Part shown: piece after piece, positions 1 through 64,000 of the stretch | How positions within the stretch are numbered: the stretch's first letter is position 1 | Layout: each line of letters begins with the position of its first letter | Assembly (NCBI GenBank): GCA_036172245.1 | Contig: JAYWIR010000003.1 | Coordinates: 5,828,001-5,892,000 of the forward strand | DNA length: 64,000 nt | Reading direction: 5' to 3' | Source of the DNA: Raillietiella orientalis | Taxonomy: Eukaryota | Notes under the pieces: generated by a model | Database searches by the model: none | The model's input: the letters and a program-made list of their open reading frames with translations, nothing else | What the model was told of the DNA's origin: nothing | Position numbers and translations under genes: made by a program

Positions 1-2299
1 CGGTCCCCCGCGCTGTGGGTGCGACCGAGCGAGTGCCCGGCGGCGACCGCGTGCGCCGCCGCAGCGCGGATGTGGCCCGATGGGGCCTGAAGAACGGCCG
101 CAGGAGCTGCCGAAGGGAGCCCTCCGGGGGCAAGAGGGCTGCCGGTGCGTCTCGCCTCCTCCGTGCTCTGCAGATGAAGGGGCAAGCCAGAAGCCTTTGG
201 GGTTTTTTCCTCCTATCCAGCGGTGGGCCGGCGCTGGCTACACGGGAAATCGCGTCCCGGAGTGCTGTCATTGGAGGGGCCGCTTTTCCTGGCCGGCTAA
301 CAGCGGGAACTCGACCACAGGAAAACTCCATGGGGACACGTGCCGGAAGCAATTTAGCTCTTTCAGCGAGGCGCCTGTGCGGAAGCCTCGCATCCAAGAA
401 ATGGAGCACCAGTTCGCAGAGAGGGATTCTCCTTGTCATCCCCGGAGGTCGGTAGCCGAATTCGGTGGGAAGCGCCTGTACGGCTCACCAGCGCATGAGG
501 ACACCTCCAGGAAGACCTGCATGGTGTGTGGGACTTGGTGAGAAGTCCACGAGTCAGGATGAAATTGAAGTAAAGGTGGGCGCCGTGCTCCAGTCCATGG
601 TCCCGAGATCAGAATCCGCTCTCGGAGGGTCACCCGTTGTCAGGAGCAGCCGCGCAAGGGGGCGACGCATAGCACAGGAGGTAAGAAAAACGGTCAAGAC
701 ACGTCGACGGAGGCTCCAAAAGTCAGGAGTCTTAGAGCTTCCGGTTCCCTAGTCTTGAAAGTCAGGCTGGGAGAGGGGAGTACAGACTGGACCTCCAGCT
801 GGGAGTGAGCAACTAGCTTTGATGTGGAAGACAGGTGCAGGTAGGACGTGACTTTTGGACTCCTTGTCCGACTTGGAGATTCACGCGGAAGAGTTGGATT
901 GCGAGCCGCCGTCGGCACAGATTTTTGTGGTGGCAGCAGACACTTCAGGTGGTCCCGGAGGTCTGATGTGGAGTGCTCCAGGTGAGCCCTTGACTTGGTT
1001 CAGCATGATTCATTCGGTCCTGAGTCCTCGGAGAAAGAAATCACTAACGGTGTCTCCTCATACGGTAAGGGTTGCAGGTGCGGACAGAGTCAGCTCATTG
1101 TTATTGCGGCTCCTCAAAGCCATGAGTGCCGGTGGTCACTTTGCCGCGAGCCACAGGAGTTCCAACGCAACTTCTGGTGCTTCTGGAGTTGGTGCTCTCC
1201 TGAAACTGTGGCGAGAGCAACACTGAGGTGAATCCATGGCGATTCGGATCATCTTCGTGCACCTCCTCATTTGTAGGAGCTGCACGCACGGCTGCCAATA
1301 CACAGTTGGCAGTTTCTTGGAAATATCTGTGTCTTGAGGTGCAAGCAGAGGCTGGATATGGTGCCAGTCCTCGTCGCTGCCAAACGTCCAGCAGAACATT
1401 CTGATATTCCTCCTCGAAGGGGGAGATTCCAGGGAAGAATTCTGTGAAGCCTTCAAGGAGCTGAAAGCAACATCTCAGCATACAGTTCTTCGTTACTCTT
1501 CCGCATGTTGCCTCAGATGTCCTCTAAGATGTTCCAGTGTCCCCTTCTGGATCGCTTACTGCATCATTCCATCGCTCGGGGGCCGTCTCAACACGCCGCC
1601 TCAGAGAGATCCGCGCCAGAATAAAAGCATCTCGGAACCGCAGGGATTTCAGAACGTTTTCGTGAACGTTCTCACGCCGCGAAGGACGCGCCAGCACGGA
1701 GTCGGGAGAGAATCCGAGACTACAGGAGGCGTGTGTTTTGCAAGGATGCCTTCGTCGAGTGGGAAGGCCAAGAGCGCTGACGGATTCTTAGAAACGGAGG
1801 AAAGGTTCAAAGAAAAAGCACGCAAGAACTCGCATATGAACATCCAAGTGGGGGGGGGGGGGATCGAGAATCTAGGAAGCTCAACTCGGATCGACCTTGA
1901 CGGATGCAAAGAGGCGGGATAAAGGGAACACAGAGGAAGGATGAATTCACCTCATAAATTCCCCATTAGAAATTTAGTGATGCAGCAGCCCTAATGCTCG
2001 CGATCTGACAGAAGCCACGTGGCCATAGGTCCCTGTGAGGTCCAAGGGAGGCATCAGCTAACTTTGATGGAATCTGCTGAAGAGCGAAAGCCGGGTAACA
2101 GATTTTGAGTTTGCTCTTCTCTGGAGCACGGAGATGCTCCTGGTACTTTCTGAAATGAGAATGCAGAACTCGGTTGCAGACCCTTTGTGCGCTCTTCGTG
2201 GACTTTAGCTGGAACCGGAAAAAGGTTTCCTCATAGAAAAAGTTGGAGTGTGGCACCGTCTTGGTCAGCATCCGAAACAGGGCTTTGCTCTTCTGCCGA

Positions 2300-2350
2300 C
2301 CTGAATCTTTGCAAGTGTGGTCTTCGAGGCCGCAGTAAGAGCAGGAAAAA
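2300..2350 (-). other. Degenerate CCHC zinc-knuckle (gag/ORF1-like) relic
   Basis: CSYCGLEDHTCKDS fits Cx2Cx4Hx4C with the last Cys lost. Confidence 0.4.
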
Positions 2351-5300
2351 TCGTTGGACTCCCCAAGCACGGGATGCAAGATCCTCCCTCCGATAAGAGA
2401 ACGCTTTGCTCTTCGTCGGCGCGAAGAGGCAGGTGCAAGCCGCGACGAATCCCGCGAGCGTTTGTCCGCCTTCCTCCCCCCTCCCCCTTCCGATCCAGCT
2501 GAGCGTGGATGCTCCGAGCGGGACGCAGCAGGAGCCGACTTTGATTTCCGGGATACGCGCCGTTCGCCAGCAGGCGAAGCGAAAGCGCCCTCGCCTCCCG
2601 CAGCCTTGGCGGGCCCGTCTCGCGAAAGTGAAACCGGGCAGTGGCGACTCGCGGAGTCGTGCCGCCGCGACGCAGGGGTACGGCGGTGTGCGATATGCGC
2701 ACGCCGTCGTGTCAGAACGGAGACGTCGGTTGCGCTTTACACATGAGCTATCATTAAAACCGACCGCCGACGTAAATCCGGAGCAGCAGACGCCGAACCC
2801 ATGAGGAGAGGAAGCGGTGTCAAAATCTCTTGTAGCATTTGCGAAATGATTGCCCAACTGCTTCCTGGGAACGCGAGAAGAAGGGGGAAAAAAAGCAAAT
2901 AGAAAAAGAAAAAAAAAAAAAAAAAAAAGGAAAACGAGGAATTGTGAAATTTTTGCACGCCTCGTTCCGGAATTCCGCTATGGACGAGCCCCTCTGGGAA
3001 CACTCCGCTGCTTCCTGCTGCCACGTTCTGCCGCGAGTGATTTCGTGGTAGGAGCACCTTCGAGACGCAGGAACGATTTTAGATGGGCGGCGCGCGCACC
3101 GCCTCCCTTCCCAGTAGACTTCGTGGGGCCCTGAGACGTCGACTCGGGGTTGTTTGGAGCTCAGCGTCCCGGCTCGTGCGTTCAGTCGCACGCGGATCCG
3201 GAAGAAAAAGATGCAGGCCGCCGGCAGTGGTCTCCGTCATCTCAGCCCTCGGAGGTGAAGATTTGGGAGGATGCCCGCTCCTGAAATGGCAGACGCTGGG
3301 AGAAGAAGTTCCCTAGTTCGATCGGCAGCCAAACAAAGGAAAAAAGGGATCCTGCGCTCTTGGGGGAACAATGCGAGCGACCGCTGAAGGGAGGTTCCCT
3401 TCCAAGAAACGAAGCACGCCCGAGGTGGTGAAGGGGATGCGGGTATTGCTGGGACTTTGTCAGAGGATTCCGTGTTGGAGGAACGGGAACGGGAGGCTGG
3501 ACAAATACACGTGGCTGCATTGTCGGCATTGCCACGTTTCCAGAGCGAGTCTTTGCTCTCAGCATGACAAGCTGGAAAGGCTCTCAACCCGAACATGGAA
3601 GAGCAATCGCGATCGTGGAACTTCCTAGGAGGACCTCTTTCCGAGCATGGAATCCGAAGCAACTCGATCGGTCACCGAGGGAACAGGCGCTTCCGCCACC
3701 AAGAGTTCAATAGAGAGCGTTCAATAGCGGAGACAAGAAGATTTCGTGGGGAGGTGCGAAAACATCTCTCTGGTGCTGGAAGCGTCTTTGTTTGCGTTTC
3801 GAGGACGTCGATCCTGCATCCAAAGACGTACGGTCACGAAGGCGTTTGGATTCCTACTCCCCAGCATCTGTGAATCGATGACGGTGTTTCATGCTTGCAA
3901 AAGCTGGTCTTGAAGATGTACAGACGCCTTGGCTGCAGCATCTTCGCGCGGAGTGCTCCAGGGTGCTCTTCGAGTTTGGGGAGAATTCCCGGAACATTCG
4001 GAGAAGCCTCAAAAACACATTCATCTGACTGCCTCGCTGATCCTTTTTTTTTTTTTCCCCCCTCCCTCCTTTCTGGTTCCTCTGGATATTCTCTCCCGGT
4101 TCCTTTGCGCTGCGTCCGAAGTTGCGGGCTAAACAGAGCAGGCAAAGCGGTCAGCTGCAGAGGCCAGGCTGGAATCGCTTATTCATTAGCTGCAACGCCA
4201 GAACCGGGCAGCTTCCGCATCCGAAGAATTCAGCAGCCGTGCCCACTCAGACCGACTTTTAATTGCAAAGTCAGCAAGACGTGAACAGAAGAACGATGCT
4301 CGAGAAGGAAGTGATTTGTCCGCAAGGAGACACCGCTGACAGAATCAAATGGGAAATTTTAATGAATGAGCTTTTCTTGAACGGGACTCGAGGATCCGAG
4401 GGCTTAAAGCGGCGAGATGAGATCTTGCTTGATGCGGGAGCCGATCTGCGCTTGCGATGCTGAGGCAAAAAAAAATGAAATCCGCAACGAGGAGAAAGCG
4501 CGCTGGATCTCTCTCCTCCGGGTACGCTCTCCTAGAAACGGATTCCGATCTTCAAGAAAACATGGAGCAGTGGAGAGTAGCATCCTGCGGAAGGAAGCAT
4601 CTTCGACCCACTGCTTGCTTCATGCAGGAGGCGAAAAATAGGTTTTGCCCGCTTTCACAAGAGGTTTCCTTTTCCCCTCCGCTTGGCTTCGGTTCCCAAG
4701 GTACGCTGTTGCACCAGGAGGGCGTAATTGTGCTGCTGCGTCTGCATGGGAAGGGGGCCACAGCGGAGTCCTCCTTTTCTTGTTGTGTGCGCGCACACGC
4801 CTTTCGGTTAGCCCCCATTCCTTTCGTATGTGCGAGGATGAATGCCACGTGTTGGGTCTGCAAGAGTTTCGGTTGATCGCACGCGCGCCGCGTACGGTGA
4901 ACGACAGAGACAACTTTCTCCAAGCATCATGCTCGTATAGATGGTCCACCAATGCATCTGTTTGCGTTCTCTGGCGTCCCTCAAGCAGCCGACGGAATTT
5001 TTCCGAACCGCATTAGTGTGTCCTCTCCCCCCTCCCTCCCCCTACACGCGCACACTTCTTGTTTTGCTCTCGGAGATTTCGAAATGAAGCGATTGACTTT
5101 GACTTTACGATACATTTGGACAACAAAACTTTAATCTTCCATTCAAATTGGAGGCCACGTTAAACACTGCAGCTGGAGGTTGTGTAAGCCGATTTCGTTC
5201 CTGGGACAAACGTCCTCGAAACATTTACAGGATTGCGGGAAGTGCTCGTGATGTTCTTTACCTTCAACAAACAAGCATGGAAGCATTTCCTCGAACTGGA

Positions 5301-6455
5301 AAGAGCGTTTCCAGGAGCGAAGGAAATCTCTTCTCTGCCGTCCTTGCAGCTAGCGGACGTTTTCAACACCAAATCGAAAATCGATTACTCTCCCCTCCCC
5401 CTCCTTCCTTCCCCGATGTTCAAGGAAAGACTCGGTGCCTTCCCTCCGTGCCCTGGAGAACTTGCAACCCACTCCACAAGGAAGTCCAGGTTCCTCCGCA
5501 GCCCTCAGCGGCGAGCCACCCGAACATCTGCATTTTGGCAGGAGTGCCGTCACATGCCCCGGAGATATCAAGCAGAAGGGAGGTGAACTTTCCTTCACGA
5601 GTCAGTGTCACTCGCACAAAGTCCTCAGGTTTCTTCTTTCACTCTACCAGCTGTCCTTATGCTAGGAATGACTTTTTTTTTTTTTTTTTTTTTTGGGAAG
5701 GGGGGGGGGGGTCTTCTTTCACCAAGCTTCTGCTATCGAGTCGGATTGGGTGCTTCTTGTAGATTCCAATGGTGGTGCAGCAGGAAGGCCATTGCTTGGC
5801 TGTGGTCTCTGCGAAGTCTGACAGCAGAGCCAACCCGTCAGCGATGGAGACGTGCCGGAAGCAGGGTTCCCATGGGTCTGCGGGTGCAGCAGTCTCCCAG
5901 GCGGTGTCCGCAACAGGTACTTCTGCCAGCTCACAGGCGGAAATGATGATGCAAAGCGTTCTCCTCTTGAGGCTCAGCTCCCAACCACATCATCTGAACC
6001 AGTCCTGAGCGAAGTCGGGACCGACCGCATTTGTAGAACCTCATCGACAGGCACGTCGTGCTCGCAGATCGCCTTCCTTTGGTTCCCAGAGCATGACTTT
6101 TTCCGAACCTCATCCTGGAGACCTCCAATGGAGCAAGCACATCTCCTACATCAAAGTGATCCTCGGATCCCTACGATTCCAGGAGGGGAAGATACTGGAA
6201 TTTGGGATTCGAACGGAAAATGAGATAAAGAAACCGCTGGGCTCCAGCCAGGTCGAAAATTCTTTCAGATGAGAACTCCGAGCTGCAAAGGACAGCCACT
6301 GCGTCTCACGAACGGCTACTTCTAGAGCAGGGAAGCTGTGCTTCGGTTTCCTGAATCCTGTATTCCACTAGTTCTCATGCTGGACCGTCACGAGATTCCG
6401 GATACACAGAGATCGTTGCTCTCCTCGTTCCCAGGGCACGGAGAAATCACAGGAT

Positions 6456-6845
6456 GCAGCCACACGCCCGAGTTGGCGGAGGTGTGGCCACGGTCTCCGC
6501 GCGTGGCGGTGCCAAGCGTTACGGGTTCGAATCCCACCCGGGGAAGGATCGACGTTGAGAATAGGGGGCGCATCTTGGATTTCGAGTCCTCCCCGCAGGA
6601 TGACTCTGGCTGGCCTTTACGCCCTGGGTGCGGCACAGGTGGAAGCCGTAAACAGGATGATCCCGTTGACTGGCAGAGATCGGAAGTTGACTCTCGGGGT
6701 CCTTTCAGGAAAAAAACAAAGAGCACCGGTTCCCTTCGGAGTGAGCACGGAACAGTTCGGTCGCCACAATGGAGGTGGTCGATACCCTCTCGGGTGTTTC
6801 CTCTCCAGGGTGACAGAAGCGCTCTGCTCCCTTCAGGGAAATTAC
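6456..6845 (+). mobile_element. Internally deleted copy of the composite element
   Basis: Head gcagccacacgc..tggcggaggtgtgg..gggttcgaatcccac..ggatttcgagtcc..gcaggatgactctg aligns to 36411-36590 and then jumps to sequence aligning with ~37216-37452. Confidence 0.72.
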
Positions 6846-9800
6846 AAGATGCTGGGCCAGACCTCTCGACATGATTTCTCGAGCCTGAAAGAAGCCGCAA
6901 AGATTCACGACAGAGCTGGTTGAGGGGGGGGGGGGGAGATCAGAAATCTGAGGAATCACAAAAGACTTTCGAAAATTAAGATGATGCGTGAGAAGAGAAG
7001 CTGTGCAGAACCGAACACTTTCTGGACAATTCCTCGGAGAAAAAATGGGAACTTTCGACGGAAGGATGCCTCGGGAATCGGAATGGGGCTTGTTAATGAC
7101 AAGGTGGATCTCAATCATCACACGTGCAGAACCTGGACCGAAGCAAACGAGAAAACTTTATCGATTTATTTGCGGCCTTGATTCCTTCCCACGAGTCGAT
7201 GCTCAAAGGCGACTTGCGAGGCAAAAGGATCTAGAAAATTCGACGGCTGCTTCTGGACGAATGTTCCCGAACAGATAGTATCAAGGTGCCGAAGACAGAG
7301 ACCCGATGGTCTCTTAAGGCAACTGCAGGCCACGAGTGTGCATCCCTTTGGTGTTCTTCCTCTCCTGGAGACGAAGCCATCCCTCGAAGGCAAAGGCGAA
7401 AGTCCACGAAGCAGAAAGTTGAGGCTGCCGGTGAGTCGTTCCCATCTCCCTTTGCGTTCCTTCCTCCGGAGCTCCGGAACATTCTTATTCTCTGAAGCTG
7501 AACATCTGGGAATCCACATATGCAGACGCAGACAGCGGGTTGTCGACTTTCTTTGGCTTTTTCTTTCAGAGTTCGATTTCCCATCTCATCGGCAGTGCTT
7601 GTGGTTCCAAGTGCCTCACGTCCTCTGCCCAAAGAAACGCATGCCTTTGGAGAGCACCTACAGACCAATTTTCCGACCTCAAGAATGATGACCTGATTCG
7701 CTCTCGTCGACTGCTTCCAAGGGAACCACTGAGAGAGCCTCCAATGCGTTTCTGCTTCGCACGTTCAGGGGTTCTTTTGTCATCAGTCCTTTCCCGGATG
7801 CACGAATTCGCGCCTGCAGCTCCTGATCTCTTCCTTTTCAGACGCTCTCCTTAGTCGTTGTCGGGTCTTAGAATCAACCCTTCCCAACAACGAATCTTCA
7901 GCAGTGCAAAAGCTAGATTGCCCCAGGGAATCTCTCCTTACGGACTCTCCAAACAGGGGGAACATTTCGGATGCACTTCCGTCAGAGAAAGAGGAATCGC
8001 CAGCACACTCACACCGTTTCCATCGGCTGTTAGAGTGTGCTCACGAAGAAGTGGGTTGCTTTCAATACCCTCAGCCTGGCTAACGAGGAATCCCTGAAGT
8101 CCCTGCGAAAAAGGGATGCACATCCTTTGGGTTTTTGAGGATCGTGATGTTGCGATGCCAAAGAGAAAGATGCCAGCACTGCGTCTCTTGCGTGAAGATG
8201 GAATGAGCACATGAATCACCTGCAATCCCAAGGGCTGCAGGTCAGGAAGTGGGAATCGCTTCCGGAAAAGGAAAGAGGTAGAAAGAGTAGGGTGAATAAT
8301 TGATGGAATGGACAGCACGGAGCACGTGCATACAGCTTCCCGGAAAGAGGAGAAGCGGGCTCACTGTCCTTGGTAATGCTTCCCGCGATTCATTCAATCT
8401 CTTCTGATCCTCTCCAAGTAGGACAACTCGCTTCTTCCTGCCCTTCTCAGAGATCTCCGATCTCCCTCCCTTCGTGGAAATGTGCCACTTCAAATACCCC
8501 GAAAATCCACGGCGAAAGTCTGCGTTCGGCACCCTCGCCCACGTACTCCAACTTGATCCTCTCTTTCACGCAGGATGGAATTCCTGCATGCATCTTCGGC
8601 TTCGTGAAAGACAGGAATTGCACGAATAGGGCACATGGGAAACTGTGGCGTGGGAGTCATCGAATTCCTGATTCACTCCGAAATACGAGGAGACGTCCAT
8701 CCTTCTGAGGAGGGATTAGGGATCTCATGCGCCTATGTGGCTGGCAGATCACTCAACTCTTCAAAAGTGTGTGCCACAGTGCCTCATGTGAGGGAGGACT
8801 GCACGTTGGTCGGATGGTGACCTCTTCGGCCGCCGCGCGCAACTTATCTTGTCAAGACGGAATGTCCCTCAATTTTTACGAGTCGCGCGTGCCCGTTTTC
8901 GGTCCCCGAGCACGAAGTGGGGGCAGTGCCCACGATTCTCGTTCAGTCCCGCATGATGTGGTCCAGTTCATGTCTTCAGGAGTTCAAGTTTGGGAAAGTT
9001 CGAAAGAATCTCAATGGAAAGTGAAAGTGTGCTAATCGCCCTCTAGGCGAGTTTCAAAATTTCCAAGATGATTTCATGGAAGGGAAATCGTCATTTTTAA
9101 TGACACGAAGCTCCACTTGACATCTGTTGAGTGGGTTCTCTACTTTAGAGACACGTGGCTCCATAGATTCAGGTGCAACACCTTCGGAAAAAGATGCGCA
9201 CGGACCACTACTTCTGTTCGCAGAGGATACGCTCCTGCATTCTCAAACTGGATTCATTAATTGACATCTTGGAAACACGGAGGTGACTATTAAAAGTGTA
9301 TACCACCTACGTACAGCTGCCTGTAGCTGCGGCTGAAGACCCAATTCTGGAATGATGCGAGCCGTCAGATGCATCCCCCTCTGCGAATGGATGGATGCTG
9401 AACTCGGCATTATAGGTCCAGAAAGGATGGATAGATTATCTAATTGATCACGATGCTGTCTTTTTGTGACAGCTCTTAAGACCGAGACAAGAAGACAAGA
9501 GCTGCTCTGTCAAATTGAGCTCCACCATAGGAGAGATCAGTGCTGAAATAATTGAGAGGTTCATTTGCTGGAAGGCTACGGGCTTCAAAGTGTGGGATTT
9601 GAGAACAAAAGCGGAGACGTCGAGGGAGATCAAAGTTGACATCAAAGGACGTCGCTATAAGCAAGCAGACTTACTGAGTCTCCAAGACGTACGTGCCCAA
9701 ACAACCAGAGGAATGTTTCGAATATAGGAGAGCTATTGAGGAACTTGCAAGGGACCAATTCTTTCGCAACGAGATGTTGCTGTCTGTCAATCAGAGTTGT

Positions 9801-11481
9801 TTCTTAGGCTTCGCAACTCCTTCCGTACGCTCAGATTCGGCTGTTCACAGTGAACTAATGAATAGCCCTCGATGCTTTCAGGTCAAATAAAATATCGGAC
9901 TGCTTCCGGCTTCCAGTCGGGCTTTCTTACTCGCCCTCTAGCTTCTTCAACTGCCAGAGTAGAACCTTTAATTCCCTTTCAAGAGGATGCGAAAAGAGCA
10001 CCGAGCGAATTCCAGAGTCTCTTGGTGTCACACAGCTCGTTTTCATAAACACCACTAATATGTAGAACGTGACAGTAATAGAATGGGGAGCAAATACGAG
10101 TTTCTGCATCCTTCTCTTAGATATTGCTGTCTCCATGCTGTGTTGAGTTTGTTCCTGAAATCATGAGCACTGTTTCGACGCTGCAGTCACTTCATAAACC
10201 TCTGAGAATCCCTGTCTCATTATCTCTCTCAGCTCAGCCGAATTCCTTTCTTTCTTGAGATACAAAATGAATGCCATACCAGAGAATCAGTATCCAAAAC
10301 CAAATGCATCTATCAAGATTGCAGCCTTGGCAAATCCCTCAGCGTTTCGTGAGCAACATTTTCTTCGTGCAGTCCTTCGTCCTCATCCAAAGTGACAAAC
10401 GACAGGGGTGTTAATTCAAGCAGGCTGCCTTGTCCATCACGATGACTACGTTCAACTCATTTTGCCCGTGGTCTCCCTGTCTCTTGGGATCGTGGTACAT
10501 CGAGATGAAATGGGTTCTTGAAGGCTTAGCCCAAGATGCAGTCTTCGTTGCCAGCTTTCTAGAGATGAGAGAGGAATTGAGTGTTGCGACAATCTTAACA
10601 ATACCTACTTAATGGATTTCCTTCTTCTCTTTTTCACGGGATGACCAACTTGAATCAGTGAGCGCAACAACTGAATTTCTCCCCGCTTTTTCCGACTAGA
10701 GCCGGCTAGTCCATGGAGGTTTTTTTTCTTTTCTTTCTTGATCCTTTCGGATTCAGCCCTTCTGAATTCATCTCTATTGAAGGTGTCCAGAGTCAAGACT
10801 CAGCATTCATTAAGAGAAAAATGGCGAGATGGAAGGTGACCTCTTCAGTGACGAGTTCTTTTCAAAAAAGGGATTCAAGGAATCTCTCTTCGCAATAATG
10901 AGCATGTACTGATCTCATGGAATCCACTGGTTGAGCAAATCATCTTGAGCACTCCGTTCGAACACTGTGTTCGTGCACCCATCTTAGCGCGGATGAGCCA
11001 CGGATACCGTCAGTAACGTCTGAGTTGACTGAGAATAAAACAACGACGTCCAAAGACGACAGGGGAACAACACAGAGACTTTGAAAGGTACCTCCTGTAT
11101 TTTTCGTGATGAGTCTTCATCTTCTTGATGAGCAGATGCGAGCAGCCATTTTAAGTTGAAAGCTATGAAGATTGACGCAGACTTCATTGAAGATGGATGT
11201 CTTCATGGGGAGAATTCCTAAAAAAATGAGGATCCTTCACGATTCCTAAACCTGACAACTTCAACATCCATAGAGGAGCTGATGAAACTCCAATCTTATG
11301 CCAGGCGACTATCTTCTGAGGGTTCACCCGAATGAAGACATTCTGAATATCTAACCGAGCACCATAGGTTGAGTACCGCGGAGCACCAGTGCTCTGTGCT
11401 GCAAATGCAATCTTCTCCACACGTAACCTACTCTTATGCGCGTTGCATCTCACCTGGATATGGGTATGGACAGTAGTAGCA

Positions 11482-12634
11482 TCCATGCTGGCGGAGTGTG
11501 TCTGAAGTCTCCGTGCGCGGTGACAAGCGTCGTGGGTTTCGAATCCCCCACGCATGATGACGCTGGCTGGCCTACGGGCCTTGAGTGAGGCACTGGTTGA
11601 CACCCGGTCACGACGGGGCGTTTATTGATAAAACCTACATGTCTGGGGCAGGTCGTTTGATCCTACCACGTTATTTATGGATACGAGAAGGAACCTGCCG
11701 GGATCTGGCACGCAGGCCAGCGGGGTTCGCCTCCGTAGCACAGGAGAAGGGGGAAGAAACAAAAAGAAAAAAACAAAACAAAAAATACAGTCAAAAAATT
11801 GGAGGGAGGGGACTCGGGAAGGGATCACTGTGTTCTGGAGGGTGTCCTCTGCATCCTTGTAGGGATGCCGGCAAGTTCCTGTTTTATGGTTCCTAGATGG
11901 GGCCATCTTGGTGCTGTCCTCATGAAGAGGACAGCAAAATAGATGACGTCCCTGTCGTCATGGCCTTCTTTGGCGTTGTTATTCCATGCAGCCACGATCT
12001 TGCCCGTGGGCAGCAAAGTGCTGCTGGGGATGCAGCCGGCGTGAGGGCGTCGCATAGGAAGAGGCTCTTTCAAACGTCTCTGGCGTTGCCGCTGGGGTCT
12101 CTAAGGGTCGCGAGAAAGAGTCCGGAGGCCGGAAGGCAACAAAGTTCACTAGGAGGTATGGGAGGGATTCCCGCTCCCCGTACTTTGCATAATTTGGGTT
12201 CACACGCATCCCGTGTCCACAGATGCCGATGGACGTTGCACGGGAGGCCCCAGTGCAGCAGCATCAGTGCCGACTCCTGCCACTTTAAGGGGAGGGTGTG
12301 GCACTGGTGGAAGCCGGAAATCCCCAGATGCTTCCGTTGACTGGCCGGGATTGTGGATGAACGCCCCGGGGTCCTTCCAGGACACCAAGGAGTCTTTCGG
12401 GGTTCTGCTAGCAAGCATAAAAGGAGACTTGCTTCAGAGACTTCCTGGATTCATAGAGTGGTCCCCTCCCTGCTTACTCCGTATAACTTGAAGAGTGACA
12501 CGCACCCTCGGGTGGCGTGGACCGTGTTGAAGAGCTTCGAGAATCCCCCCCATCCCGCCTTCCTTCTAAGGAGGACAACGGTTCTTCAGTGCTTGACGAA
12601 GCTGAAAAAAGAAAACCCGAAAGAAAAAGAAAAG
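11482..12634 (+). mobile_element. Diverged copy of the composite element with a monomeric tRNA-like head
   Basis: A-box TGGCGGAGTGTG 11489-11500, B-box-like ggtttcgaatcc ~11535-11546. The minus strand encodes TLPLKWQESALMLLHWGLPCNVHRHLWTR and IKQELAGIPTRMQRT. Ends aagctgaaaaaagaaaa. Confidence 0.8.
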
Positions 12635-15600
12635 TGGGGATGGCATCATTTGAGTCTCATGTCATTTTTTTTTTGACATTTGCAGTTACATCATTGAAGG
12701 AGTTCCAATGTGCTTTTCTTTTTGAATGCCATGAAGGTACAGAATATTAGCAGATACGCAATAATGTGCAATGTGATAAATATCAACAATAAATGGAATT
12801 TAAATCCAGTTTACATAGATTATGAAAAATAGAGGGAGAAAGATGAGAAGCGGGTAAAGCATGATTTATTTGACGTGTGGTATTTAATAGGCACGTGCAC
12901 GTACGCGATGTGAAATCAGAATCACAGAATGTGAAACGGGGGTCAGGGAACCGCCTGGGGAATCCATCGAAAGTGATGGTACTTCACATCACTTGATTGG
13001 ATAGCAAGGATCCATTTTCTTGACTTGCTTCATCAAGAAAAATCAAGGATCACTTTGTGGGAGCTTTTAGCTCACGGCTAAGGAAAAACTTTCCCTTGCT
13101 CACAGGCTGTTGCCGATTCACGTGGGATGAATTTAGAATTCGAAGATGGTTCGCCTTCTATTTATCCTTCGCTTTCATCGTTCACTGCAAGTCCACGTTC
13201 ATGGGGATGCGAAATCGCAAGGTTAAGATTCGCAATCTTCCCTCTCAGTTCCCTCCCATCCTTGAAGAAAAAATTGTGATTTGCAACGGCGTCATATTGT
13301 TCACCGGTTAATGCTAATTGGGCAAAGTGATGATGCTTCGATCGCCTTCAGACAGCTGAGGGCAGGTCACCCGACTTCAGCGATCGTTTCGAACCAGAAT
13401 CCGAGGCAGCTTCCGCAAACAGGCCATAGCAGGTCCTAAAAGCCCTTCGGGTAAAACGGAATTCCAGGGTGCAGCATCAAAAGATCGTTTTCGAATTTCC
13501 CTCATGTTGGTGGGAACTTTCCTCACCCATGAATTCGTCAGCCCGAAAACCATGAGCTGCAATGAAGATGGGAATTAATCTTGGTAGCAGGCGCCTTGTC
13601 GACTTGAAAGAGAGCGGTGGACCATGGGAAGCGAAAACTTTCTGCAACTCTCTTGGAAGCCCGAATTATCACAACTGTTTCCTCCTTAAAGATATCTGAG
13701 ACTCTGGTCTCGCTTTACGTTGCTTATCCCATCACGGGGTTCCTTTCTTAGGGTCTACTGGGACCCTTGGGTGCAACCTACGCAATTGAGGGTCCATCAT
13801 GCTTTTGACTCATCATTGCAGATCGTTTTCGCTACGGAACCAGAATGAATGTTACATTACATGAGTTCCGGAACCCATGTTGACTCTCCTTTGAATTGAA
13901 CATGCACTCGCCTCTGGCGTCGCCGCATCGGGGAGCACCGTGAGACCCCGTTCCGTGAGAGCCTGGCTCTAGTTCAGGGAGGTGCAAACCTGCATTCGGA
14001 TTTCAGCGTCTGCGCGCGACTTGGGAACATTGCTGAACTCATTTCATTGGTCCGTACACAAAAAACGAAAAAAACATCGTGCGTTTCCAAAGTGCACCCT
14101 GCAATTTGTTGTTGCTGTTGCTGTTGTTGTTTCCTTTTACCCAAATGCGCAACGCACGCACGCAGTGCACCCTCCTTGCGATCTTTCGACCCTGAATGCT
14201 ACCAACTACCAGAGCTTTTTTTTTTTTCTTTTTCAATCCGCGATTTCTTCCTCTCTCGAAAGGTCGTCTCTCGCGAGCTTCGTATCCGCTGACCACTTCC
14301 CTCTTGATAAACGCCAGAGCGCAAGGCTTGCCTTTGCTGAGAAATAATCACCTCGGGGAAACTTCGGGAGTCAATCGAATGCATCACCGAGGGCTTAGCG
14401 GCGTCTCCAACAGAGTGCCTGCGCCAGTCGCTGCTGGTGAGCGGTTGGATTGAGGTGTAGATCCATGGAGAGATTGCCCACCTCAAAATGGAGCAATGCG
14501 GCTGATCTGCTTGCGGTCTGCCGAAGACGCAAGAACCAACGAGACTCCTGGAGAAGAGTTGGGTTTTCGAACGAAGAGGTGGTCTGGAGAAGGGAGCGAG
14601 ACTTCTATGGCTGCGGAAGAAAGGCAAAAGCTGGCAAAGATCCAATGACCATGAAAACCAGAACTGGCATGGATATTTGAGAAGACTAAACGTGAGGATC
14701 AAGGAAGTTTCTGTGGCATCATTCTGCAATTTTCAATCTGTTCAAATTGATCAACCAATGGCTCACAATGCTCAATAGGTGAAAGGGAATACCAGATGAA
14801 TAAAGGGAGATGAATCGAACAGGAGATGAACAGAGAACCAATGATCTGATGGCGACCGTGTGTTGAAAAGGAATTCAGCGCTGGAGCGAAAGATAGGTGA
14901 CTTCAATGCTTCGGCATGAAGCCAAGAAGTGAAGACTGGTCTCGCGATCGTTCCTGAACTTGAAAACAAGCAGCATTTAGCTTTCCGTTAAGGGAACTAC
15001 ACGAACTTCCCCCTTGGCATCACTGTGATGTTTTTTTTGAGAACCTCCGACAAACACTAAAGAAAGATAGCATCCTGAAGAATTGCTTCAGACTGCAGAC
15101 CATTCGAAGGTAGAAACATAATAATAGACAAGATCACTTCCATTTCAAGCAATGGTCCGAGGTTAGGTTGAATCTTTGATCCTCATGATTGCACTCGTCA
15201 CCTGGCACGGCAAAAACCGGAAATAATCAGGTTTTGCTTAGTCTGCATTCCGCAAATGATCCTTATAAAGCGAGAGGTTTTACCCCCTCTTGGGATGCGG
15301 ACCGGATCCTCTGGAGAACCCAGATGGAAAAAATGGAATGAGATGTAGGTGATGAATAATTTATCTCTAACAGCAGCTCCTGAAGGACTGCTCCATTTGG
15401 AAATGGGCTCTCAAACGCTTCCAGCACTTCTTGCCTTGCTGACCGATTGCTGGATGCAAGTAAGGAAGAATTTGCCTCTTTACCGGTCAGCTGAAGTGCA
15501 ATTTTTTGGATTTTACTTTCGACAACCCAAATTTCACCAACATGAAGATTATCGGAAAGGTCGTTTCTAAAGGAGACCCTGCTAATACTTTGGAAGGGCT

Positions 15601-16384
15601 TTCTAGAACGTCTTCTCCCCTCGTATTCCTTCAGAGCACTTTCCGCGTGTGGCGACTTCCTATCAGCAGACTCCGTAGCGGACGCTGCCCTGACATTCTC
15701 CAATATCGGAATCTGCCATTCCAAAGCAGCGTTTTCCTTCCTTCTTTCGAGTGCTGAGTTCTTCCAGTCGGTAGCAGTAGGCCAGAATGGCGAAGACAGG
15801 AAGAGGGCATTTCCCAATAATCGTGATTTGAGCCTCCCAGGAAGATCTTGTTGTCTTCCATTGCAGATCGAAAAAAAGTCGGACGGAAAATTTCACCTCG
15901 GTCAGTTCTTCTAAGTCGGCTTCGCGGATCCGTCAAGAGCATTGAGGTTTCCGTTTCCTACCACGAATGGAGTCGGGGGCGCATCGCAGACCGACGGCTC
16001 AAAACAGCTGGCAGCATGAGAACGCAAAAGAAGGCTGTGCTCAACGTTCTCGTCAATGCAGATTTCTCTATCGCGGGAGCGCAAAAGACAACGAAGTTCC
16101 TTCCACTTGGGATCTTCCCAGATGGCAAAAGCTGGATGCGGAGAAGGGCCTCACCAACCGCACCCGTTCATGACTCTGATCCACCGATTTGAATATTCAC
16201 GTGCCCTACAAGGAGGATTGCGTCCCGTGAAGCCACACGACCCCTTTTTGCATGGAAAATGCCTATGTAGCATGCGCACGACATCCCTAGGCGACCGTTC
16301 GGATAAATACTCGGCACGATAGCCCCAGTTGAGTTCCTCTGGTTGCCGGAGAAGCTCCTTCGGTAATGGGGGATGCGAAATTGA

Positions 16385-16487
16385 GGCCAGCGTGAGGGCG
16401 TCGCATAGACAGAGGCGCTTTCAAAGGTCTCTGGAGTTGCCGCCGGGGTCTCTAAGGGTTGCGACAAAGAGTCGGGAGGCCGGAGGG
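16385..16487 (-). repeat. ~100-bp fragment of the LINE body of the composite family
   Basis: Aligns directly with ~12035-12137 (gcgtgagggcgtcgcatag...ggggtctctaaggg...ggaggccgga). Confidence 0.85.
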
Positions 16488-17599
16488 TCTCCTTTCTTCG
16501 TCCTTTCCCACTGCCGCGCGTTCCCTTCATCCTCTTCAGGAGAAGATACATTTCGGCTAATGTATGGAGAGAGGTCTGCAGGCCTCAGTCTAGCTGCAGC
16601 GCCCCAGTGACCTGCTTCTCGGAAGCGAGGACTCATCAAAACCTGCTTTCCGTGACCAGAGGACGAAGGTGGTGCTGAGAACCTGGGAATGAACACTTCC
16701 CCTGCTCATCCTGCTTTCAAGAAGGGAGCTGGGTTCAATCCGCTCAATCTGTGCCGTTTCTTTTCTTCAGAAGATCCTTTCAAGCTGAGACTTCGAGAAA
16801 AAAATCATCGTGATCATCTCGTGTCGAAAACAGCAACAGGATCTTGGAATCGTGGAGCGAGCTCAGAGTGGGGTTGGTGCATTCAAAGCTCGGTAGCTAA
16901 TGGTTCGAGATGCAATCGCTCGAGGTAGACTTTGTTCCTGTTTTATAGGAGAGGAACCTTTGCCTACTTGAATAGGAATGAATTTTCTGGGTTTCTGTCA
17001 GCAGCAGGTGTGTCTTAAGCACTGCATTTGAGATGACAGTCGGTGAAGCGCGGCCACTCAGAAGCTGAATTCTTTAGAGGATTTCATCCGTGGTTTCTCC
17101 TTTGCCTTCTTTGCCATGCGCCGGAGCGGTTTCTTCGGGTGAATCGGCTGCGATTCAGTCTTTGGCCACCGTTTGTCTTTACTAACAATCACAGAAGCGG
17201 TTCCCGCTGCGCAAGAGGCAGTGTTGCTTCCATCTCCGTTGCCTCACCTTCTCTCGCCTGCTCCTGAAGAGCGAACTCAATGTGGCGATGAAGCGGCTGA
17301 GTTATCGAGGAGCGTGAGAGGTGCTAGAGAGCACCACGACCCGATCACCCCCTCGAAGATCACTCTCTGCCGCCAACTGCCCCCTCTCTCGCTCCTTGAT
17401 TTCAACTCTTTGCTGTCGGCAGCCTCAGCATTTTCTGCTCCGCGAATTGTATCCAGCTTCCTTTCGCTATGCTGCTCCGGAGCTGTCCGGGTCCTCCGAC
17501 GCATCCCGTCGTCGTTTCCCGTCGCGTTTGCTCCGCTGTCATGCCGCTCGACTCTCCCGTGAAAGGAACGCTCCATACCCCCAACTTTGATGTCCCCCC

Positions 17600-19300
17600 A
17601 GCGCGTCCTAGGCACAATATCAGGCCTATTCCGAGAGGCGGAATTCTCTGGCCCCTGCCCCGTTGTTTTTGAGAACCACGTCTCCGGACAACTCCTCCGC
17701 CTTTGATGCGGTTTCCGGGACTCTCACAGTTTCCAGAGTTTTCGCTTTCTGGAATCTCATCTCTGTTAGTTGGTACGCAGAGGACAAATTCGGCATTCCA
17801 GGAGAGGAGGGATCGAGCTTTTCCCTCCCGTTCTCGTGCCATTAGCTTTCCGGTCCGCCCTCTTTCGGGTCGCCATTTCTTCCTCCCTCCTCCCTGCCTT
17901 CCTCGAAAAACAAACGCATCCCGCAGCACGGGAAAGAACTAGGTGCGAATTCGTTTCGGGCGCCGAGCCTATCTGGCCTCCGGGAAGCTGCAGAGCAGCA
18001 CCCGTCGCACTGACTCGGCTGGCGAGCTGCTTCTCAGATTCGGAGGTCCAGCAGCGCATGGGAACAAAGAAAGAAAGGGAGGAAGGAAAACGTTCCCTGC
18101 ATGCATGCGTGTGAACGGCGTGACGCGAGCTGCTGAGAGATGCTGGCAACAGCCAAAGGTTTCGAAGAGACGGCGGAGACGTTCTTCTCCTAGCTACGCG
18201 TTTCCTCCTCTCCGGGAAGTTCCTTTCGTCGCTGCCGCGTTTTTTCCAAGGCTGCGTCACGCGACAGAGCGTCTCCGACTGCGTTCCGTGGAGGACAGTT
18301 GGGCGTGGGTTAAGTCCTCCACCTGGCATGGCTCTGTTATGCCCCCCATATCTCCTCAAACAGCATATCAGCCGTTGAGCGCACTTCTGTGGTGGAAAAG
18401 ATGCCGCGTGCGCTTGAAACACGGGAGGATCAGAGGCGAATGAGCTTGGCTGTTGTGTTTACATCTCACCTTGGATAATCCGACAGGCTCCAGGGACTTC
18501 GGATCGACTGGAACTTGCCCAGAGGCTGCCGTCGTGAAACCGTCCTCCACATCAAGATCATATCATCGTGGTATTTTCTGCCACCTCCAAGATATGCGCC
18601 TACAGAGTCTGCTCTAGACGAGGTGGCAGTCCAAACCCTTCTGGCTGAGCATCGTTCTACCATGAAGAACTCCTTCCCCCCCCCTTATCCTCCTCTTTCT
18701 AGGTACATCGCCTAGATGCGGGCTCCTCCAGAGATGACATCCGCGACAAGGATCCAATACTTGGCCAGATCTAAAGCCATCGACATCATGGGTTTCCCAA
18801 ATAACTCCTTCTAAGGGCTTGTCTCTTCCCCTCGCCCCAGGTGACCACCCTCTCCGCGCCTGCCACCTCTGCGGTCCCGGAGGTCCGACCGCAGCGGTGG
18901 CAGGCTCGACGCTTGAGTACCGTATTCAGTTTCGTTGCCGGTTGCCTGGTCAAGCACAAAGCATCAGGGACGCTGAGGATCACAAGGTAAGCAGTCAGCC
19001 AGCAGAGCTCGTCTCATCTATTTCAGATCACGGGTGGGAGCGTTCTTGGGACGCTTGAGCCGGAGTCGGTGTCTGCCTGAAGCCACCCTAGACCTCCCCG
19101 AGGATGTGTGGCTGCCGCTCCTGCGGGACGCGCGAGCCAAAAGTTCACTGCCCTTCGCTTCTTCTTGCCGCCTGGCGGCCACACGGAGAGATGGACTTCT
19201 CGCAGGAAGCCGAGCCTTCCTCCGGAGAAGTGCCTCCGGGCGAATCCAGGGATTCCAAATGTTGCCGGACTCGTCAGAGTAGGCGAACGCGGAGGATGGG
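17600..19300 (+). mobile_element. Heavily decayed LINE ORF2 relic
   Basis: DNSSAFDAV (RT-like), VPWRTV and CHLCG fragments in shifting frames; 18720-18810 is homologous to 24570-24660. Confidence 0.4.
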
Positions 19301-19949
19301 GTTCCCGTCCTACGACCCTGAAGGGTGGGAACAGGAGCAGGATTGGTCCGAGACACAGTGTTTGCGCCTCAAAACCCAAAAGGTGCCCGACCACACGGAC
19401 ACCGACCGTTCCAGAGCGAGGATGCCGCGTTTTCGTTTCTCTCTTGAAGTACGTGACGCAGAAAGTAGAGATGACCTGAGCTGTCCCCCTCCCTCTGGTA
19501 GGCAGTGGGCGAAGTAGGCGCAAGAGCAGCCCTCCTCTCGGATCCGCGAAGAGCGCTCCAGCACGCTGTCGAGCACGGCGTTGACGTCTAAGAGACACCG
19601 GGTGCGGATGAAGCGCGGAGAGATGATCAAACGCGAATGGGCTCCAAAGCGGATCTCTCCACCGCGTGGACCGCGCTTCCCGCTCCTTTCGCTGATCTCC
19701 CCTCCCTCCGATCCCGCTCTCACGCGCCGGGTCTCCCTCTTCCGTCCGATCCCAAGTGAACCGTAGCTGCGTTCGTGGCAACCGTCGTCCCGCAAGATGG
19801 ATTGCTGTCTACCGGATCCATTCTTCTCTTCTTGTACCCTACCCAAAAGGAGATGGGGAAAGAAAAAGAGGCAGGCTCCTCGTCCTCCACCAATGGCTTC
19901 TCACAAGACCCGATGAATGTTCTCGACCTTCCCCCTGTACACGAGCAGG

Positions 19950-22900
19950 GTTTTTTTTTATTCCATCTTTTTATTTTATTTTATTTCATTTATTTATTAA
20001 TTTTTGGTCTTTCGCTTCTTGCGCAGCCGGCAGCAGATCGCCAAAATGATTGATGGTTACGCGATGAAAAGCCTCCGCCGTCTCGCTCGGCTCCATGAAC
20101 CCGACCCCCTCAACGCTTTCCCCTTTTCCGCGGTGATGAATCGGTGCGATCCTGGAAGATCGACTCCAGTTGATCTCTTAATTAATCGCTTTCTCCACCG
20201 AGGGACTGCTCGGCTCTCTCCCTGCGAGCCGGCGTCCAGTGAAAAGAGGGAGGACTCGCAGGGAGCGGTAGACGGCACGCAAGAAGCTCCGTATGAACGT
20301 CTTCTTCAGCGAGGGGACAAGCACTGGTCAACTGCATCCGAGAAACCTTCCTTCCTTCTCGACGTCTCCCGCGACCGGGAGACCTTGGTCTTGTCCGCTG
20401 GATCATGCGACTTGGATCCGCAGGAGATCCTGCAATCTGCTGTGGAGCAGTCTCAGAGGTCGGAGTCTTTCTTCAGGATGGCATCAGTGGCTATCGGAGC
20501 AGCTGAACCAAGTACACGAGCCAAGTGAGGGAGCCAAAGTGCCGGTTTGGGGAGAAGCTCCCGAAGGGCTGCTTGGAAAACTCTGTCCGAGATGCCGATA
20601 CTTCAGAACGTGGTGCTCTCAGGAAGCAGCGAGGAGGTCTTGAAAGACTGCTGCTGCTGCAGGAGGCCGTTGTGCTGGATAAACGACCTCGTCTTTGAGG
20701 AGCAAAAGACTCCAACGGAGCTGGTGCGACCCCTGCTGTTTTGCACGCAGGGTTCGGTGTGTTCCGACTGGACAATGTCCAGATAGACCTGTAATCCGCC
20801 TCGAATCACGGCCTCCGGAAGGATTCGAAGTTGATGCCGGACTTTGAGCGCTCCCTCTTGGACTGCATCCCGACGATCGTTGTGGTCAGCTGCTCTTCCC
20901 TATAGCTGCGGAGCGCGGTCGCGATGGGCACCCAAAGCCCTGCTCGAATTGGTTGTCCCTGCTGGTCATGAAGCCGCTGGTCTCGTGCGAGGATCCGCAG
21001 AGACTCCTCGATGTAAAGGTGATGTGAAGGCCTTCTTTCTGGGGATGGCTCGCAGGAAGCTTTCGAGATGGGAGAGCGAGAAACGAGGCAGAAACGGCAG
21101 ACAGGAACTTCCAGGTTTCTAGCGAAGCGATTGTGTGCTCTCGTCTGTGTGGCACTGGTATCCTTGTCCTGGAACAAGGACATCAGTAAAAGGAGGAAAA
21201 GGTCCGATCACTAGGCGGCAGAATGAGATCAACTTCCGCCTCTTTCGGATGGATTCGGAGGTCCCAGACACCCTCCGTCCGTCCGTCTTCGCTCTGGGGT
21301 TGGCCAAGACGAATGAGGCGGAATCGACCTCCTCCTCCTGCCGCCTGGTGATCGGACCTTTTCCTCCTTTTACTGGTGTCCTTGTTTCAGGACAAGGTTA
21401 CCAGTGCCAACAACCGTGATAGGCGTCCATTCTCCTCCTCCTCGCTCCTGAGGAGAAACTCGCCAACGGCCTCCGCTCTTTCTCGTGGGGACCTCGAGAA
21501 TGAGGAGGCTTCTGCAAGAAAATTCCTCAAAAGGAGTCCACCGCGTCTTCTTGTTGCGAAAGAAGACGAATCGGGCTGCCAATGCTCCCGAGACTCAGAG
21601 GAACCCAAATCCGCATGTGGAGTTCCTTCCTCCAGCTATTGCTCTCCGGTATCAGGAAAAACGGAGGAAAGACCTAGGTCATGCCGGTCCAGAGACTACT
21701 GCCGATCTCTCCGGGAGAACCAGCGGTCTCCTGGCGCGAAGAGCTTGGCCCTCCTCCTCTTCACAGCCACAGTCGAGGAGGCTGCGCGAGTCCCTCAGCA
21801 TGCCGACGACGCATCCCACTGGTGAGAGGAGCACAGCTGGACCGGATCCAGAACCAAATGGAGAGATAGCTCTGGGCGAAGATGTGCCTTCTCTGTAGAG
21901 GATGAGATGGCAACGCTTTAGTTTATCCTTGGGGCTCGGCCCAGGTACTTCCTCCTCCACGACGACGACGCCTCGGTTGGAGTGGTGACGGTCTTCGAGC
22001 AGTCAGTCAGCCTCCTTGTAGCAGTGACAGGCGCAAAGAGAGAGGTCACCTGCGGCGGGGGGAGGGGGAGAAATGCCTTTAGAAAGGACTCTTCGGGAAA
22101 CCCATGGGGTCGGTGGCTTGGAATCTGACCGGACCGTGGGTCCCGGTTGCAGGGCCGCCACTGGAGACGCCTGCATCTTGGCGTTGTATTTGGAAGGAGG
22201 ATGGTTCCCGGAGGAAATAGAGAAGGTGAGAATGGAGAGGGGAAGCAAACCACTTTCTCATTCTCCTCCTCCTTTCTCATGGAAAGGAACAGAGGAATCC
22301 TCTCACCCCTACAGCTGCTTGATCTGATTGTCCCCCTCCGCTTGCTCCTCCTGCAGCATCTTCATCAGGGTGAACAGCTTCTCCGGCTCCTCCTAGATGT
22401 GCAGCAGCTTCTCCTTGGCCCGCGTCACCTTTCTCCGGCACTCGCCGCACCCATTCCGAGCGGTCTCCTGCTCCTGGTTGAGTTTTCTGAGGTCCCCGTC
22501 CTTCTTCTTATCTCCACTACCGCCTATGGACTCGGCTGCCTCGGAACCACAGCGTCCTCAAACTTCCGACGTTGCTGGAGCAGCTTCTTCTGAAATGAAG
22601 GATGCAAAATTGAGGCTGCAGCCTGACGGTCTCCGCGTCCCCACGGCAATGCGCGAGGTGGGGCGCACGGGATCGCGGCGAGGTGCCCCCACCGAACAAG
22701 CACCTGCCGGCGCATTACCGGGTGCCGAGCACCCACGTTCCGGGGCTCGGAGATCATGATCCCGTCCGATGCACCACCGGACAACGGTGTATGTGGCGAT
22801 TCCAGTGCCTGAGTCGAAGATGCCCGTACTCGAGCATGCTAGGCGGAGCAGCACCAGTCCGCGGGAACATCCCGAGGGCAAGCGACCGACGCGCCGTCGC

Positions 22901-24050
22901 GGCTGTGTCCAGGTCCGGAAACGCAGCCCCGTTCTTCCTCGGAAGCGCTCCCGGGAGAAGCTTGGCCGCACGCGTTGCGCGTGCGCATCCGGATGGAACT
23001 CAAGGGAGTTCCCCTCCCCTTTCCTGTCCTCTCCAGGGTGCTTCAGCATCTCGGGTGGAGCATCGGCTCTGGGAAAAGACAGGCCGGTCCTCCTTCCTTT
23101 GCCCACTTTTCTTCTGGAAAACTCGGTAATTCCTCTGCTTCTCTATACACGTACTCACAGTTCTGTGCCCTCCTCGGATGGCAACGCCCGTCCTCCGCCG
23201 AGGTCCTTCCTCCCTCGCCGCGGTTGTCGGCGCTGCTGGGTGAGGAGAAAAGGCGCGTTGTCCCTGAAGCCATGCTCAGGTGCGCGCGGGGGTGAGGGCC
23301 TTCCTCCATCCGCTTCCGGACTGGATGTCTCTTCAGAGCAGTCGGTGGCTGCTGAAGGTGGCATTGCTGCAGCCTGAGGACACCTCGGAGGGGATGCTGC
23401 GGGACTGCTGCGGGCTCGGCATACTCCCTCGAGCCTCCCCACCTCGATAGCGATCCTGAATGACCTCGGAAAAACGACACCACGCGGCGCATCCGTGAAG
23501 CAACCCGAGGGGTCATGCATTTCGCGTGTCCTCCGTGAGGAGTAGGTGGTGGGACGATCCATCCGGAACAAGGAGTGTGGATGGCCCGCAGGCTGCAAAA
23601 GGCGCGACGCAGTGGACCGAGTACCCATTGCTCCCCTTGCTCATCCCTGCTGGTCTCCCCTTCCCTTTGCCGTTTCCGTCTTCCCGCGTGGTCCATCTTC
23701 GAGTCTGAGTCAGGCCTTCCTCCTCCTGCAGCTCTTGGTCTGTCAGTCTGCGAATCAGTGAATGCTCAGGCGTTTCCAGGTGTAAAGAGTCCACTGGGAA
23801 GGAGACGAACGGCAGGCAGGTTTTCGAGCACATCCGTCCGCATCGACTCGACCGTTGCCGCTGGCCGCGTCGACCTCTGGAGTTGGCGGGGTAGCTGAAG
23901 TCTGTTCCTCCTATTTCTCAGATCGGATGCGGCACTGTTTCTTCGCCCTTCCGTCAGGGCCAGTCTGAGGGGGATCGACGCCTCGCGATTATCCTGTCGA
24001 TGGCTCATTCGACGTTTGGCGCCTGTGGCTCCTCCGCCCAAATGCCGCTC
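19950..24050 (-). mobile_element. Possible decayed LINE (ORF1-like coiled-coil/knuckle region followed by an endonuclease-like relic)
   Basis: Minus-strand fragments LTDQELQEEEG, PLRRAFCSLRAIHTPC, E/K/Q-rich KEKLLHI*EEPEKLFTLMKMLQEEQ and TGLSGHCPV (SDH-like); A-rich tail on the minus strand at 19950-20005. Confidence 0.35.
21150..21409. repeat. Long inverted repeat (arms ~21150-21247 and ~21310-21409)
   Basis: tggcactggtatccttgtcctggaacaaggacatcagtaaaaggaggaaaaggtccgatcactaggcggcag is reverse-complemented at 21338-21409 with four mismatches. Confidence 0.95.
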
Positions 24051-24349
24051 TCATCTGCCCGCGACTGCCTCTTTGGGGAACCCTCGCAACCCGTACGGAT
24101 CCGGCGGGCTGCAATGATCGCCTCCGTAGATGGAGCACGAAATCCTGGGAACGCCGAACACATCGAGGAGGAGGGAAACAGTTGCAGCGCGACCAAAGAC
24201 GCGCCTTCGCCCTCGCCCTTGGGATGGCGCGCGCCTGCTGCAGGAGCCGGTGCGTAGCAGAGCAATGGATCCATCTTCCTAGGACCCTCGTGGGGAAGGG
24301 AGCAGTGGTGGCGAACGCCCGCGCGACAGGCAGGAGGCAAAGCTCTTCT

Positions 24350-24955
24350 CTTGGAACCGCCGGTGAGGAAGAAGCGGGCGGGGTTCGCACGACTCCCCAG
24401 AGAGCAAATCCTCTTCGCCACGAACTCCGCCGCACCTGTACATCGTGGTAGGGCGCGGCACCGAGCTCGAAGATCCCGGTCCGTAAACAAGGGGATCCAC
24501 TTGGAGCGCCCTCGCACCGTGGGGAGCGATGCAGAAGCAGTCGCCTTTCTGCAGACTTCCGAGATCCCAGAAGCTCCAGAGGTTACCCCTGCCACTAGGA
24601 CCCAACACTCGACCAGATCTAAAGCCGTCGACATCATGGATGTCCCAAATAGCTCCTTGGGAACCCATCTTGGGAACTGATCCAAAATTCGGAAAGTCCT
24701 GGAACGGGGAAAGTATGGCCTTCATGCGACCTTCGTGAGATCGGACGTAGGGGACCGCGTGCATCCGCACTGCCGTACAACTTCTCGCCGAAGAGGGAAG
24801 GCGAGATGTTGCAATCTCAAATTTCCGAGCCTGCTAATTTCTTGCAGCGTTGTCTCCCGGCATCTCTTGACTATTACTGGCGATCCATCATCAAATACAT
24901 ATCGGTGGCTGATGCTGCACATGCTCTGCCGGTGGCTAGAGAAGGCACGTTAAAG
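24350..24955 (+). mobile_element. Decayed LINE 3' fragment related to 18.7-18.9 kb
   Basis: Shared ccagatctaaagcc(a/g)tcgacatcatgg block; HPHCRT..SLLISC resembles a degenerate C-terminal zinc motif. Confidence 0.4.
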
Positions 24956-27900
24956 CAAATGTGAAAGAAACGAACTTAGCGATTAGAGAAGGGAAAAAAG
25001 GCAGAAGCTCAGCGATGATGTCAAGACAGATGATGTCTCCTGAAACGGAAGATTTGGTTTTCTCTTGATTCTGAAAATGAAACAAATAGAAAATAAAAAA
25101 AAACCTTCTATTCAGAAATCGCAGAAAAAAGCCGACGAGAAAATTGAAGAGGCAGGAAGCTCCATTCTTATTTTTTTTTTTTTTTATCTCTTCATCTTTT
25201 CAAATTGCTCTTCATACGACGAACAACCTAAAAAAAATCTCGCTTCAAAATTTTCGATGATTCACGTGATGCTGGTAATCTGAAAAATTCGAAGCTTTCA
25301 TCTCTTTGGAAATGATTCGAACCTCTCTTATCAGCTGGATACGAGAAACCCAGGAAAGAAACAGGAAAGAGGTGCAGCTTAAAGCGGCGGTTTCCCGTTG
25401 CTGGAAGCACCAGCGTGGTGTCTTGGAAACGCATCTCTCGTCTAAGGGATGGATTCCGCTGCGCAACCGGCGAGAACTGGCAAAAGAACCCACGCGTTGC
25501 ACAGCTGCAAAGGCTGGCGATGCTGGGGTCGCTGCAGCCTTCGAAACCGAACAGTCTGGATTCAAAGGATTCCCTCCCTCTGATACGCCACCGTGATGCC
25601 AAGCTCCTTTGTGGAGTCTGAGAGGCATCGTTCGCGGTGCTAGGTGACATCCCGCCTCGTACTCTGTACAAGTACTCATAGTATTCTCGTCCCGTGTTCT
25701 CATGACGGTCCTGCTGCTGTCGGAAGATTTCCTTTCACTTGCCTGATGAGCAGCATGAGGAAAAATACGGCGGAGTAATGCAGTATGTCCACGGGAGGTT
25801 CGATGCTGGAACAGGGATGATTGGAGAAATGCTGCAAGGTCGGTTGGCTCCACTCAGCTTCCGTTCGCTTCTTTCCTTCCTCCTCGAACCGCTTAGAAAG
25901 AAAAGTGCAGTCTGCGGCTGAGCGCGAATCAAACGCTGGACGGAGGAGACTTTCACATCATCTGACACCAAAACACTCGCACGTGTCCGGTGAGCCTTCG
26001 GCGGACGTTCCGCTTGGAGGGAGCCCTGCTCCCCTTTTCCTTCACTTTCATACATCAACGCGGATGTCTTTTTTTTTCTCTGCACACCTTTCTCCGTCAC
26101 TCTGGTTCCCAGCTTCGGTTCTTGTCCATCTTTTCGAGACCTCAACAGGATCGGGAAGAACGGCAAGGGCCAGTGGACGTGATTGTGCTTCGGGAGGAGC
26201 TGTTCCGCGTGATGGGGAAGAGGAGCAATAAATGGGGATGAGGGGCACTCCAGTAAGCGGGAAATCATGGATACCGGTAGCAGACCGGCGTGACCTGCTC
26301 TCAATGCACAAATGAGCTCATCCATGTGTTGAGCGTGTTGTGGTCTTGGCACGGCTCAATGCGTCGTCATCATCACTCAAAGAGCTTCGTCTCGTATCGC
26401 GGCGTGGACTCCCGTTTTGTTTGTACCATTCGCTTTCATCTTATCAAGTCGTTCTTGAGCACAAACTGTTCCCAAGGCTAGGAGCGAGCACTGGCTGAAG
26501 TCGTAGCGCAAGAGAAGGGCGAGGAAGGCGAAGGAGAAAATGGCTGCCCCAAGGGCGGGCGGGCACGTGCACGTGGTTGAGAGGCACTTCTCGACGACTA
26601 CTTGAAATCTCAGATCTGATCCCCCCCCTCCACGGATCAACTCAGCGAAAAGTGAATTTGCTTACGAAACATAAGCCATGAGCGGTCACCATGGAAGCAC
26701 CATCACAGTTTGATTAAAAATCGAACCTGGTTCGGAAGTCGCTGTCCAGTATGCCTGGGGAGCTGCCACGAGCTGCAGCGAAGAGCTCATCCCAGCGTTG
26801 TCTCTCGTTCCAGCCTTCTCTACTCTTTCCGGCATCTCCCCGTCGCCGGTGACGCTTGCTCATCTCGCTGCCCTGATCGCATCGGCGCATCATATCTCCC
26901 TGAAAACGTCCAGCATGAGTTCTCCTGAAGCTTCGTGACCTTGACCCTATGCTGTAGTGGTGCCTCCTCCTAACATGCCTGCGTGTTTTAGGATCCGTCG
27001 TCGCCGCACCTGTTTTTCCGAAATGCCCTTCGTCCTGGCCGACTTCTCGTTCCCCACGCGCTCTGCAACAAAACTGCGCTCTTGCGAGTCGAATTTCTTC
27101 ACCCACCTTCATCCTCCTGCTCTCCAGCTTTCGTTGTCGTTACCACTCCTCCTCTTCTGGCATGATGCCTTTCGCTTCGCGTCTGGAGCGCGCAGAAACT
27201 TCTGGCGGCTTAGTGAAACTGCGAGAAGAGGACCGGACGTCTTGAGATTTTTAGGGTCACTCCAAACTGCCGCAGACCGGAGAGCTCGGTATCCGCCCTG
27301 CTCTTCGGGATCGCTCCCAGCAGCCCCTCAGGAATGCAAAGCTCTTCTCTTTTTCTCCTGTTTTGGGCGGCCTCTTGCTTAGAAAAACCATCCCATTTTA
27401 GAGAATCTATGCAATCAATACAATCTGTACTACATCTTGGAGATGTGCCTCCAGGTACTGATCTTCGTCAGCGAGTCACGTTCGAAGCTGCAGCGGTGAA
27501 TTTCAAGCTGATGTGCGGAGGGCGAAGGGCAGTGAGCACTGTTCCAAAAAGGAAAAGCCAAAAACATTGACCACAGCGGAAGAATGTCATTTTGTGAGAA
27601 GCAGATGCGGAAGCGGGATGAACCTGAAGATCATCACCATTCGGAGGAATCGAAGGCGGCAGCCGAAGGGAGGGAACCCTTGTCTGCAATGACGGGCTTC
27701 TGAACCCAAGAGACTCGGTCTCACGAGCGCGCGCGCGGCTTGTCGAGCGAAGAGTCACAGCTTCCAGCCTCCCGTATGCGTCACGCAGGCAGCATCCCCC
27801 ACACGTGATGCGGAGGCGTACTCTCAGAGAAGCTGAGGGCTGCCACTGCTGAACTCCATCTCACCTCGTGCGACAAACGTGATATCCCACACAGAAATCC

Positions 27901-28300
27901 TCCATCGGGAATCGAAGCCGCGTCTCGAAGTGGGCCCAGGAATGCCGATACCTGCAGCGGCGCAGCTCTCGGCCCAGCGCCAGCTGTCATGGAAAATGGA
28001 AGATTCGAGAGCGCAACGCAGGGAATTCCTCCGGCGGGACTTTGCATTTTATCCGAAGTCGTCGCGCAACCGAAGCACTTTCATGATGGAGGGAAAGATA
28101 AGCTCTGTGTTGACAGAAGATATCTGGAACAAAGGCAATAAAAAAGCGCAGTTCCCTCCCACCCGAACTTCGAAACGGAAAGGCACGTGTCTCCTGGAGA
28201 CGGAACCTAACCACAATACGCTGCAGTTCCGGAGCGTCCTCCGAGTTCCCAGGACCTCGCCAACAAAAGAGAGGCTGGAAGCAGTCAACAGGGTGATGGA

Positions 28301-29711
28301 TTCGCCTCCAACTGGGTGCGCGAGCTCAAAAGCATCGCACTCGCCTTGGACTGCTCTCAGAATGCAAAGATCACCTTGAAGACGAAGAGGGTAGGTTTCC
28401 GGGTGGACTTCCTTGCGCAGCAGAGTGAGAGGTTCCTCAGCAGTCGAGACCGCATCAGATGACGCGCCATCTCTGGGAGCCAACTACCCACCTGAGGCTC
28501 GCCTAATTGCTACGCTGGTGGGGGAGGACGCAGTGATGTTCTGGAGCGCCCCTGCAGGGATAACAAGGATAGCCATTCCTCATGCAGGCTGGAAAGAGCA
28601 GGAGCCCTGCAAATTGTAGAGCACAGATGCTGAAAAGGAAACACACTAAATTGTTTCGTCTCCCTCTGCTTGGAGATGAGCCGAAAGGCATGCCTTTCGG
28701 AGGCACAAAGAACATGAATTAAGATTGAAGGAGTCTTCTCGACTCTGGCTAAGGAAGGAATCCGTCCAAACCAGTGCAAGTGATATCCCCTTGGAGCGGC
28801 ATGAAGGAATTCTGCCTGCGCTTCAGAGTGCAAAAAGATGCTCCTTTCGAGATTCTCAATACAGGCATCCCTTGCTGGCGGAGATTGCCGTACAGTTCGG
28901 CAGTGAAGAACACAGAAGTTCCATGGAACTCCTCGAGTGTCTGAATTTGCCAAAGAGTTTCGTACCACCCTGCGATGTGCTCAACATCGAGAAGGCTGGT
29001 TCGCAATGACTTGCCAATGCCCATCATTTCTTAACAGAATACGCAAACATGAAGCCTTCCCCTCCATCTGCTGCCAACGCGATTGATGCTTCTCTGGGTC
29101 GCTGCAGTAGCAAGCCTGGAGGCGGCTTCGTGAACAAAGAAGGAAGAAAGACCTCATGTTATTTCGAAACTTCGAAAGCGTGGGATTTTCCAGGCATCTC
29201 GACTCATCCTTCTGAGCATCGAATGAGAACGCTTTCATCATCTGAGATTTCTTGGAATTCTTAGAAAGGCTTGCGAGCTTCATGCGGAGACGACTTCAGG
29301 CTGAAGCCGGACGGCTGCAGAGTCCACAGAAACTGGGCCAATGGCGCTCTGGTCCAACTAAGAAAAATGGAGGCTCTTCCTTTTACTGTGGAGGAGGCTG
29401 CCAATTTTTACAAGGTCTGAATCGAATCTCATGATTCCGAAAGCTATTCTCTGAGTCACAAAGATGTACTGATGCTGATCACGAGGCAGGTGAATCGCTT
29501 CAGTTCGAAGAATACAGAGCATCTTAATCTCGCGGAGTTCGCCTCCAGCTGGGTGCGCGAGCTCAAAGCGTCGTGCTCGCTTTGGGATCGCTCTCAGGAT
29601 TCAGAGATCCCCTTGGAGACGAAGAAGATACGTTCCACTGTGGACCTTCCTTCCGCAGCAGAGTGAGAGTTTCCTCGGCAGTCGAGCCCGCATCAAATGA
29701 CATACCATCTC
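28301..29711. repeat. Diverged direct duplication (~28301-28473 vs ~29538-29711)
   Basis: ttcgcctcca.ctgggtgcgcgagctcaaa...gcagcagagtgagag.ttcctc.gcagtcgag shared by both copies. Confidence 0.9.
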
Positions 29712-32088
29712 AGGAAGTTGCGTCAAGGCCAACGATCCAGAGAGAACCCTTCTCAGAATGGCAATTGATAACACACTTTTGAGTATTCCTTTTTGGTCAC
29801 ACAAAAAGGAGACACTCAAAAGCACAGCTATTGGTAGGTATTATTTGTTGTGATGATCCAAGGAAATGGAAGAAGCAATCGAAAAGGAATGGTGAGAAAT
29901 TCAATTTTTTTCAAGATGGAATTTCAACTGCAACATGGCGACTAGGAAGGCTAGGAAGACAGTGGATCTCAAATCTCAGCACAAAAATTTTCTCATTTTA
30001 GAAAGAGAGTGGTCCTGCAAAAGTATTTTTTCTATTCTCATGGATCGCCTGGAAACACAACCTTTCATCTGAAAGTATCAGTTGCTAAGTGCCAGTGCCC
30101 AAGAGGGAATTCAGAAATTCAGAAAAAGCGACTCTTGCGTGACCCTCGAGAAAATTGAAACACTCCCGACGCAGGTATGCCGATTTTAGAGAGAAGCATC
30201 GAAATAAAAGTCATAAAATGATCTGATTGTGATAATTAAATCATAGAATACACCTCTGCTTTATACTTTTCACTTTTCCAGAGATTCCTGCATCCACCGT
30301 GTGCGGGCAAGTCCGTGGAACACCGAAGGAAGTAGTGAAGGACCGTGTCTGAATTTTCACAAGTTCCATCTTCATTATTTGAGGTATCGGAGTCCCAATT
30401 CAAGATAATGGGATGACCGTCAGATTGCCGGATGGTTCCCGTACTGTTCTTACTGAGGCTTCCTTTTATTAACGAGTCTTCTGCACGTGGGCACAAGTCT
30501 CATAATTCTGAACGTCTGCGGACTGAACCACCTGAAGGTCAGGGTGGCAGTGCTGTGGCGCCACCTACATGACTTTTCTGTTCTTGTATTTCTACTTGTA
30601 CTTAAATTCGTTAGAATTTTTTTATCCGTGATCAGAGAGGTGAATACCCGGTGATCCCATTTGGTGCGCTACCTTCCAGAGCGCGAGTTCGAACCACAGA
30701 AAATCCGTAAACAAGAAACTCATTCAAGTTCCTTCGGATTCCTCTGAAGAATACTCAGGCATTAAGAGCGATGGGACCAGTAGAGAGCTAACATTTTCTT
30801 GATGGAAATTCCATACTCGAGAGCAACGTCAACTTTGGATTGGATCAAACTCCCTCGAAGAAATGTTTTGGCAAAGGCAAGCACATCCACCTGCTTCGGA
30901 GGACATCCACTGCAGAAAACAAGGACACTACTCTGAGGTGGTCCAGACTAGTGCGTTTGCAGGGATACTTGCATTCCTCGAGTACTTTCTGCTCTTCAGC
31001 TCAACTTGGAGGCAGGAGATGAGGATGGACGCAAAATAACGGCGTCGTTCGACACACGCGTGCTTCTTTTCTTCGGGAAGCAGCACCCGAATTTCAAATC
31101 GGAGACTTGTGTGGTCGTTTGCGACGATCACTTCGCTTTTGCCACAATGTACAACAAGGACAACGTACACAGGAAACACAGAGCGGCGTCCTGCCGCCGT
31201 CTCGGAGTCAAACAAAGAAAGACTTTAAGCACTCCAAGGAACTCGGAAGTGGAATCGTACTGAATTTCGAATTGAAATTCGGAAACTCGCAAACATTTCT
31301 GTCAGCTGGAAGCGGCAGATCGTGGCTGGAGACTATACTAACTTGAATAAACAGTCAATCATCAGCTAATAGATGATAATGTTACTTCTCTGAAGTTCTT
31401 GGCTTCCTCTATCCCTGGGCCCCCAACGCTTCTCTCGGTTCTTCCTGGGGAGCATGACTGATCACCCTCATGAAGAAAGTGCAGTGGTCATAAGCAACTG
31501 ACGATGCTTTCATTCCTCGAAAGAAGAAGACCGGACTGAGTTCGTCAAAATTCTAGGTAACGGTTCTTCTATAAATAAAAATCACGGTTTTCATTCTCTA
31601 TTACTCTAGGTATTAGAGCCTTAAGATTGGAACGAAAGCTTTATGAGTGTTTGTCCTTCTAAAAGGCACAACGGACCCCAGCGGCAGTCCAGTGAAAGAG
31701 AAACAAGTAAGCACAATCTCTTATTGCCTTGACGTGCTATCACTTGACCAGGCATCGAGAGAAATGACCTTTGCAAAGTAAGCGCGAACCATCCGATTTC
31801 AAAGAAAGTTTCAAGCGTTGAAGCGACGGCTTTCGAAAAATCTACACAACGCACAGAGCATTTTGCATGCCATTCTTTCCTCGTACTCTCCAAGTTCCAG
31901 AAACGAAGCAACTCTGCGCAGTCAAAAGTCTCAAGAAAGAATGGATCCCAGGAGCTGCATGATCCGTGTAACCGTGCTGCCGTTCGATCTTGGTTTGACA
32001 AATTACCTGTGCACACTGGGAATCGAATCCGCCACAGCGTACTGGACACAAGTGGAATGCGTCATGACGAACACGATACTTGGAAACG

Positions 32089-32350
32089 GGTCAGCAGTTT
32101 TGTTGCGCCCGGAAGATGTACCCATGAGGAATCTTTGCGTCTCACAGTCTTTCTGAACCACTGCAAGAGGATCCGGTTGACCAAGAGGACGCAGGAAAAC
32201 TTCAATGAGACTTTGAAATGGGCGCTTCGCCACGGTCAGCAGTTTTGTTGCTCCCGGAAGATGTACCCATGAGGAATCTTTGCGTCTCACAGTCTTTCTG
32301 AACCACTGCAAGAGGATCCGGTTGACCAAGAGGACGCAGGAAAACTTCAA
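32089..32350. repeat. 117-bp direct duplication with a 28-bp spacer
   Basis: 32089-32205 and 32234-32350 differ at one base. Confidence 0.97.
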
Positions 32351-34439
32351 CTCTGCAAGTTTTTGATTTTCATCCTGGTAAAGGAACAAAAAGGCACTCT
32401 TAGAAGACGCTACACTGTATGAACTTTACACGATCTTCCATTTTTCGGGGTGATGATTTTGTTAATGAGTTGGTATCCATCAGTGATTGCATCCAGCTGA
32501 AGATTCCTCTCTGCGTCGGCACAGAGACCGGCGAGAACGATTTCGTTTCTGCGCAGAGCACTCCAGTGATGTGTGGCGATCATTTTCCGGGATCGAAAAA
32601 GAGTGGCATTCAACGATCCACCACAGGATTTTGCATCCTTCGTGATTTCATCTTCTCTCCGTGGGAAGCGAAACGCAAAGCTCATTAAAAAGAGGACCTA
32701 AGTAGTCTCTGGGAATCGCTGGCAGTTCTTTGTCATCACGAACTTTCCGAGCAGCCGGGATGTGTTTTATGAATGTTTCGAAAATGGATCCGAGTCGTGC
32801 GCACCAAGGCGTGGGCCGATCGGAGCGTGACCTGGGCATTGGACATTTCCTGCCCGTCGTGTGTGTGCTGTGCACTCTCTCTGCGCCACACAAAACGGAA
32901 AACACAAATCTGCGCTCGGCAGTGCGAGCGATTCGACGGAGAGGCGGACGCTCGCGAGTTCACGCAAATCCTGTCCCCGATGGCATCCCGGCTCCATCCA
33001 AGGAGGCTGCCTTTTCACATGGGCAGAGAACGGTGGTTCCATCGTGCCCGTGGTTCCAGCAGAACGTGGCGGGGGGGTGGGGCTCAAGAGTGCCGATATA
33101 CTTTGTTCGCAGAAAGTGAGGCGGACTGAGGGGGAGGGGCTCGCCTTGGAATTCTCTCGGGTCCTCGGATAACTTCGTCCTGCGGCCTGCTGACGCCGGA
33201 AAAAATTGCAAGCAAAGGAACTGATAAAAGGGGAAAAAATAATCGCCATTTTAGCAGTGCGTGTGATAAACCGGTAAACTACCAAAACCGCGAAATGGTG
33301 GTCATCCGACACGTAGAGCAATTTATCATTAAAATTCCAAGTGAAATGGAATTTTTGGATCATACAGACAGTAATGAAAGGCTTGTAAATAATCGTGCTA
33401 TTGATACGATATTTTCCCTTACATCCTTTACGTATTACTCATACAGGTAATATCAATTTATTGCACTGGAACAAAAATATCTACCAATTTATTCGATAAA
33501 TGATTCAAAGAGAAGCTCTGTAACTCTCCTTCCTTATGGATCCATGACCTGTATATGATCTAAGGAGCGAATTTCGATTACTTTCCAAACCCTCTATGAA
33601 ACTATGGAATTTTTAATACTGACTGGTACATACTTATGTTTAAAAATATTCGAATGACATGAATATTCATGTTCGAAACATTAAATAAGTACGTTGAACC
33701 TTCGACGCTTCCACAAATAAAAGGCATCTTTTTATCATTCTTCCTCTTCTTCTTAAGATATAATCACAGTCGTTGCTTTGAAATTCCAGGCGCACAAACA
33801 TGTGAGAGTCAGCAACATTCAGTTCAGAATTCATCTCGCAGTGGGGTGTGCTGTCATCCAGTGAAGCACGGGAAGCTGCATGCTCAAATGATGCCAGATG
33901 CGAATTAAATGCTGCAGAATTACGCTTCCGGCTTCATTTCCATCTCAAGCACATCTTCCACAGGAGACGGTACGAGTCATGGGCAAACAAAGTCTCTACG
34001 ATCTCATTTCTAGTTTCATCATCCACCCTGTACCATTGCCGTATCATTTCCACTTTGTAAAAACTCATCAGCAGCTGACTGAGATTTGCTTGGGGCTCTA
34101 CCAAAGCTCTCCTCTTTGTGCCATTCGGTTGCCACCGACTCGCTTGCTCCAGTTTGTTCCGTGTGCAGCAAAGAATGAGTCCTCCGAATGCTCGATTTCC
34201 TGTACGGACGCTGCTTGTACAGTGTCGTTCGCCGGGAAAGAAAGGGACCGAAACCCAACACGGTTCGATTTATTGGCATTTGCAAAACAGGTGTGCATTC
34301 CATGTCATTGCGAGATTTCCTTTGGTGTATTGCGGAAAAAACACCCTCATGGACCCCATTCACTCCTCTGCAAACGAGAACTAGCGCTCTTCTCCAGTCA
34401 TGGTAGGTTATAGGATGCGCCGGTAGGATCCTTCCAGGA

Positions 34440-35347
34440 ATGATAGCATGAGGAACACGGATCACAAGAACGGTTCGCCCACACGATTCCGTCCACGGGA
34501 AACAGGTCCACTTCATCTGGGTACTTTTTCCTAGCATGGGATGGACGCGGAGGAAATCTGGAAACCGTTTCATCAGAAGCAAAGCAAGTAGCTCAGCATC
34601 CTGGCCCCACCAGAAAGGTGGCGTATCAGATGGTAAGCTGATAAGAACACATTTTTTCATTGCATATTTCTCGTTCCTACAAGATATATCCCCGGAAGCA
34701 TAGTTCCTGTCCTTCCTTCTAGGTCATAATCCTGTTGCCTCATCTTCTCAGGGGGACTGTTGCTGTTCGTTCACATCCAAATTTTCCCATGGGTTGCGGG
34801 CGTCATCAGGGATTTGACCCAGCCGGTGCGTCCGGCACACGTCCCTGCCGCTTCGTATTGGTGACGGTACCATTAGCTTTCTCATCTTATCCGTGCATCT
34901 TTCCGGGATGCCTATTCCCCGTATTACTCCATCATTCCTTGGATCCCACGTACCAGGGGCTTCTATCACAAAGACAGGTACAGTATATTTTATGTCTTTC
35001 GCGAAGATGGATGTTGCAATTGCTTGATGTTTTTCTTCCTCCTTCCTTCTGACGGTGCAAAAGGTTTCTCCGCCATTTTCAAAAAGGAACGCATTATCTG
35101 ATGCCCCCATTTTGTCGTCCTTCTGGAGCACTAAATCCGGGAGTAGTGTGGAATCCGCTCTTGGGACCTGTTGATTCTCCGAGATCGCTATTCATTCTGC
35201 GGAGTGAAAGCATGGAGATGGCGGATCACAAAAGCGATTGGTCTACACGATTTCATCCACAGGAAACTCAGGTCCATCTCATCTAGATACTTTTCCCAGC
35301 ACGGAATGGACGCAGAGGAAATCTGGCAACCGTTTAGTCAGAAGCAA
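34440..35347. repeat. Diverged direct duplication (~34440-34581 vs ~35202-35347)
   Basis: cggatcacaa..acacgatt..tccac.ggaaac..aggtcca..tcatct..atggacgc.gaggaaatctgg.aaccgttt..tcagaagcaa shared by both copies. Confidence 0.88.
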
Positions 35348-36365
35348 GAGGTCTGCACGAACACCAAGGAGGAAAATCTAAAGATCTGGCAGAGCAAACG
35401 AATCTGGAGATGCTCGAAAATTCCAAAGTGAGTAATGGATGGAGGAAGAGTCGCACGCGCTCTTTCCTGTAACAACGGTAGCCACCCGGAAATGGTAACG
35501 CTGGTAACGTCATTGCCGAATAAAGTAGGGAGTTCTCTTGCAACATTGGAGGAGTCGAAAAACTCCTGGGAGACGGGAAGTAGAGGAGGGAGTTGGCGGT
35601 GGACGGCGCCACTCCTCGTCTCCGGGTAAAGGGACTGCTTCGGTGGAGTAAACAGCTTGGTGTGTCTCCCGAAGAACTCGTGGCCCCTCCCCTGTGTGTA
35701 AACACTGCCGTGTTCCCACTCCGGTGGAAACAGGATGTTCTGCTGTTTCTGCACTGAAGATTCCAGTGCAACCAGCACAGGCACATGGTTTCTGGAAGAG
35801 TTGCCTCCCCGAACTGTTCCGAGTAAGGTGCGGTGGAATTTTGTTGAACTGCAGTGCCCCCGAGGGCTTGTGGCAGAGATTCGCTCCGGCTCTCAGGCAG
35901 CCGCAGGACATCATTTGGACATGGCGGCGATTCTCCTTCACTCAAGGCGGGCTGAAGACGGCCGCTGTGATGGCAACCATCTGTTGCATTCGAGCCACAG
36001 TGACAGCCCGCCTCGTGTTGGAATCAACTTCGCGACGAAGAGAGGTCACCAGCATCGCGACAGACCTCATGAGGTGGCCTCATCTACAGGAATAAGTCAC
36101 CAGGAGATGTTTACTGACCAGAGCCACTTCTAGAAAGGAAGGAACGTCATTAACCAAAGACCTTCGTCCCCACTTTCCCGTCTTTTTTTCACTTGTACTT
36201 TGTCCCCTCCCTCCGTTCCCAACTTTTTGGAAGCCGGTCTGCGTGCTAGTGGTCATCCCGGTTAAACTTTTTTTTTTTGTTTTTCAGGCGTTTCTTTTTC
36301 AGGGTGCTCTTCTCCCCTTCTTTCTTGTAGCTTGTTTTTTGTTTTGTTTCGTTCTGTAAATAAAA
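35200..36365 (+). mobile_element. Decayed L1/Tx1-like LINE 3' end
   Basis: CKHCRVPTPVET..FW followed by an ORF2-end-like helical stretch, a T-rich 3'UTR containing ggtctgcgtgc (also in the other 3'UTRs) and AATAAA near 36360. Confidence 0.55.
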
Positions 36366-36408
36366 GGCCTGGAGTAACCGGGTAACAACCAAATGATGAA
36401 GTACGCGA

Positions 36409-37826
36409 CCGCAGCCACACGCTCGCACTGGCGGCCGTGTGGGTGCGGCCTCTGCGCGAGACACCACGCGTTGCGGGTTTGAATCTCCACGTGGAGAATG
36501 GACGCCGAGAATGGGGAGTGAGTCATGAGTTTCGAGTCCCCACTGCGCGCAGGATGACTCTGATTGGTCTGATAGGCTTCGGGTGCGACACTGGTTGACA
36601 CCCGGTCGCGCCGGGGCGTTTCTTTATAAAATAAACAAACACGTCTGTGGCAGGACGTTTGATCCTGCCACGTTACTTGTAACTATGAGTAGGAATCTGC
36701 CAGGATCTGGCACGCAGATCAACGGGGTCGCCTCGGCAGCACCAGGGATGGGGAGATAAACAAAAAGAACAGCAGAAAACATACAGTTCCCAAAACGGGG
36801 GAGCTCGGGAAGGGATCCGTGTGTGCTGGACGATGTCCTCTGCATCCTTGTAAGAATGCCGGCAAGTTCCTGTTTTAGGATCACCAGAGAAGCCATCTTC
36901 ATGAAGAGGGCAACAGAATAGATGGTGCCCCTGTCGTCCTGGCCTTCTCTGGAGCTTCTCGATGTGGTCACGATCCCGCCTCGTGGACAGCAAAAAGTGC
37001 TTCTGTGGATGAGGCCGGCGTGGGGGCGTCGCGCAAGAAGAGGCGCTTTGAAACCTCCCTGGGGTTGCCGCCTGAAGTTCCAAGGCTCGAGACAAAGCGT
37101 CCCCAAAAGGACCAGAGGGCAACACAGTCCACTGGGAGGTGCGGAAGGGATTTCCGTTCCCTGCACCGTGCACAGTTCGGGTCCACTTCTCCTCCCCGTG
37201 TCCAGTGATGCCGACGGATGCGGCACTGGTGGAAACCCGATGTCGCCGCTGACTGGCCGCGATTGACAGCTGACCCTATGGGGTCCCTTCCAGGAACCAA
37301 GGAACCGGTTTCCCATGGTGTTCACTTCCGGTTGTGAAAGTGAAGTCGTCTCCTTCCCTCTTCCCAAGTGAGCGTACCCTCCATCAAACACCATGGAGCT
37401 GGTTGATTGATGCCTCTCTAGAGTGTCAAGAAGTGCTCTGCTTCCTTCAGGGAGAGGACCCTTCGGAGAAATTGGGAAGCATCCCTTCGTGATTCTCTTC
37501 AAAGGAAACACGGAGCGGTTCCCTTGCGAGTTCCCTTTGGAGAAGAAATGAAGAGAAACCCCGTCCGGAGAGAATGAGGAAAAGATTTCCTTCGCAGTCC
37601 CCCTACCAAGCAAAAGAGGATCGGATTCCTTTCTCTGGAGCCTTTCTGGACTCATAGACCTAAATAACCTAAACAGTGGTACGCACCCTCGGGTAGCGTG
37701 GACTGAGTCAAGGAGCTCTGTGAATCCCCCCCGCCCCTAGGGGATCAGACAGTTCTTTAGCACTTGGCAAATCCTACCCTCTCCCCCTCCCCTTAAAAAA
37801 AAAAATAAGCTGAAAAAGAAAAAAAA
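36409..37826 (+). mobile_element. Composite element: dimeric tRNA-like head + antisense L1/Tx1 ORF2 3' end + A-rich tail
   Basis: A-box-like 36429-36442, B-box-like ~36476-36486 and ~36528-36540. The minus strand encodes HWTRGGEVDPNCARCRERKSLPHLPVDC (zf-RVT-like). Ends aagctgaaaaagaaaaaaaa. Confidence 0.8.
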
Positions 37827-37869
37827 ACTGGAAGGAAAGCAGCAGAAACAGAAGAACCCAAAAGGATTT

Positions 37870-38790
37870 CCATTGTCCTAGACCAACCTCTTTTCTGCTA
37901 GTGCTGTTCTCCCTAAGGGACGCAAGGGGCAGCGTAAACCCGGCAAGGTGGGAAGTGACGTGCTGCATAGCAGCAAAGAAGAAAGCATTGAAGACGCGGA
38001 CAACTCGGAAAGTGACGGACGCTGCGACCCCGAGTGTCCCACCCCTAGGACTATTACGTTGGGGAGAGCTGCTCGAGACGCCTCTGTGTTGGAACATCGG
38101 CACCCTCCCTTTCGAGTGGCACGAGTCGGCGCTGTTGGCGTTGCATGGGAGAATCACGTGCAAAGCACGCCTTCATTACTGGACACGGGGGAGCGTGGAC
38201 GCTCAGTGCGAGAGGTGCGGGAAGAGAGAGACACTCCTACACCTGCTATTAGACTGTACTGCCCTCCGACTCCTTTGGGATCGCCTCGCGACGATCCTAG
38301 GTATCCTAGTGAGCATTTTCAGACGCCAAGGGACATTTTCAGACGCCTCCTCGCGCGTGCCGCACTGCAGCCAGCCGCCTCCTTCGCAGTTCTCTGCTGT
38401 CTTCGCGAGATCGTAGCGGTCTGGAACGCCAGGAGAAGAGGCCGAAATGGCAGGGACGCCATCCACTAGGCGTGGATCTTCCTGAAGATTCCTCCTGGGC
38501 GAGATACGGAATGAAATTGTCATCATCATGAACAAGATGCAAAGGACGCCTGGCAGCGTACTGTAATCCCTTCTTCGGTCTCCCCCTCCCCGTGCATAAT
38601 TTCCCTTCCCCTATTTTGTTTGTTTGTTTTTCCCTTCCCCCACACTGCCGAAGCGGAGCTCACCGGTCTGCACGCCGGTCTTCGACAGGTCCATTCTACG
38701 TGGTAGAACCAAAGGTTCTACCACACCGATGTATTTTTGTTATTCCATATAAGAAATGCCCAGCATAACCTGGCGATGATCATCCTTCGC
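37870..38790 (+). mobile_element. L1/Tx1-clade LINE 3' end (ORF2 C-terminus + 3'UTR)
   Basis: TLPFEWHESALLALHGRITCKARLHYWTRGSVDAQCERCGKRETLLHLLLDC is a clear zf-RVT CCHC motif, followed by AVWNAR, a T-rich 3'UTR and a hairpin at 38700-38724. Confidence 0.88.
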
Positions 38791-41700
38791 CGATAGTAAC
38801 GATCTCATCGTGATCTTTAAAAAATAAAGTGAATAAATCAATGATGAAATACAGGGACTTCCGAAAAGTTTGGTGTTTGGGTGAAGTGGGGCGGTTCTCT
38901 GTGATTCTAGAAGGCTCGCAAGCTTTTGGGGAACAAGGGAAACTGTCTAATACTCTCTCGCTGATTCTCGAGCCACAACTTTCTAGATCTGTTTGTCAAT
39001 GACAGCTCGATGCTTTGACATGTGGCAGAAGCCACCTCGGAGCAGAGGGAGGTGGAGGGGATCACTCGCTTTCATTCCACTCCCAGGCAGCGCACTGAAT
39101 ACTCGAAGAACCGTGAGTCGCCCGAAACTACCTCCAGATCAAGTGAAAAACAAAGAGCAGCAGGTCCACTCATCGGCGTAGCATGAATGGTGCCAATGAG
39201 TAATTTCCTTCGTCTTCATGAAATCGGAAGCCTTGGCGGCGCAGGGCGCTCTTTCTATCGAGTGCATCCATCATGATCCATCAATCATAAGTCATCACCG
39301 AGTACTGAAAAGGTCAACTTCGTGATAGAACTCGGACGGCTATCTCATTCGAAAGTTCTGCACACGGCTTCCTGGCTTCGGTGCTTGAGGAGCAGTTGCT
39401 GCGCCTCTGATCTGCTCAACCAGGAAGCGGACCTTGCTTCAAGAAATCACGATAGCCCCTAGAATCTTCCAGGTGGGCTTCGCGGAGCTCCTCACGACGT
39501 CCATTCCCCTCGTGCTCATTGCCTCACCATGAAACATGAACAGTCTTAAATACTTAAACAGACCCTTCGTGTCTTCAGAGCAATCAAGATATGGGCGCAT
39601 ATCGGAGCCGATCGATCACCTTAAAAAAAAACATACATTAGAAATCCTGGGCAATCGCCTTATCTCTTCTTATCTTCTTGCTACAGACCTTTTTCTCCTT
39701 TCTGTCCCTCCCTCCCCTCTTGAGCATTCCCTTTTTCACGGACAAGCAAGACTATTTAGAAATAAACTGATTCCCTGTTTTTTTTAACTCTCTATTTATT
39801 TATTTATTTTTTAAAAAGCTTTCCCTTTCACTTCAATAAGCACAGATGGAAGATGAAAAATTTCGTGCCGCCACTGCAGCCATAGCTAACTCTCCTATCC
39901 ATCAAATTCCATTAGCTTCCTCATGACCCTGGAAAAATCATACTCTGGATTCAAGCATGCAGCGGTGACACCCTAATCCCTTTCTATAACCCTCTTCAAC
40001 TTGCAGGCATACAATCAGCTTGACACAATCTTTCCCCATTCATCCATTGCTCCCTTTCATTGAAATCAATGACCCGAATCGATTACTGTTCATCCATCGA
40101 TGCTGATCCGTGTTCCAATGACCATTCTTGTTCTGGTGCCTGGCAAAAGTCTATCCTCTCAACATTCCTCTCTTGGACCCCAGGTTCTTGGGACTTCCTT
40201 TTTGGTTCGGAAGCGTTCAGGAAGTTTCCATCGCTGATGGTCGTATGCATTTAGGAGTAAGAAAGTCCCCCTCAACTGGCAGTATCTTGACGGATGGTCT
40301 TCACGATGCTCGTGCATCGGACTGTCCGACGAGAACTGCCTAGAGCTCTCATGGGGTGCTCTTGATAGAAACCTACTTTCTTAGACTGCATGTTTTGGAG
40401 CTCCACTCTTCCAGCTTCACGTTTCATCCAAAGCTGTTGGTACTGAAGCATTCTCCGGAAGATGTGCAGCGCATGCGCGCCGCCCTCTCTTTTTTTGCCG
40501 TGATGTTGGGATCCCTATCTACTCCATGAGCTATGAGCTCATGGGTTGCTTATGCCTGGGGGAAACATCAGCTGTAGCTGAGCGAAGGATAGCCTCCCTT
40601 CTGCTCCTCGTAGAGAAGATACGATTAGAATTCAAATGGATAGACAAAACGTTTTCAACTGCCCTCGAAGTGGATCTCACTCTGTGCCTTTCTTTTCTCT
40701 CCTTCCTTCTTTTCCCTTCCCTCCCTCCTCTTCCGGTTCCCAAGTCTTCGTCCTTATTACGTAGTAGGCCCCCCATATTAAAGAATGACTGCTTTTTGCA
40801 GAGGATGAGAACCATTCCCAACGTTAGACGGGTGCTGTTGCAGAAGCTTGCTATCGTTTAGCATCATCTCGTTTCCACCTCCTGTTTCATCTTCCCGTTT
40901 TTATCCTGTCTTATGATTCAAAAAACCCCTCATTTTCTGAGAAGCCTCACCTCCCAAGAAGAAGAAGCTTTGACCGCTGATTCCGGACAGATCTGTGTTG
41001 CCCCCTTGAGTTTCGTGGGCTGAAAAATGAAAGAATAAAATCAAGCGGAATCTTCCTAGCCGATCCGTTTGACTTTGTAGCCTCACCGCACGTCAGGTGG
41101 ATGCGACCACCGCACCTTCAGGCTGTTCAGATTCTCTTTACTCCATGGGCACAGTTTCCAAAGAAAATTTCGTCATGGTGAATTATGATGGATGAGAGAT
41201 CTCCGAAATGCAGCGTGCAAAGCAGATTCTTACTCCACTGCGTGACAGGCATCACCGTGCTGGTCTCTGGTTTCCAAATACGTTCATTGGACCTAGAGGA
41301 ATATGATCTTGTCTTCTCAGACGTGGAGGTTCAGCAGCCTCGCAAACAAAGCACCTTTTTATAATTGAACTTTTCCGGCCGATAGAAGTTACAACTAAGA
41401 GTAGTCCCGGAGAGCTAGAAAAGCCTGGATCAAGCGTTCCTGGAACTCGGAACACTCGGATGATGACCTCGGTCAACATCTCCGAGCACTTTGGATGGAA
41501 AAGTGCATTGTTCTTCCTCTTCGCTTGTATCATGGGATGAAAATGGATCTCCATCAGTATGGTGCTCGACTGTCCAGAATCGTGAGAATGGTAACCGTTT
41601 TTCGTCGAGAATTCTTCTTGTATAGCGTGAGAAGTGGTTACCCTGCACCTATGGCAAAGCATTGAGATCTATATGGCGTCCCGATCATCTTTAGTGGCAG

Positions 41701-42561
41701 TGAGAACGCAGTCCGTCCACTCAGGTTCATTGCATCTTTTTTTTCCAACCCGAATTCTTGTGGTTTAGGAATTCTTGGTTAGATCTGAAATCCTCCTTGA
41801 ATTCGTGCTGGGTCTTCAAATTTCGACAAATGCTTTGACAGTTCTACAATGGATTGACTAATGAAATATCGGCTGTCGTGAGAAAGAACTTCGGGTCACT
41901 CTTTCAAGAGAACTCTTTTTCTCAACATTGGATTAAAACCTCGTCGAAGAATGGCTCTCTGGAAAACTACCTACGGGATCGATCTGTCGGCAAGAGCAAA
42001 CAAATCACCAGGTTGAAGCCTGAACACTGAAATGGTCCCGGCAATCCTTTCGTGCAGGATTCGATCTCATTGCGTCAGGTTTGCCGCAGGTTCCTTGAAG
42101 TCCGATCCAAGCAACACGGAACAAGCTGGCATTCTCACTCATCTCGAATACCCCCTCCCTAGTACACTTGAACAGATCCTTTGCGTGACTCAACCCTTTC
42201 GGTATCAATCACAGCACCAAATCTCGTCGAGTTCGAGTCGCAGCTGTCCCAATGCGTGCTCGTAAACGACCTTAGCACTGGCTGTCCTTGTTCACCCTCG
42301 AAGAGCCAACTGTGACCCTACGCAGAGTTGTACGGTGACTCACATCACTTTGGAATGCTCTCTGCCCGATCTGAATAGAATGCCACCACAATTCGGTTCC
42401 AGGCAAAAGGATTCCAATGGGGACCCCCCTGAGGTTCTCCTTACGAGCAGCCCCTATGGAGCAAGAGAAAAAGGACTCCGTATGATACGGCGATCATTTA
42501 CCTTTTAGCCATCAAGGCGGAATACATATGATGATTTCCATTGTACACACAAGTAGATTAA

Positions 42562-43563
42562 CCTGTTAAGGGAGTTTGACGTATGTATACGTGGTGTGGA
42601 AAAAACATTACGCCTTGCTATCAAAATACGAAATTTTAGTAAAAAAATGAAAATAAAAATCTCGTTTATTTGTGCATTTTACTTATATTTGGATCGGAAC
42701 TTCAATGTGGGCAGATGACCTTACTAATTTCTTATCAAAACTTATTTTTTGAAGTGGTGTACGGTATGCCAACCAAACAAAAAATTCTTCTTTCTTCTTC
42801 TCTTTACACACTGAGTTTGTTTACATAATTGAACCTCTAATTCAGAAAAATAGTAATTTTCCTGGATTAAAGGTTCAATGATTTTCCTCAGTAGAGGCCT
42901 CAGTTTTGGCAAAAAGTGATCTGTTTAAGATGGAACGTGATTTTTTTTCATTTTGAAGATAACCAAAAAATGACTGCAAGGGGTAGAATTTCCAAAATTG
43001 AAACTGTTCGGGGAAATATTCAACACACATGCAAATTTTTGTGTATTCCAGAACAAGACTTGATTGATGCATCCTTGTTGTCATGGAAACAGCGATCGTC
43101 TTGGAAGCGGTATATACACCCTCTACAAGGAGCCGTTTTGGAAGGAGATTTTTTGCCTCTTGCGGAAGTCACTCTGGACAGATTTGACATTTCTGTAAAT
43201 GCATTGGCAAAACCTACAGAATGTGGTCAAAATGGTCCTCAATAGAAGACCGCGACTCGCACCGTTCTCGAACTTTCTCGTGACCTATTAGGCCATGGAT
43301 AGAAATTCTATTTGAATTTTATTGAAAAAATATTATACTGAAAAAATCAGATTGAGTTTTTTTTCATTCTTCTTATGTATGGAGTTTATTAGTCTCTGTG
43401 CAGTAACGAAATTTTAAGGAGTAATTTTTTTTTTTTCCTTTTTTTTTTAATTGAACTTACAATAGATGCATTTGCTGCGCGTTTGACGTATGTATACGTT
43501 TTCGCCGATCTTAATTACGCACCCGCGGGTGGACTTTTTTGAAAAAATTAACAAGTTAACAGG
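42562..43563 (+). mobile_element. Non-autonomous piggyBac DNA transposon (internal deletion derivative)
   Basis: TTAA at 42558-42561 and 43564-43567; termini CCTGTTAA / TTAACAGG; subterminal motif gtttgacgtatgtatacgt at 42574-42592 and 43481-43499; AT-rich body containing a transposase relic. Confidence 0.9.
42940..43192 (+). pseudogene. piggyBac transposase fragment (first catalytic Asp region)
   Basis: FHFEDN..RISKI...CIPEQDLIDASLLSWKQRSSWKRYI, then a frameshift to PSTRSRFGRRFFASCGSHSG, matching the piggyBac pattern LHFxDN..RLxKI..P...IDESL..WKGR...QYIPSKRxRFG. Confidence 0.88.
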
Positions 43564-46500
43564 TTAACGAATGAGTGATTCATCTTAGCGTGATGATGGC
43601 ATCTTCGGTGTTGCGGAGACGAAATAGTTTTAAGACCGAAGCAGTGATCCAATCTCGATCCATCAACCCAATTGCTGGCACGAGACGCAGATAAACGTGG
43701 TGCGAAGAGGAACATAACGATCTGAAAGGAGAATGCACGCAAGAAGAGCAGAAGCACGTAACATCACGAGATTACAACTACCACAAAGGATGCACTTCAA
43801 GGGCATATGCAGGAACTGCTCTCTCCAAATATCAGATATACAGCGATCACTACATCCATCCACGTACCAAGAAATTTAGCAGACTCCTTCAAGAGCGTTG
43901 AAACGGGCTGGCGGCTCCAATCCGTCTCAGCAGCCACGGTCGAATGTTGCAGATCTTGTCATTCGCACTGCGTGACCGAATCGCTCGAAAGTTTTGCTTC
44001 GAGAGACGGTATCGAGGAAACGAGCGCGGATCTCAGAGGCTGCTCTGGACCCGCTCAAGCTACGTGTTCAAGGAATCACACGAAATGGCTTCTCCGCTCC
44101 CGACTCGGTTTGACCTCGACATTTAGTTTCAAGGACTCCGAAAATCCTTGCATCCGAAATTTTAGATTTCCTCGTGCTTGCATCTCTTTCAGCTTCCTAC
44201 ACAGACTCAAGTAAAGCTGTCGGACAGAGAAGCTTGCGCTTGTCCTTCATGCACGCGCCGTTGAGGATGGCTGGCGCGACGATGGCACGGAATTAGCGTT
44301 CCGAGATGTCGGAGAAGAGCAGAACAAATTCATCAAACTCCCAGCAGTGTGCTCACAGTGCCTCCGCGAGACCTCCTGGGACCATTGAAGGGATTTTGAT
44401 TATGAATGATCATTGTGCATCTTCATGTACAAACGTTCTCGGCGCTCCTCACCTTGCTCCTCTTGAAATCCCTTTCAGCTCGGAAAAATTCGCTCCGTGT
44501 TTACCTCATCTGCCTGCTGATTTGGAAATCACGTCCTTCGGAATAGCTTCTTTTCCTAAAACGCATTCCCATTCGATAAGGAATGTCTCCATCCCATGCT
44601 TCCAAAGTATTGACGCGTGTTTTGCTCTTTCCTTTCGAGTCCCGGAGTTTTTGCTTCCATGCAAAATGGTCCGGAAAATATCTGCTGAGAATTTCCCATC
44701 GACTGCGGTAGCTTCAGAGTATTTAAGAGTCATGCAGGATGAAAAAAAATTCAGGGCTCGGTGTCAAGCAAGCTGGACCGAATTGGACAAGCGGTAGAAC
44801 GCATTAGTTGGTGTATGTACTCGCTTTGGCCCGAACTTGGGTGCTCGGAATGCATGTGCTAAACTTTCGACATCTCTGCAACCTGAATTCTCCTTTCCTG
44901 GTTTATGAATCGTTTCTTCTCGTTCAAAAGGCTCTCTTCGCTGCAAAGCCATGATGGTATCGAGTGCAGGGTTCATGAGATCGGATTGTAGCTGCAGCGT
45001 CTGCTGGACCTGCGGAGCAAATTACAACGCTAATGACCGGTGTCGACCTTCGTCGGTAGCATGCAGTCATCTATGGATTCATTTACTGCCTCTGTCGTGA
45101 AAAGTTAGCGATAATACTGAACACATCACCAGGCAACAATTCGGAGATCGTCCTCTTCATCTCAAAGCAAACACGAATCAAGGAATCATTCCTCTTCCCT
45201 TGATCTGAAGCTCGTATCGCACAAAAGCAAAGGCGTTTTCATTGGTCGCGCTCCCACTCAGTTTCTTTACTGTACAAAAAAAAAAAGGCCAACATTTTAC
45301 GGGGTGGGAATGTCGGCTGCAGCAAAAATTGCTGCAGACATCCTCGAATGATCAAACAGCAAGCAACGACTAGTGGTACAAGGCATAATCAGTTTTCCGT
45401 GTTCTCGGAGAGCAGCCACAAAACAAGTGCTGCTCTTTCACTCATCTTATAAAGCACTGATAAAACGGTGTTCAGCCTAAGAACGAAGAGAGCATGAAAA
45501 CGTAAGAGCGAACACGTGAGAACAAAAGGATCTCAGCGCAGTGACGCACAGCGGACAAACAGGAGTGAACACGTGCTAGGAAAGATAAAGTGTTTAAGAA
45601 CGGTTGTAAAATGTGAACCTTCCTGGAGATAAAGGTAGGCCGATTTCATTTCACGACCCTCCGGTATTAGACCGGAAGGCTCGGAACGTCCCGCACCCTT
45701 GGATCTTAGAAAATCTTTTTACTGAACCGCGTCCCGCGAATTCACACAGCTCTGTGACAAGAACGATTGCGTCTTCGATGAGGGTCGATGCTCACTGAGA
45801 AAGCTTCGGAGCCTGGATCAGCTCCTGTGCCAGGGAGCAGCTCCAGGCTGGGTCACGGACGGGAAACGTCACTGAGACACGGGTTGTTGTCCCGTGACGC
45901 GCTCACCTCGGAAACATCGCAGCGAAATCGGTTTTTTTTTTTTTTTTTTCTGAATCCTCTCGCCCTTTTCCCGAGAGAAGAGTTTTCCGTTCCTGAAATT
46001 CCGCCTGCTGTCCAGGGGCTCGGCGTGGGGCCGTTAGATCGCGCTCTTGGAAACCCGCTGGCTTTTTTCTTGGCGAGCGGCTCCCCTCAAGGCAAGGAGC
46101 TCTCCAGCAGGCCGAAACCGTGGAAGCACGACGGGAGGACCTTTCTCCAGCATCTTCAACTTCTTCCTCGGGAGGGAGGCTACCGAACGGAAGCAGTCTT
46201 GTCCGGGAATCCCCGTACCCCACGAAAATCATGAAACCGGAAATCCAGTGGATCGGTTGCTATACTGCAGGCTCTCATCCTTTCTCATTCCACTTTTCTT
46301 CTTCTCTACTTCTCTCCGATAGGAAGGCTGCGCCCTCGAGGAGGCAGATGCTCAGTTAGGGTACAAGAGAACTGAACTGTAAGAGATTTAGAATGAATTT
46401 CCTTGCTCTTGAAAACATCCTTCTATCTTAAAGACGAAGGTCTCCTCGGAAGAACCTTCTGATGCTGGCATCAGGAACAGACGCAGGATGCCGATGCGAC

Positions 46501-47299
46501 TTCTCCATTTCTCTGAATCCAACAGATGAGTTGCGTCCTGAAAAGCAAAAGTTTCTTACTAGAGTGATTCTGCCTGGGATCTTTCTTTCGAAAAGCAGCA
46601 TCTGCTGCCTGCTTCGCTTATCATCTCATTTCACGTAAAGATAAGTTAAGCATCCATCTGAAAAGAGGAAGAGCGCGCAGTCTCAACTGCCTTTGGAACT
46701 GAGAACCGTTGCGCAAGGAGGCTGCTCTTAAAGACAGAGATCGCTCGATTGATCAGAGGGAAATGCCAAGGAGGAACTCTCTGTTTGCCTGCGACATTCT
46801 TAGGAGTTGATGCTCTTCACCTCTGAGATGGGATTCGGCGGTGCTCGAAGTCTACAATGACACCCGGAAATCATCGAGCTGTTTTCGTATTGTCGAACTG
46901 ATAAGCAAGGGCGCGGACATAGTGAACGAGCAATCCGGAAGTGAACGGGATGCAGAGGAGCTGCCCTTCACCAGCAACACACAGATGCGGCTGCATCCCT
47001 CTTGTCGCTGGAAGTGTCTCCGTCTTTGCGGGCACTTCGATAAAGAGGCGACCCTCTAAGAACCACAGCCGACTACGTGCGTCGGAAATCGATTTCCGGG
47101 AATTGGTTCCTGGACTGAGCTTGCACCAAGGGCTGACAACGGAAGAGGATCTTTGCCTCCCTGATTGCTGCATTTCCGACTTCCGCCTCACTAAAATCAT
47201 GGTCCGAGGATGCATGTGAAGAATGTCCCCTTGTCCTTCCACGAATCGTAGCCGAGGGCTACCGGCGACCAGGAGTCACCTGTTGCAACAAGAGAGAGA

Positions 47300-47900
47300 C
47301 TCTCAATGAGCAAGGAAGAGACTTTCCGGAGTAGTTCGGGGAGTCCGGCTGACGTCCAGCGAAGAACCGAAAGCTCTCACCGCACGAAGATATAGATCAT
47401 TGGGTCTCCTTTACATTTCGGCCCTCTCTCTGGCTGTTCTTCGCCCAGAGGGGGGAGTATGAAAGGAACCCGATAAGTTTTTCAGGAAAGATCAAGAGAT
47501 GATCCTTGTGAGGTTCTTCTTGTAACCAAGATCATCAGAAGAAGGTTTACGGCTTGGAAGAAAGTTGGGGCTGTCGGCGGCGGGACACATGACGTTGATA
47601 GGGTGACACGGAACCCTGGCCGAAAATTTTGGAGCATCCTATGGAGATCAGCATCTCTTGGATATCTTTGGATTCACCCTGGCAACTAGGCTTCCCGAAC
47701 ACGGGGTTCAGAGAGCTCATCGGAATGCCTTCAAACTCTCGGTCTTCCGAAGCCTTACGGGACTACCTCTGGGCTTGTTTCTAGTTGCCAGGAGACATCA
47801 TATCCTTCCTCCTCACCTGCCTTCCTCCGATGAGCACGACCTGGAGACATTCCCTAGATGGATTAGAACCTCGTTCCCTTCAAGGGAGGATGCTGGACAC
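47300..47900 (-). mobile_element. Decayed L1-type AP-endonuclease domain
   Basis: GYDVSWQLET (DxxxLQET-like), RVTL/INVMCP/TFFQAV (NVYAP..FF-like) and MIYIFV (RIDYIF-like) appear in the expected order. Confidence 0.5.
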
Positions 47901-48899
47901 TCTGGTCAAGCGGAAAAAATCTCTGTCTGGAAAATCTTCAGACAGAGAGGAAAGTTTTCAGAGGGTCGAGTGCAGGGAGATCCGCAGACAGTAAGGACGA
48001 CGGTTGTCTTCCCGAAAATGCGTCAGAGGGAATGGGAATCCAACTGCCAAGAAGCTGTCAGCAGGGGAAGACGACGGGTCTCGCAGCAGCATCCATTAGA
48101 AGAGAAGGGAAGATGAAGTACTCTGATTGGAGGCGTCCGCGGTCTCCCCGGCAGCAGGGACGAACGTCGCTGGCACCCGAATACAAGAGCAGAGAAGTGC
48201 CAGGAGTTTCTGCCGCTTTCTCCGCGACCTGCAAGAAGACCGACCGAGCTAGCATCCGGCAGCTCCTTTTCCCTTCCCGTGTCCCTTGGGCGCAAGGTGC
48301 AGCGACCACCACCACCACCCTTTACTGCGCAACGAAGGGGAGGTTGAGGATCGCCATCCCAAGGGCGGGAGGGCAGCGCCTGCAGGGGCGCAGACGCCAG
48401 CTCTTCCCGTGCATGCCTCCATGTGAGGATCGCCGCATCCCTTTCCCTCCTTCCTTTCCTGCGGATCAGTGAGGAACCCTATGACGAGGAAGCTGCTCTG
48501 CGGCATCCCCTCGCCCGTCATTCACAGATGCCCTCGGAGTGTCATCCGTGGAATGTGCAGGTCGCTTCCTCACCCACACTCTTTCTACCTGATGACGCGG
48601 AAGAACGAAAGAGAAGGAGGCTTTTCTTTCTTTCTCCTCTAGGAGACGGAGACCCTTGGGTCTGTCCTCCCTTGACTCGCTTGGCTGAAAGCGAACTGAC
48701 CTCGCTGTCACCCCGCGTACGAGTGGCGGGGCCTGCACGGCGGGATCGCCTCTTCCGCTTCCCTTGGAAGAAGCACGTGATCTTTTCTGGATCCCCTGCT
48801 TCTTCTCTTCCTCTCCATCCTTCTCTTCCCCTCCCCCTCCCTTGTTGTCACGGACACCGCCTCAAACCTCCTACCTGACCGACCACTGCCTCGGGTCTC

Positions 48900-50560
48900 C
48901 GAGCTTGAGTTCACTGATGAAGGGGAAATCCGAAATCCGAAATCCGATGGACCCAATAAGATGAAGATCCACAGAAAACGCAGGGGGTGGAAGGGACCGT
49001 CAAGCGAGTCTTTTCAGATGGACGGGAGATGGCTCTCGGTGTCTCGAGATTTCTGAGATCGGTGACTCTCCTGATGCCCTTCCACGCGGGAGTCACCTCT
49101 GACTGCTGCGTCAACTCCTCCAGAAGGAGCAGCATCCGCTTCCAAATGGTCCAGAGGAGCGGCGTTTTCCTACAAAATCCTCCAGTCCTCCTCCAGCTGA
49201 GCATCAGATGGAAAGCGGCACAGCTTTGTTCCGCCCTGCACCGGGATAAGAAACGATCTCTCTTATGGTGATGGCCAGGATTTCCATCTGGGATCCTGAG
49301 GACGCTGTGGCAATCCGTCTTTGACCAGGATTGGAAGAAACGACCTCCAGAGTCGTTCGGAATGGTAGCGGACAGGGTCGCTACCCTGGCAACTGCCGCG
49401 CCCACTTGGAACCTAGGGTTCGAAGGGGTACGTTCGCTAGGGTACGTTCATTGCCAAGGAAAAACCGAAGTCAAGCTCCTCCAAGGTTGGCTGGACCATT
49501 GCCGAGGAACCACCGTCTCCCTGTTAAGGAATTTGTTTTTCCCTCTCCTCGCCCCATTCAGCCTCGGTGGCCCGGAAGCACTCGTTGGAATCAGTACGTG
49601 GAAGCAAAAGGAACGGTCCAGGAAGCAACGCCCGCTCGCCCAGTGCGGGGCACCTGCTTGGCGCTGACGAAAGACAGTCGAGGAGCAAAGAACTTGGGGT
49701 TCTTGTGGTCCCAACTTGGCAGGCGAAGGTCTTGGAGGAGCAAAAGAAAAATCTCCAGTAGACGCAGGGAACCCTTACCGGGAACAGTCGAAGCGTGTAG
49801 GCGGTTTCATCTCATTTCCTCCTCCGTGAGATAAAAGTTCAATCCTCTGAGTACTTGGGTTCCACCGGATCCACGCATTTCACGACCTCGGGCGGAGCTC
49901 ACTCTGTCACCGCAGTGGCAAAGAAACCTCTGACTGCAACGTGGCAATCCCCTGTTCGACCAGTGTGGTGGCTGACTGGCGCTTCCCTGCCGCCAATCTT
50001 GGCTGGCTGCTTGCTGTTGCGGCGCCAGTGAGAATCGGACAAGCCAGAAGGGGGGAAGAGAAATGCACAGGATCTGCAACACCAGCAGGCGCTTTGAAGA
50101 CAAGCAGTTTCTTTTTATCTGGAGGATGCAGCTTCCCGAAAAGCACGTGTTCCGTGTAAGGGCAGATAAGTGTGAACCTCAGAATTGGTCCGGGAGCACC
50201 AAGAGTTGAGGTTCCGAGACGGCAGCATGAGTACCTAGCACAGGAAGCCTGCTTTCCTGCTTTCCGGGAAGGCTCCCGAAATGGTAGTTCCAGGAATCGA
50301 CTCTCCTTCCTTGCCAGACGCCCACTCGTGCACAAACACCAACACGCAACTCCATACTGGTTACAGGATTCTCCTCCATCCTTGGAAAGGTCGTGACTCT
50401 CCAGGCTGCGGGAAGCGACGATTTCTCATCCTTTCCCAGAGTGAGCTCAAGGAGAAGGGAAGAACATTGAAAAAAGTTCCAAGTCAAGGATTTCGGGTTC
50501 TCGCAAAGATTAGGGGAGCTTTCCAGAGCTTCGAGGCATCCAGACGACACTTCCACTCAA
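48900..50560 (-). mobile_element. Decayed LINE reverse-transcriptase and downstream region
   Basis: LPAAWRVTTFP..ENP, LPDQF, SSPLL and GKNKFLNRETVVP fragments in RT order across frameshifts. Confidence 0.35.
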
Positions 50561-51639
50561 GCAGGCAGAAGGGTGCCCGCGGCGGTTTCACAAACCCACA
50601 CAATGGTAAACGTTCTCCCATCTTCTAAGCTTCGGCCGTCTCCATGGCAGACTCGAATGCTCGAAGTATCATCGTGGTTTTTTCTTTTTAAGAAAAACAC
50701 ATAAATTAATAAATAAATTTGCAGCTTATTTTTCCTTATGAAGGAGAGACTTCATGTTTGGTGCAGCGACGAGCTATCGCTGTCCCAAAGACCGAGTGTC
50801 ACTCGGCGCCTCACAGCAAGCTTGCTCGAAGTGCAAAGAACTGGAAGCGTCCCTCAGGAGCTCCACAGCATGCTTTTCCCAAGCACGCCAGACATGAGTG
50901 AGAGATGAGAGGTGCCAGTTTCCCACTGGCTTCACGAAGCTCTTCGGAAGCGATTTTTATCATGGAACCTCAGCATCATCATGGAAGCTGAGACCCTTGA
51001 TCACAACCTGCTTCCGTTTGCAGGAGCTTCGCGAAATTAATTTCTCGAGGAACACGGCGGCCAGGAGGACTTATGACCTTTCAACCGATCGAACCAGCAC
51101 GAAGATGAAAGTCAGCCTCCTGCGCCCTATTCATTAACCAGTGATGGACGCACAAATGTTGGTGACACGGCGCATACTCGGGATCATCAGTTGGCTGCGT
51201 TGATCAAAGTGGGAACGTAGCGAAAGAGTTGACGGAATTAGTGCTGTCGAATGGTAGCAGAGCAGGGTGGATGCGTTTAATCCTCTCGCAGCATCCGTGG
51301 AGGGGGGGATTAGGTCGACGAACATCGCAGCTGGAAGCGCACGCGCCTGCGATGGTCAGGCAAGATGGGATTGCTCGCGATGGGAAAGCAGAGCATCTTT
51401 GCACGTACCAAGTTGGCGAAGTAACTTTTACCGCTCTTTTTCTCGAGGCAGACGCTCTTGCTGAACCTCTTTCTGCCATCGACCGGCTTCATAAGATGCA
51501 GACTCTTAGATACTATGGATAAAATCAACTTTTAGATCTAAGAGTTTCGCGCCTTCGAGAAGAATCTGGAATCCTGCTCGCCAGCATTGTGCGAGGGCAC
51601 CGGCGACGTCTGCCAGGAGGCACCAGTCGAGGGCGCCGT

Positions 51640-53010
51640 CCCGTCCGCGACGGCGAGGGGAGGAAGGTGACGGGCTCGGAGGGGCGGCCCGAGCACTCTG
51701 CGAGTGGCGGCGCCGACGGTGGCAGAGTACCGCCGTCCAGACGCCAAGTCGGTGGAGGTGACTGCGCGAGAACCGATGGTCGAGCGCAAGTCCTCAGGCG
51801 CCACCGAGAGAGCGGCGAGTAGAAGGAAGAACTGGGGAGTCAGGAAGGTCGGTCGCGCCGAGGTCGCGCCCTCCGGCGTTCACACGCTCCTCAAGTTGGA
51901 CGGGTGTCCCTCGATGGTGCGGCGGTAGGGCACCAGGACGACCTCGTACTCTCCGTGCGCTCTCAGTTCGCCCTCCACGGATGTCCATGGGCTGAGCTGG
52001 GCACTCCTCCGACGCCCCCAACAGGCCCACCGCGGAGTCGCCCAGGTCCCTCAGAAAGATGAGGACGCCGTCCAGGATCGGCCAGTTGGAAAGGGGGATT
52101 TGCTTCCACGTGACCCACACGGCCGTCGCGTTGATGACCAGGGAGATGACCTCCTGCGTTCCTCGTCCAGCTCCAGGCGGAGCGCCGCAGGCAGGTCGGG
52201 AGTGACCATCAGGTCGGGGAGCAGTCTCGCGGGGACGGAGCCGTTCCTTGTGCGCACCAAGAAGTACCGGGAGTCGGCAAAGAGTCCCTCGACGATGACA
52301 GCGCGCAATTAGAAGTGCCCCTGCAGCGAGGGTCCAGCCGTCGCCGGGGTTATCCGCGTCGAACGACTCCACGGCGTAAGGGCGTTCGCTGCCACCTCAG
52401 ATCAGGAGCATGGACGAGCTGGTCACGTTGACGACGTCGGGCTCGCCCTCCGCATGCGAACCGCCGTCGCCCGAGGGAGTGGGTGGGGAAGTCAGCGGCA
52501 GCTCGAGGGCCGACAAGGAGGTTGATAGGGCTGCATCCTTTTCTGCAGACGCGGTAAAGAAGCCTCCGGTAAAGGCCTTCGGCCCTGGCACGTGCACGAG
52601 CCGAAATCCTCCGGACGGAGATCTGAGGAGAGGAAAGAATAGAAGTGACCTCGGGACGAGCGTCGCTGGCGGTCGATCGGGGTAGGCAACCGACCGTCTA
52701 TCTGCAAGCTGCCGCTGCTGAGGGTGGTGAAGCGGTCCTGGTCGACAGGCAGGTTGAAACCTCCACGCCGCGACCGGAGCAGGCGAAGGTCGTTGCCGTC
52801 GGCGATCACGTGACAGAGCAGCACATCAGTCTGCCCCGCGGCGTAGGCGCAGTCGCGGGGCTCCAGGGAGGGGACCACCGGAGGAGGAAAGAGGACGATG
52901 TCCCCGAACTGGCCGGCGAAGGTGTCCAGGAAGACCCGCGCCTGCACGGCACCCACGGGACCGAATGCGTTGCACACTAGTGGCCGCCGTCTGGGTTGCC
53001 TCGATACCAC
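51640..53010 (-). pseudogene. Roundabout (Robo)-like Ig/FN3 receptor pseudogene fragment (end of one Ig, one Ig, three FN3)
   Basis: Translations CNAFGPVGAVQARVFLD..PPPVV, LLCHV..RFTTLSSGSLQID/DLRPEDFGSCTC, EPDVVNVTSSSMLLI*, VEGLFADSRYFLVR, INATAVWVTW, YEVVLVPYRRTIEGHPSN and DLASGRRYSATVGAATR follow the Robo ectodomain order. In-frame TGA at 52397-52399 and 51880-51882, several frameshifts, and a 72-bp GT-AG intron at 52623-52694. Confidence 0.8.
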
Positions 53011-53064
53011 GATTTCTTAGATAGCATGGAATTCCTACTTGTTATGAATTACATACTATCTTAG

Positions 53065-54349
53065 ATACAGATTCCATGAATCCAGGGAGGTTCCACAGGA
53101 AGGAGTCCGTTGCTCTTACGCTTGGGTAGGGAACCCCAAAAGGAACCTTCGAGCCCTGATTGTTTACGAAGGGAACACCGGAGGGAATCTCTTCCTTATC
53201 CTCTCCGGCAGGATCCCCCGGAGGGGATCACTCCTCATTTTCTTCTCCGAAGGAAGCCTGCAGGGGAACCGCTCCGTGTTTCTTTGAAGAGAACCACGAA
53301 GGGACGCTTCCCAATTTCTCCGAAGGGTCTCCCTGAAGGAAGCAGAGCACTTCTTGACACTCTAGAGAGGCATCAATCAACCAGCTCCATGGCGTTTGAT
53401 GGAGGGTACGCTCACTTGGGAAGAGGGGAGGAGACGACTTCACTTTCACAACCGGAATCGAACACCGTGGGAAACCGGTTTCTTGGTTCCTGGAAGAGAT
53501 CCCCTAGGGTCAGCTGTCAATCGCGGCCAGTCAGAGGCGACATCGAGTTTCCACCAGTGCCGCACCCGTCGGCATCACTGGACACGGGGAGGAGAAGTGG
53601 ACCCGAACTGTGCACGGTGCAGGGAACGGAAATCCCTTCCGCACCTCCCAGTGGACTGTGTTGCCCTCCGGTCCTTTTGGGGACGCTTTGCCTCGAGCCT
53701 TGGAACTCCAGGCGGCAATCCCAGGGAGGTTTCAAAGCGCCTCTTCTTGCGCGACGCCCCCACGCCGGCCTCATCCACAGAAGCACTTTTTGCTGCCCAC
53801 GAGGCGGGATCGTGACCACATCGAGAAGCTCCAGAGAAGGCCAGGACGACAGGGGCACCATCTATTCTGTTGCCCTCTTCATGGAGATGGCTTCTCTGGT
53901 GATCCTAAAACAGGAACTTGCCGGCATTCTTACAAGGATGCAGAGGACATCGTCCAGCACACACGGATCCCTTCCCGAGCTCCCCCGTTTTGGGGGCTGT
54001 ATGTTTTCTGTTGTTCTTTTTGTTTATCTCCCCATCCCTGGTGCTGTTGAGGCGACCCCGTTGATCTGCGTGCCAGATCCTGGCAGATTCCTACTCATAG
54101 TTACAAGTAACGTGGCAGGATCAAACGTCCTGCCACAGACGTGTTTGTTTATTTTATAAAGAAACGCCCCGGCGCGACCGGGTGTCAACCAGTGTCGCAC
54201 CCGAAGCCTATCAGACCAATCAGAGTCATCCTGCGCGCAGTGGGGACTCGAAACTCACGACTCACTCCCCATTCTCGGCGTCCATTCTCCACGTGGAGAT
54301 TCAAACCCGCAACGCGTGGTGTCTCGCGCGGAGGCCGCACCCACACGGC
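53065..54349 (-). mobile_element. Second young copy of the composite element, inverted relative to the 36.4-kb copy and truncated at both ends
   Basis: Near-identical reverse complement of ~36434-37655 over most of its length. The plus strand carries the same zf-RVT-like peptide, 3'UTR hairpin and reversed tRNA-like head. Confidence 0.85.
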
Positions 54350-57300
54350 TTGAGGGCACGATCGAATCAGGTGCTTCGTGCAAGAAGACGAACAGAGCGT
54401 TTGCATGTTCCAGTCATCATAGTGGGACGTACCTTTGTTGATTTCTAGAGGTCTTACTAGGAGTAAAACTTTCCTCCTCCAAAACAATCAAGCTCCTGGA
54501 AGACATGCCGGTTGCTATGTCACTCGACTATCGGTGTCCTGTTTGAGGAACTAAGGAGCAAGCGAGCTGCGGATGAATCGTGAGAGAGCATGCTTGTTCT
54601 CCAAAGACGTGGCAGCTTTCTGGGACACGCCATCGGCTGCAACGCTCCTCAGCACCAACATTCTCTCATGAAAAGTCGAGCTGCCTCTTTGTGGCAGAGA
54701 ATTCCCAAGCATCATCAAACCAAGGTGGTTCCAGATTCCGAGAGCTCAGCCTCAGAAACGAGAACGGTGGTTTTGGAAAACTCTTGGCTCTGGCAAAAGC
54801 TGAGTTGCTTAGCAAAGTGCCTTATTATTCTCTGTGGCAGGTGACTTAGCTGAACTGCTGACACAGCTGTGTGTCATCTACGTGTCTCTGTGACACGGAA
54901 GGAGGAGGGAAATCGGCAGTCGAGTGTACTGTAAAGCTGCTCTGGATGAGTAGCTGGCGTAGAAAAGCAAACAGGGGCTGCTAATTGTTCCCAATAAAGG
55001 AAGATTCAACGCTTCTTCAGATGCATTTTTCAATGGCGTGATTCCAGTAACTCTAGTCTCAGGCAAGTGTCGAGCACGAGCACTTCCCCTTTCTCAGGGA
55101 TCGGAACACCCCTGGACAACCAAGCTATTTCTCTCGTGTTTCGCTCAAGTTCGGAGATGGTCCATTCGCTATCCGTCGGTCTTACTGGTTTGGGGGTGAA
55201 ACGGGGTGTGGTAAGAGGGACGTCCGAGGAGCCGAAGGGTCTCGGAGAGGCACACGAGAGGACTCCAGAACTAGGAACTGCTCCCTCAAACCATTCATTG
55301 GAGGAAGCAAAAGCGCCAACGAGGAATGGGTGGAACTATCTTCTGAAACAGGAAAGGAGACAAAGGGACCAGGCAAAGAAACTTATTCTCTAGCGAGAAA
55401 AGGAGCTGTAACCATCAGTCAGGAGGCTTAATGGAATCGACGGTGTCGCATAGCAGATGGATGTCCGTCTGCAGTAAGCAATATTTAAACCAGAAGGGGA
55501 CTTGTAAAATGAGGGAGATGGACGCCACTGTCCAGTGCTCAGTAAGAAGAAGAACAGGTTAAAACTGAGCAGGTGAAGCATGGGAGCACCGACTGGAAGG
55601 GAAGCCAAGTGTTAGATGCTTTCGCATTACGTTGCATGCGTGCTGAGGCGACCATCAGTTGTGGTGCTTTTGGCAGACGCAAGCGAGTCTCTTGTGAAGC
55701 AGGGAATCCCAGGAGATAACGATAGGGTTGAAAGTTCAAGATGGAGTGAATATGAACAACGCTGGTGCGTTTGAAACTCAACTGACCTGGTGTGCTGTGT
55801 CGAGGGGGGTCTTCCATGGTGCTCGCCGCTTCGTTGGCCTCTCTGTGTTATTCCGTTCTCCCGCCATCTTGAATGCATTCCTCAAAGAAGTTGTCTCTGT
55901 TTATTCGAACCTGAGCGAGCTGAGGAGCGGAGAGGATGCGTTTCCTGACCCACCCTCCTTCTGCTAATTAGCATCCACACTTCAGCTGTAAAATGAAACA
56001 GTCATGGATGGCCACTTATTCTACTCGCTAGTCCTTTGACAGCTTCCGGAGCCCAGATGCTGCATCTGTCACTCCAAGTATGCACAAGTAAGTTTGTCTG
56101 CAAAGATCTTCATCCAAGGAAACAGCGTAGCCGAAGTTCTCGAGTAGGAAAGCTGACCATGTAGCACCTTCTGTGAGCATCACAATTGTCTACCAGGGGG
56201 GTCCTGGTAGACAATTGTGATGCTCTGTGATTTCGTCCTCTGGCCTCTTTGCTCGCTCTGTGATTTCCAATGCCCTATGCAGCAGCCAGAGTTTGATCAC
56301 CATGCCCTCATCCTTACGCCACATCCTCATCAAAGCGGTGCTGTCAATATGAAAGACAATCAGCGTCTCCCGCTTGCTGCGGACAGCACTGCTGTGGTTC
56401 GGTTGCGTTTTCGGGGAATCCGCCCAGGAGTCCGAGATGCAGCGGAGCAGGCGAGTCCATCAGTCTCTTGGTAACCAAATCTCAAGCTAAGAAAAACAGA
56501 AAAAAACACGGAAGACTCGATCCAGGTTTTATGAAGGTCAATCCCACAGATAGGCAGCTCCAGGCTACGTGGTCAAGTTGCGCTCTCCGGAAGATGATTT
56601 CCCATACTCGAAGAATCACGTCGAGGACCAGAGTCCCTGTCTTCTGCTCTCATTCCCTTGATTCCCTCTCGATCGCAGCATGGGAACCACCAGAGTTCCT
56701 GGATTTGCAGCAGCACCTCTGGTGCGTCTCCGTCTTGAAGGAAGAAAAGTTTGCTCGTATGAGGATGCTTCCTGAGTTTCGCCCAGGTGCCCACGTGATG
56801 ACGTCTCCATGGGACTGGCTGCTCGGTATAGTGGGTAGGGCGTGAGAGGCAAACCAGCGCTACTCCGCTTTCTCCCCGTTCTCCCCCATGAGAGCCCCGT
56901 CGGGGCTCTCACGAATCCCCGACCCTCCACGAGGACTCGTTTCTAAGGAGCTCCCTGCGATGCACCACCAAGATATCAAGCGGGTGAAGCAGGAGGAGGC
57001 ACCTCCGAAGATGCAGAGAATCACCCGGCATGCAGGCAGAAGAAGGAAACGGCTGGTGCATCTCGCTCATGTGAGCACGGCTGAGGAATCCTGAGGAACA
57101 CTCTTAGAGGTCAGCGGGGCATATTTTTCATATTTATGGATTCCTCGTTTCAAGAGGCGGTCGTGGAGGCTGCCAAGAAGTCTCCTCTGCTATGTACTGA
57201 TCGCTTCCCCGGCGAGCAGTGTAGCCTCCCGAGTAGGACCAGCCGACCATCAGAGGAAACCGGAAGACCGACGAGCTGGAGAGGAAGAAGTTCTCGGAAG

Positions 57301-57715
57301 AGAAGTGAGCATGTGTATTTATTTCTCGAGGGACAGGACAGGGAACTCTGATTCCATGATGAGACGTTTTCTGCGGAAGCAGCTTGAACTCCCGTGGTGG
57401 GTGAAGCCAACTCCCTCAGATGCGGGTGAGCAGAGTTCTCCTCGGGGGCTTTGTTGACCTCCTTCTCTTTCCGCAAGAGGCCTTAATGGTTCCGCGTCAC
57501 GCTGTTCCAGAGTCTGTCCCCAGCTCACTCCCTTCTGCCATTCTTCTTCTTCCTGAAAAGAGCAGCAGTTGAGTCTCTCGAGGCAAGTGATGCAGGCTGG
57601 CAACAGCAACAGCGGAGGGAGGCGAAAGAAGGAAGGTGATTTTGCGTCCCTCGTCTCGGAGGCCTTGAAATCTGTCGCGGTTCTTTGCTCACACCTTCTA
57701 CCCACCCACCCTCCT

Positions 57716-57961
57716 TCAACCTGCTCGCGAGATGGAAATTTTTCGGAGTGGAATTGATCTCCCATAGGAAGAGAAGCTGGCGAACCTGCTGCTGATGCAA
57801 GGGAAATCCCAGTAGGACTGTCCTTTTCCGAACTGTTCTCCTTCCTCCATGCTCGAGGGCAGCCTCTGGTTCATGGTCTCCGGAAGGAAGGACGCCAGCA
57901 CCGAGCCTAAGGTGGCCGCGGCTCCTAGTATGAGAGTGGGCAGTGTGCGGTGGAACACCTT
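57716..57961 (-). CDS. SLC22 3' exon (KVFHRTLP...LPET...YWDFPC)
   Basis: Acceptor ttgcag|AAG after a 62-bp intron. The end is uncertain: either the in-frame stop at 57716 or a possible donor at 57786 (CAG|gttcgc) followed by another exon. Confidence 0.8.
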   Translation of the reverse strand, partial: KVFHRTLPTLILGAAATLGSVLASFLPETMNQRLPSSMEEGEQFGKGQSYWDFPCISSRFASFSSYGRSIPLRKISISRAG

Positions 57962-60900
57962 CTGCAACCCCGGACACACCCCGGTCAAGGACCTCCAAAA
58001 CCCGGTCGGAGAGACCCATTTACCAGGTGTATGATGACGGGTGACATGAAGGTCATCAGGTGTGCAATGACCTCCGTGACTCCCATCGCCTGCGAGCGTA
58101 TCACAGTGGGGTAGATCTCCGACTGAGCCTGCATCAGCACGTTGTAACTGATGTTGAGGAAGAACCTCGCGATGATGGCCATGGCGGCGTAGGCGGCGGC
58201 CAATTCTAGAGATGATAGATGGCTTTTAAGGAGCTGGAGGAAGAACAGAACGAGGAGAAAGAGGAGATAAAGGGGAAGGAGGGGGGAAGTTAGGAGGAAG
58301 TCGAGGAAGAGGAAGAGGAGAAAGGGGTTTTTATAAAGGGGTGCCTAAAGATTTTCAGGGCAGGGAGGAAGCGAGCGAGGGACAGGAAAAGGGAGCAGGG
58401 AATGAGAGTAAGGAGGGAAATGCTCCCGGAAGACGTACCGAATGGGACGAAGGCTGCCAGTATGCTAGTCAGTCCGCCCAAGAGCAGGAAGATTACAGCC
58501 GTCCATCTCCTACCTATCTTCTCGGAGAGGTACATGGACGAGAATGCGCCGGGGAGCTCCGTGCAAGAGGATATAGAGAACGCGAGGTATGGGTTAATGC
58601 CGAGGTTGACCGAATTTCGGACGTGGCCGTCGAAGGCAATGCCCTGCAGGCTCCTGCAACGGAGGAAACGATGGGGAGCTGGGAATAGAACTCCGAAGAG
58701 CTCGGAGGAGGAGAAGCGGGGGCGCGCAGGCCATCCTTCCGCCTCGGGGAGAGACAAGGACGGAATCTGCCCTTGGATCTTCCCCATGGAAGACGGAAGA
58801 ATGGAAAGGAGAAGGATTAAGGACCATTTTCCGAGCGCGAGTGGGCCACATCATCAGAGCAGGACTGAAGGATCGTCGTAGGGGGAGGTGCTCTTTCCGC
58901 AAACGATGATTTCTGCTGGAGGAGCTCAGCCTCCATCCTCGAGTCCATTGGTATCGACTGTGTGCGCGGGTGAGGTGAGAAGGAGGACTCAGGGGGAGCC
59001 CAGCCGAGCCGAGAGCATCCCGAAACACGGGAGAAACTCTTCCCAAGAAGACGGCAGCCGTGTTTCCTCTTCTTCGTACTTTCAAGCTGTCGGCGAGCCG
59101 GAGGATGCAAAGGACAGCCAAGCCGCGGGCGCTTCTGGAAGCCGATGGGGCTGTGGGGATTCCCGAGAGGAGGTGAGAACGCAGTTCCCAGTGACCTGGA
59201 GACCTCCAGGTGGGGAGAGACGAGGACCACGCCTGTCGGGAGCGAATGGGGCGCTATTTGGCAGCCTCTCGGGAGGAGGAGAAGTGCGGAAGGTGCGACT
59301 GCCCTTACCAAATGGCGGCCATGAGGAGCACCCTCATCCGGATCCTTGGCTTCCTGAGGGCGTCCAGCCACGTGTGGATCTTCCTCTCCGTGTTGACCTC
59401 CTTCTCGACGAAGACCTGCGGGAAGATTCACCATGAAGGGGAGGTTCCTGACAGCGCCTCTGTCCTCGGGGAGCGGGTTGTGGGGTCCAGGAGAGTGTCC
59501 GGCTTCCCGGGAGAGCGACCGAGAGGTCCGCAGAGGGGAGGCCTTGGTCCCCCTCCGTTACATAGGTGGCTGGCTCATCCCCGCTTTCCTTTCTCACTCG
59601 CGCTGCCTCCGTCCCTGCCGGTCCCGTCCGCGGGCTGGCGGTCGAAGGCGACCATCGAGTGACCCGAGGCGGCCCCGGCGGTCGAAGCCATCGTTGCTAC
59701 GAGCCACCGGCGCACTGCCCTGAGCAGCGAGAGCAAATGAAGGAGGGAAGTACCTTGATCTTGGTTCTGGCCGCGTCGTCCAGCTTCATGCCGTTGCTCT
59801 CCGCGATGTCTTCCAGGGTTCTGAGGGTTTTGTCGACCTGACCCTTCCCCATCCTCCACCGGGAAGACTCCGGGATGATCAGCGGGGACAGCACCGCCAG
59901 GGCAGGCAGGCTGTGGAAGATGATGCAGAACCACCTCCAGTCACCGATGCCGTAGGCCGACCAGGAGAGGGCGACTGTAGTGGGTGCGAACCCGAGCGCT
60001 AGGGGCACCATCAGGAACGTTGTCCGCTTTGACACCTCGATGTACTCCATCCCTGGAAGGAGGGATGCGAGGAAAGGGCGAGCAGGAATTCCGAGAAGGC
60101 TTCCTCCGCTCCGAAGCGCGCGCGCGCCCCGAGGTCACGACGGGCGCAGAGATGGGGCAGGGGAACGGGTAGCTGGAGGGAACGATCCCATTTCTCCGTT
60201 ATTTCCCTGAGAGAAGAGCAAGCAGAGGGACTCTGCACTTCCGCGCATGCGCACAAGAGTGGGCCGGACCGTCACCTCCTCGCGTCTCGCCCTCCGGAGG
60301 CTGCATCCCCTCTCGCAGGAGTTTATGGTCCACTCGGGGAGGGTGGAACGCAAGGAAGGGGCGGGAAGCACCCGCAGCACTCCGTTCCCCAGCGCATCAG
60401 GACGCCCCTTGCCCCAACCCTTAGCTCGTGGGCTCCCGACCGCATCTCAGAAAATCCCGCCTTATGATTTCCTTCCTCCCCGTCTCTCCCCACGAATTCT
60501 CAGCGGACCCTGCAGGTAGGAGCTGCCATCCACGTCCTTGTCCCGTGCTAGACCCGTCTGCACCCCTTCCCTGCCTCCTCCCCCTCCCTACCTCCTTCCT
60601 CAGGAGTGCGCTGGGTCTTACCAGAATTCTCTCCAAGCGACTGAGGAACCGCCGAGGGAGCTCTCTGATCCCTCGGGGAGACTCGCTGTTCCCCCACCTG
60701 TCCTCCTTCCCGCGTGGTGATGAGAGTAGACGAGGAGGAGGAAAGGGGGTAGGCGGGATGGCAGCGTCACCCCTTCACCCGCTCCTTCCCTTCCCCAGGC
60801 AGGCGCGCGATCCCTTGACCTCAGGGATCCGGAGGAAGTAAGGGACCTTTCCCTAACGGGTTGGTTGGGGAAGGACCGCCCCCTTAGGTTTTGCGTGGGA

Positions 60901-63454
60901 GTTGGAGTAAGCGAGGATAGGATTCTCAGGAGACGACTCCCGGCGCTGAAAGGGGCAGGAGCCTGCAGCATGCATGCCTACGGCGTCCCTAGAAGATCGT
61001 GCTCTCCCTCTGTCTCTTCTCCTCCTCTACGATCCTAGAAGCAGAAGAAAACATCCTTTCTGGACCGCTCTCCATCCCAAGGGAATTCCGGAAGGGCCAC
61101 GTGCGAGTTTTGGAGCAGACCCCATCCTCTTCCTCCTCCCTTGAAAGAGAACCCACGGGAAATGACGCTGCGGGCTCGCGCGGCTGCTGCCATCGGCGCC
61201 GCCCGCTTCTCCTTCGAATTCTCCCGGAGAGTGCGGACTCGTGACGCCTTGCGCCTCCCAAAGAGCCGGAAGAGGACAGAGTCCCATCCTTTTTGCTAGC
61301 CCCGTGCCTCCCGCTCAGGCGCGTTGTCCCTGCTCAATGTAGAGTCAGTCACGGAACTCTTCTGGTCCGTTCATCTCCATAGTGCCCGCCCTGCCGTCCT
61401 GCCTGCTTCTCTTCTCTAATCTCTGCCGAGATCGGTACTCATCTCGCAACAGTTGTGGCCGCTTCCCTGGAGGCGACCGACGGGTGCGCTACAGCGGCAG
61501 CAACCCAGCTCCCTCTTTGTTGCGCAAGGGCAGGAGGAAGGGGGGAGGTCTATCATCAGGGTAAAAAAGGGACCGCCTGCCATCCACACATCATTCTTTC
61601 TTCCGAGAGATTTGGTCTTCGACTTAAGATGCCCTAGAGGCTTCGAGATCCTCGCGGACAAGAAGAGGTGGATGAGGCGCACCTTCGGATGGTTTCCCCG
61701 CTACGCGCTCTTCTCTTCGGAGTGTGAGAAACGAGCGGCGCAAAGCCGAGACACGAGCCGCTATCACACGAGCATCGGAAGACCACTCACGGGACTGCAA
61801 AAGTGTATCGCGGATTTGATGATCCCTACGGGATAGAGAGGAAGGGAAAAGCAAAGGGAGGGCGGGGGAGAAACTCCCTTGCTGGCGCAAAAGGGTTTCA
61901 TTGAGGATAAACGGGGCGTGCAGAGACCGCCATCTCTTTCTCTCCCTCTCTTCGTGTCTTAACAGGAAGGAGGTCAGCTGTGTCCAGCATCCTTTCTCTA
62001 GGGTGGCACGGATTTCTTCTGGTCTTTCCAGATGCTATACTTTCCGGGCTCCACACCTGGAGCAACAGCAGCACCTCTCCTAGAGGTGTGTTGCATGTGG
62101 CAAGGCATCCAGGATCTGGAAGTTTCCGTGACTCTTGAAGGAGAGAAACAGCGAAAGCTCTTGGTCCTGGGAAAAGAGGAAACTTCGAGACGTTGAACGG
62201 AGGCGGAGTTCGTGGAATGGCGCGTAGGAGGTTTCCTCTTTTCGGTCTGCGTCTCCCTTGGCAATGGAGGGTTCCCTCGACTTCCTCTTCACGGCGTTGC
62301 GCCTCGAGGATGGCGCGTTCTGACCACGTGGTGAGGAGAATGACCTTGCTGGGATGCGTTCCTCGTTCAACAAAACAAAGACGGAACGATCTTCCTCCCG
62401 AGCCGGTGCGTCCTCAGTCCCAAGGCCATTGCTACCACGCGTGCAAGTAGCCTGATACCTGAGCAAGGAATTCCTGCGTCGAGAGAGTCTCTCGACCCTC
62501 CCTCCCTCCTCCTGCTCTCATCTTTCTCCGGACTCACAAGAGACTTTTGGCTGCTTCCCTTTGAACGACTCTGGGAAGCAGGTGAGACTCAGACTGGGCC
62601 ACGCTTTCCCTCACTGCCTCGTAACGAGGACGGGAGCTCCCCTCCGGTGGCACAAGCCACCGGGCGACCACTTGTTGCCACGTTCATCTGTCGTCCCTGT
62701 TCCGATTTCAGCCGAGCGCGCAGTGAAGGAGCGGTCAGGGAGCCAGCTAAAGAGAAAGAACTCGAAGTCCTGGAAAGTCTCAGGACCAACAGCGCCAAAA
62801 TCACTTCTCGTTGATGCAGAAATCCATCATCTGTTCTCTGACGGCGCCGACTCTGATGGAATGGGAACCCTGTCGAATGGTCAAGACCGCGGGACCGAAA
62901 AACTTGGAAGACGGAAACCGAGTCCTCCTCCTCCATGGAAATCGAAAGCGCCTGCTTGTCGCCATGCAAGCACCGGGACCTGTTGTCAGCGGCAACGACT
63001 GGAATTCACGAGCGTCCCAAACCCCACTAGCGAGACGTTTCCCTCGCTCGCTCCCTGCCGGGAGCAGAGCGGATTCCGCAGAAGGGAAACGTCGGAAGAG
63101 CTGGAAGACACGAGAACGCCCCCACATTCTGGGGCAGAGCAGCTCTGCCTAGGAGCCGCAGAAAGAGGCGAGTCAGCGCGAAGCCCCACACTCACCGAGT
63201 ACAAGCAGCGACGAGCACTGAAGGAAATAGGTCGTTCCGACCAGGAAGCGGAAGATGACGAAGGCAGTGAGATCATTGGAGAACGCTGTGGCGATACCGA
63301 AGACGGCAGCTGTGAGGTTGCTCAAGACGAAGGCGGTCCTCCTGCCGAAATTATCGGAAATGAAGCTGAAGATTAAAGTTCCGATGCAGGAACCGACGAA
63401 AAAGAGCGCTTGGGCAAACGTGGCCTTCCAATTATCGTCGCACACCCAGTTCAG
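57716..63454 (-). CDS. SLC22-family (organic cation / carcinine-transporter-like) MFS transporter, spliced; 5' exons not found in the window
   Basis: Six exons with GT-AG borders and consistent phases splice into one frame carrying SLC22 motifs: WVCD, ISDNFGRR, FRFLVG, MEY, DWRWF, PESSRW, ELPG, IGRRW, SEIYPTVIRS, LPET, YWDFPC. Confidence 0.93.
58024..58205 (-). CDS. SLC22 exon (ELAAAY...SEIYPTVIRS...IIHL)
   Basis: Acceptor ctctag|AA, donor CTG|gtaaat; EIYPTxxR motif. Confidence 0.92.
58439..58653 (-). CDS. SLC22 exon (SLQGIAFDGHVRN...AAFVPF)
   Basis: Acceptor ttgcag|G, donor TTCG|gtacgt; ELPG and IGRRW motifs. Confidence 0.92.
59309..59415 (-). CDS. SLC22 exon (VFVEKE...LDALRKPRIRMRVLLMAAIW)
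   Basis: Acceptor ccgcag|GTC, donor TG|gtaagg; resembles the loop and helix start preceding TM7. Confidence 0.85.
59754..60052 (-). CDS. SLC22 exon (GMEYIEVSKR...RTKIK)
   Basis: Acceptor ttccag|GG, donor AAG|gtactt; in phase with the previous exon; DWRWF and PESSRW motifs. Confidence 0.92.
63196..63454 (-). CDS. SLC22 exon (LNWVCDDNWK...SSLLVL)
   Basis: Acceptor ttgtag|CTG, donor CTCG|gtgagt; contains the SDNFGRR MFS motif. Confidence 0.92.
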
Positions 63455-64000
63455 CTACAAGGCAAAGCAGATTTACGCGGCTGCTCATTGAAAATTCAAT
63501 TTCATTTAAAAATCCGAATGAGTCATTCCTCGAATCTCATATGGAGGATGTGACAGCTGCCTGGAAACTCCTCACGGGATAATTTCGCGCGAGGAGCACT
63601 GCTCCGGGAGACAAAGTAAAAAGATGATCTTTTCCGCTGGTACTCATTAAGTTCCGGAACTCGATCGCTCTTCATCTTTGCGTGGAAAAAAACAGAAGTT
63701 CCTCTGACGCGAGGAATTCTCGCCGAGCAGCAGAATCATCTCAAATCCCTCCCACGAAATCCACGCCCGACGACTTGCAGTGGTTCGGTCCCATAACTTG
63801 TGGTGTAAGGTCTCTTCTTCCCACGTCTGAATGCGGCAAGTCGTCTAACTGTGAGTTGCAACTGAGGTTAACAAACAGAGCCGGGCAAGAAAACATGCTT
63901 GTAATTGTAAGGTTGATCCCGGTTGAGAATCCCTTCGCAGCACCAGCCATTTTAGTCCTTTCCTTGCAATCCTGTAGCTGTTTTTTGCGACGGAGGAAAA

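What the first reader, a model, noticed from the sequence alone, without database searches (positions are those of the whole stretch)
36409..37826. tRNA-headed element whose body is an ANTISENSE L1/Tx1 LINE 3' end (multi-copy composite)
Seen: four loci (6456-6845, 11482-12634, 36409-37826, and 53065-54349 inverted) share one layout. A tRNA-like A-box/B-box head is followed by a short linker and then reverse-complemented LINE sequence: the 3'UTR plus ORF2 C-terminus (zf-RVT) in three copies, and a more internal part in the deleted 6.5-kb copy. The diverged 11.5- and 36.4-kb copies stop at about the same LINE position and share the tail aagctgaaaaa(a)gaaaa on the tRNA strand. Established: tRNA-derived SINEs normally borrow the LINE tail in SENSE orientation. 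Inference: this is either a long SINE that captured an antisense LINE fragment and kept spreading, or a LINE carrying an inverted Pol III unit. Either would make antisense RNA against the autonomous LINE, a possible self-propagating LINE suppressor.
Basis: partly seen in the sequence, partly recalled or inferred. Interest (0 to 1): 0.85.

Follow-up and report, generated by a model that had tools for sequence, protein, structure and literature searches.

The report
SINE-like repeat carrying a nested LINE
This is an old, dispersed non-coding repeat into which a truncated LINE fragment once inserted backwards and then travelled along as a passenger, an ordinary kind of composite retroposon with no sign of being a LINE-silencing device.

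Summary
The repeat family is real. Four copies share a 5' module: 36411-37827 (+), 54349-53065 (-), 11472-12634 (+) and 6456-6839 (+). Three of them carry a LINE 3' end on the opposite strand. A profile of those three bodies hits a free-standing LINE at 38159-38772 (+) with E 2.9e-52.

The new result is that the LINE piece is a nested insertion. It is 5'-truncated and flanked by a 13-16-nt direct repeat (0 of 200 shuffles for each of two copies tested). The 6.4-kb copy has that site once and no LINE at all. All modules of the 11.5- and 36.4-kb copies are about equally diverged (76-85% identity), and no flanks are shared, so the composite spread as one unit.

The "tRNA head" is weak. ARAGORN (default) and Rfam (E<=10) find no tRNA. 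What remains is a B-box-like motif in 4 of 4 copies, an A-box-like motif in 1 of 4, and an A-rich tail on the same strand. Polarity is unsettled, because the 6.4-kb copy's flanking repeat fits the opposite strand being the RNA.

No genome, reads or relatives could be reached, so copy number and expression are untested. The antisense-suppressor idea has no support. Gibbon LAVA already shows an antisense LINE module in a composite retroposon.

The parts
36411..36580 (+). 5' module of repeat 'X' (copy c36). It holds two B-box-like units (around 36472 and 36529-36539) and a linker.
   Evidence: The nhmmer head profile matches 36411-36595 at E 5.7e-56. The start GCAGCCACACGC is shared with c6. B-box match with <=1 mismatch at 36529.
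36581..36595 (.). Left copy of the target-site duplication around the nested LINE (GGGTGCGACACTGGT).
   Evidence: The direct-repeat test scored 10, reached by 0 of 200 shuffles.
36596..37215 (-). Nested, 5'-truncated LINE 3' end. The 3' UTR with two stem-loops spans about 36596-36970. The ORF2 C-terminal zinc-knuckle remnant spans about 36971-37215.
   Evidence: The nhmmer body profile hits free LINE B at E 2.9e-52. BLASTP gives E 2e-14. Pfam zf-RVT scores 0.24 here and 0.029 for c54. The 10-bp hairpin shows 2 compensatory pairs.
37216..37230 (.). Right copy of the target-site duplication (GGATGCGGCACTGGT). In c36 and c54 it adjoins a deletion of about 63 nt in the LINE relative to c11.
37231..37827 (+). 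3' module of X, ending in an A-rich tail (37795-37827, containing AAGCTGAAAAAGAAAA).
   Evidence: nhmmer post-LINE block and tail block match here; the tail block matches 37630-37827 at E 3.9e-59. The tail motif is shared with c11.
53065..54349 (-). Copy c54, 96% identical to c36. It lacks about 23-25 nt at the head end and about 160 nt of tail. Nested LINE about 53568-54187. Duplication copies at 54202-54188 and 53567-53553.
11472..12634 (+). Copy c11, 76-85% identical to c36 in every module. It has a single B-box unit. Nested LINE about 11598-12293. Duplication copies at 11585-11597 and 12296-12308.
6456..6839 (+). Copy c6 without any LINE. The insertion site is present once (GGGTGCGGCACAGGT, 6627-6641). 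The copy is flanked by a 15-nt direct repeat at 6443-6457 and 6838-6852 (13 of 15 identical).
   Evidence: Head and post-LINE profiles overlap at 6627-6640. The flanking repeat was reached by 14 of 300 shuffles. Homology to c36 ends at 6839, matching c36 37453.
35530..36404 (+). Free LINE 3' end 'A' (degenerate ORF2 C-terminus plus 3' UTR). It ends AATGATGAAGTAC, 6 nt before the X head.
   Evidence: tblastn with the LINE B protein, E 7e-10. 3' UTR alignment.
37952..38852 (+). Free LINE 3' end 'B' (zf-RVT-type ORF2 C-terminus plus 3' UTR). It ends AATGATGAAATAC.
   Evidence: Pfam zf-RVT E 7.5e-5. 11 of 12 phmmer hits carry zf-RVT. Alignment.
16381..16487 (-). Isolated 107-nt fragment of the same LINE subfamily, 89% identical to c11's nested LINE.
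   Evidence: E 1.9e-21.

Best explanation
The locus is one copy of a non-coding, non-autonomous retroposon family, here called X.

ANATOMY. X has a 5' module with degenerate Pol III-type box motifs, possibly tRNA-derived. It also has a 3' module that ends in an A-rich tail on the same strand.

ORIGIN OF THE LINE BODY. In an ancestor of three of the four copies, a 5'-truncated LINE of about 0.6-0.7 kb inserted into X in the opposite orientation. It consisted of the ORF2 C-terminus plus the 3' UTR. The insertion was by target-primed reverse transcription and duplicated 13-16 nt of X. The composite X+LINE then kept multiplying as one unit, with the LINE piece as a passenger.

THE LINE-LESS COPY. 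The 6.4-kb copy is either the pre-insertion form or a derivative that lost the LINE by recombination between the two duplicated sites.

SHOWN
- The family and its four copies.
- The antisense LINE identity of the body.
- The flanking duplication.
- The single-site, LINE-less copy.
- Equal divergence of all modules.
- Absence of shared flanks.

INFERRED
- Retroposition on the head strand.
- Pol III or any other promoter use.
- The LINE partner that mobilises X.

An antisense orientation may simply be the tolerated one. In sense orientation the LINE 3' UTR would bring several T-runs onto the transcribed strand.
For: - FAMILY: self-blastn and nhmmer find 4 of 4 heads linked to the same post-LINE block, and no solitary heads or tails in the window.
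- LINE IDENTITY AND ORIENTATION: body profile vs free LINE B 38159-38772 (+), E 2.9e-52. BLASTP E 2e-14. The 10-bp 3' UTR hairpin is kept with 2 double changes.
- DUPLICATION: c36 has CGGGTGCGACACTGGT and CGGATGCGGCACTGGT. c11 has GTGAGGCACTGGT and GTGTGGCACTGGT. Each was reached by 0 of 200 shuffles. c54 shows 15 of 16 identical by eye.
- BOUNDARIES: protein similarity to LINE B stops at 12297, at the right-hand repeat. The left-hand repeat adjoins the LINE 3' terminus, as defined by alignment with LINE A and B.
- LINE-LESS COPY: c6 carries the site once (head and post-LINE profiles overlap at 6627-6640).
- ONE UNIT: c11 vs c36 identity is 76.3% (head), 81.8% (LINE UTR), 78.9% (LINE ORF remnant), 84.8% (post-LINE) and 77.3% (tail).
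- DISPERSAL: alignments stop at the element ends, with no shared flanks.
- POLARITY: an A-rich tail is shared by c36 and c11. B-box <=1 mismatch in 4 of 4 copies and A-box <=1 mismatch in c11, 47 nt upstream, all on that same strand. The c11 head MFE is a three-arm cloverleaf.
- T-RUNS: 1 T>=4 run against 11 A>=4 runs on the head strand of c36.
- PRECEDENT: gibbon LAVA has an antisense L1ME5 module (PMC5174737, Fig. 1 legend, passages read).
Against: - Only four copies, all in one 64-kb window, could be examined. Genome-wide copy number is unknown.
- tRNA detectors fail on the head. The cloverleaf-like fold of c11 is no more stable than shuffles (z -0.57).
- The B-box motif is nearly palindromic. 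It also matches the opposite strand in c6 and c11.
- No significant outer target-site duplication for c36, c11 or c54: 285 of 300, 148 of 300 and 223 of 300 shuffles reached the score.
- c6 and c54 lack the tail, which is unexpected for copies reverse-transcribed from an A-rich 3' end. c6's truncated end is bracketed by a 13-of-15 direct repeat, which fits the opposite polarity better.
- A TTTT run conserved in all three LINE-bearing copies (36873, 11882, 53910) could stop Pol III before the tail.
- Indel characters and head identity (c6-c36 74.4% vs c11-c36 65.9%) place c6 nearer c36. So c6 may be a deletion derivative and not a true 'empty' progenitor.
Confidence: 0.55

Rival explanations
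1. Opposite polarity. The mobilised RNA is the strand on which the LINE piece is in sense. The 'head' terminus is then the 3' end, the A-rich 'tail' is a T-rich 5' end, and the shorter copies are ordinary 5'-truncated insertions. This would make it a LINE-derived, non-autonomous element and not a SINE.
For: - c6 ends internally (6839, matching c36 37453). It keeps the exact head terminus shared with c36.
- c6 is bracketed there by a 15-nt direct repeat, 13 of 15 identical, placed right at the homology limits. 14 of 300 shuffles reached the score in 60 x 160-nt windows.
- c54 also stops short on the tail side.
- The free LINEs here have no homopolymeric poly(A), so a non-A 3' end is not excluded.
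- tRNA detectors do not recognise the head.
Against: - c54 lacks about 23-25 nt at the head terminus, which would be a 3' truncation on this model.
- c36 and c11 both continue A-rich beyond the shared AAGCTGAAAAAGAAAA, as a 3' tail would.
- A- and B-box-like motifs lie in the right order and spacing on the head strand.
- The head terminus shows no similarity to the conserved LINE terminus AATGATGAARTAC.
- c6's repeat begins GAAAT, which also occurs in X about 15-20 nt further on in c36. Internal priming on the head strand could therefore give the same picture (by eye).
Confidence: 0.22
2. No retroposition of the composite at all. One X copy received a LINE insertion, and the three LINE-bearing copies arose by local DNA-level duplication or rearrangement within this region.
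For: - All copies lie within 48 kb of each other, and one is inverted.
- c54 is cut at both ends.
- No significant outer duplications for c36, c11 or c54.
Against: - No flank similarity beyond the element ends in any pair.
- c11 and c36 end at the same two termini.
- Divergence spans 4% to about 20-25%, implying repeated events over a long time.
Confidence: 0.1
3. Functional antisense device. The head drives Pol III transcription through the LINE piece, producing antisense RNA that damps the autonomous LINE. The LINE module would be retained for that reason.
For: - The antisense segment covers the LINE 3' UTR stem-loops and the ORF2 end.
- It has been retained in lineages that are about 20-25% diverged.
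- There are few T-runs on the head strand.
Against: - The LINE module is no better conserved than the other modules, 79-82% against 76-85%.
- A conserved TTTT lies inside it on the head strand.
- The head is not a recognisable tRNA gene.
- The LINE copies in the window are all decayed 3' fragments. No RT domain was found among the 196 ORFs >=110 aa of the whole window, nor among the shorter ORFs (>=45 aa) scanned in selected regions beside the LINE pieces and copies.
- In LAVA the antisense L1 module lowers mobilisation and has no known function (PMC5174737, passages read).
Confidence: 0.05

Closest known systems
LAVA (gibbon L1-Alu-VNTR-Alu composite non-LTR retrotransposon) and SVA
   Same: - Non-autonomous and non-coding.
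- Built from modules of other repeats that travel as one unit.
- LAVA carries an L1 (L1ME5) fragment in antisense orientation relative to the element (PMC5174737, Fig. 1 legend and text passages read).
- The LINE module there looks like a passenger, since its removal raises mobilisation.
   Different: - LAVA and SVA are Pol II-type elements with a CT-rich 5' end, a VNTR and a true poly(A), and they are primate-specific.
- The LAVA L1 piece was picked up with flanking unique DNA at the 3' end, not by a nested insertion with its own duplication.
- Here the 5' end has Pol III-box-like motifs, TRF finds no tandem array, and the LINE piece sits in the middle.
tRNA-derived SINEs with a LINE-derived 3' tail (general class; recalled knowledge)
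   Same: - A 5' region with A/B-box-like motifs.
- A non-coding body and an A-rich 3' end.
- Dispersed copies, associated with a LINE family of the same genome.
   Different: - The LINE sequence is antisense, internal and bracketed by its own target-site duplication.
- It is therefore not the RT-recognition tail.
- The length of 1.2-1.4 kb is far above usual SINE size.
- The head fails tRNA detection.
Ordinary nested TE insertions (LINE into SINE)
   Same: A 5'-truncated LINE with flanking duplication inside another repeat, and a copy with the unoccupied site.
   Different: Here the nested product is found at three places with the same junctions and unrelated flanks. So it became the propagating form and did not remain a one-off.

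Membership tests
tRNA-derived SINE | The 5' head is recognisably related to a tRNA (cloverleaf or covariance-model hit). | tested here: not met
   ARAGORN default finds 0. Rfam gives no tRNA hit at gathering or at E<=10 on 3 heads. The relaxed ARAGORN call is at noise level. Only the c11 MFE has a three-arm shape, with z -0.57.
tRNA-derived SINE | Internal Pol III A and B boxes in the right order and spacing near the 5' end. | tested here: inconclusive
   B-box with <=1 mismatch in 4 of 4 copies, but the window total of 21 compares with 19 expected. A-box with <=1 mismatch only in c11, 47 nt upstream. The consensus motifs used were recalled.
tRNA-derived SINE | The 3' end is A-rich or shared with a partner LINE tail in sense. 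| tested here: inconclusive
   An A-rich tail is shared by c36 and c11. It is absent from c6 and c54. There is no similarity to the LINE A/B terminus.
tRNA-derived SINE | Copies are flanked by target-site duplications. | tested here: inconclusive
   Only c6 has a candidate (13 of 15 identical, reached by 14 of 300 shuffles). c36, c11 and c54 have none that is significant.
tRNA-derived SINE | Transcribed by Pol III. | not testable with these tools
   No runs were listed. A TTTT lies on the head strand at 36873.
Composite non-autonomous retroposon (SVA/LAVA-like in principle) | Modules of different origin are joined and propagated as one unit. | tested here: met
   Three copies have identical module junctions, equal divergence of modules and unrelated flanks.
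Composite non-autonomous retroposon (SVA/LAVA-like in principle) | Mobilised in trans by a LINE machinery. | not testable with these tools
   No genome, reads or assay was available.
   The free LINE B scores E 7.5e-5, below the gathering score. 11 of its 12 phmmer hits carry zf-RVT. The nested copies score 0.24 and 0.029 and match LINE B at E 2e-14.
   No RT or EN domain was found in any of the 196 ORFs >=110 aa, nor in 62 shorter ORFs near the LINE pieces. The clade assignment therefore remains untested.

The most novel reading that the evidence does not exclude
A Pol III-driven, tRNA-descended retroposon has carried about 0.65 kb of antisense LINE 3' end for a long time. The piece includes the LINE's conserved 3' UTR stem-loops. 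Every transcript of the parasite's parasite would then be an antisense RNA against its own helper LINE. That RNA could act as a decoy or a double-strand trigger that spreads by using the very enzyme it damps.
Probability: 0.06. Interest if true: 0.7.

Novelty: new member of a known kind. Interest (0 to 1): 0.3.

Why it matters
It shows how a composite retroposon can arise in one step. A truncated LINE lands backwards in a master copy of a small repeat, and the product stays mobile. For annotating this genome, these 1.2-1.4-kb units should be treated as one family and not as separate SINE and LINE hits. The 13-16-nt duplication and the LINE-less copy also give a ready marker for dating the capture. 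Beyond that the element is an ordinary, decayed repeat. Nothing here points to a regulatory or defensive role.

Tried and rejected
- WHOLE GENOME: none is held for this window.
- PUBLIC RUNS: none was listed for 36409-37826, and no RNA holder was listed.
- EARLIER SCAN NOTES: nothing by place, sequence or words.
- PROTEIN WORD-INDEX SEARCHES: the LINE B C-terminus (longer proteins) and the 370-aa antisense frame (near lengths) each gave no hit at E<=1e-3.
- COLLECTION SCANS, HEAD MOTIF: a 22-nt head motif gave 0 matches in metagenome contigs and 0 in genome contigs.
- COLLECTION SCANS, LINE UTR MOTIF: a 19-nt motif gave 57 and 54 loci. All are chance matches of <=33 nt in bacterial or metagenome contigs.
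- RFAM ON THE REST OF THE ELEMENT: only two sub-threshold snoRNA-model matches, E 0.4-0.5.
- TANDEM ARRAY AT 37330-37640: I thought I saw a degenerate array by eye, but TRF finds none in c36 or c54.
- CODING IN THE 370-AA STOP-FREE FRAME 36627-37736 (-): rejected. c36/c54 differences fall 15/17/12 by codon position, with 10 synonymous and 34 non-synonymous, plus frame-breaking indels. No Pfam hit.
- DIFFERENTIAL CONSERVATION OF THE LINE MODULE: not seen.
- TAXON OF THE WINDOW: an Atlas look-up of an MFS-like ORF gave only generic eukaryote clusters.
- COCCIDIAN GUESS: I read passages of PMC4337577 (Sarcocystis neurona genome, rich in old LINEs and DNA elements) because the composition reminded me of coccidia. 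No test links the window to that organism, and nothing rests on it.
- ALIGNMENT A4: it used a wrong frame for the two nested copies, so it is informative only for LINE B against zf-RVT proteins.
- NOT CHECKED: Repbase, Dfam and SINEBase are not available here.
Full report
SETTING

The window is eukaryotic-looking DNA with 45-61% GC. It has almost no recognisable coding sequence. Of 196 stop-to-stop frames of at least 110 aa, only two gave a Pfam hit at E<=1e-3. One is a zf-RVT zinc knuckle at 37814-38413 (+) and the other a weak MFS_1 at 58293-58850 (-). No whole genome is held for it. No public run was listed, and no earlier scan notes exist. Everything below therefore rests on the 64 kb itself.

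Yes, as a repeat family. Self-blastn aligns four pairs:
- 36434-37568 to 54349-53218 (inverted) at 96.2%
- 36522-37232 to 11529-12247 at 74.5%
- 36411-36598 to 6456-6643 at 71.5%
- the tail 37664-37732 to 12483-12551 at 79.7%

I built nhmmer profiles of four blocks: head, antisense body, post-LINE block and tail. The head profile finds exactly four loci (E 5.7e-56 to 4.8e-25) and nothing else below E 0.4. The tail profile finds two, c36 and c11. Alignments stop at the element ends in every pair, so no flanks are shared.

IS THE BODY AN ANTISENSE LINE 3' END?

Yes, for three of the four copies.
- The body profile, read on the strand opposite to the head, matches a free-standing + strand sequence at 38159-38772. 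It covers 624 of 635 profile positions at E 2.9e-52.
- That free copy, 'LINE B', encodes a C-terminal Cys/His motif. Pfam zf-RVT scores E 7.5e-5, below the gathering score.
- A full phmmer scan of 1.84 billion representatives gave 12 hits at E<=1e-3, and 11 of them carry zf-RVT. Two of these have names, and both are plant 'ribonuclease H-like' retroelement proteins.
- The antisense frame of the element (36971-37321) aligns to LINE B at 46% over 56 aa, E 2e-14. On its own it scores zf-RVT E 0.24, and 0.029 in c54.
- The 3' UTRs align as well. A 10-bp stem-loop is kept between the nested copies and LINE B, with two pairs changed on both sides.
- A second free copy, 'LINE A', lies at about 35530-36404 (+). 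A and B share the terminus AATGATGAA(G/A)TAC and then diverge, which defines the LINE 3' end.

No reverse-transcriptase or endonuclease domain is present anywhere in the window.

HOW DID THE LINE GET THERE?

The LINE piece is bracketed by a direct repeat.

| Copy | Left repeat | Right repeat | Test |
|---|---|---|---|
| c36 | CGGGTGCGACACTGGT (36580-36595) | CGGATGCGGCACTGGT (37215-37230) | 0 of 200 shuffles |
| c11 | GTGAGGCACTGGT (11585-11597) | GTGTGGCACTGGT (12296-12308) | 0 of 200 shuffles |
| c54 | 15 of 16 positions identical between the two copies | | by eye |

- The left repeat adjoins the LINE's 3' terminus, as defined by alignment with LINE A and B (…ACCGGGTGTCAACCA).
- In c11, protein similarity to LINE B runs up to 12297 and stops at the right repeat. 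LINE A and B go on matching each other for another 50 residues upstream.
- The piece is therefore a 5'-truncated LINE with a 13-16-nt target-site duplication, which is the signature of an ordinary LINE insertion.
- The 6.4-kb copy carries the site once (GGGTGCGGCACAGGT, 6627-6641). The head and post-LINE profiles overlap there, and the copy has no LINE similarity at all.
- c36 and c54 also have a deletion of about 63 nt at the LINE's 5' edge relative to c11.

DID THE COMPOSITE SPREAD AS A UNIT?

- c11 and c36 have the same junctions and the same two outer termini.
- Their modules are about equally diverged: 76.3% (head), 81.8% (LINE UTR), 78.9% (LINE ORF remnant), 84.8% (post-LINE) and 77.3% (tail), all under one alignment scheme.
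- The composite was therefore already assembled in their common ancestor.
- c36 and c54 differ by only 4%, so copying went on long afterwards.
- With unrelated flanks, transposition of the composite is the simplest reading.
- The free LINEs A and B sit at unrelated target sequences, which speaks against a site-specific LINE hitting X repeatedly.

Whether c6 is the progenitor form or lost the LINE by recombination between the duplicated sites is open. c6 shares a 65-nt head duplication and a middle segment with c36/c54 that c11 lacks. Its head is also closer to c36 (74.4%) than c11's is (65.9%). Both points favour the deletion route. Either way the duplication stands.

IS THE HEAD A tRNA-LIKE POL III UNIT, AND WHICH STRAND IS THE RNA?

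This is the weak part.

Against a tRNA-like head:
- ARAGORN finds no tRNA in the window.
- Rfam finds none at gathering or at E<=10 on three heads.
- A relaxed ARAGORN call in c6 is worthless. The same setting gives 48 calls in the window and 28-46 in five shuffles.

For the head strand being the RNA:
- A B-box match with <=1 mismatch lies on the head strand in 4 of 4 copies. The motif is near-palindromic, however, and the window total of 21 equals chance at 19.
- An A-box match with <=1 mismatch occurs in c11 only, 47 nt upstream.
- The c11 head's MFE is a three-arm cloverleaf with a GUGGG…CCCAC arm around the box. It is no more stable than shuffles (z -0.57).
- An A-rich tail on the same strand is shared by c36 and c11 and is followed by further, different A-rich sequence.
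- c36 has 1 T>=4 run against 11 A>=4 runs on the head strand. The LINE 3' UTR is T-rich in sense, so only an antisense insertion would spare a Pol III transcript. This is an inference. One TTTT (36873) is nevertheless conserved in all three LINE-bearing copies.

Against the head strand being the RNA:
- c6 and c54 lack the tail.
- c6 is bracketed by a 15-nt direct repeat at 6443-6457 and 6838-6852, 13 of 15 identical. 14 of 300 shuffles reached the score.
- That repeat sits exactly where homology to c36 ends (6839). It is what a 5'-truncated copy would look like if the opposite strand were the RNA.
- No significant outer duplication was found for c36, c11 or c54.

I put head-strand polarity at roughly 55% and the opposite at roughly 22%.

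FUNCTION

Nothing supports an antisense LINE suppressor.
- The LINE module is not better conserved than the rest.
- The long stop-free frame across it (370 aa, 36627-37736, minus strand) evolves neutrally between c36 and c54. Differences fall 15/17/12 by codon position, with 10 synonymous and 34 non-synonymous.
- The LINE copies in the window are decayed 3' fragments.
- No expression data could be reached.

COMPARISON WITH WHAT IS KNOWN

Composite non-autonomous retroposons that carry other repeats' fragments, including antisense ones, are established. In gibbon LAVA the L1ME5 module is drawn in antisense orientation, and removing it raises mobilisation (PMC5174737, abstract, Fig. 1 legend and discussion passages read). 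SVA and LAVA are described as composite elements in the listings. I saw only titles and abstracts for those other papers.

The present element differs in three ways. Its 5' end has Pol III-box-like motifs, it has no VNTR, and it acquired its LINE module by a nested insertion with its own duplication.

I could not check Repbase, Dfam or SINEBase. Two searches of the held library turned up no description of a tRNA-headed SINE with an internal antisense LINE. Those were keyword searches, not an exhaustive review.

VERDICT

This is a real, multi-copy composite repeat. It is best read as a SINE-like retroposon with a hitch-hiking, backwards LINE fragment. It is a new member of a known kind, of modest interest mainly for repeat annotation and as a clean example of module capture. 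The bold reading, a self-spreading antisense damper of its helper LINE, is not excluded but has no positive evidence.

Noticed in passing
36392-36404 and 38840-38852 (+): Two otherwise strongly diverged LINE 3' ends finish with the same 13-nt terminus AATGATGAA(G/A)TAC and have no homopolymeric poly(A). Together with two conserved 3' UTR stem-loops, this suggests a LINE family whose RT recognises a specific 3' end.
   Followed up: partly
36405-36410: LINE A's 3' end lies only 6 nt (GCGACC) upstream of the X head, in the same orientation. LINE B's 5' edge lies within about 125 nt of X's A-rich tail. So c36 is sandwiched between two LINE 3' fragments. No duplication that would order these events was found.
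   Followed up: partly
36627-37736 (-) and 53080-54156 (+): A 370-aa (359-aa in c54) stop-free frame runs across the nested LINE and X in a frame other than the zinc-knuckle frame. It has no Pfam hit, no protein relatives, and a neutral substitution pattern between the two copies.
   Followed up: yes
21150-21409; 56175-56225: These are self-complementary stretches that match their own reverse complement, at 75.8% over 269 nt and 90% over 51 nt.
   Followed up: no
32089-32205 / 32234-32350; 28301-28479 / 29538-29717; 34437-34582 / 35201-35347; 18691-18866 / 22201-22024: Other short repeat pairs in the window (99%, 82%, 80% and 70% identity), unrelated to the element studied.
   Followed up: no
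whole window: Only 2 of 196 stop-to-stop frames >=110 aa have any Pfam hit at E<=1e-3. Long open frames occur on both strands in GC-rich stretches. This looks like repeat-rich, gene-poor or intron-rich eukaryotic DNA of an unidentified organism.
   Followed up: partly
6923-6937: A run of about 14 G lies just downstream of the 6.4-kb copy.
   Followed up: no

What the first reader, a model, noticed from the sequence alone, without database searches (positions are those of the whole stretch)
54140..54349. Alternative model: Tx1-type target-specific insertion into a tRNA-derived repeat
Seen: on the LINE strand, the copies pass from an A-rich stub (aataaa / ataaagaaa / ataagaaa) straight into related sequence: cgccccggcgcgaccgggtg at 54165, its reverse complement at ~36600 and ~11600, and tgcccagcataacctggcg..tcatccttcgc at ~38757-38790 after a clearly different LINE subfamily. 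Established: Tx1-clade elements are often sequence-specific (Dewa in tRNA arrays, Keno in U2 snRNA, Mutsu in 5S rRNA). Inference: this lineage may target one site of a tRNA-derived SINE in opposite orientation, which would be a new target class.
Basis: partly seen in the sequence, partly recalled or inferred. Interest (0 to 1): 0.7.

Follow-up and report, generated by a model that had tools for sequence, protein, structure and literature searches.

The report
LINE families that target one SINE
A jumping gene of the LINE type has repeatedly and independently landed at exactly the same base, in the same direction, inside copies of a short tRNA-like repeat, and a sister family uses a second site in the same repeat: a known habit of some LINEs, here with an apparently undescribed landing pad.

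Summary
Supported, with the junction moved. The 20-mer at 54165 is the LINE's own terminal hairpin, shared by the whole clade; the LINE ends at 54187 and a 15-bp target duplication flanks it (53553-53567, 54188-54202). Genome-wide, 21 of 32 flank-blind 3' ends of this family (A) sit at that base of a tRNA-like SINE, antisense. Empty sites are common (20 of 30 heads; one at 6626). Bounded inserts run 224-5160 nt in 28 length classes, and 14 of 16 full-length-type 5' ends abut the same site, so these are independent insertions, not one composite. The 38757 copy is another family (B) at a second, sense site in the SINE tail (11 of 18). Further families hit fixed sites in relatives' ORF2. Tx1 membership is not shown: the lineage is a long, unresolved branch of the L1 group, and its endonuclease lacks the usual target-reading hairpin. 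LINEs that target other transposons are known; I found no SINE target in print. The scan noted both the targeting (2-4 cases each) and the missing hairpin in other windows.

The parts
53072..53552 (-). SINE body downstream of the target (host copy 1)
   Evidence: profile built from empty-site copies, 325 bits
53553..53567 (+). 5' copy of the 15-bp target-site duplication
   Evidence: 14 of 15 identical to 54188-54202
53568..54187 (+). 5'-truncated family-A LINE, 620 nt: ORF2 C-terminus with zinc knuckle, then 3' UTR
   Evidence: tblastn with an intact clade ORF2, 58% identity; terminus from 30 loci
54112..54136 (+). 3' UTR hairpin 1 (family-specific sequence, compensatory changes between families)
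   Evidence: RNAalifold on 18 ends: 4 of 12 pairs with two-sided changes, all in this helix
54157..54187 (+).
   Evidence: same form in all clade families read
54188..54202 (+). 3' copy of the target-site duplication
54203..54349 (-). tRNA-like SINE head with two B-box-like motifs (first ~13 nt missing)
   Evidence: profile hit 124 bits; T-arm match to own tRNA-Arg 17 of 18 nt
36421..36595 (+). SINE head and target copy, host copy 2
36596..37215 (-). family-A LINE, same 620-nt insertion as 53568-54187 (duplicated or gene-converted)
   Evidence: 98.2% identity; tract border near 37520
37216..37871 (+). second target copy, SINE body, A-rich stretch and tail of host copy 2
37872..38793 (+). family-B LINE (about 37887-38778) in the SINE tail site, sense orientation, with a weak duplication (9 of 15) at 37872-37886 and 38779-38793
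11527..11597 (+). 3' part of a SINE head and target copy, host copy 3
11598..12293 (-). independent family-A insertion, 696 nt, 76% identical to the 620-nt one
12294..12640 (+). second target copy (12294-12308) and internally deleted SINE body with A-rich end
6466..6840 (+). empty-site SINE: head runs through a single target copy (6626-6640) into the body

Best explanation
Family A is an autonomous two-ORF, APE-endonuclease LINE of the L1 group that inserted by target-primed reverse transcription at one preferred site of an older, abundant tRNA-like SINE, always antisense to it. Shown: fixed junction, 15-bp duplication, variable 5' truncation, full-length copies, empty sites, about two thirds of insertions on target. 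Inferred: the enzyme nicks the SINE's sense strand between TGGT and GGAAG; the freed 3' end pairs with the last 3-4 bases of the LINE RNA, which ends in two hairpins and leaves no poly(A); the other strand is nicked 15 nt away, just before a near-symmetric GAAG; early second-strand joining gives the truncations. The site is defined by sequence, not by distance from the Pol III promoter. Family B does the same at the SINE tail in sense, and other families at fixed sites in relatives' ORF2, so the clade seems to have diversified by switching among multicopy safe havens.
For: 3' flanks: 22 of 30 (20 of 28 after removing two duplicate pairs) and 21 of 32 flank-blind pattern hits (the 32nd hit is L008, off target). 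With up to 15,000 SINEs and a 5-base window the chance of 21 of 31 is about 1e-71 (density 3-4 per 92 kb near tRNA genes, 4 per 64 kb here). 40 inserts bounded by the SINE body, 224-5160 nt, 28 length classes. L133 is a 5.16-kb ORF1+ORF2 element between the two SINE halves; 14 of the 16 best full-length-type 5' ends abut the site, one as a second insertion in tandem; 8 of 17 regions hold both termini in one SINE. Host SINEs of filled sites are not one clade (12 changes, shuffled mean 15.1, 31 of 500 shuffles as low). B-box-to-junction distance varies 49-81 nt in 23 copies while the junction sequence is constant. Off-target copies have their own duplications; the four cleanest read CC|ACC at the 5' junction, and 14 of 18 off-target flanks start ACC.
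Against: About one third of copies are off target (11 of 32), and two of these lie in the same SINE at another position and in sense (L121, L126). The duplication is eroded or short in many copies (8-15 of 15). No family-A copy with an intact ORF2 was found among 17 regions, so the family-A enzyme itself is known only from broken copies. The clade's endonuclease lacks the loop that carries target selectivity in L1 (PMC1950540 passages), so the source of specificity is open. Samples are the top-scoring or least mutated copies, not a census (703 candidates, 40 scored). Survival bias (insertions into a harmless repeat being kept) could raise the on-target share, though it cannot produce single-base precision.
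Confidence: 0.9

Rival explanations
1. One LINE fragment inserted once into a SINE master copy, and the composite (head + antisense LINE + tail) spread as a unit, later trimmed by deletions.
For: Two window copies share one truncation point at 98% identity; L011/L012 are another duplicate pair; internal deletions are common in this family; label clustering on the SINE tree is marginal (31 of 500).
Against: 28 length classes whose 5' ends all stop at the duplication; nested 5-kb and tandem insertions at the site; off-target copies with their own duplications; the two window copies diverge abruptly inside the SINE body, as after gene conversion.
Confidence: 0.03
2. Targeting is by tethering to the Pol III machinery on the SINE's internal promoter, as Dictyostelium TRE5/TRE3 do at tRNA genes, with a short sequence preference choosing the base.
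For: Two families and a possible third site use the same Pol III-type repeat; the endonuclease lacks its selectivity loop; off-target sites share only about 5 bp with the target, too little to explain the enrichment alone (about 4e5 such 5-mers expected).
Against: Distance to the B box varies by 30 nt; no family-A terminus was found within 1.5 kb of 30 real tRNA genes; sister families target ORF2 DNA, which has no known Pol III promoter; TRE3 inserts in a 40-150-bp window, not at one base (PMC5911963 passages). Perfect sites look more often filled than average heads (21 of 42 against 7 of 28, p=0.048, differently drawn samples).
Confidence: 0.12
3. The endonuclease is loose and the base is chosen mainly by RNA-DNA pairing: read-through transcripts from elements already in the SINE carry target sequence at both ends and guide the next insertion to another SINE copy.
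For: No poly(A); family-specific last bases run into the first bases of each family's target; the element's 5' end resembles the target's continuation, and one off-target full-length-type copy (L165) carries about 14 target-like bases; the selectivity loop is missing.
Against: Off-target copies carry only about 3 target-like bases at the 3' end, not a long target tail; the near-symmetric flanks suit protein recognition. This is compatible with, not exclusive of, the best explanation.
Confidence: 0.2
4. For family B only: SINE + LINE-B 3' part is a conventional SINE with a LINE-derived tail, or a template-switch chimera, not an insertion.
For: Same orientation as a SINE tail would have; 3' flanks are mostly unrelated.
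Against: Insert length 228-1154 nt; duplications of 12-18 nt between SINE tail and LINE 3' end that include copy-specific bases (L266, L069, L077, L141); a full-length-type LINE 5' end at the same junction (L175); 7 of 18 copies show no SINE tail within 1250 nt.
Confidence: 0.12

Closest known systems
Tx1-clade LINEs that target other transposons: Tx1L in the piggyBac-type Tx1D (Xenopus); crocodilian Tx1-Mar in Mariner-N4_AMi, Tx1-9_AMi in Harbinger, Tx1-8_Crp and Tx1-4_AMi in LTR elements (PMC4494074, passages and section 15 read)
   Same: APE + RT LINE with a preferred site inside a dispersed mobile element; exceeds that paper's 20% criterion for target specificity; related families with different targets.
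   Different: Target is a SINE-like retroposon, not listed among those targets; two families use two sites of one SINE in opposite orientations; others target LINE ORF2; the lineage does not group with the putative Tx1 set; the endonuclease loop is deleted, whereas that of Tx1L is 11 residues (PMC1950540 passage).
Dewa, Keno, Mutsu (zebrafish; tRNA-Leu spacer, U2, 5S; PMC3706591 and PMC4494074 passages)
   Same: Single-site insertion in a multicopy small-RNA-type sequence.
   Different: Those targets are host gene arrays; here it is a dispersed, 20-25% diverged repeat, and the site lies about 170 nt from its 5' end, past the tRNA-like part.
Dictyostelium TRE5-A and TRE3 (L1 clade; PMC5911963 passages)
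   Same: L1-group element, orientation-specific, near a B box.
   Different: They insert at a distance window set by TFIIIB/C; here one base is hit at varying distance, and real tRNA genes were not hit.
Human LINE-1 ORF2p (PDB 1vyb, 8sp5, 8uw3)
   Same: Best solved match by sequence (E 7e-50) and by fold of the endonuclease model (Z 25.7, rmsd 2.2 A, 212 aligned); catalytic D and H kept; about 15-bp duplications.
   Different: About 20 residues shorter across the betaB6-betaB5 hairpin; no poly(A) tail; 3' hairpins; ORF1 with two CCHC knuckles.
SINEs with LINE-derived middle bodies (PMC5786205 passages)
   Same: tRNA-like head followed by LINE sequence.
   Different: There the LINE part is a fixed, inherited body from RTE or Vingi; here it is antisense, variable and flanked by a duplication.

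Membership tests
L1-group non-LTR retrotransposon | ORF2 with APE endonuclease, RT and C-terminal CCHC motif | tested here: met
   Pfam Exo_endo_phos and RVT_1 over cut-off, zf-RVT below cut-off, on L095/L096; family-A L133 is collinear at 40-70% identity
L1-group non-LTR retrotransposon | RT groups with L1/Tx1-like sequences | tested here: met
   inside the set of vertebrate, plant and other L1-like RTs (SH-aLRT 85, not starred); best PDB match human L1 ORF2p
L1-group non-LTR retrotransposon | 5' truncation and target-site duplication | tested here: met
Tx1 clade | RT monophyly with named Tx1 elements | tested here: inconclusive
   own clade 100%, stem 1.74 changes per column, in an open fork; nearest rows by path P0019 and Danio BAC82609. 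That BAC82609 is a Tx1 element is recalled, not confirmed; no labelled Tx1L/Keno/Dewa sequence was available; no AU test run
Tx1 clade | ORF1 with CCHC zinc knuckles (feature recalled) | tested here: met
   two C-x2-C-x4-H-x4-C motifs read directly in L095/L093 ORF1; Pfam found no family; not exclusive to Tx1
Tx1 clade | Long betaB6-betaB5 endonuclease loop as in Tx1L | tested here: not met
   36 residues between GDFN and the SIDH motif in 5 of 5 own sequences against 53-60 in 140 of 184 database proteins; model shows no hairpin there
Target-specific LINE (criterion of PMC4494074) | one sequence type in more than 20% of flanks | tested here: met
   21 of 32 and 22 of 30 for family A; 11 of 18 for family B
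Target-specific LINE (criterion of PMC4494074) | endonuclease cleaves the target in vitro | not testable with these tools
   needs protein
tRNA-derived SINE (SINE2) | tRNA-related head with A and B boxes | tested here: inconclusive
   sharp 5' start, B-box-like motifs near +60 and +113; best of 50 own tRNA sequences is Arg(TCT), mean score 34 against 24 for the best shuffle, mostly the T arm; ARAGORN and Rfam find nothing
tRNA-derived SINE (SINE2) | dispersed, non-coding, many copies, A-rich 3' end | tested here: met
   595 candidates, hits on many contigs; about 750-830 nt ending in an A-rich stretch
tRNA-derived SINE (SINE2) | own target-site duplications | tested here: inconclusive
   a 10-nt candidate in 2 of 14 copies, one of them only an A-run
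tRNA-derived SINE (SINE2) | Pol III transcription and a partner LINE | not testable with these tools
   no LINE-like 3' hairpin at the end of the empty SINE copies aligned; partner not identified

The most novel reading that the evidence does not exclude
A previously undescribed L1-group lineage has lost the endonuclease's target-reading hairpin and radiated into families that each hit one base of a different mobile-element target (two or three sites in one SINE, several in relatives' ORF2), with specificity set largely by pairing of each family's own RNA ends with the target, that is, a naturally re-programmable, RNA-assisted site-specific LINE.
Probability: 0.2. Interest if true: 0.85.

Novelty: new variant of a known kind. 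Interest (0 to 1): 0.6.

Why it matters
It adds a SINE-like retroposon, and LINE coding DNA, to the list of single-site targets of APE-type LINEs, with genome-wide support. Because closely related families (RT about 72-76% identical) use different targets while all lack the loop thought to read the target, the set is a natural series for asking what sets APE-LINE specificity, a long-standing question for targeted gene insertion; intact ORF2 copies of sister families exist for biochemistry. For annotation, it shows that the apparent composite SINEs in this genome are hundreds of separate nested insertions.

Tried and rejected
Composite-SINE reading: rejected. The 20-mer as target: rejected. Cruciform at the target: the majority sequence has inverted flanks but 20 empty sites fold no better than shuffles (mean z +0.13, 3 of 20 below -1), so not supported; copies are old. 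Rfam and ARAGORN gave no tRNA call for the head. Search for SINE duplications: mostly blank. Search for an intact family-A ORF2: none in 17 regions; L198's RT groups with another family and is probably a nested piece, and L133's row was misaligned across frameshifts, so both were left out of the second tree. Database relatives: at most 30% identity for whole ORF2 and 33% for RT; among 1.84 billion representatives two close hits (70%, 65%) of unexamined origin, then 37% or less; the third-party top hit is a tandemly repeated turtle prediction. RNA runs: none was listed. Literature: searches listed no report of a LINE specific for a SINE site; one search did not identify BAC82609. The library lacks Kojima and Fujiwara 2004 and Repbase reports, and I read no supplements (PMC4494074 figs S3-S5 and its Fig. 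3 target list may bear on novelty). No genomes of relatives are held, so distribution was not tested. One search timed out and was redone.

Full report
Observation. The window is G000:C3:5828001-5892000 in a 210-Mb assembly; earlier notes call it an arthropod, which I did not test.

Where the LINE ends. A query of the 3' UTR alone (54040-54165) gave 703 candidates, 40 scored, 30 fetched. All 30 continue into the same ~22 nt; 22 then run into an antisense tRNA-like head and 8 break off. A protein query from the 38xxx copy (9940 candidates, 150 scored) showed that the other families of this clade also end in AATAAA, a CCCGG/CCGGG hairpin and a few family-specific bases, without poly(A). An upstream hairpin shows two-sided changes between families; the terminal stem is nearly invariant and so carries no covariation evidence. 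The 20-mer is therefore LINE, and the terminus is 54187.

The target. A head query (595 candidates, 40 scored, 30 fetched) gave 20 empty, 9 filled and 1 unclear (the unclear one has the body directly after the head). Empty copies read head, one 15-mer, then a ~570-nt body and an A-rich end, 750-830 nt in all. What lies upstream of the LINE pieces in the window is that body. In filled copies the 15-mer is on both sides (14 of 15 at 53553 and 54188). The window itself has an empty site at 6626-6640. A pattern spanning the head side of the site returned 21 filled-type and 21 empty-type matches of 42 (counted from the rows; long duplications can make a filled site look empty).

How specific. A pattern ending at the terminus, blind to the flank, gave 32 hits. 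I analysed 31 and the 32nd was already held as L008: 19 have the head downstream, 2 more have the target with the body upstream, 11 are elsewhere. With SINE density of 3-4 per 92 kb and 4 per 64 kb, chance is negligible (about 1e-71 for 21 of 31 under generous assumptions). Two of the off-target copies (L121, L126) are in the same SINE's head in sense.

Independent events. Across 66 analysed ends, 40 inserts are bounded by the SINE body (two are duplicates); lengths are 224-5160 nt in 28 classes at least 12 nt apart, with 8-15 of 15 duplication matches. L133 is a full-length ORF1+ORF2 element of 5.16 kb between the SINE halves. With its 5' end as query (129 candidates, 40 scored, 30 fetched), 13 of the 16 best loci abut the body and target directly, one is a second insertion in tandem at the target, one is off target and one is at the tail site. 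Eight of 17 extended regions hold both termini in one SINE; most are internally deleted or interrupted and none has an intact ORF2. A tree of 48 host SINEs is star-like and needs 12 changes between filled and empty (shuffled mean 15.1; 31 of 500 as low; duplicates included). The window copies at 36xxx and 54xxx are one event, 98% identical up to a border inside the body.

The 38757 copy. It belongs to family B. Of 18 further family-B ends fetched (of 40 scored, 258 candidates), 11 have the SINE tail junction within 1250 nt upstream, in sense, with inserts of 228-1154 nt; several have 12-18-nt duplications that include copy-specific bases; the window's own is weak (9 of 15). Seven more cases came from earlier loci. 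Other families: 16 of 29 3' flanks read are LINE coding sequence, and 6 of 14 5' flanks of a third family end at ORF2 residue 588 in antisense, with two more within 20 residues and a 3' flank resuming at 588; pairs at residues 285 and 311-312 suggest further fixed sites, on two copies each.

Mechanism. Shown: junction, duplication, polarity, truncation. Inferred from standard target-primed reverse transcription: first nick on the SINE's sense strand between TGGT and GGAAG, second nick 15 nt away before GAAG; the two flanks are near-symmetric in 38 copies. The family-B site has TGAT then GGAAA on the nicked strand, a similar step. The four cleanest off-target duplications share CC|ACC, and 14 of 18 off-target flanks start ACC, which fits a short core plus 3-4 nt of primer-template pairing. 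A 5-bp core cannot give the enrichment, so longer context, RNA pairing or tethering must add to it. Distance from the second B box varies 49-81 nt in 23 copies, and 30 tRNA-gene loci held no family-A end, which argues against a TRE-like ruler.

The protein. Intact sister ORF2s have APE and RT domains, at most 30-33% identity to database proteins in two searches, and human L1 ORF2p as best solved match. The clade is monophyletic on a long stem, unresolved between L1 and putative Tx1 sets. The endonuclease keeps the catalytic D and H but has 36 residues between GDFN and SIDH in 5 of 5 copies including family A, against 53-60 in 140 of 184 database proteins. An AlphaFold model (pLDDT 89) has the L1 fold (Z 25.7, rmsd 2.2 A over 212) with no hairpin in that place. 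In L1 that hairpin governs target selectivity and its deletion lowers activity (PMC1950540, passages). I found this, before seeing that the scan had noted it.

The host repeat. SINE is the best label: dispersed, non-coding, sharp 5' start, B-box-like motifs, A-rich end. tRNA origin rests on motifs and a T-arm match to tRNA-Arg; Rfam and ARAGORN are blank; its own duplications and partner LINE were not established.

Comparison and novelty. LINEs that prefer other transposons are known: Tx1L in Tx1D, Tx1-Mar, Tx1-9_AMi, Tx1-8_Crp (PMC4494074, passages and section 15); target classes listed in PMC4640811 (passages) include tRNA genes and transposons. PMC3706591, PMC5911963, PMC5786205, PMC3747384 and PMC2790886 were read as passages. 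Seven searches (listings only) showed no SINE-specific LINE; subscription papers, Repbase and supplements were not seen. Verdict: a real, genome-wide feature; works like a Tx1-type target-specific LINE; membership of Tx1 not shown; new variant of a known kind. Interest 0.6, raised by the two-site use of one SINE, the radiation of targets and the missing recognition loop, held down by the known precedent of transposon-targeting LINEs and the decayed state of family A.

Noticed in passing
L177-L190, L098 (for example G000:C46:31531, C1:8063136): A third family sits antisense at ORF2 residue 588 of related LINEs in 6 of 14 5' flanks and forms tandem arrays; L093/L097 at residue 285 and L089/L096 at 311-312 suggest more LINE-targeting families.
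   Followed up: partly
L121, L126 (G000:C13:802920, C25:648778): Family-A-like ends inserted in sense within the SINE head near position 125-137: possibly a third site.
   Followed up: no
L193, L195, L199, L205: Family-A elements that keep both termini but lack large internal parts, some keeping ORF1: possible bipartite non-autonomous derivatives.
   Followed up: no
G000:C19, C101, C36, C119, C31 at about 8.3-8.9 kb from the contig start: Near-identical LINE copies, two with ORF2 over 1000 aa, at the same distance from contig ends: perhaps a subtelomeric or collapsed repeat unit.
   Followed up: no
L029 (G000:C1:8959523): Short inverted duplication at the LINE 3' end, between the A-rich stub and the terminal hairpin.
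   Followed up: no
L011/L012 (G000:C12:1757906, 1749532): Duplicated filled SINE directly beside a tRNA gene.
   Followed up: no
window 36434-37520 and 53265-54349: 1.1-kb inverted pair at 98% identity 16 kb apart whose SINE bodies diverge beyond a border: probable ectopic gene conversion.
   Followed up: partly
window 35530-36008 (+) and 16342-16487: Further fragments of the same LINE clade.
   Followed up: no
window 51794-53016 (-): Broken frames that resemble another APE-type LINE endonuclease and following region (resemblance recalled, not searched).
   Followed up: no
window 57500-60134: Frames on both strands that look like SLC22-type transporter exons (resemblance recalled, not searched).
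   Followed up: no
window 32089-32350, 21150-21409, 28301-29717: A 145-bp tandem duplication at 99%, a 78-bp inverted repeat at 92%, and a diverged 1.2-kb-spaced duplication.
   Followed up: no
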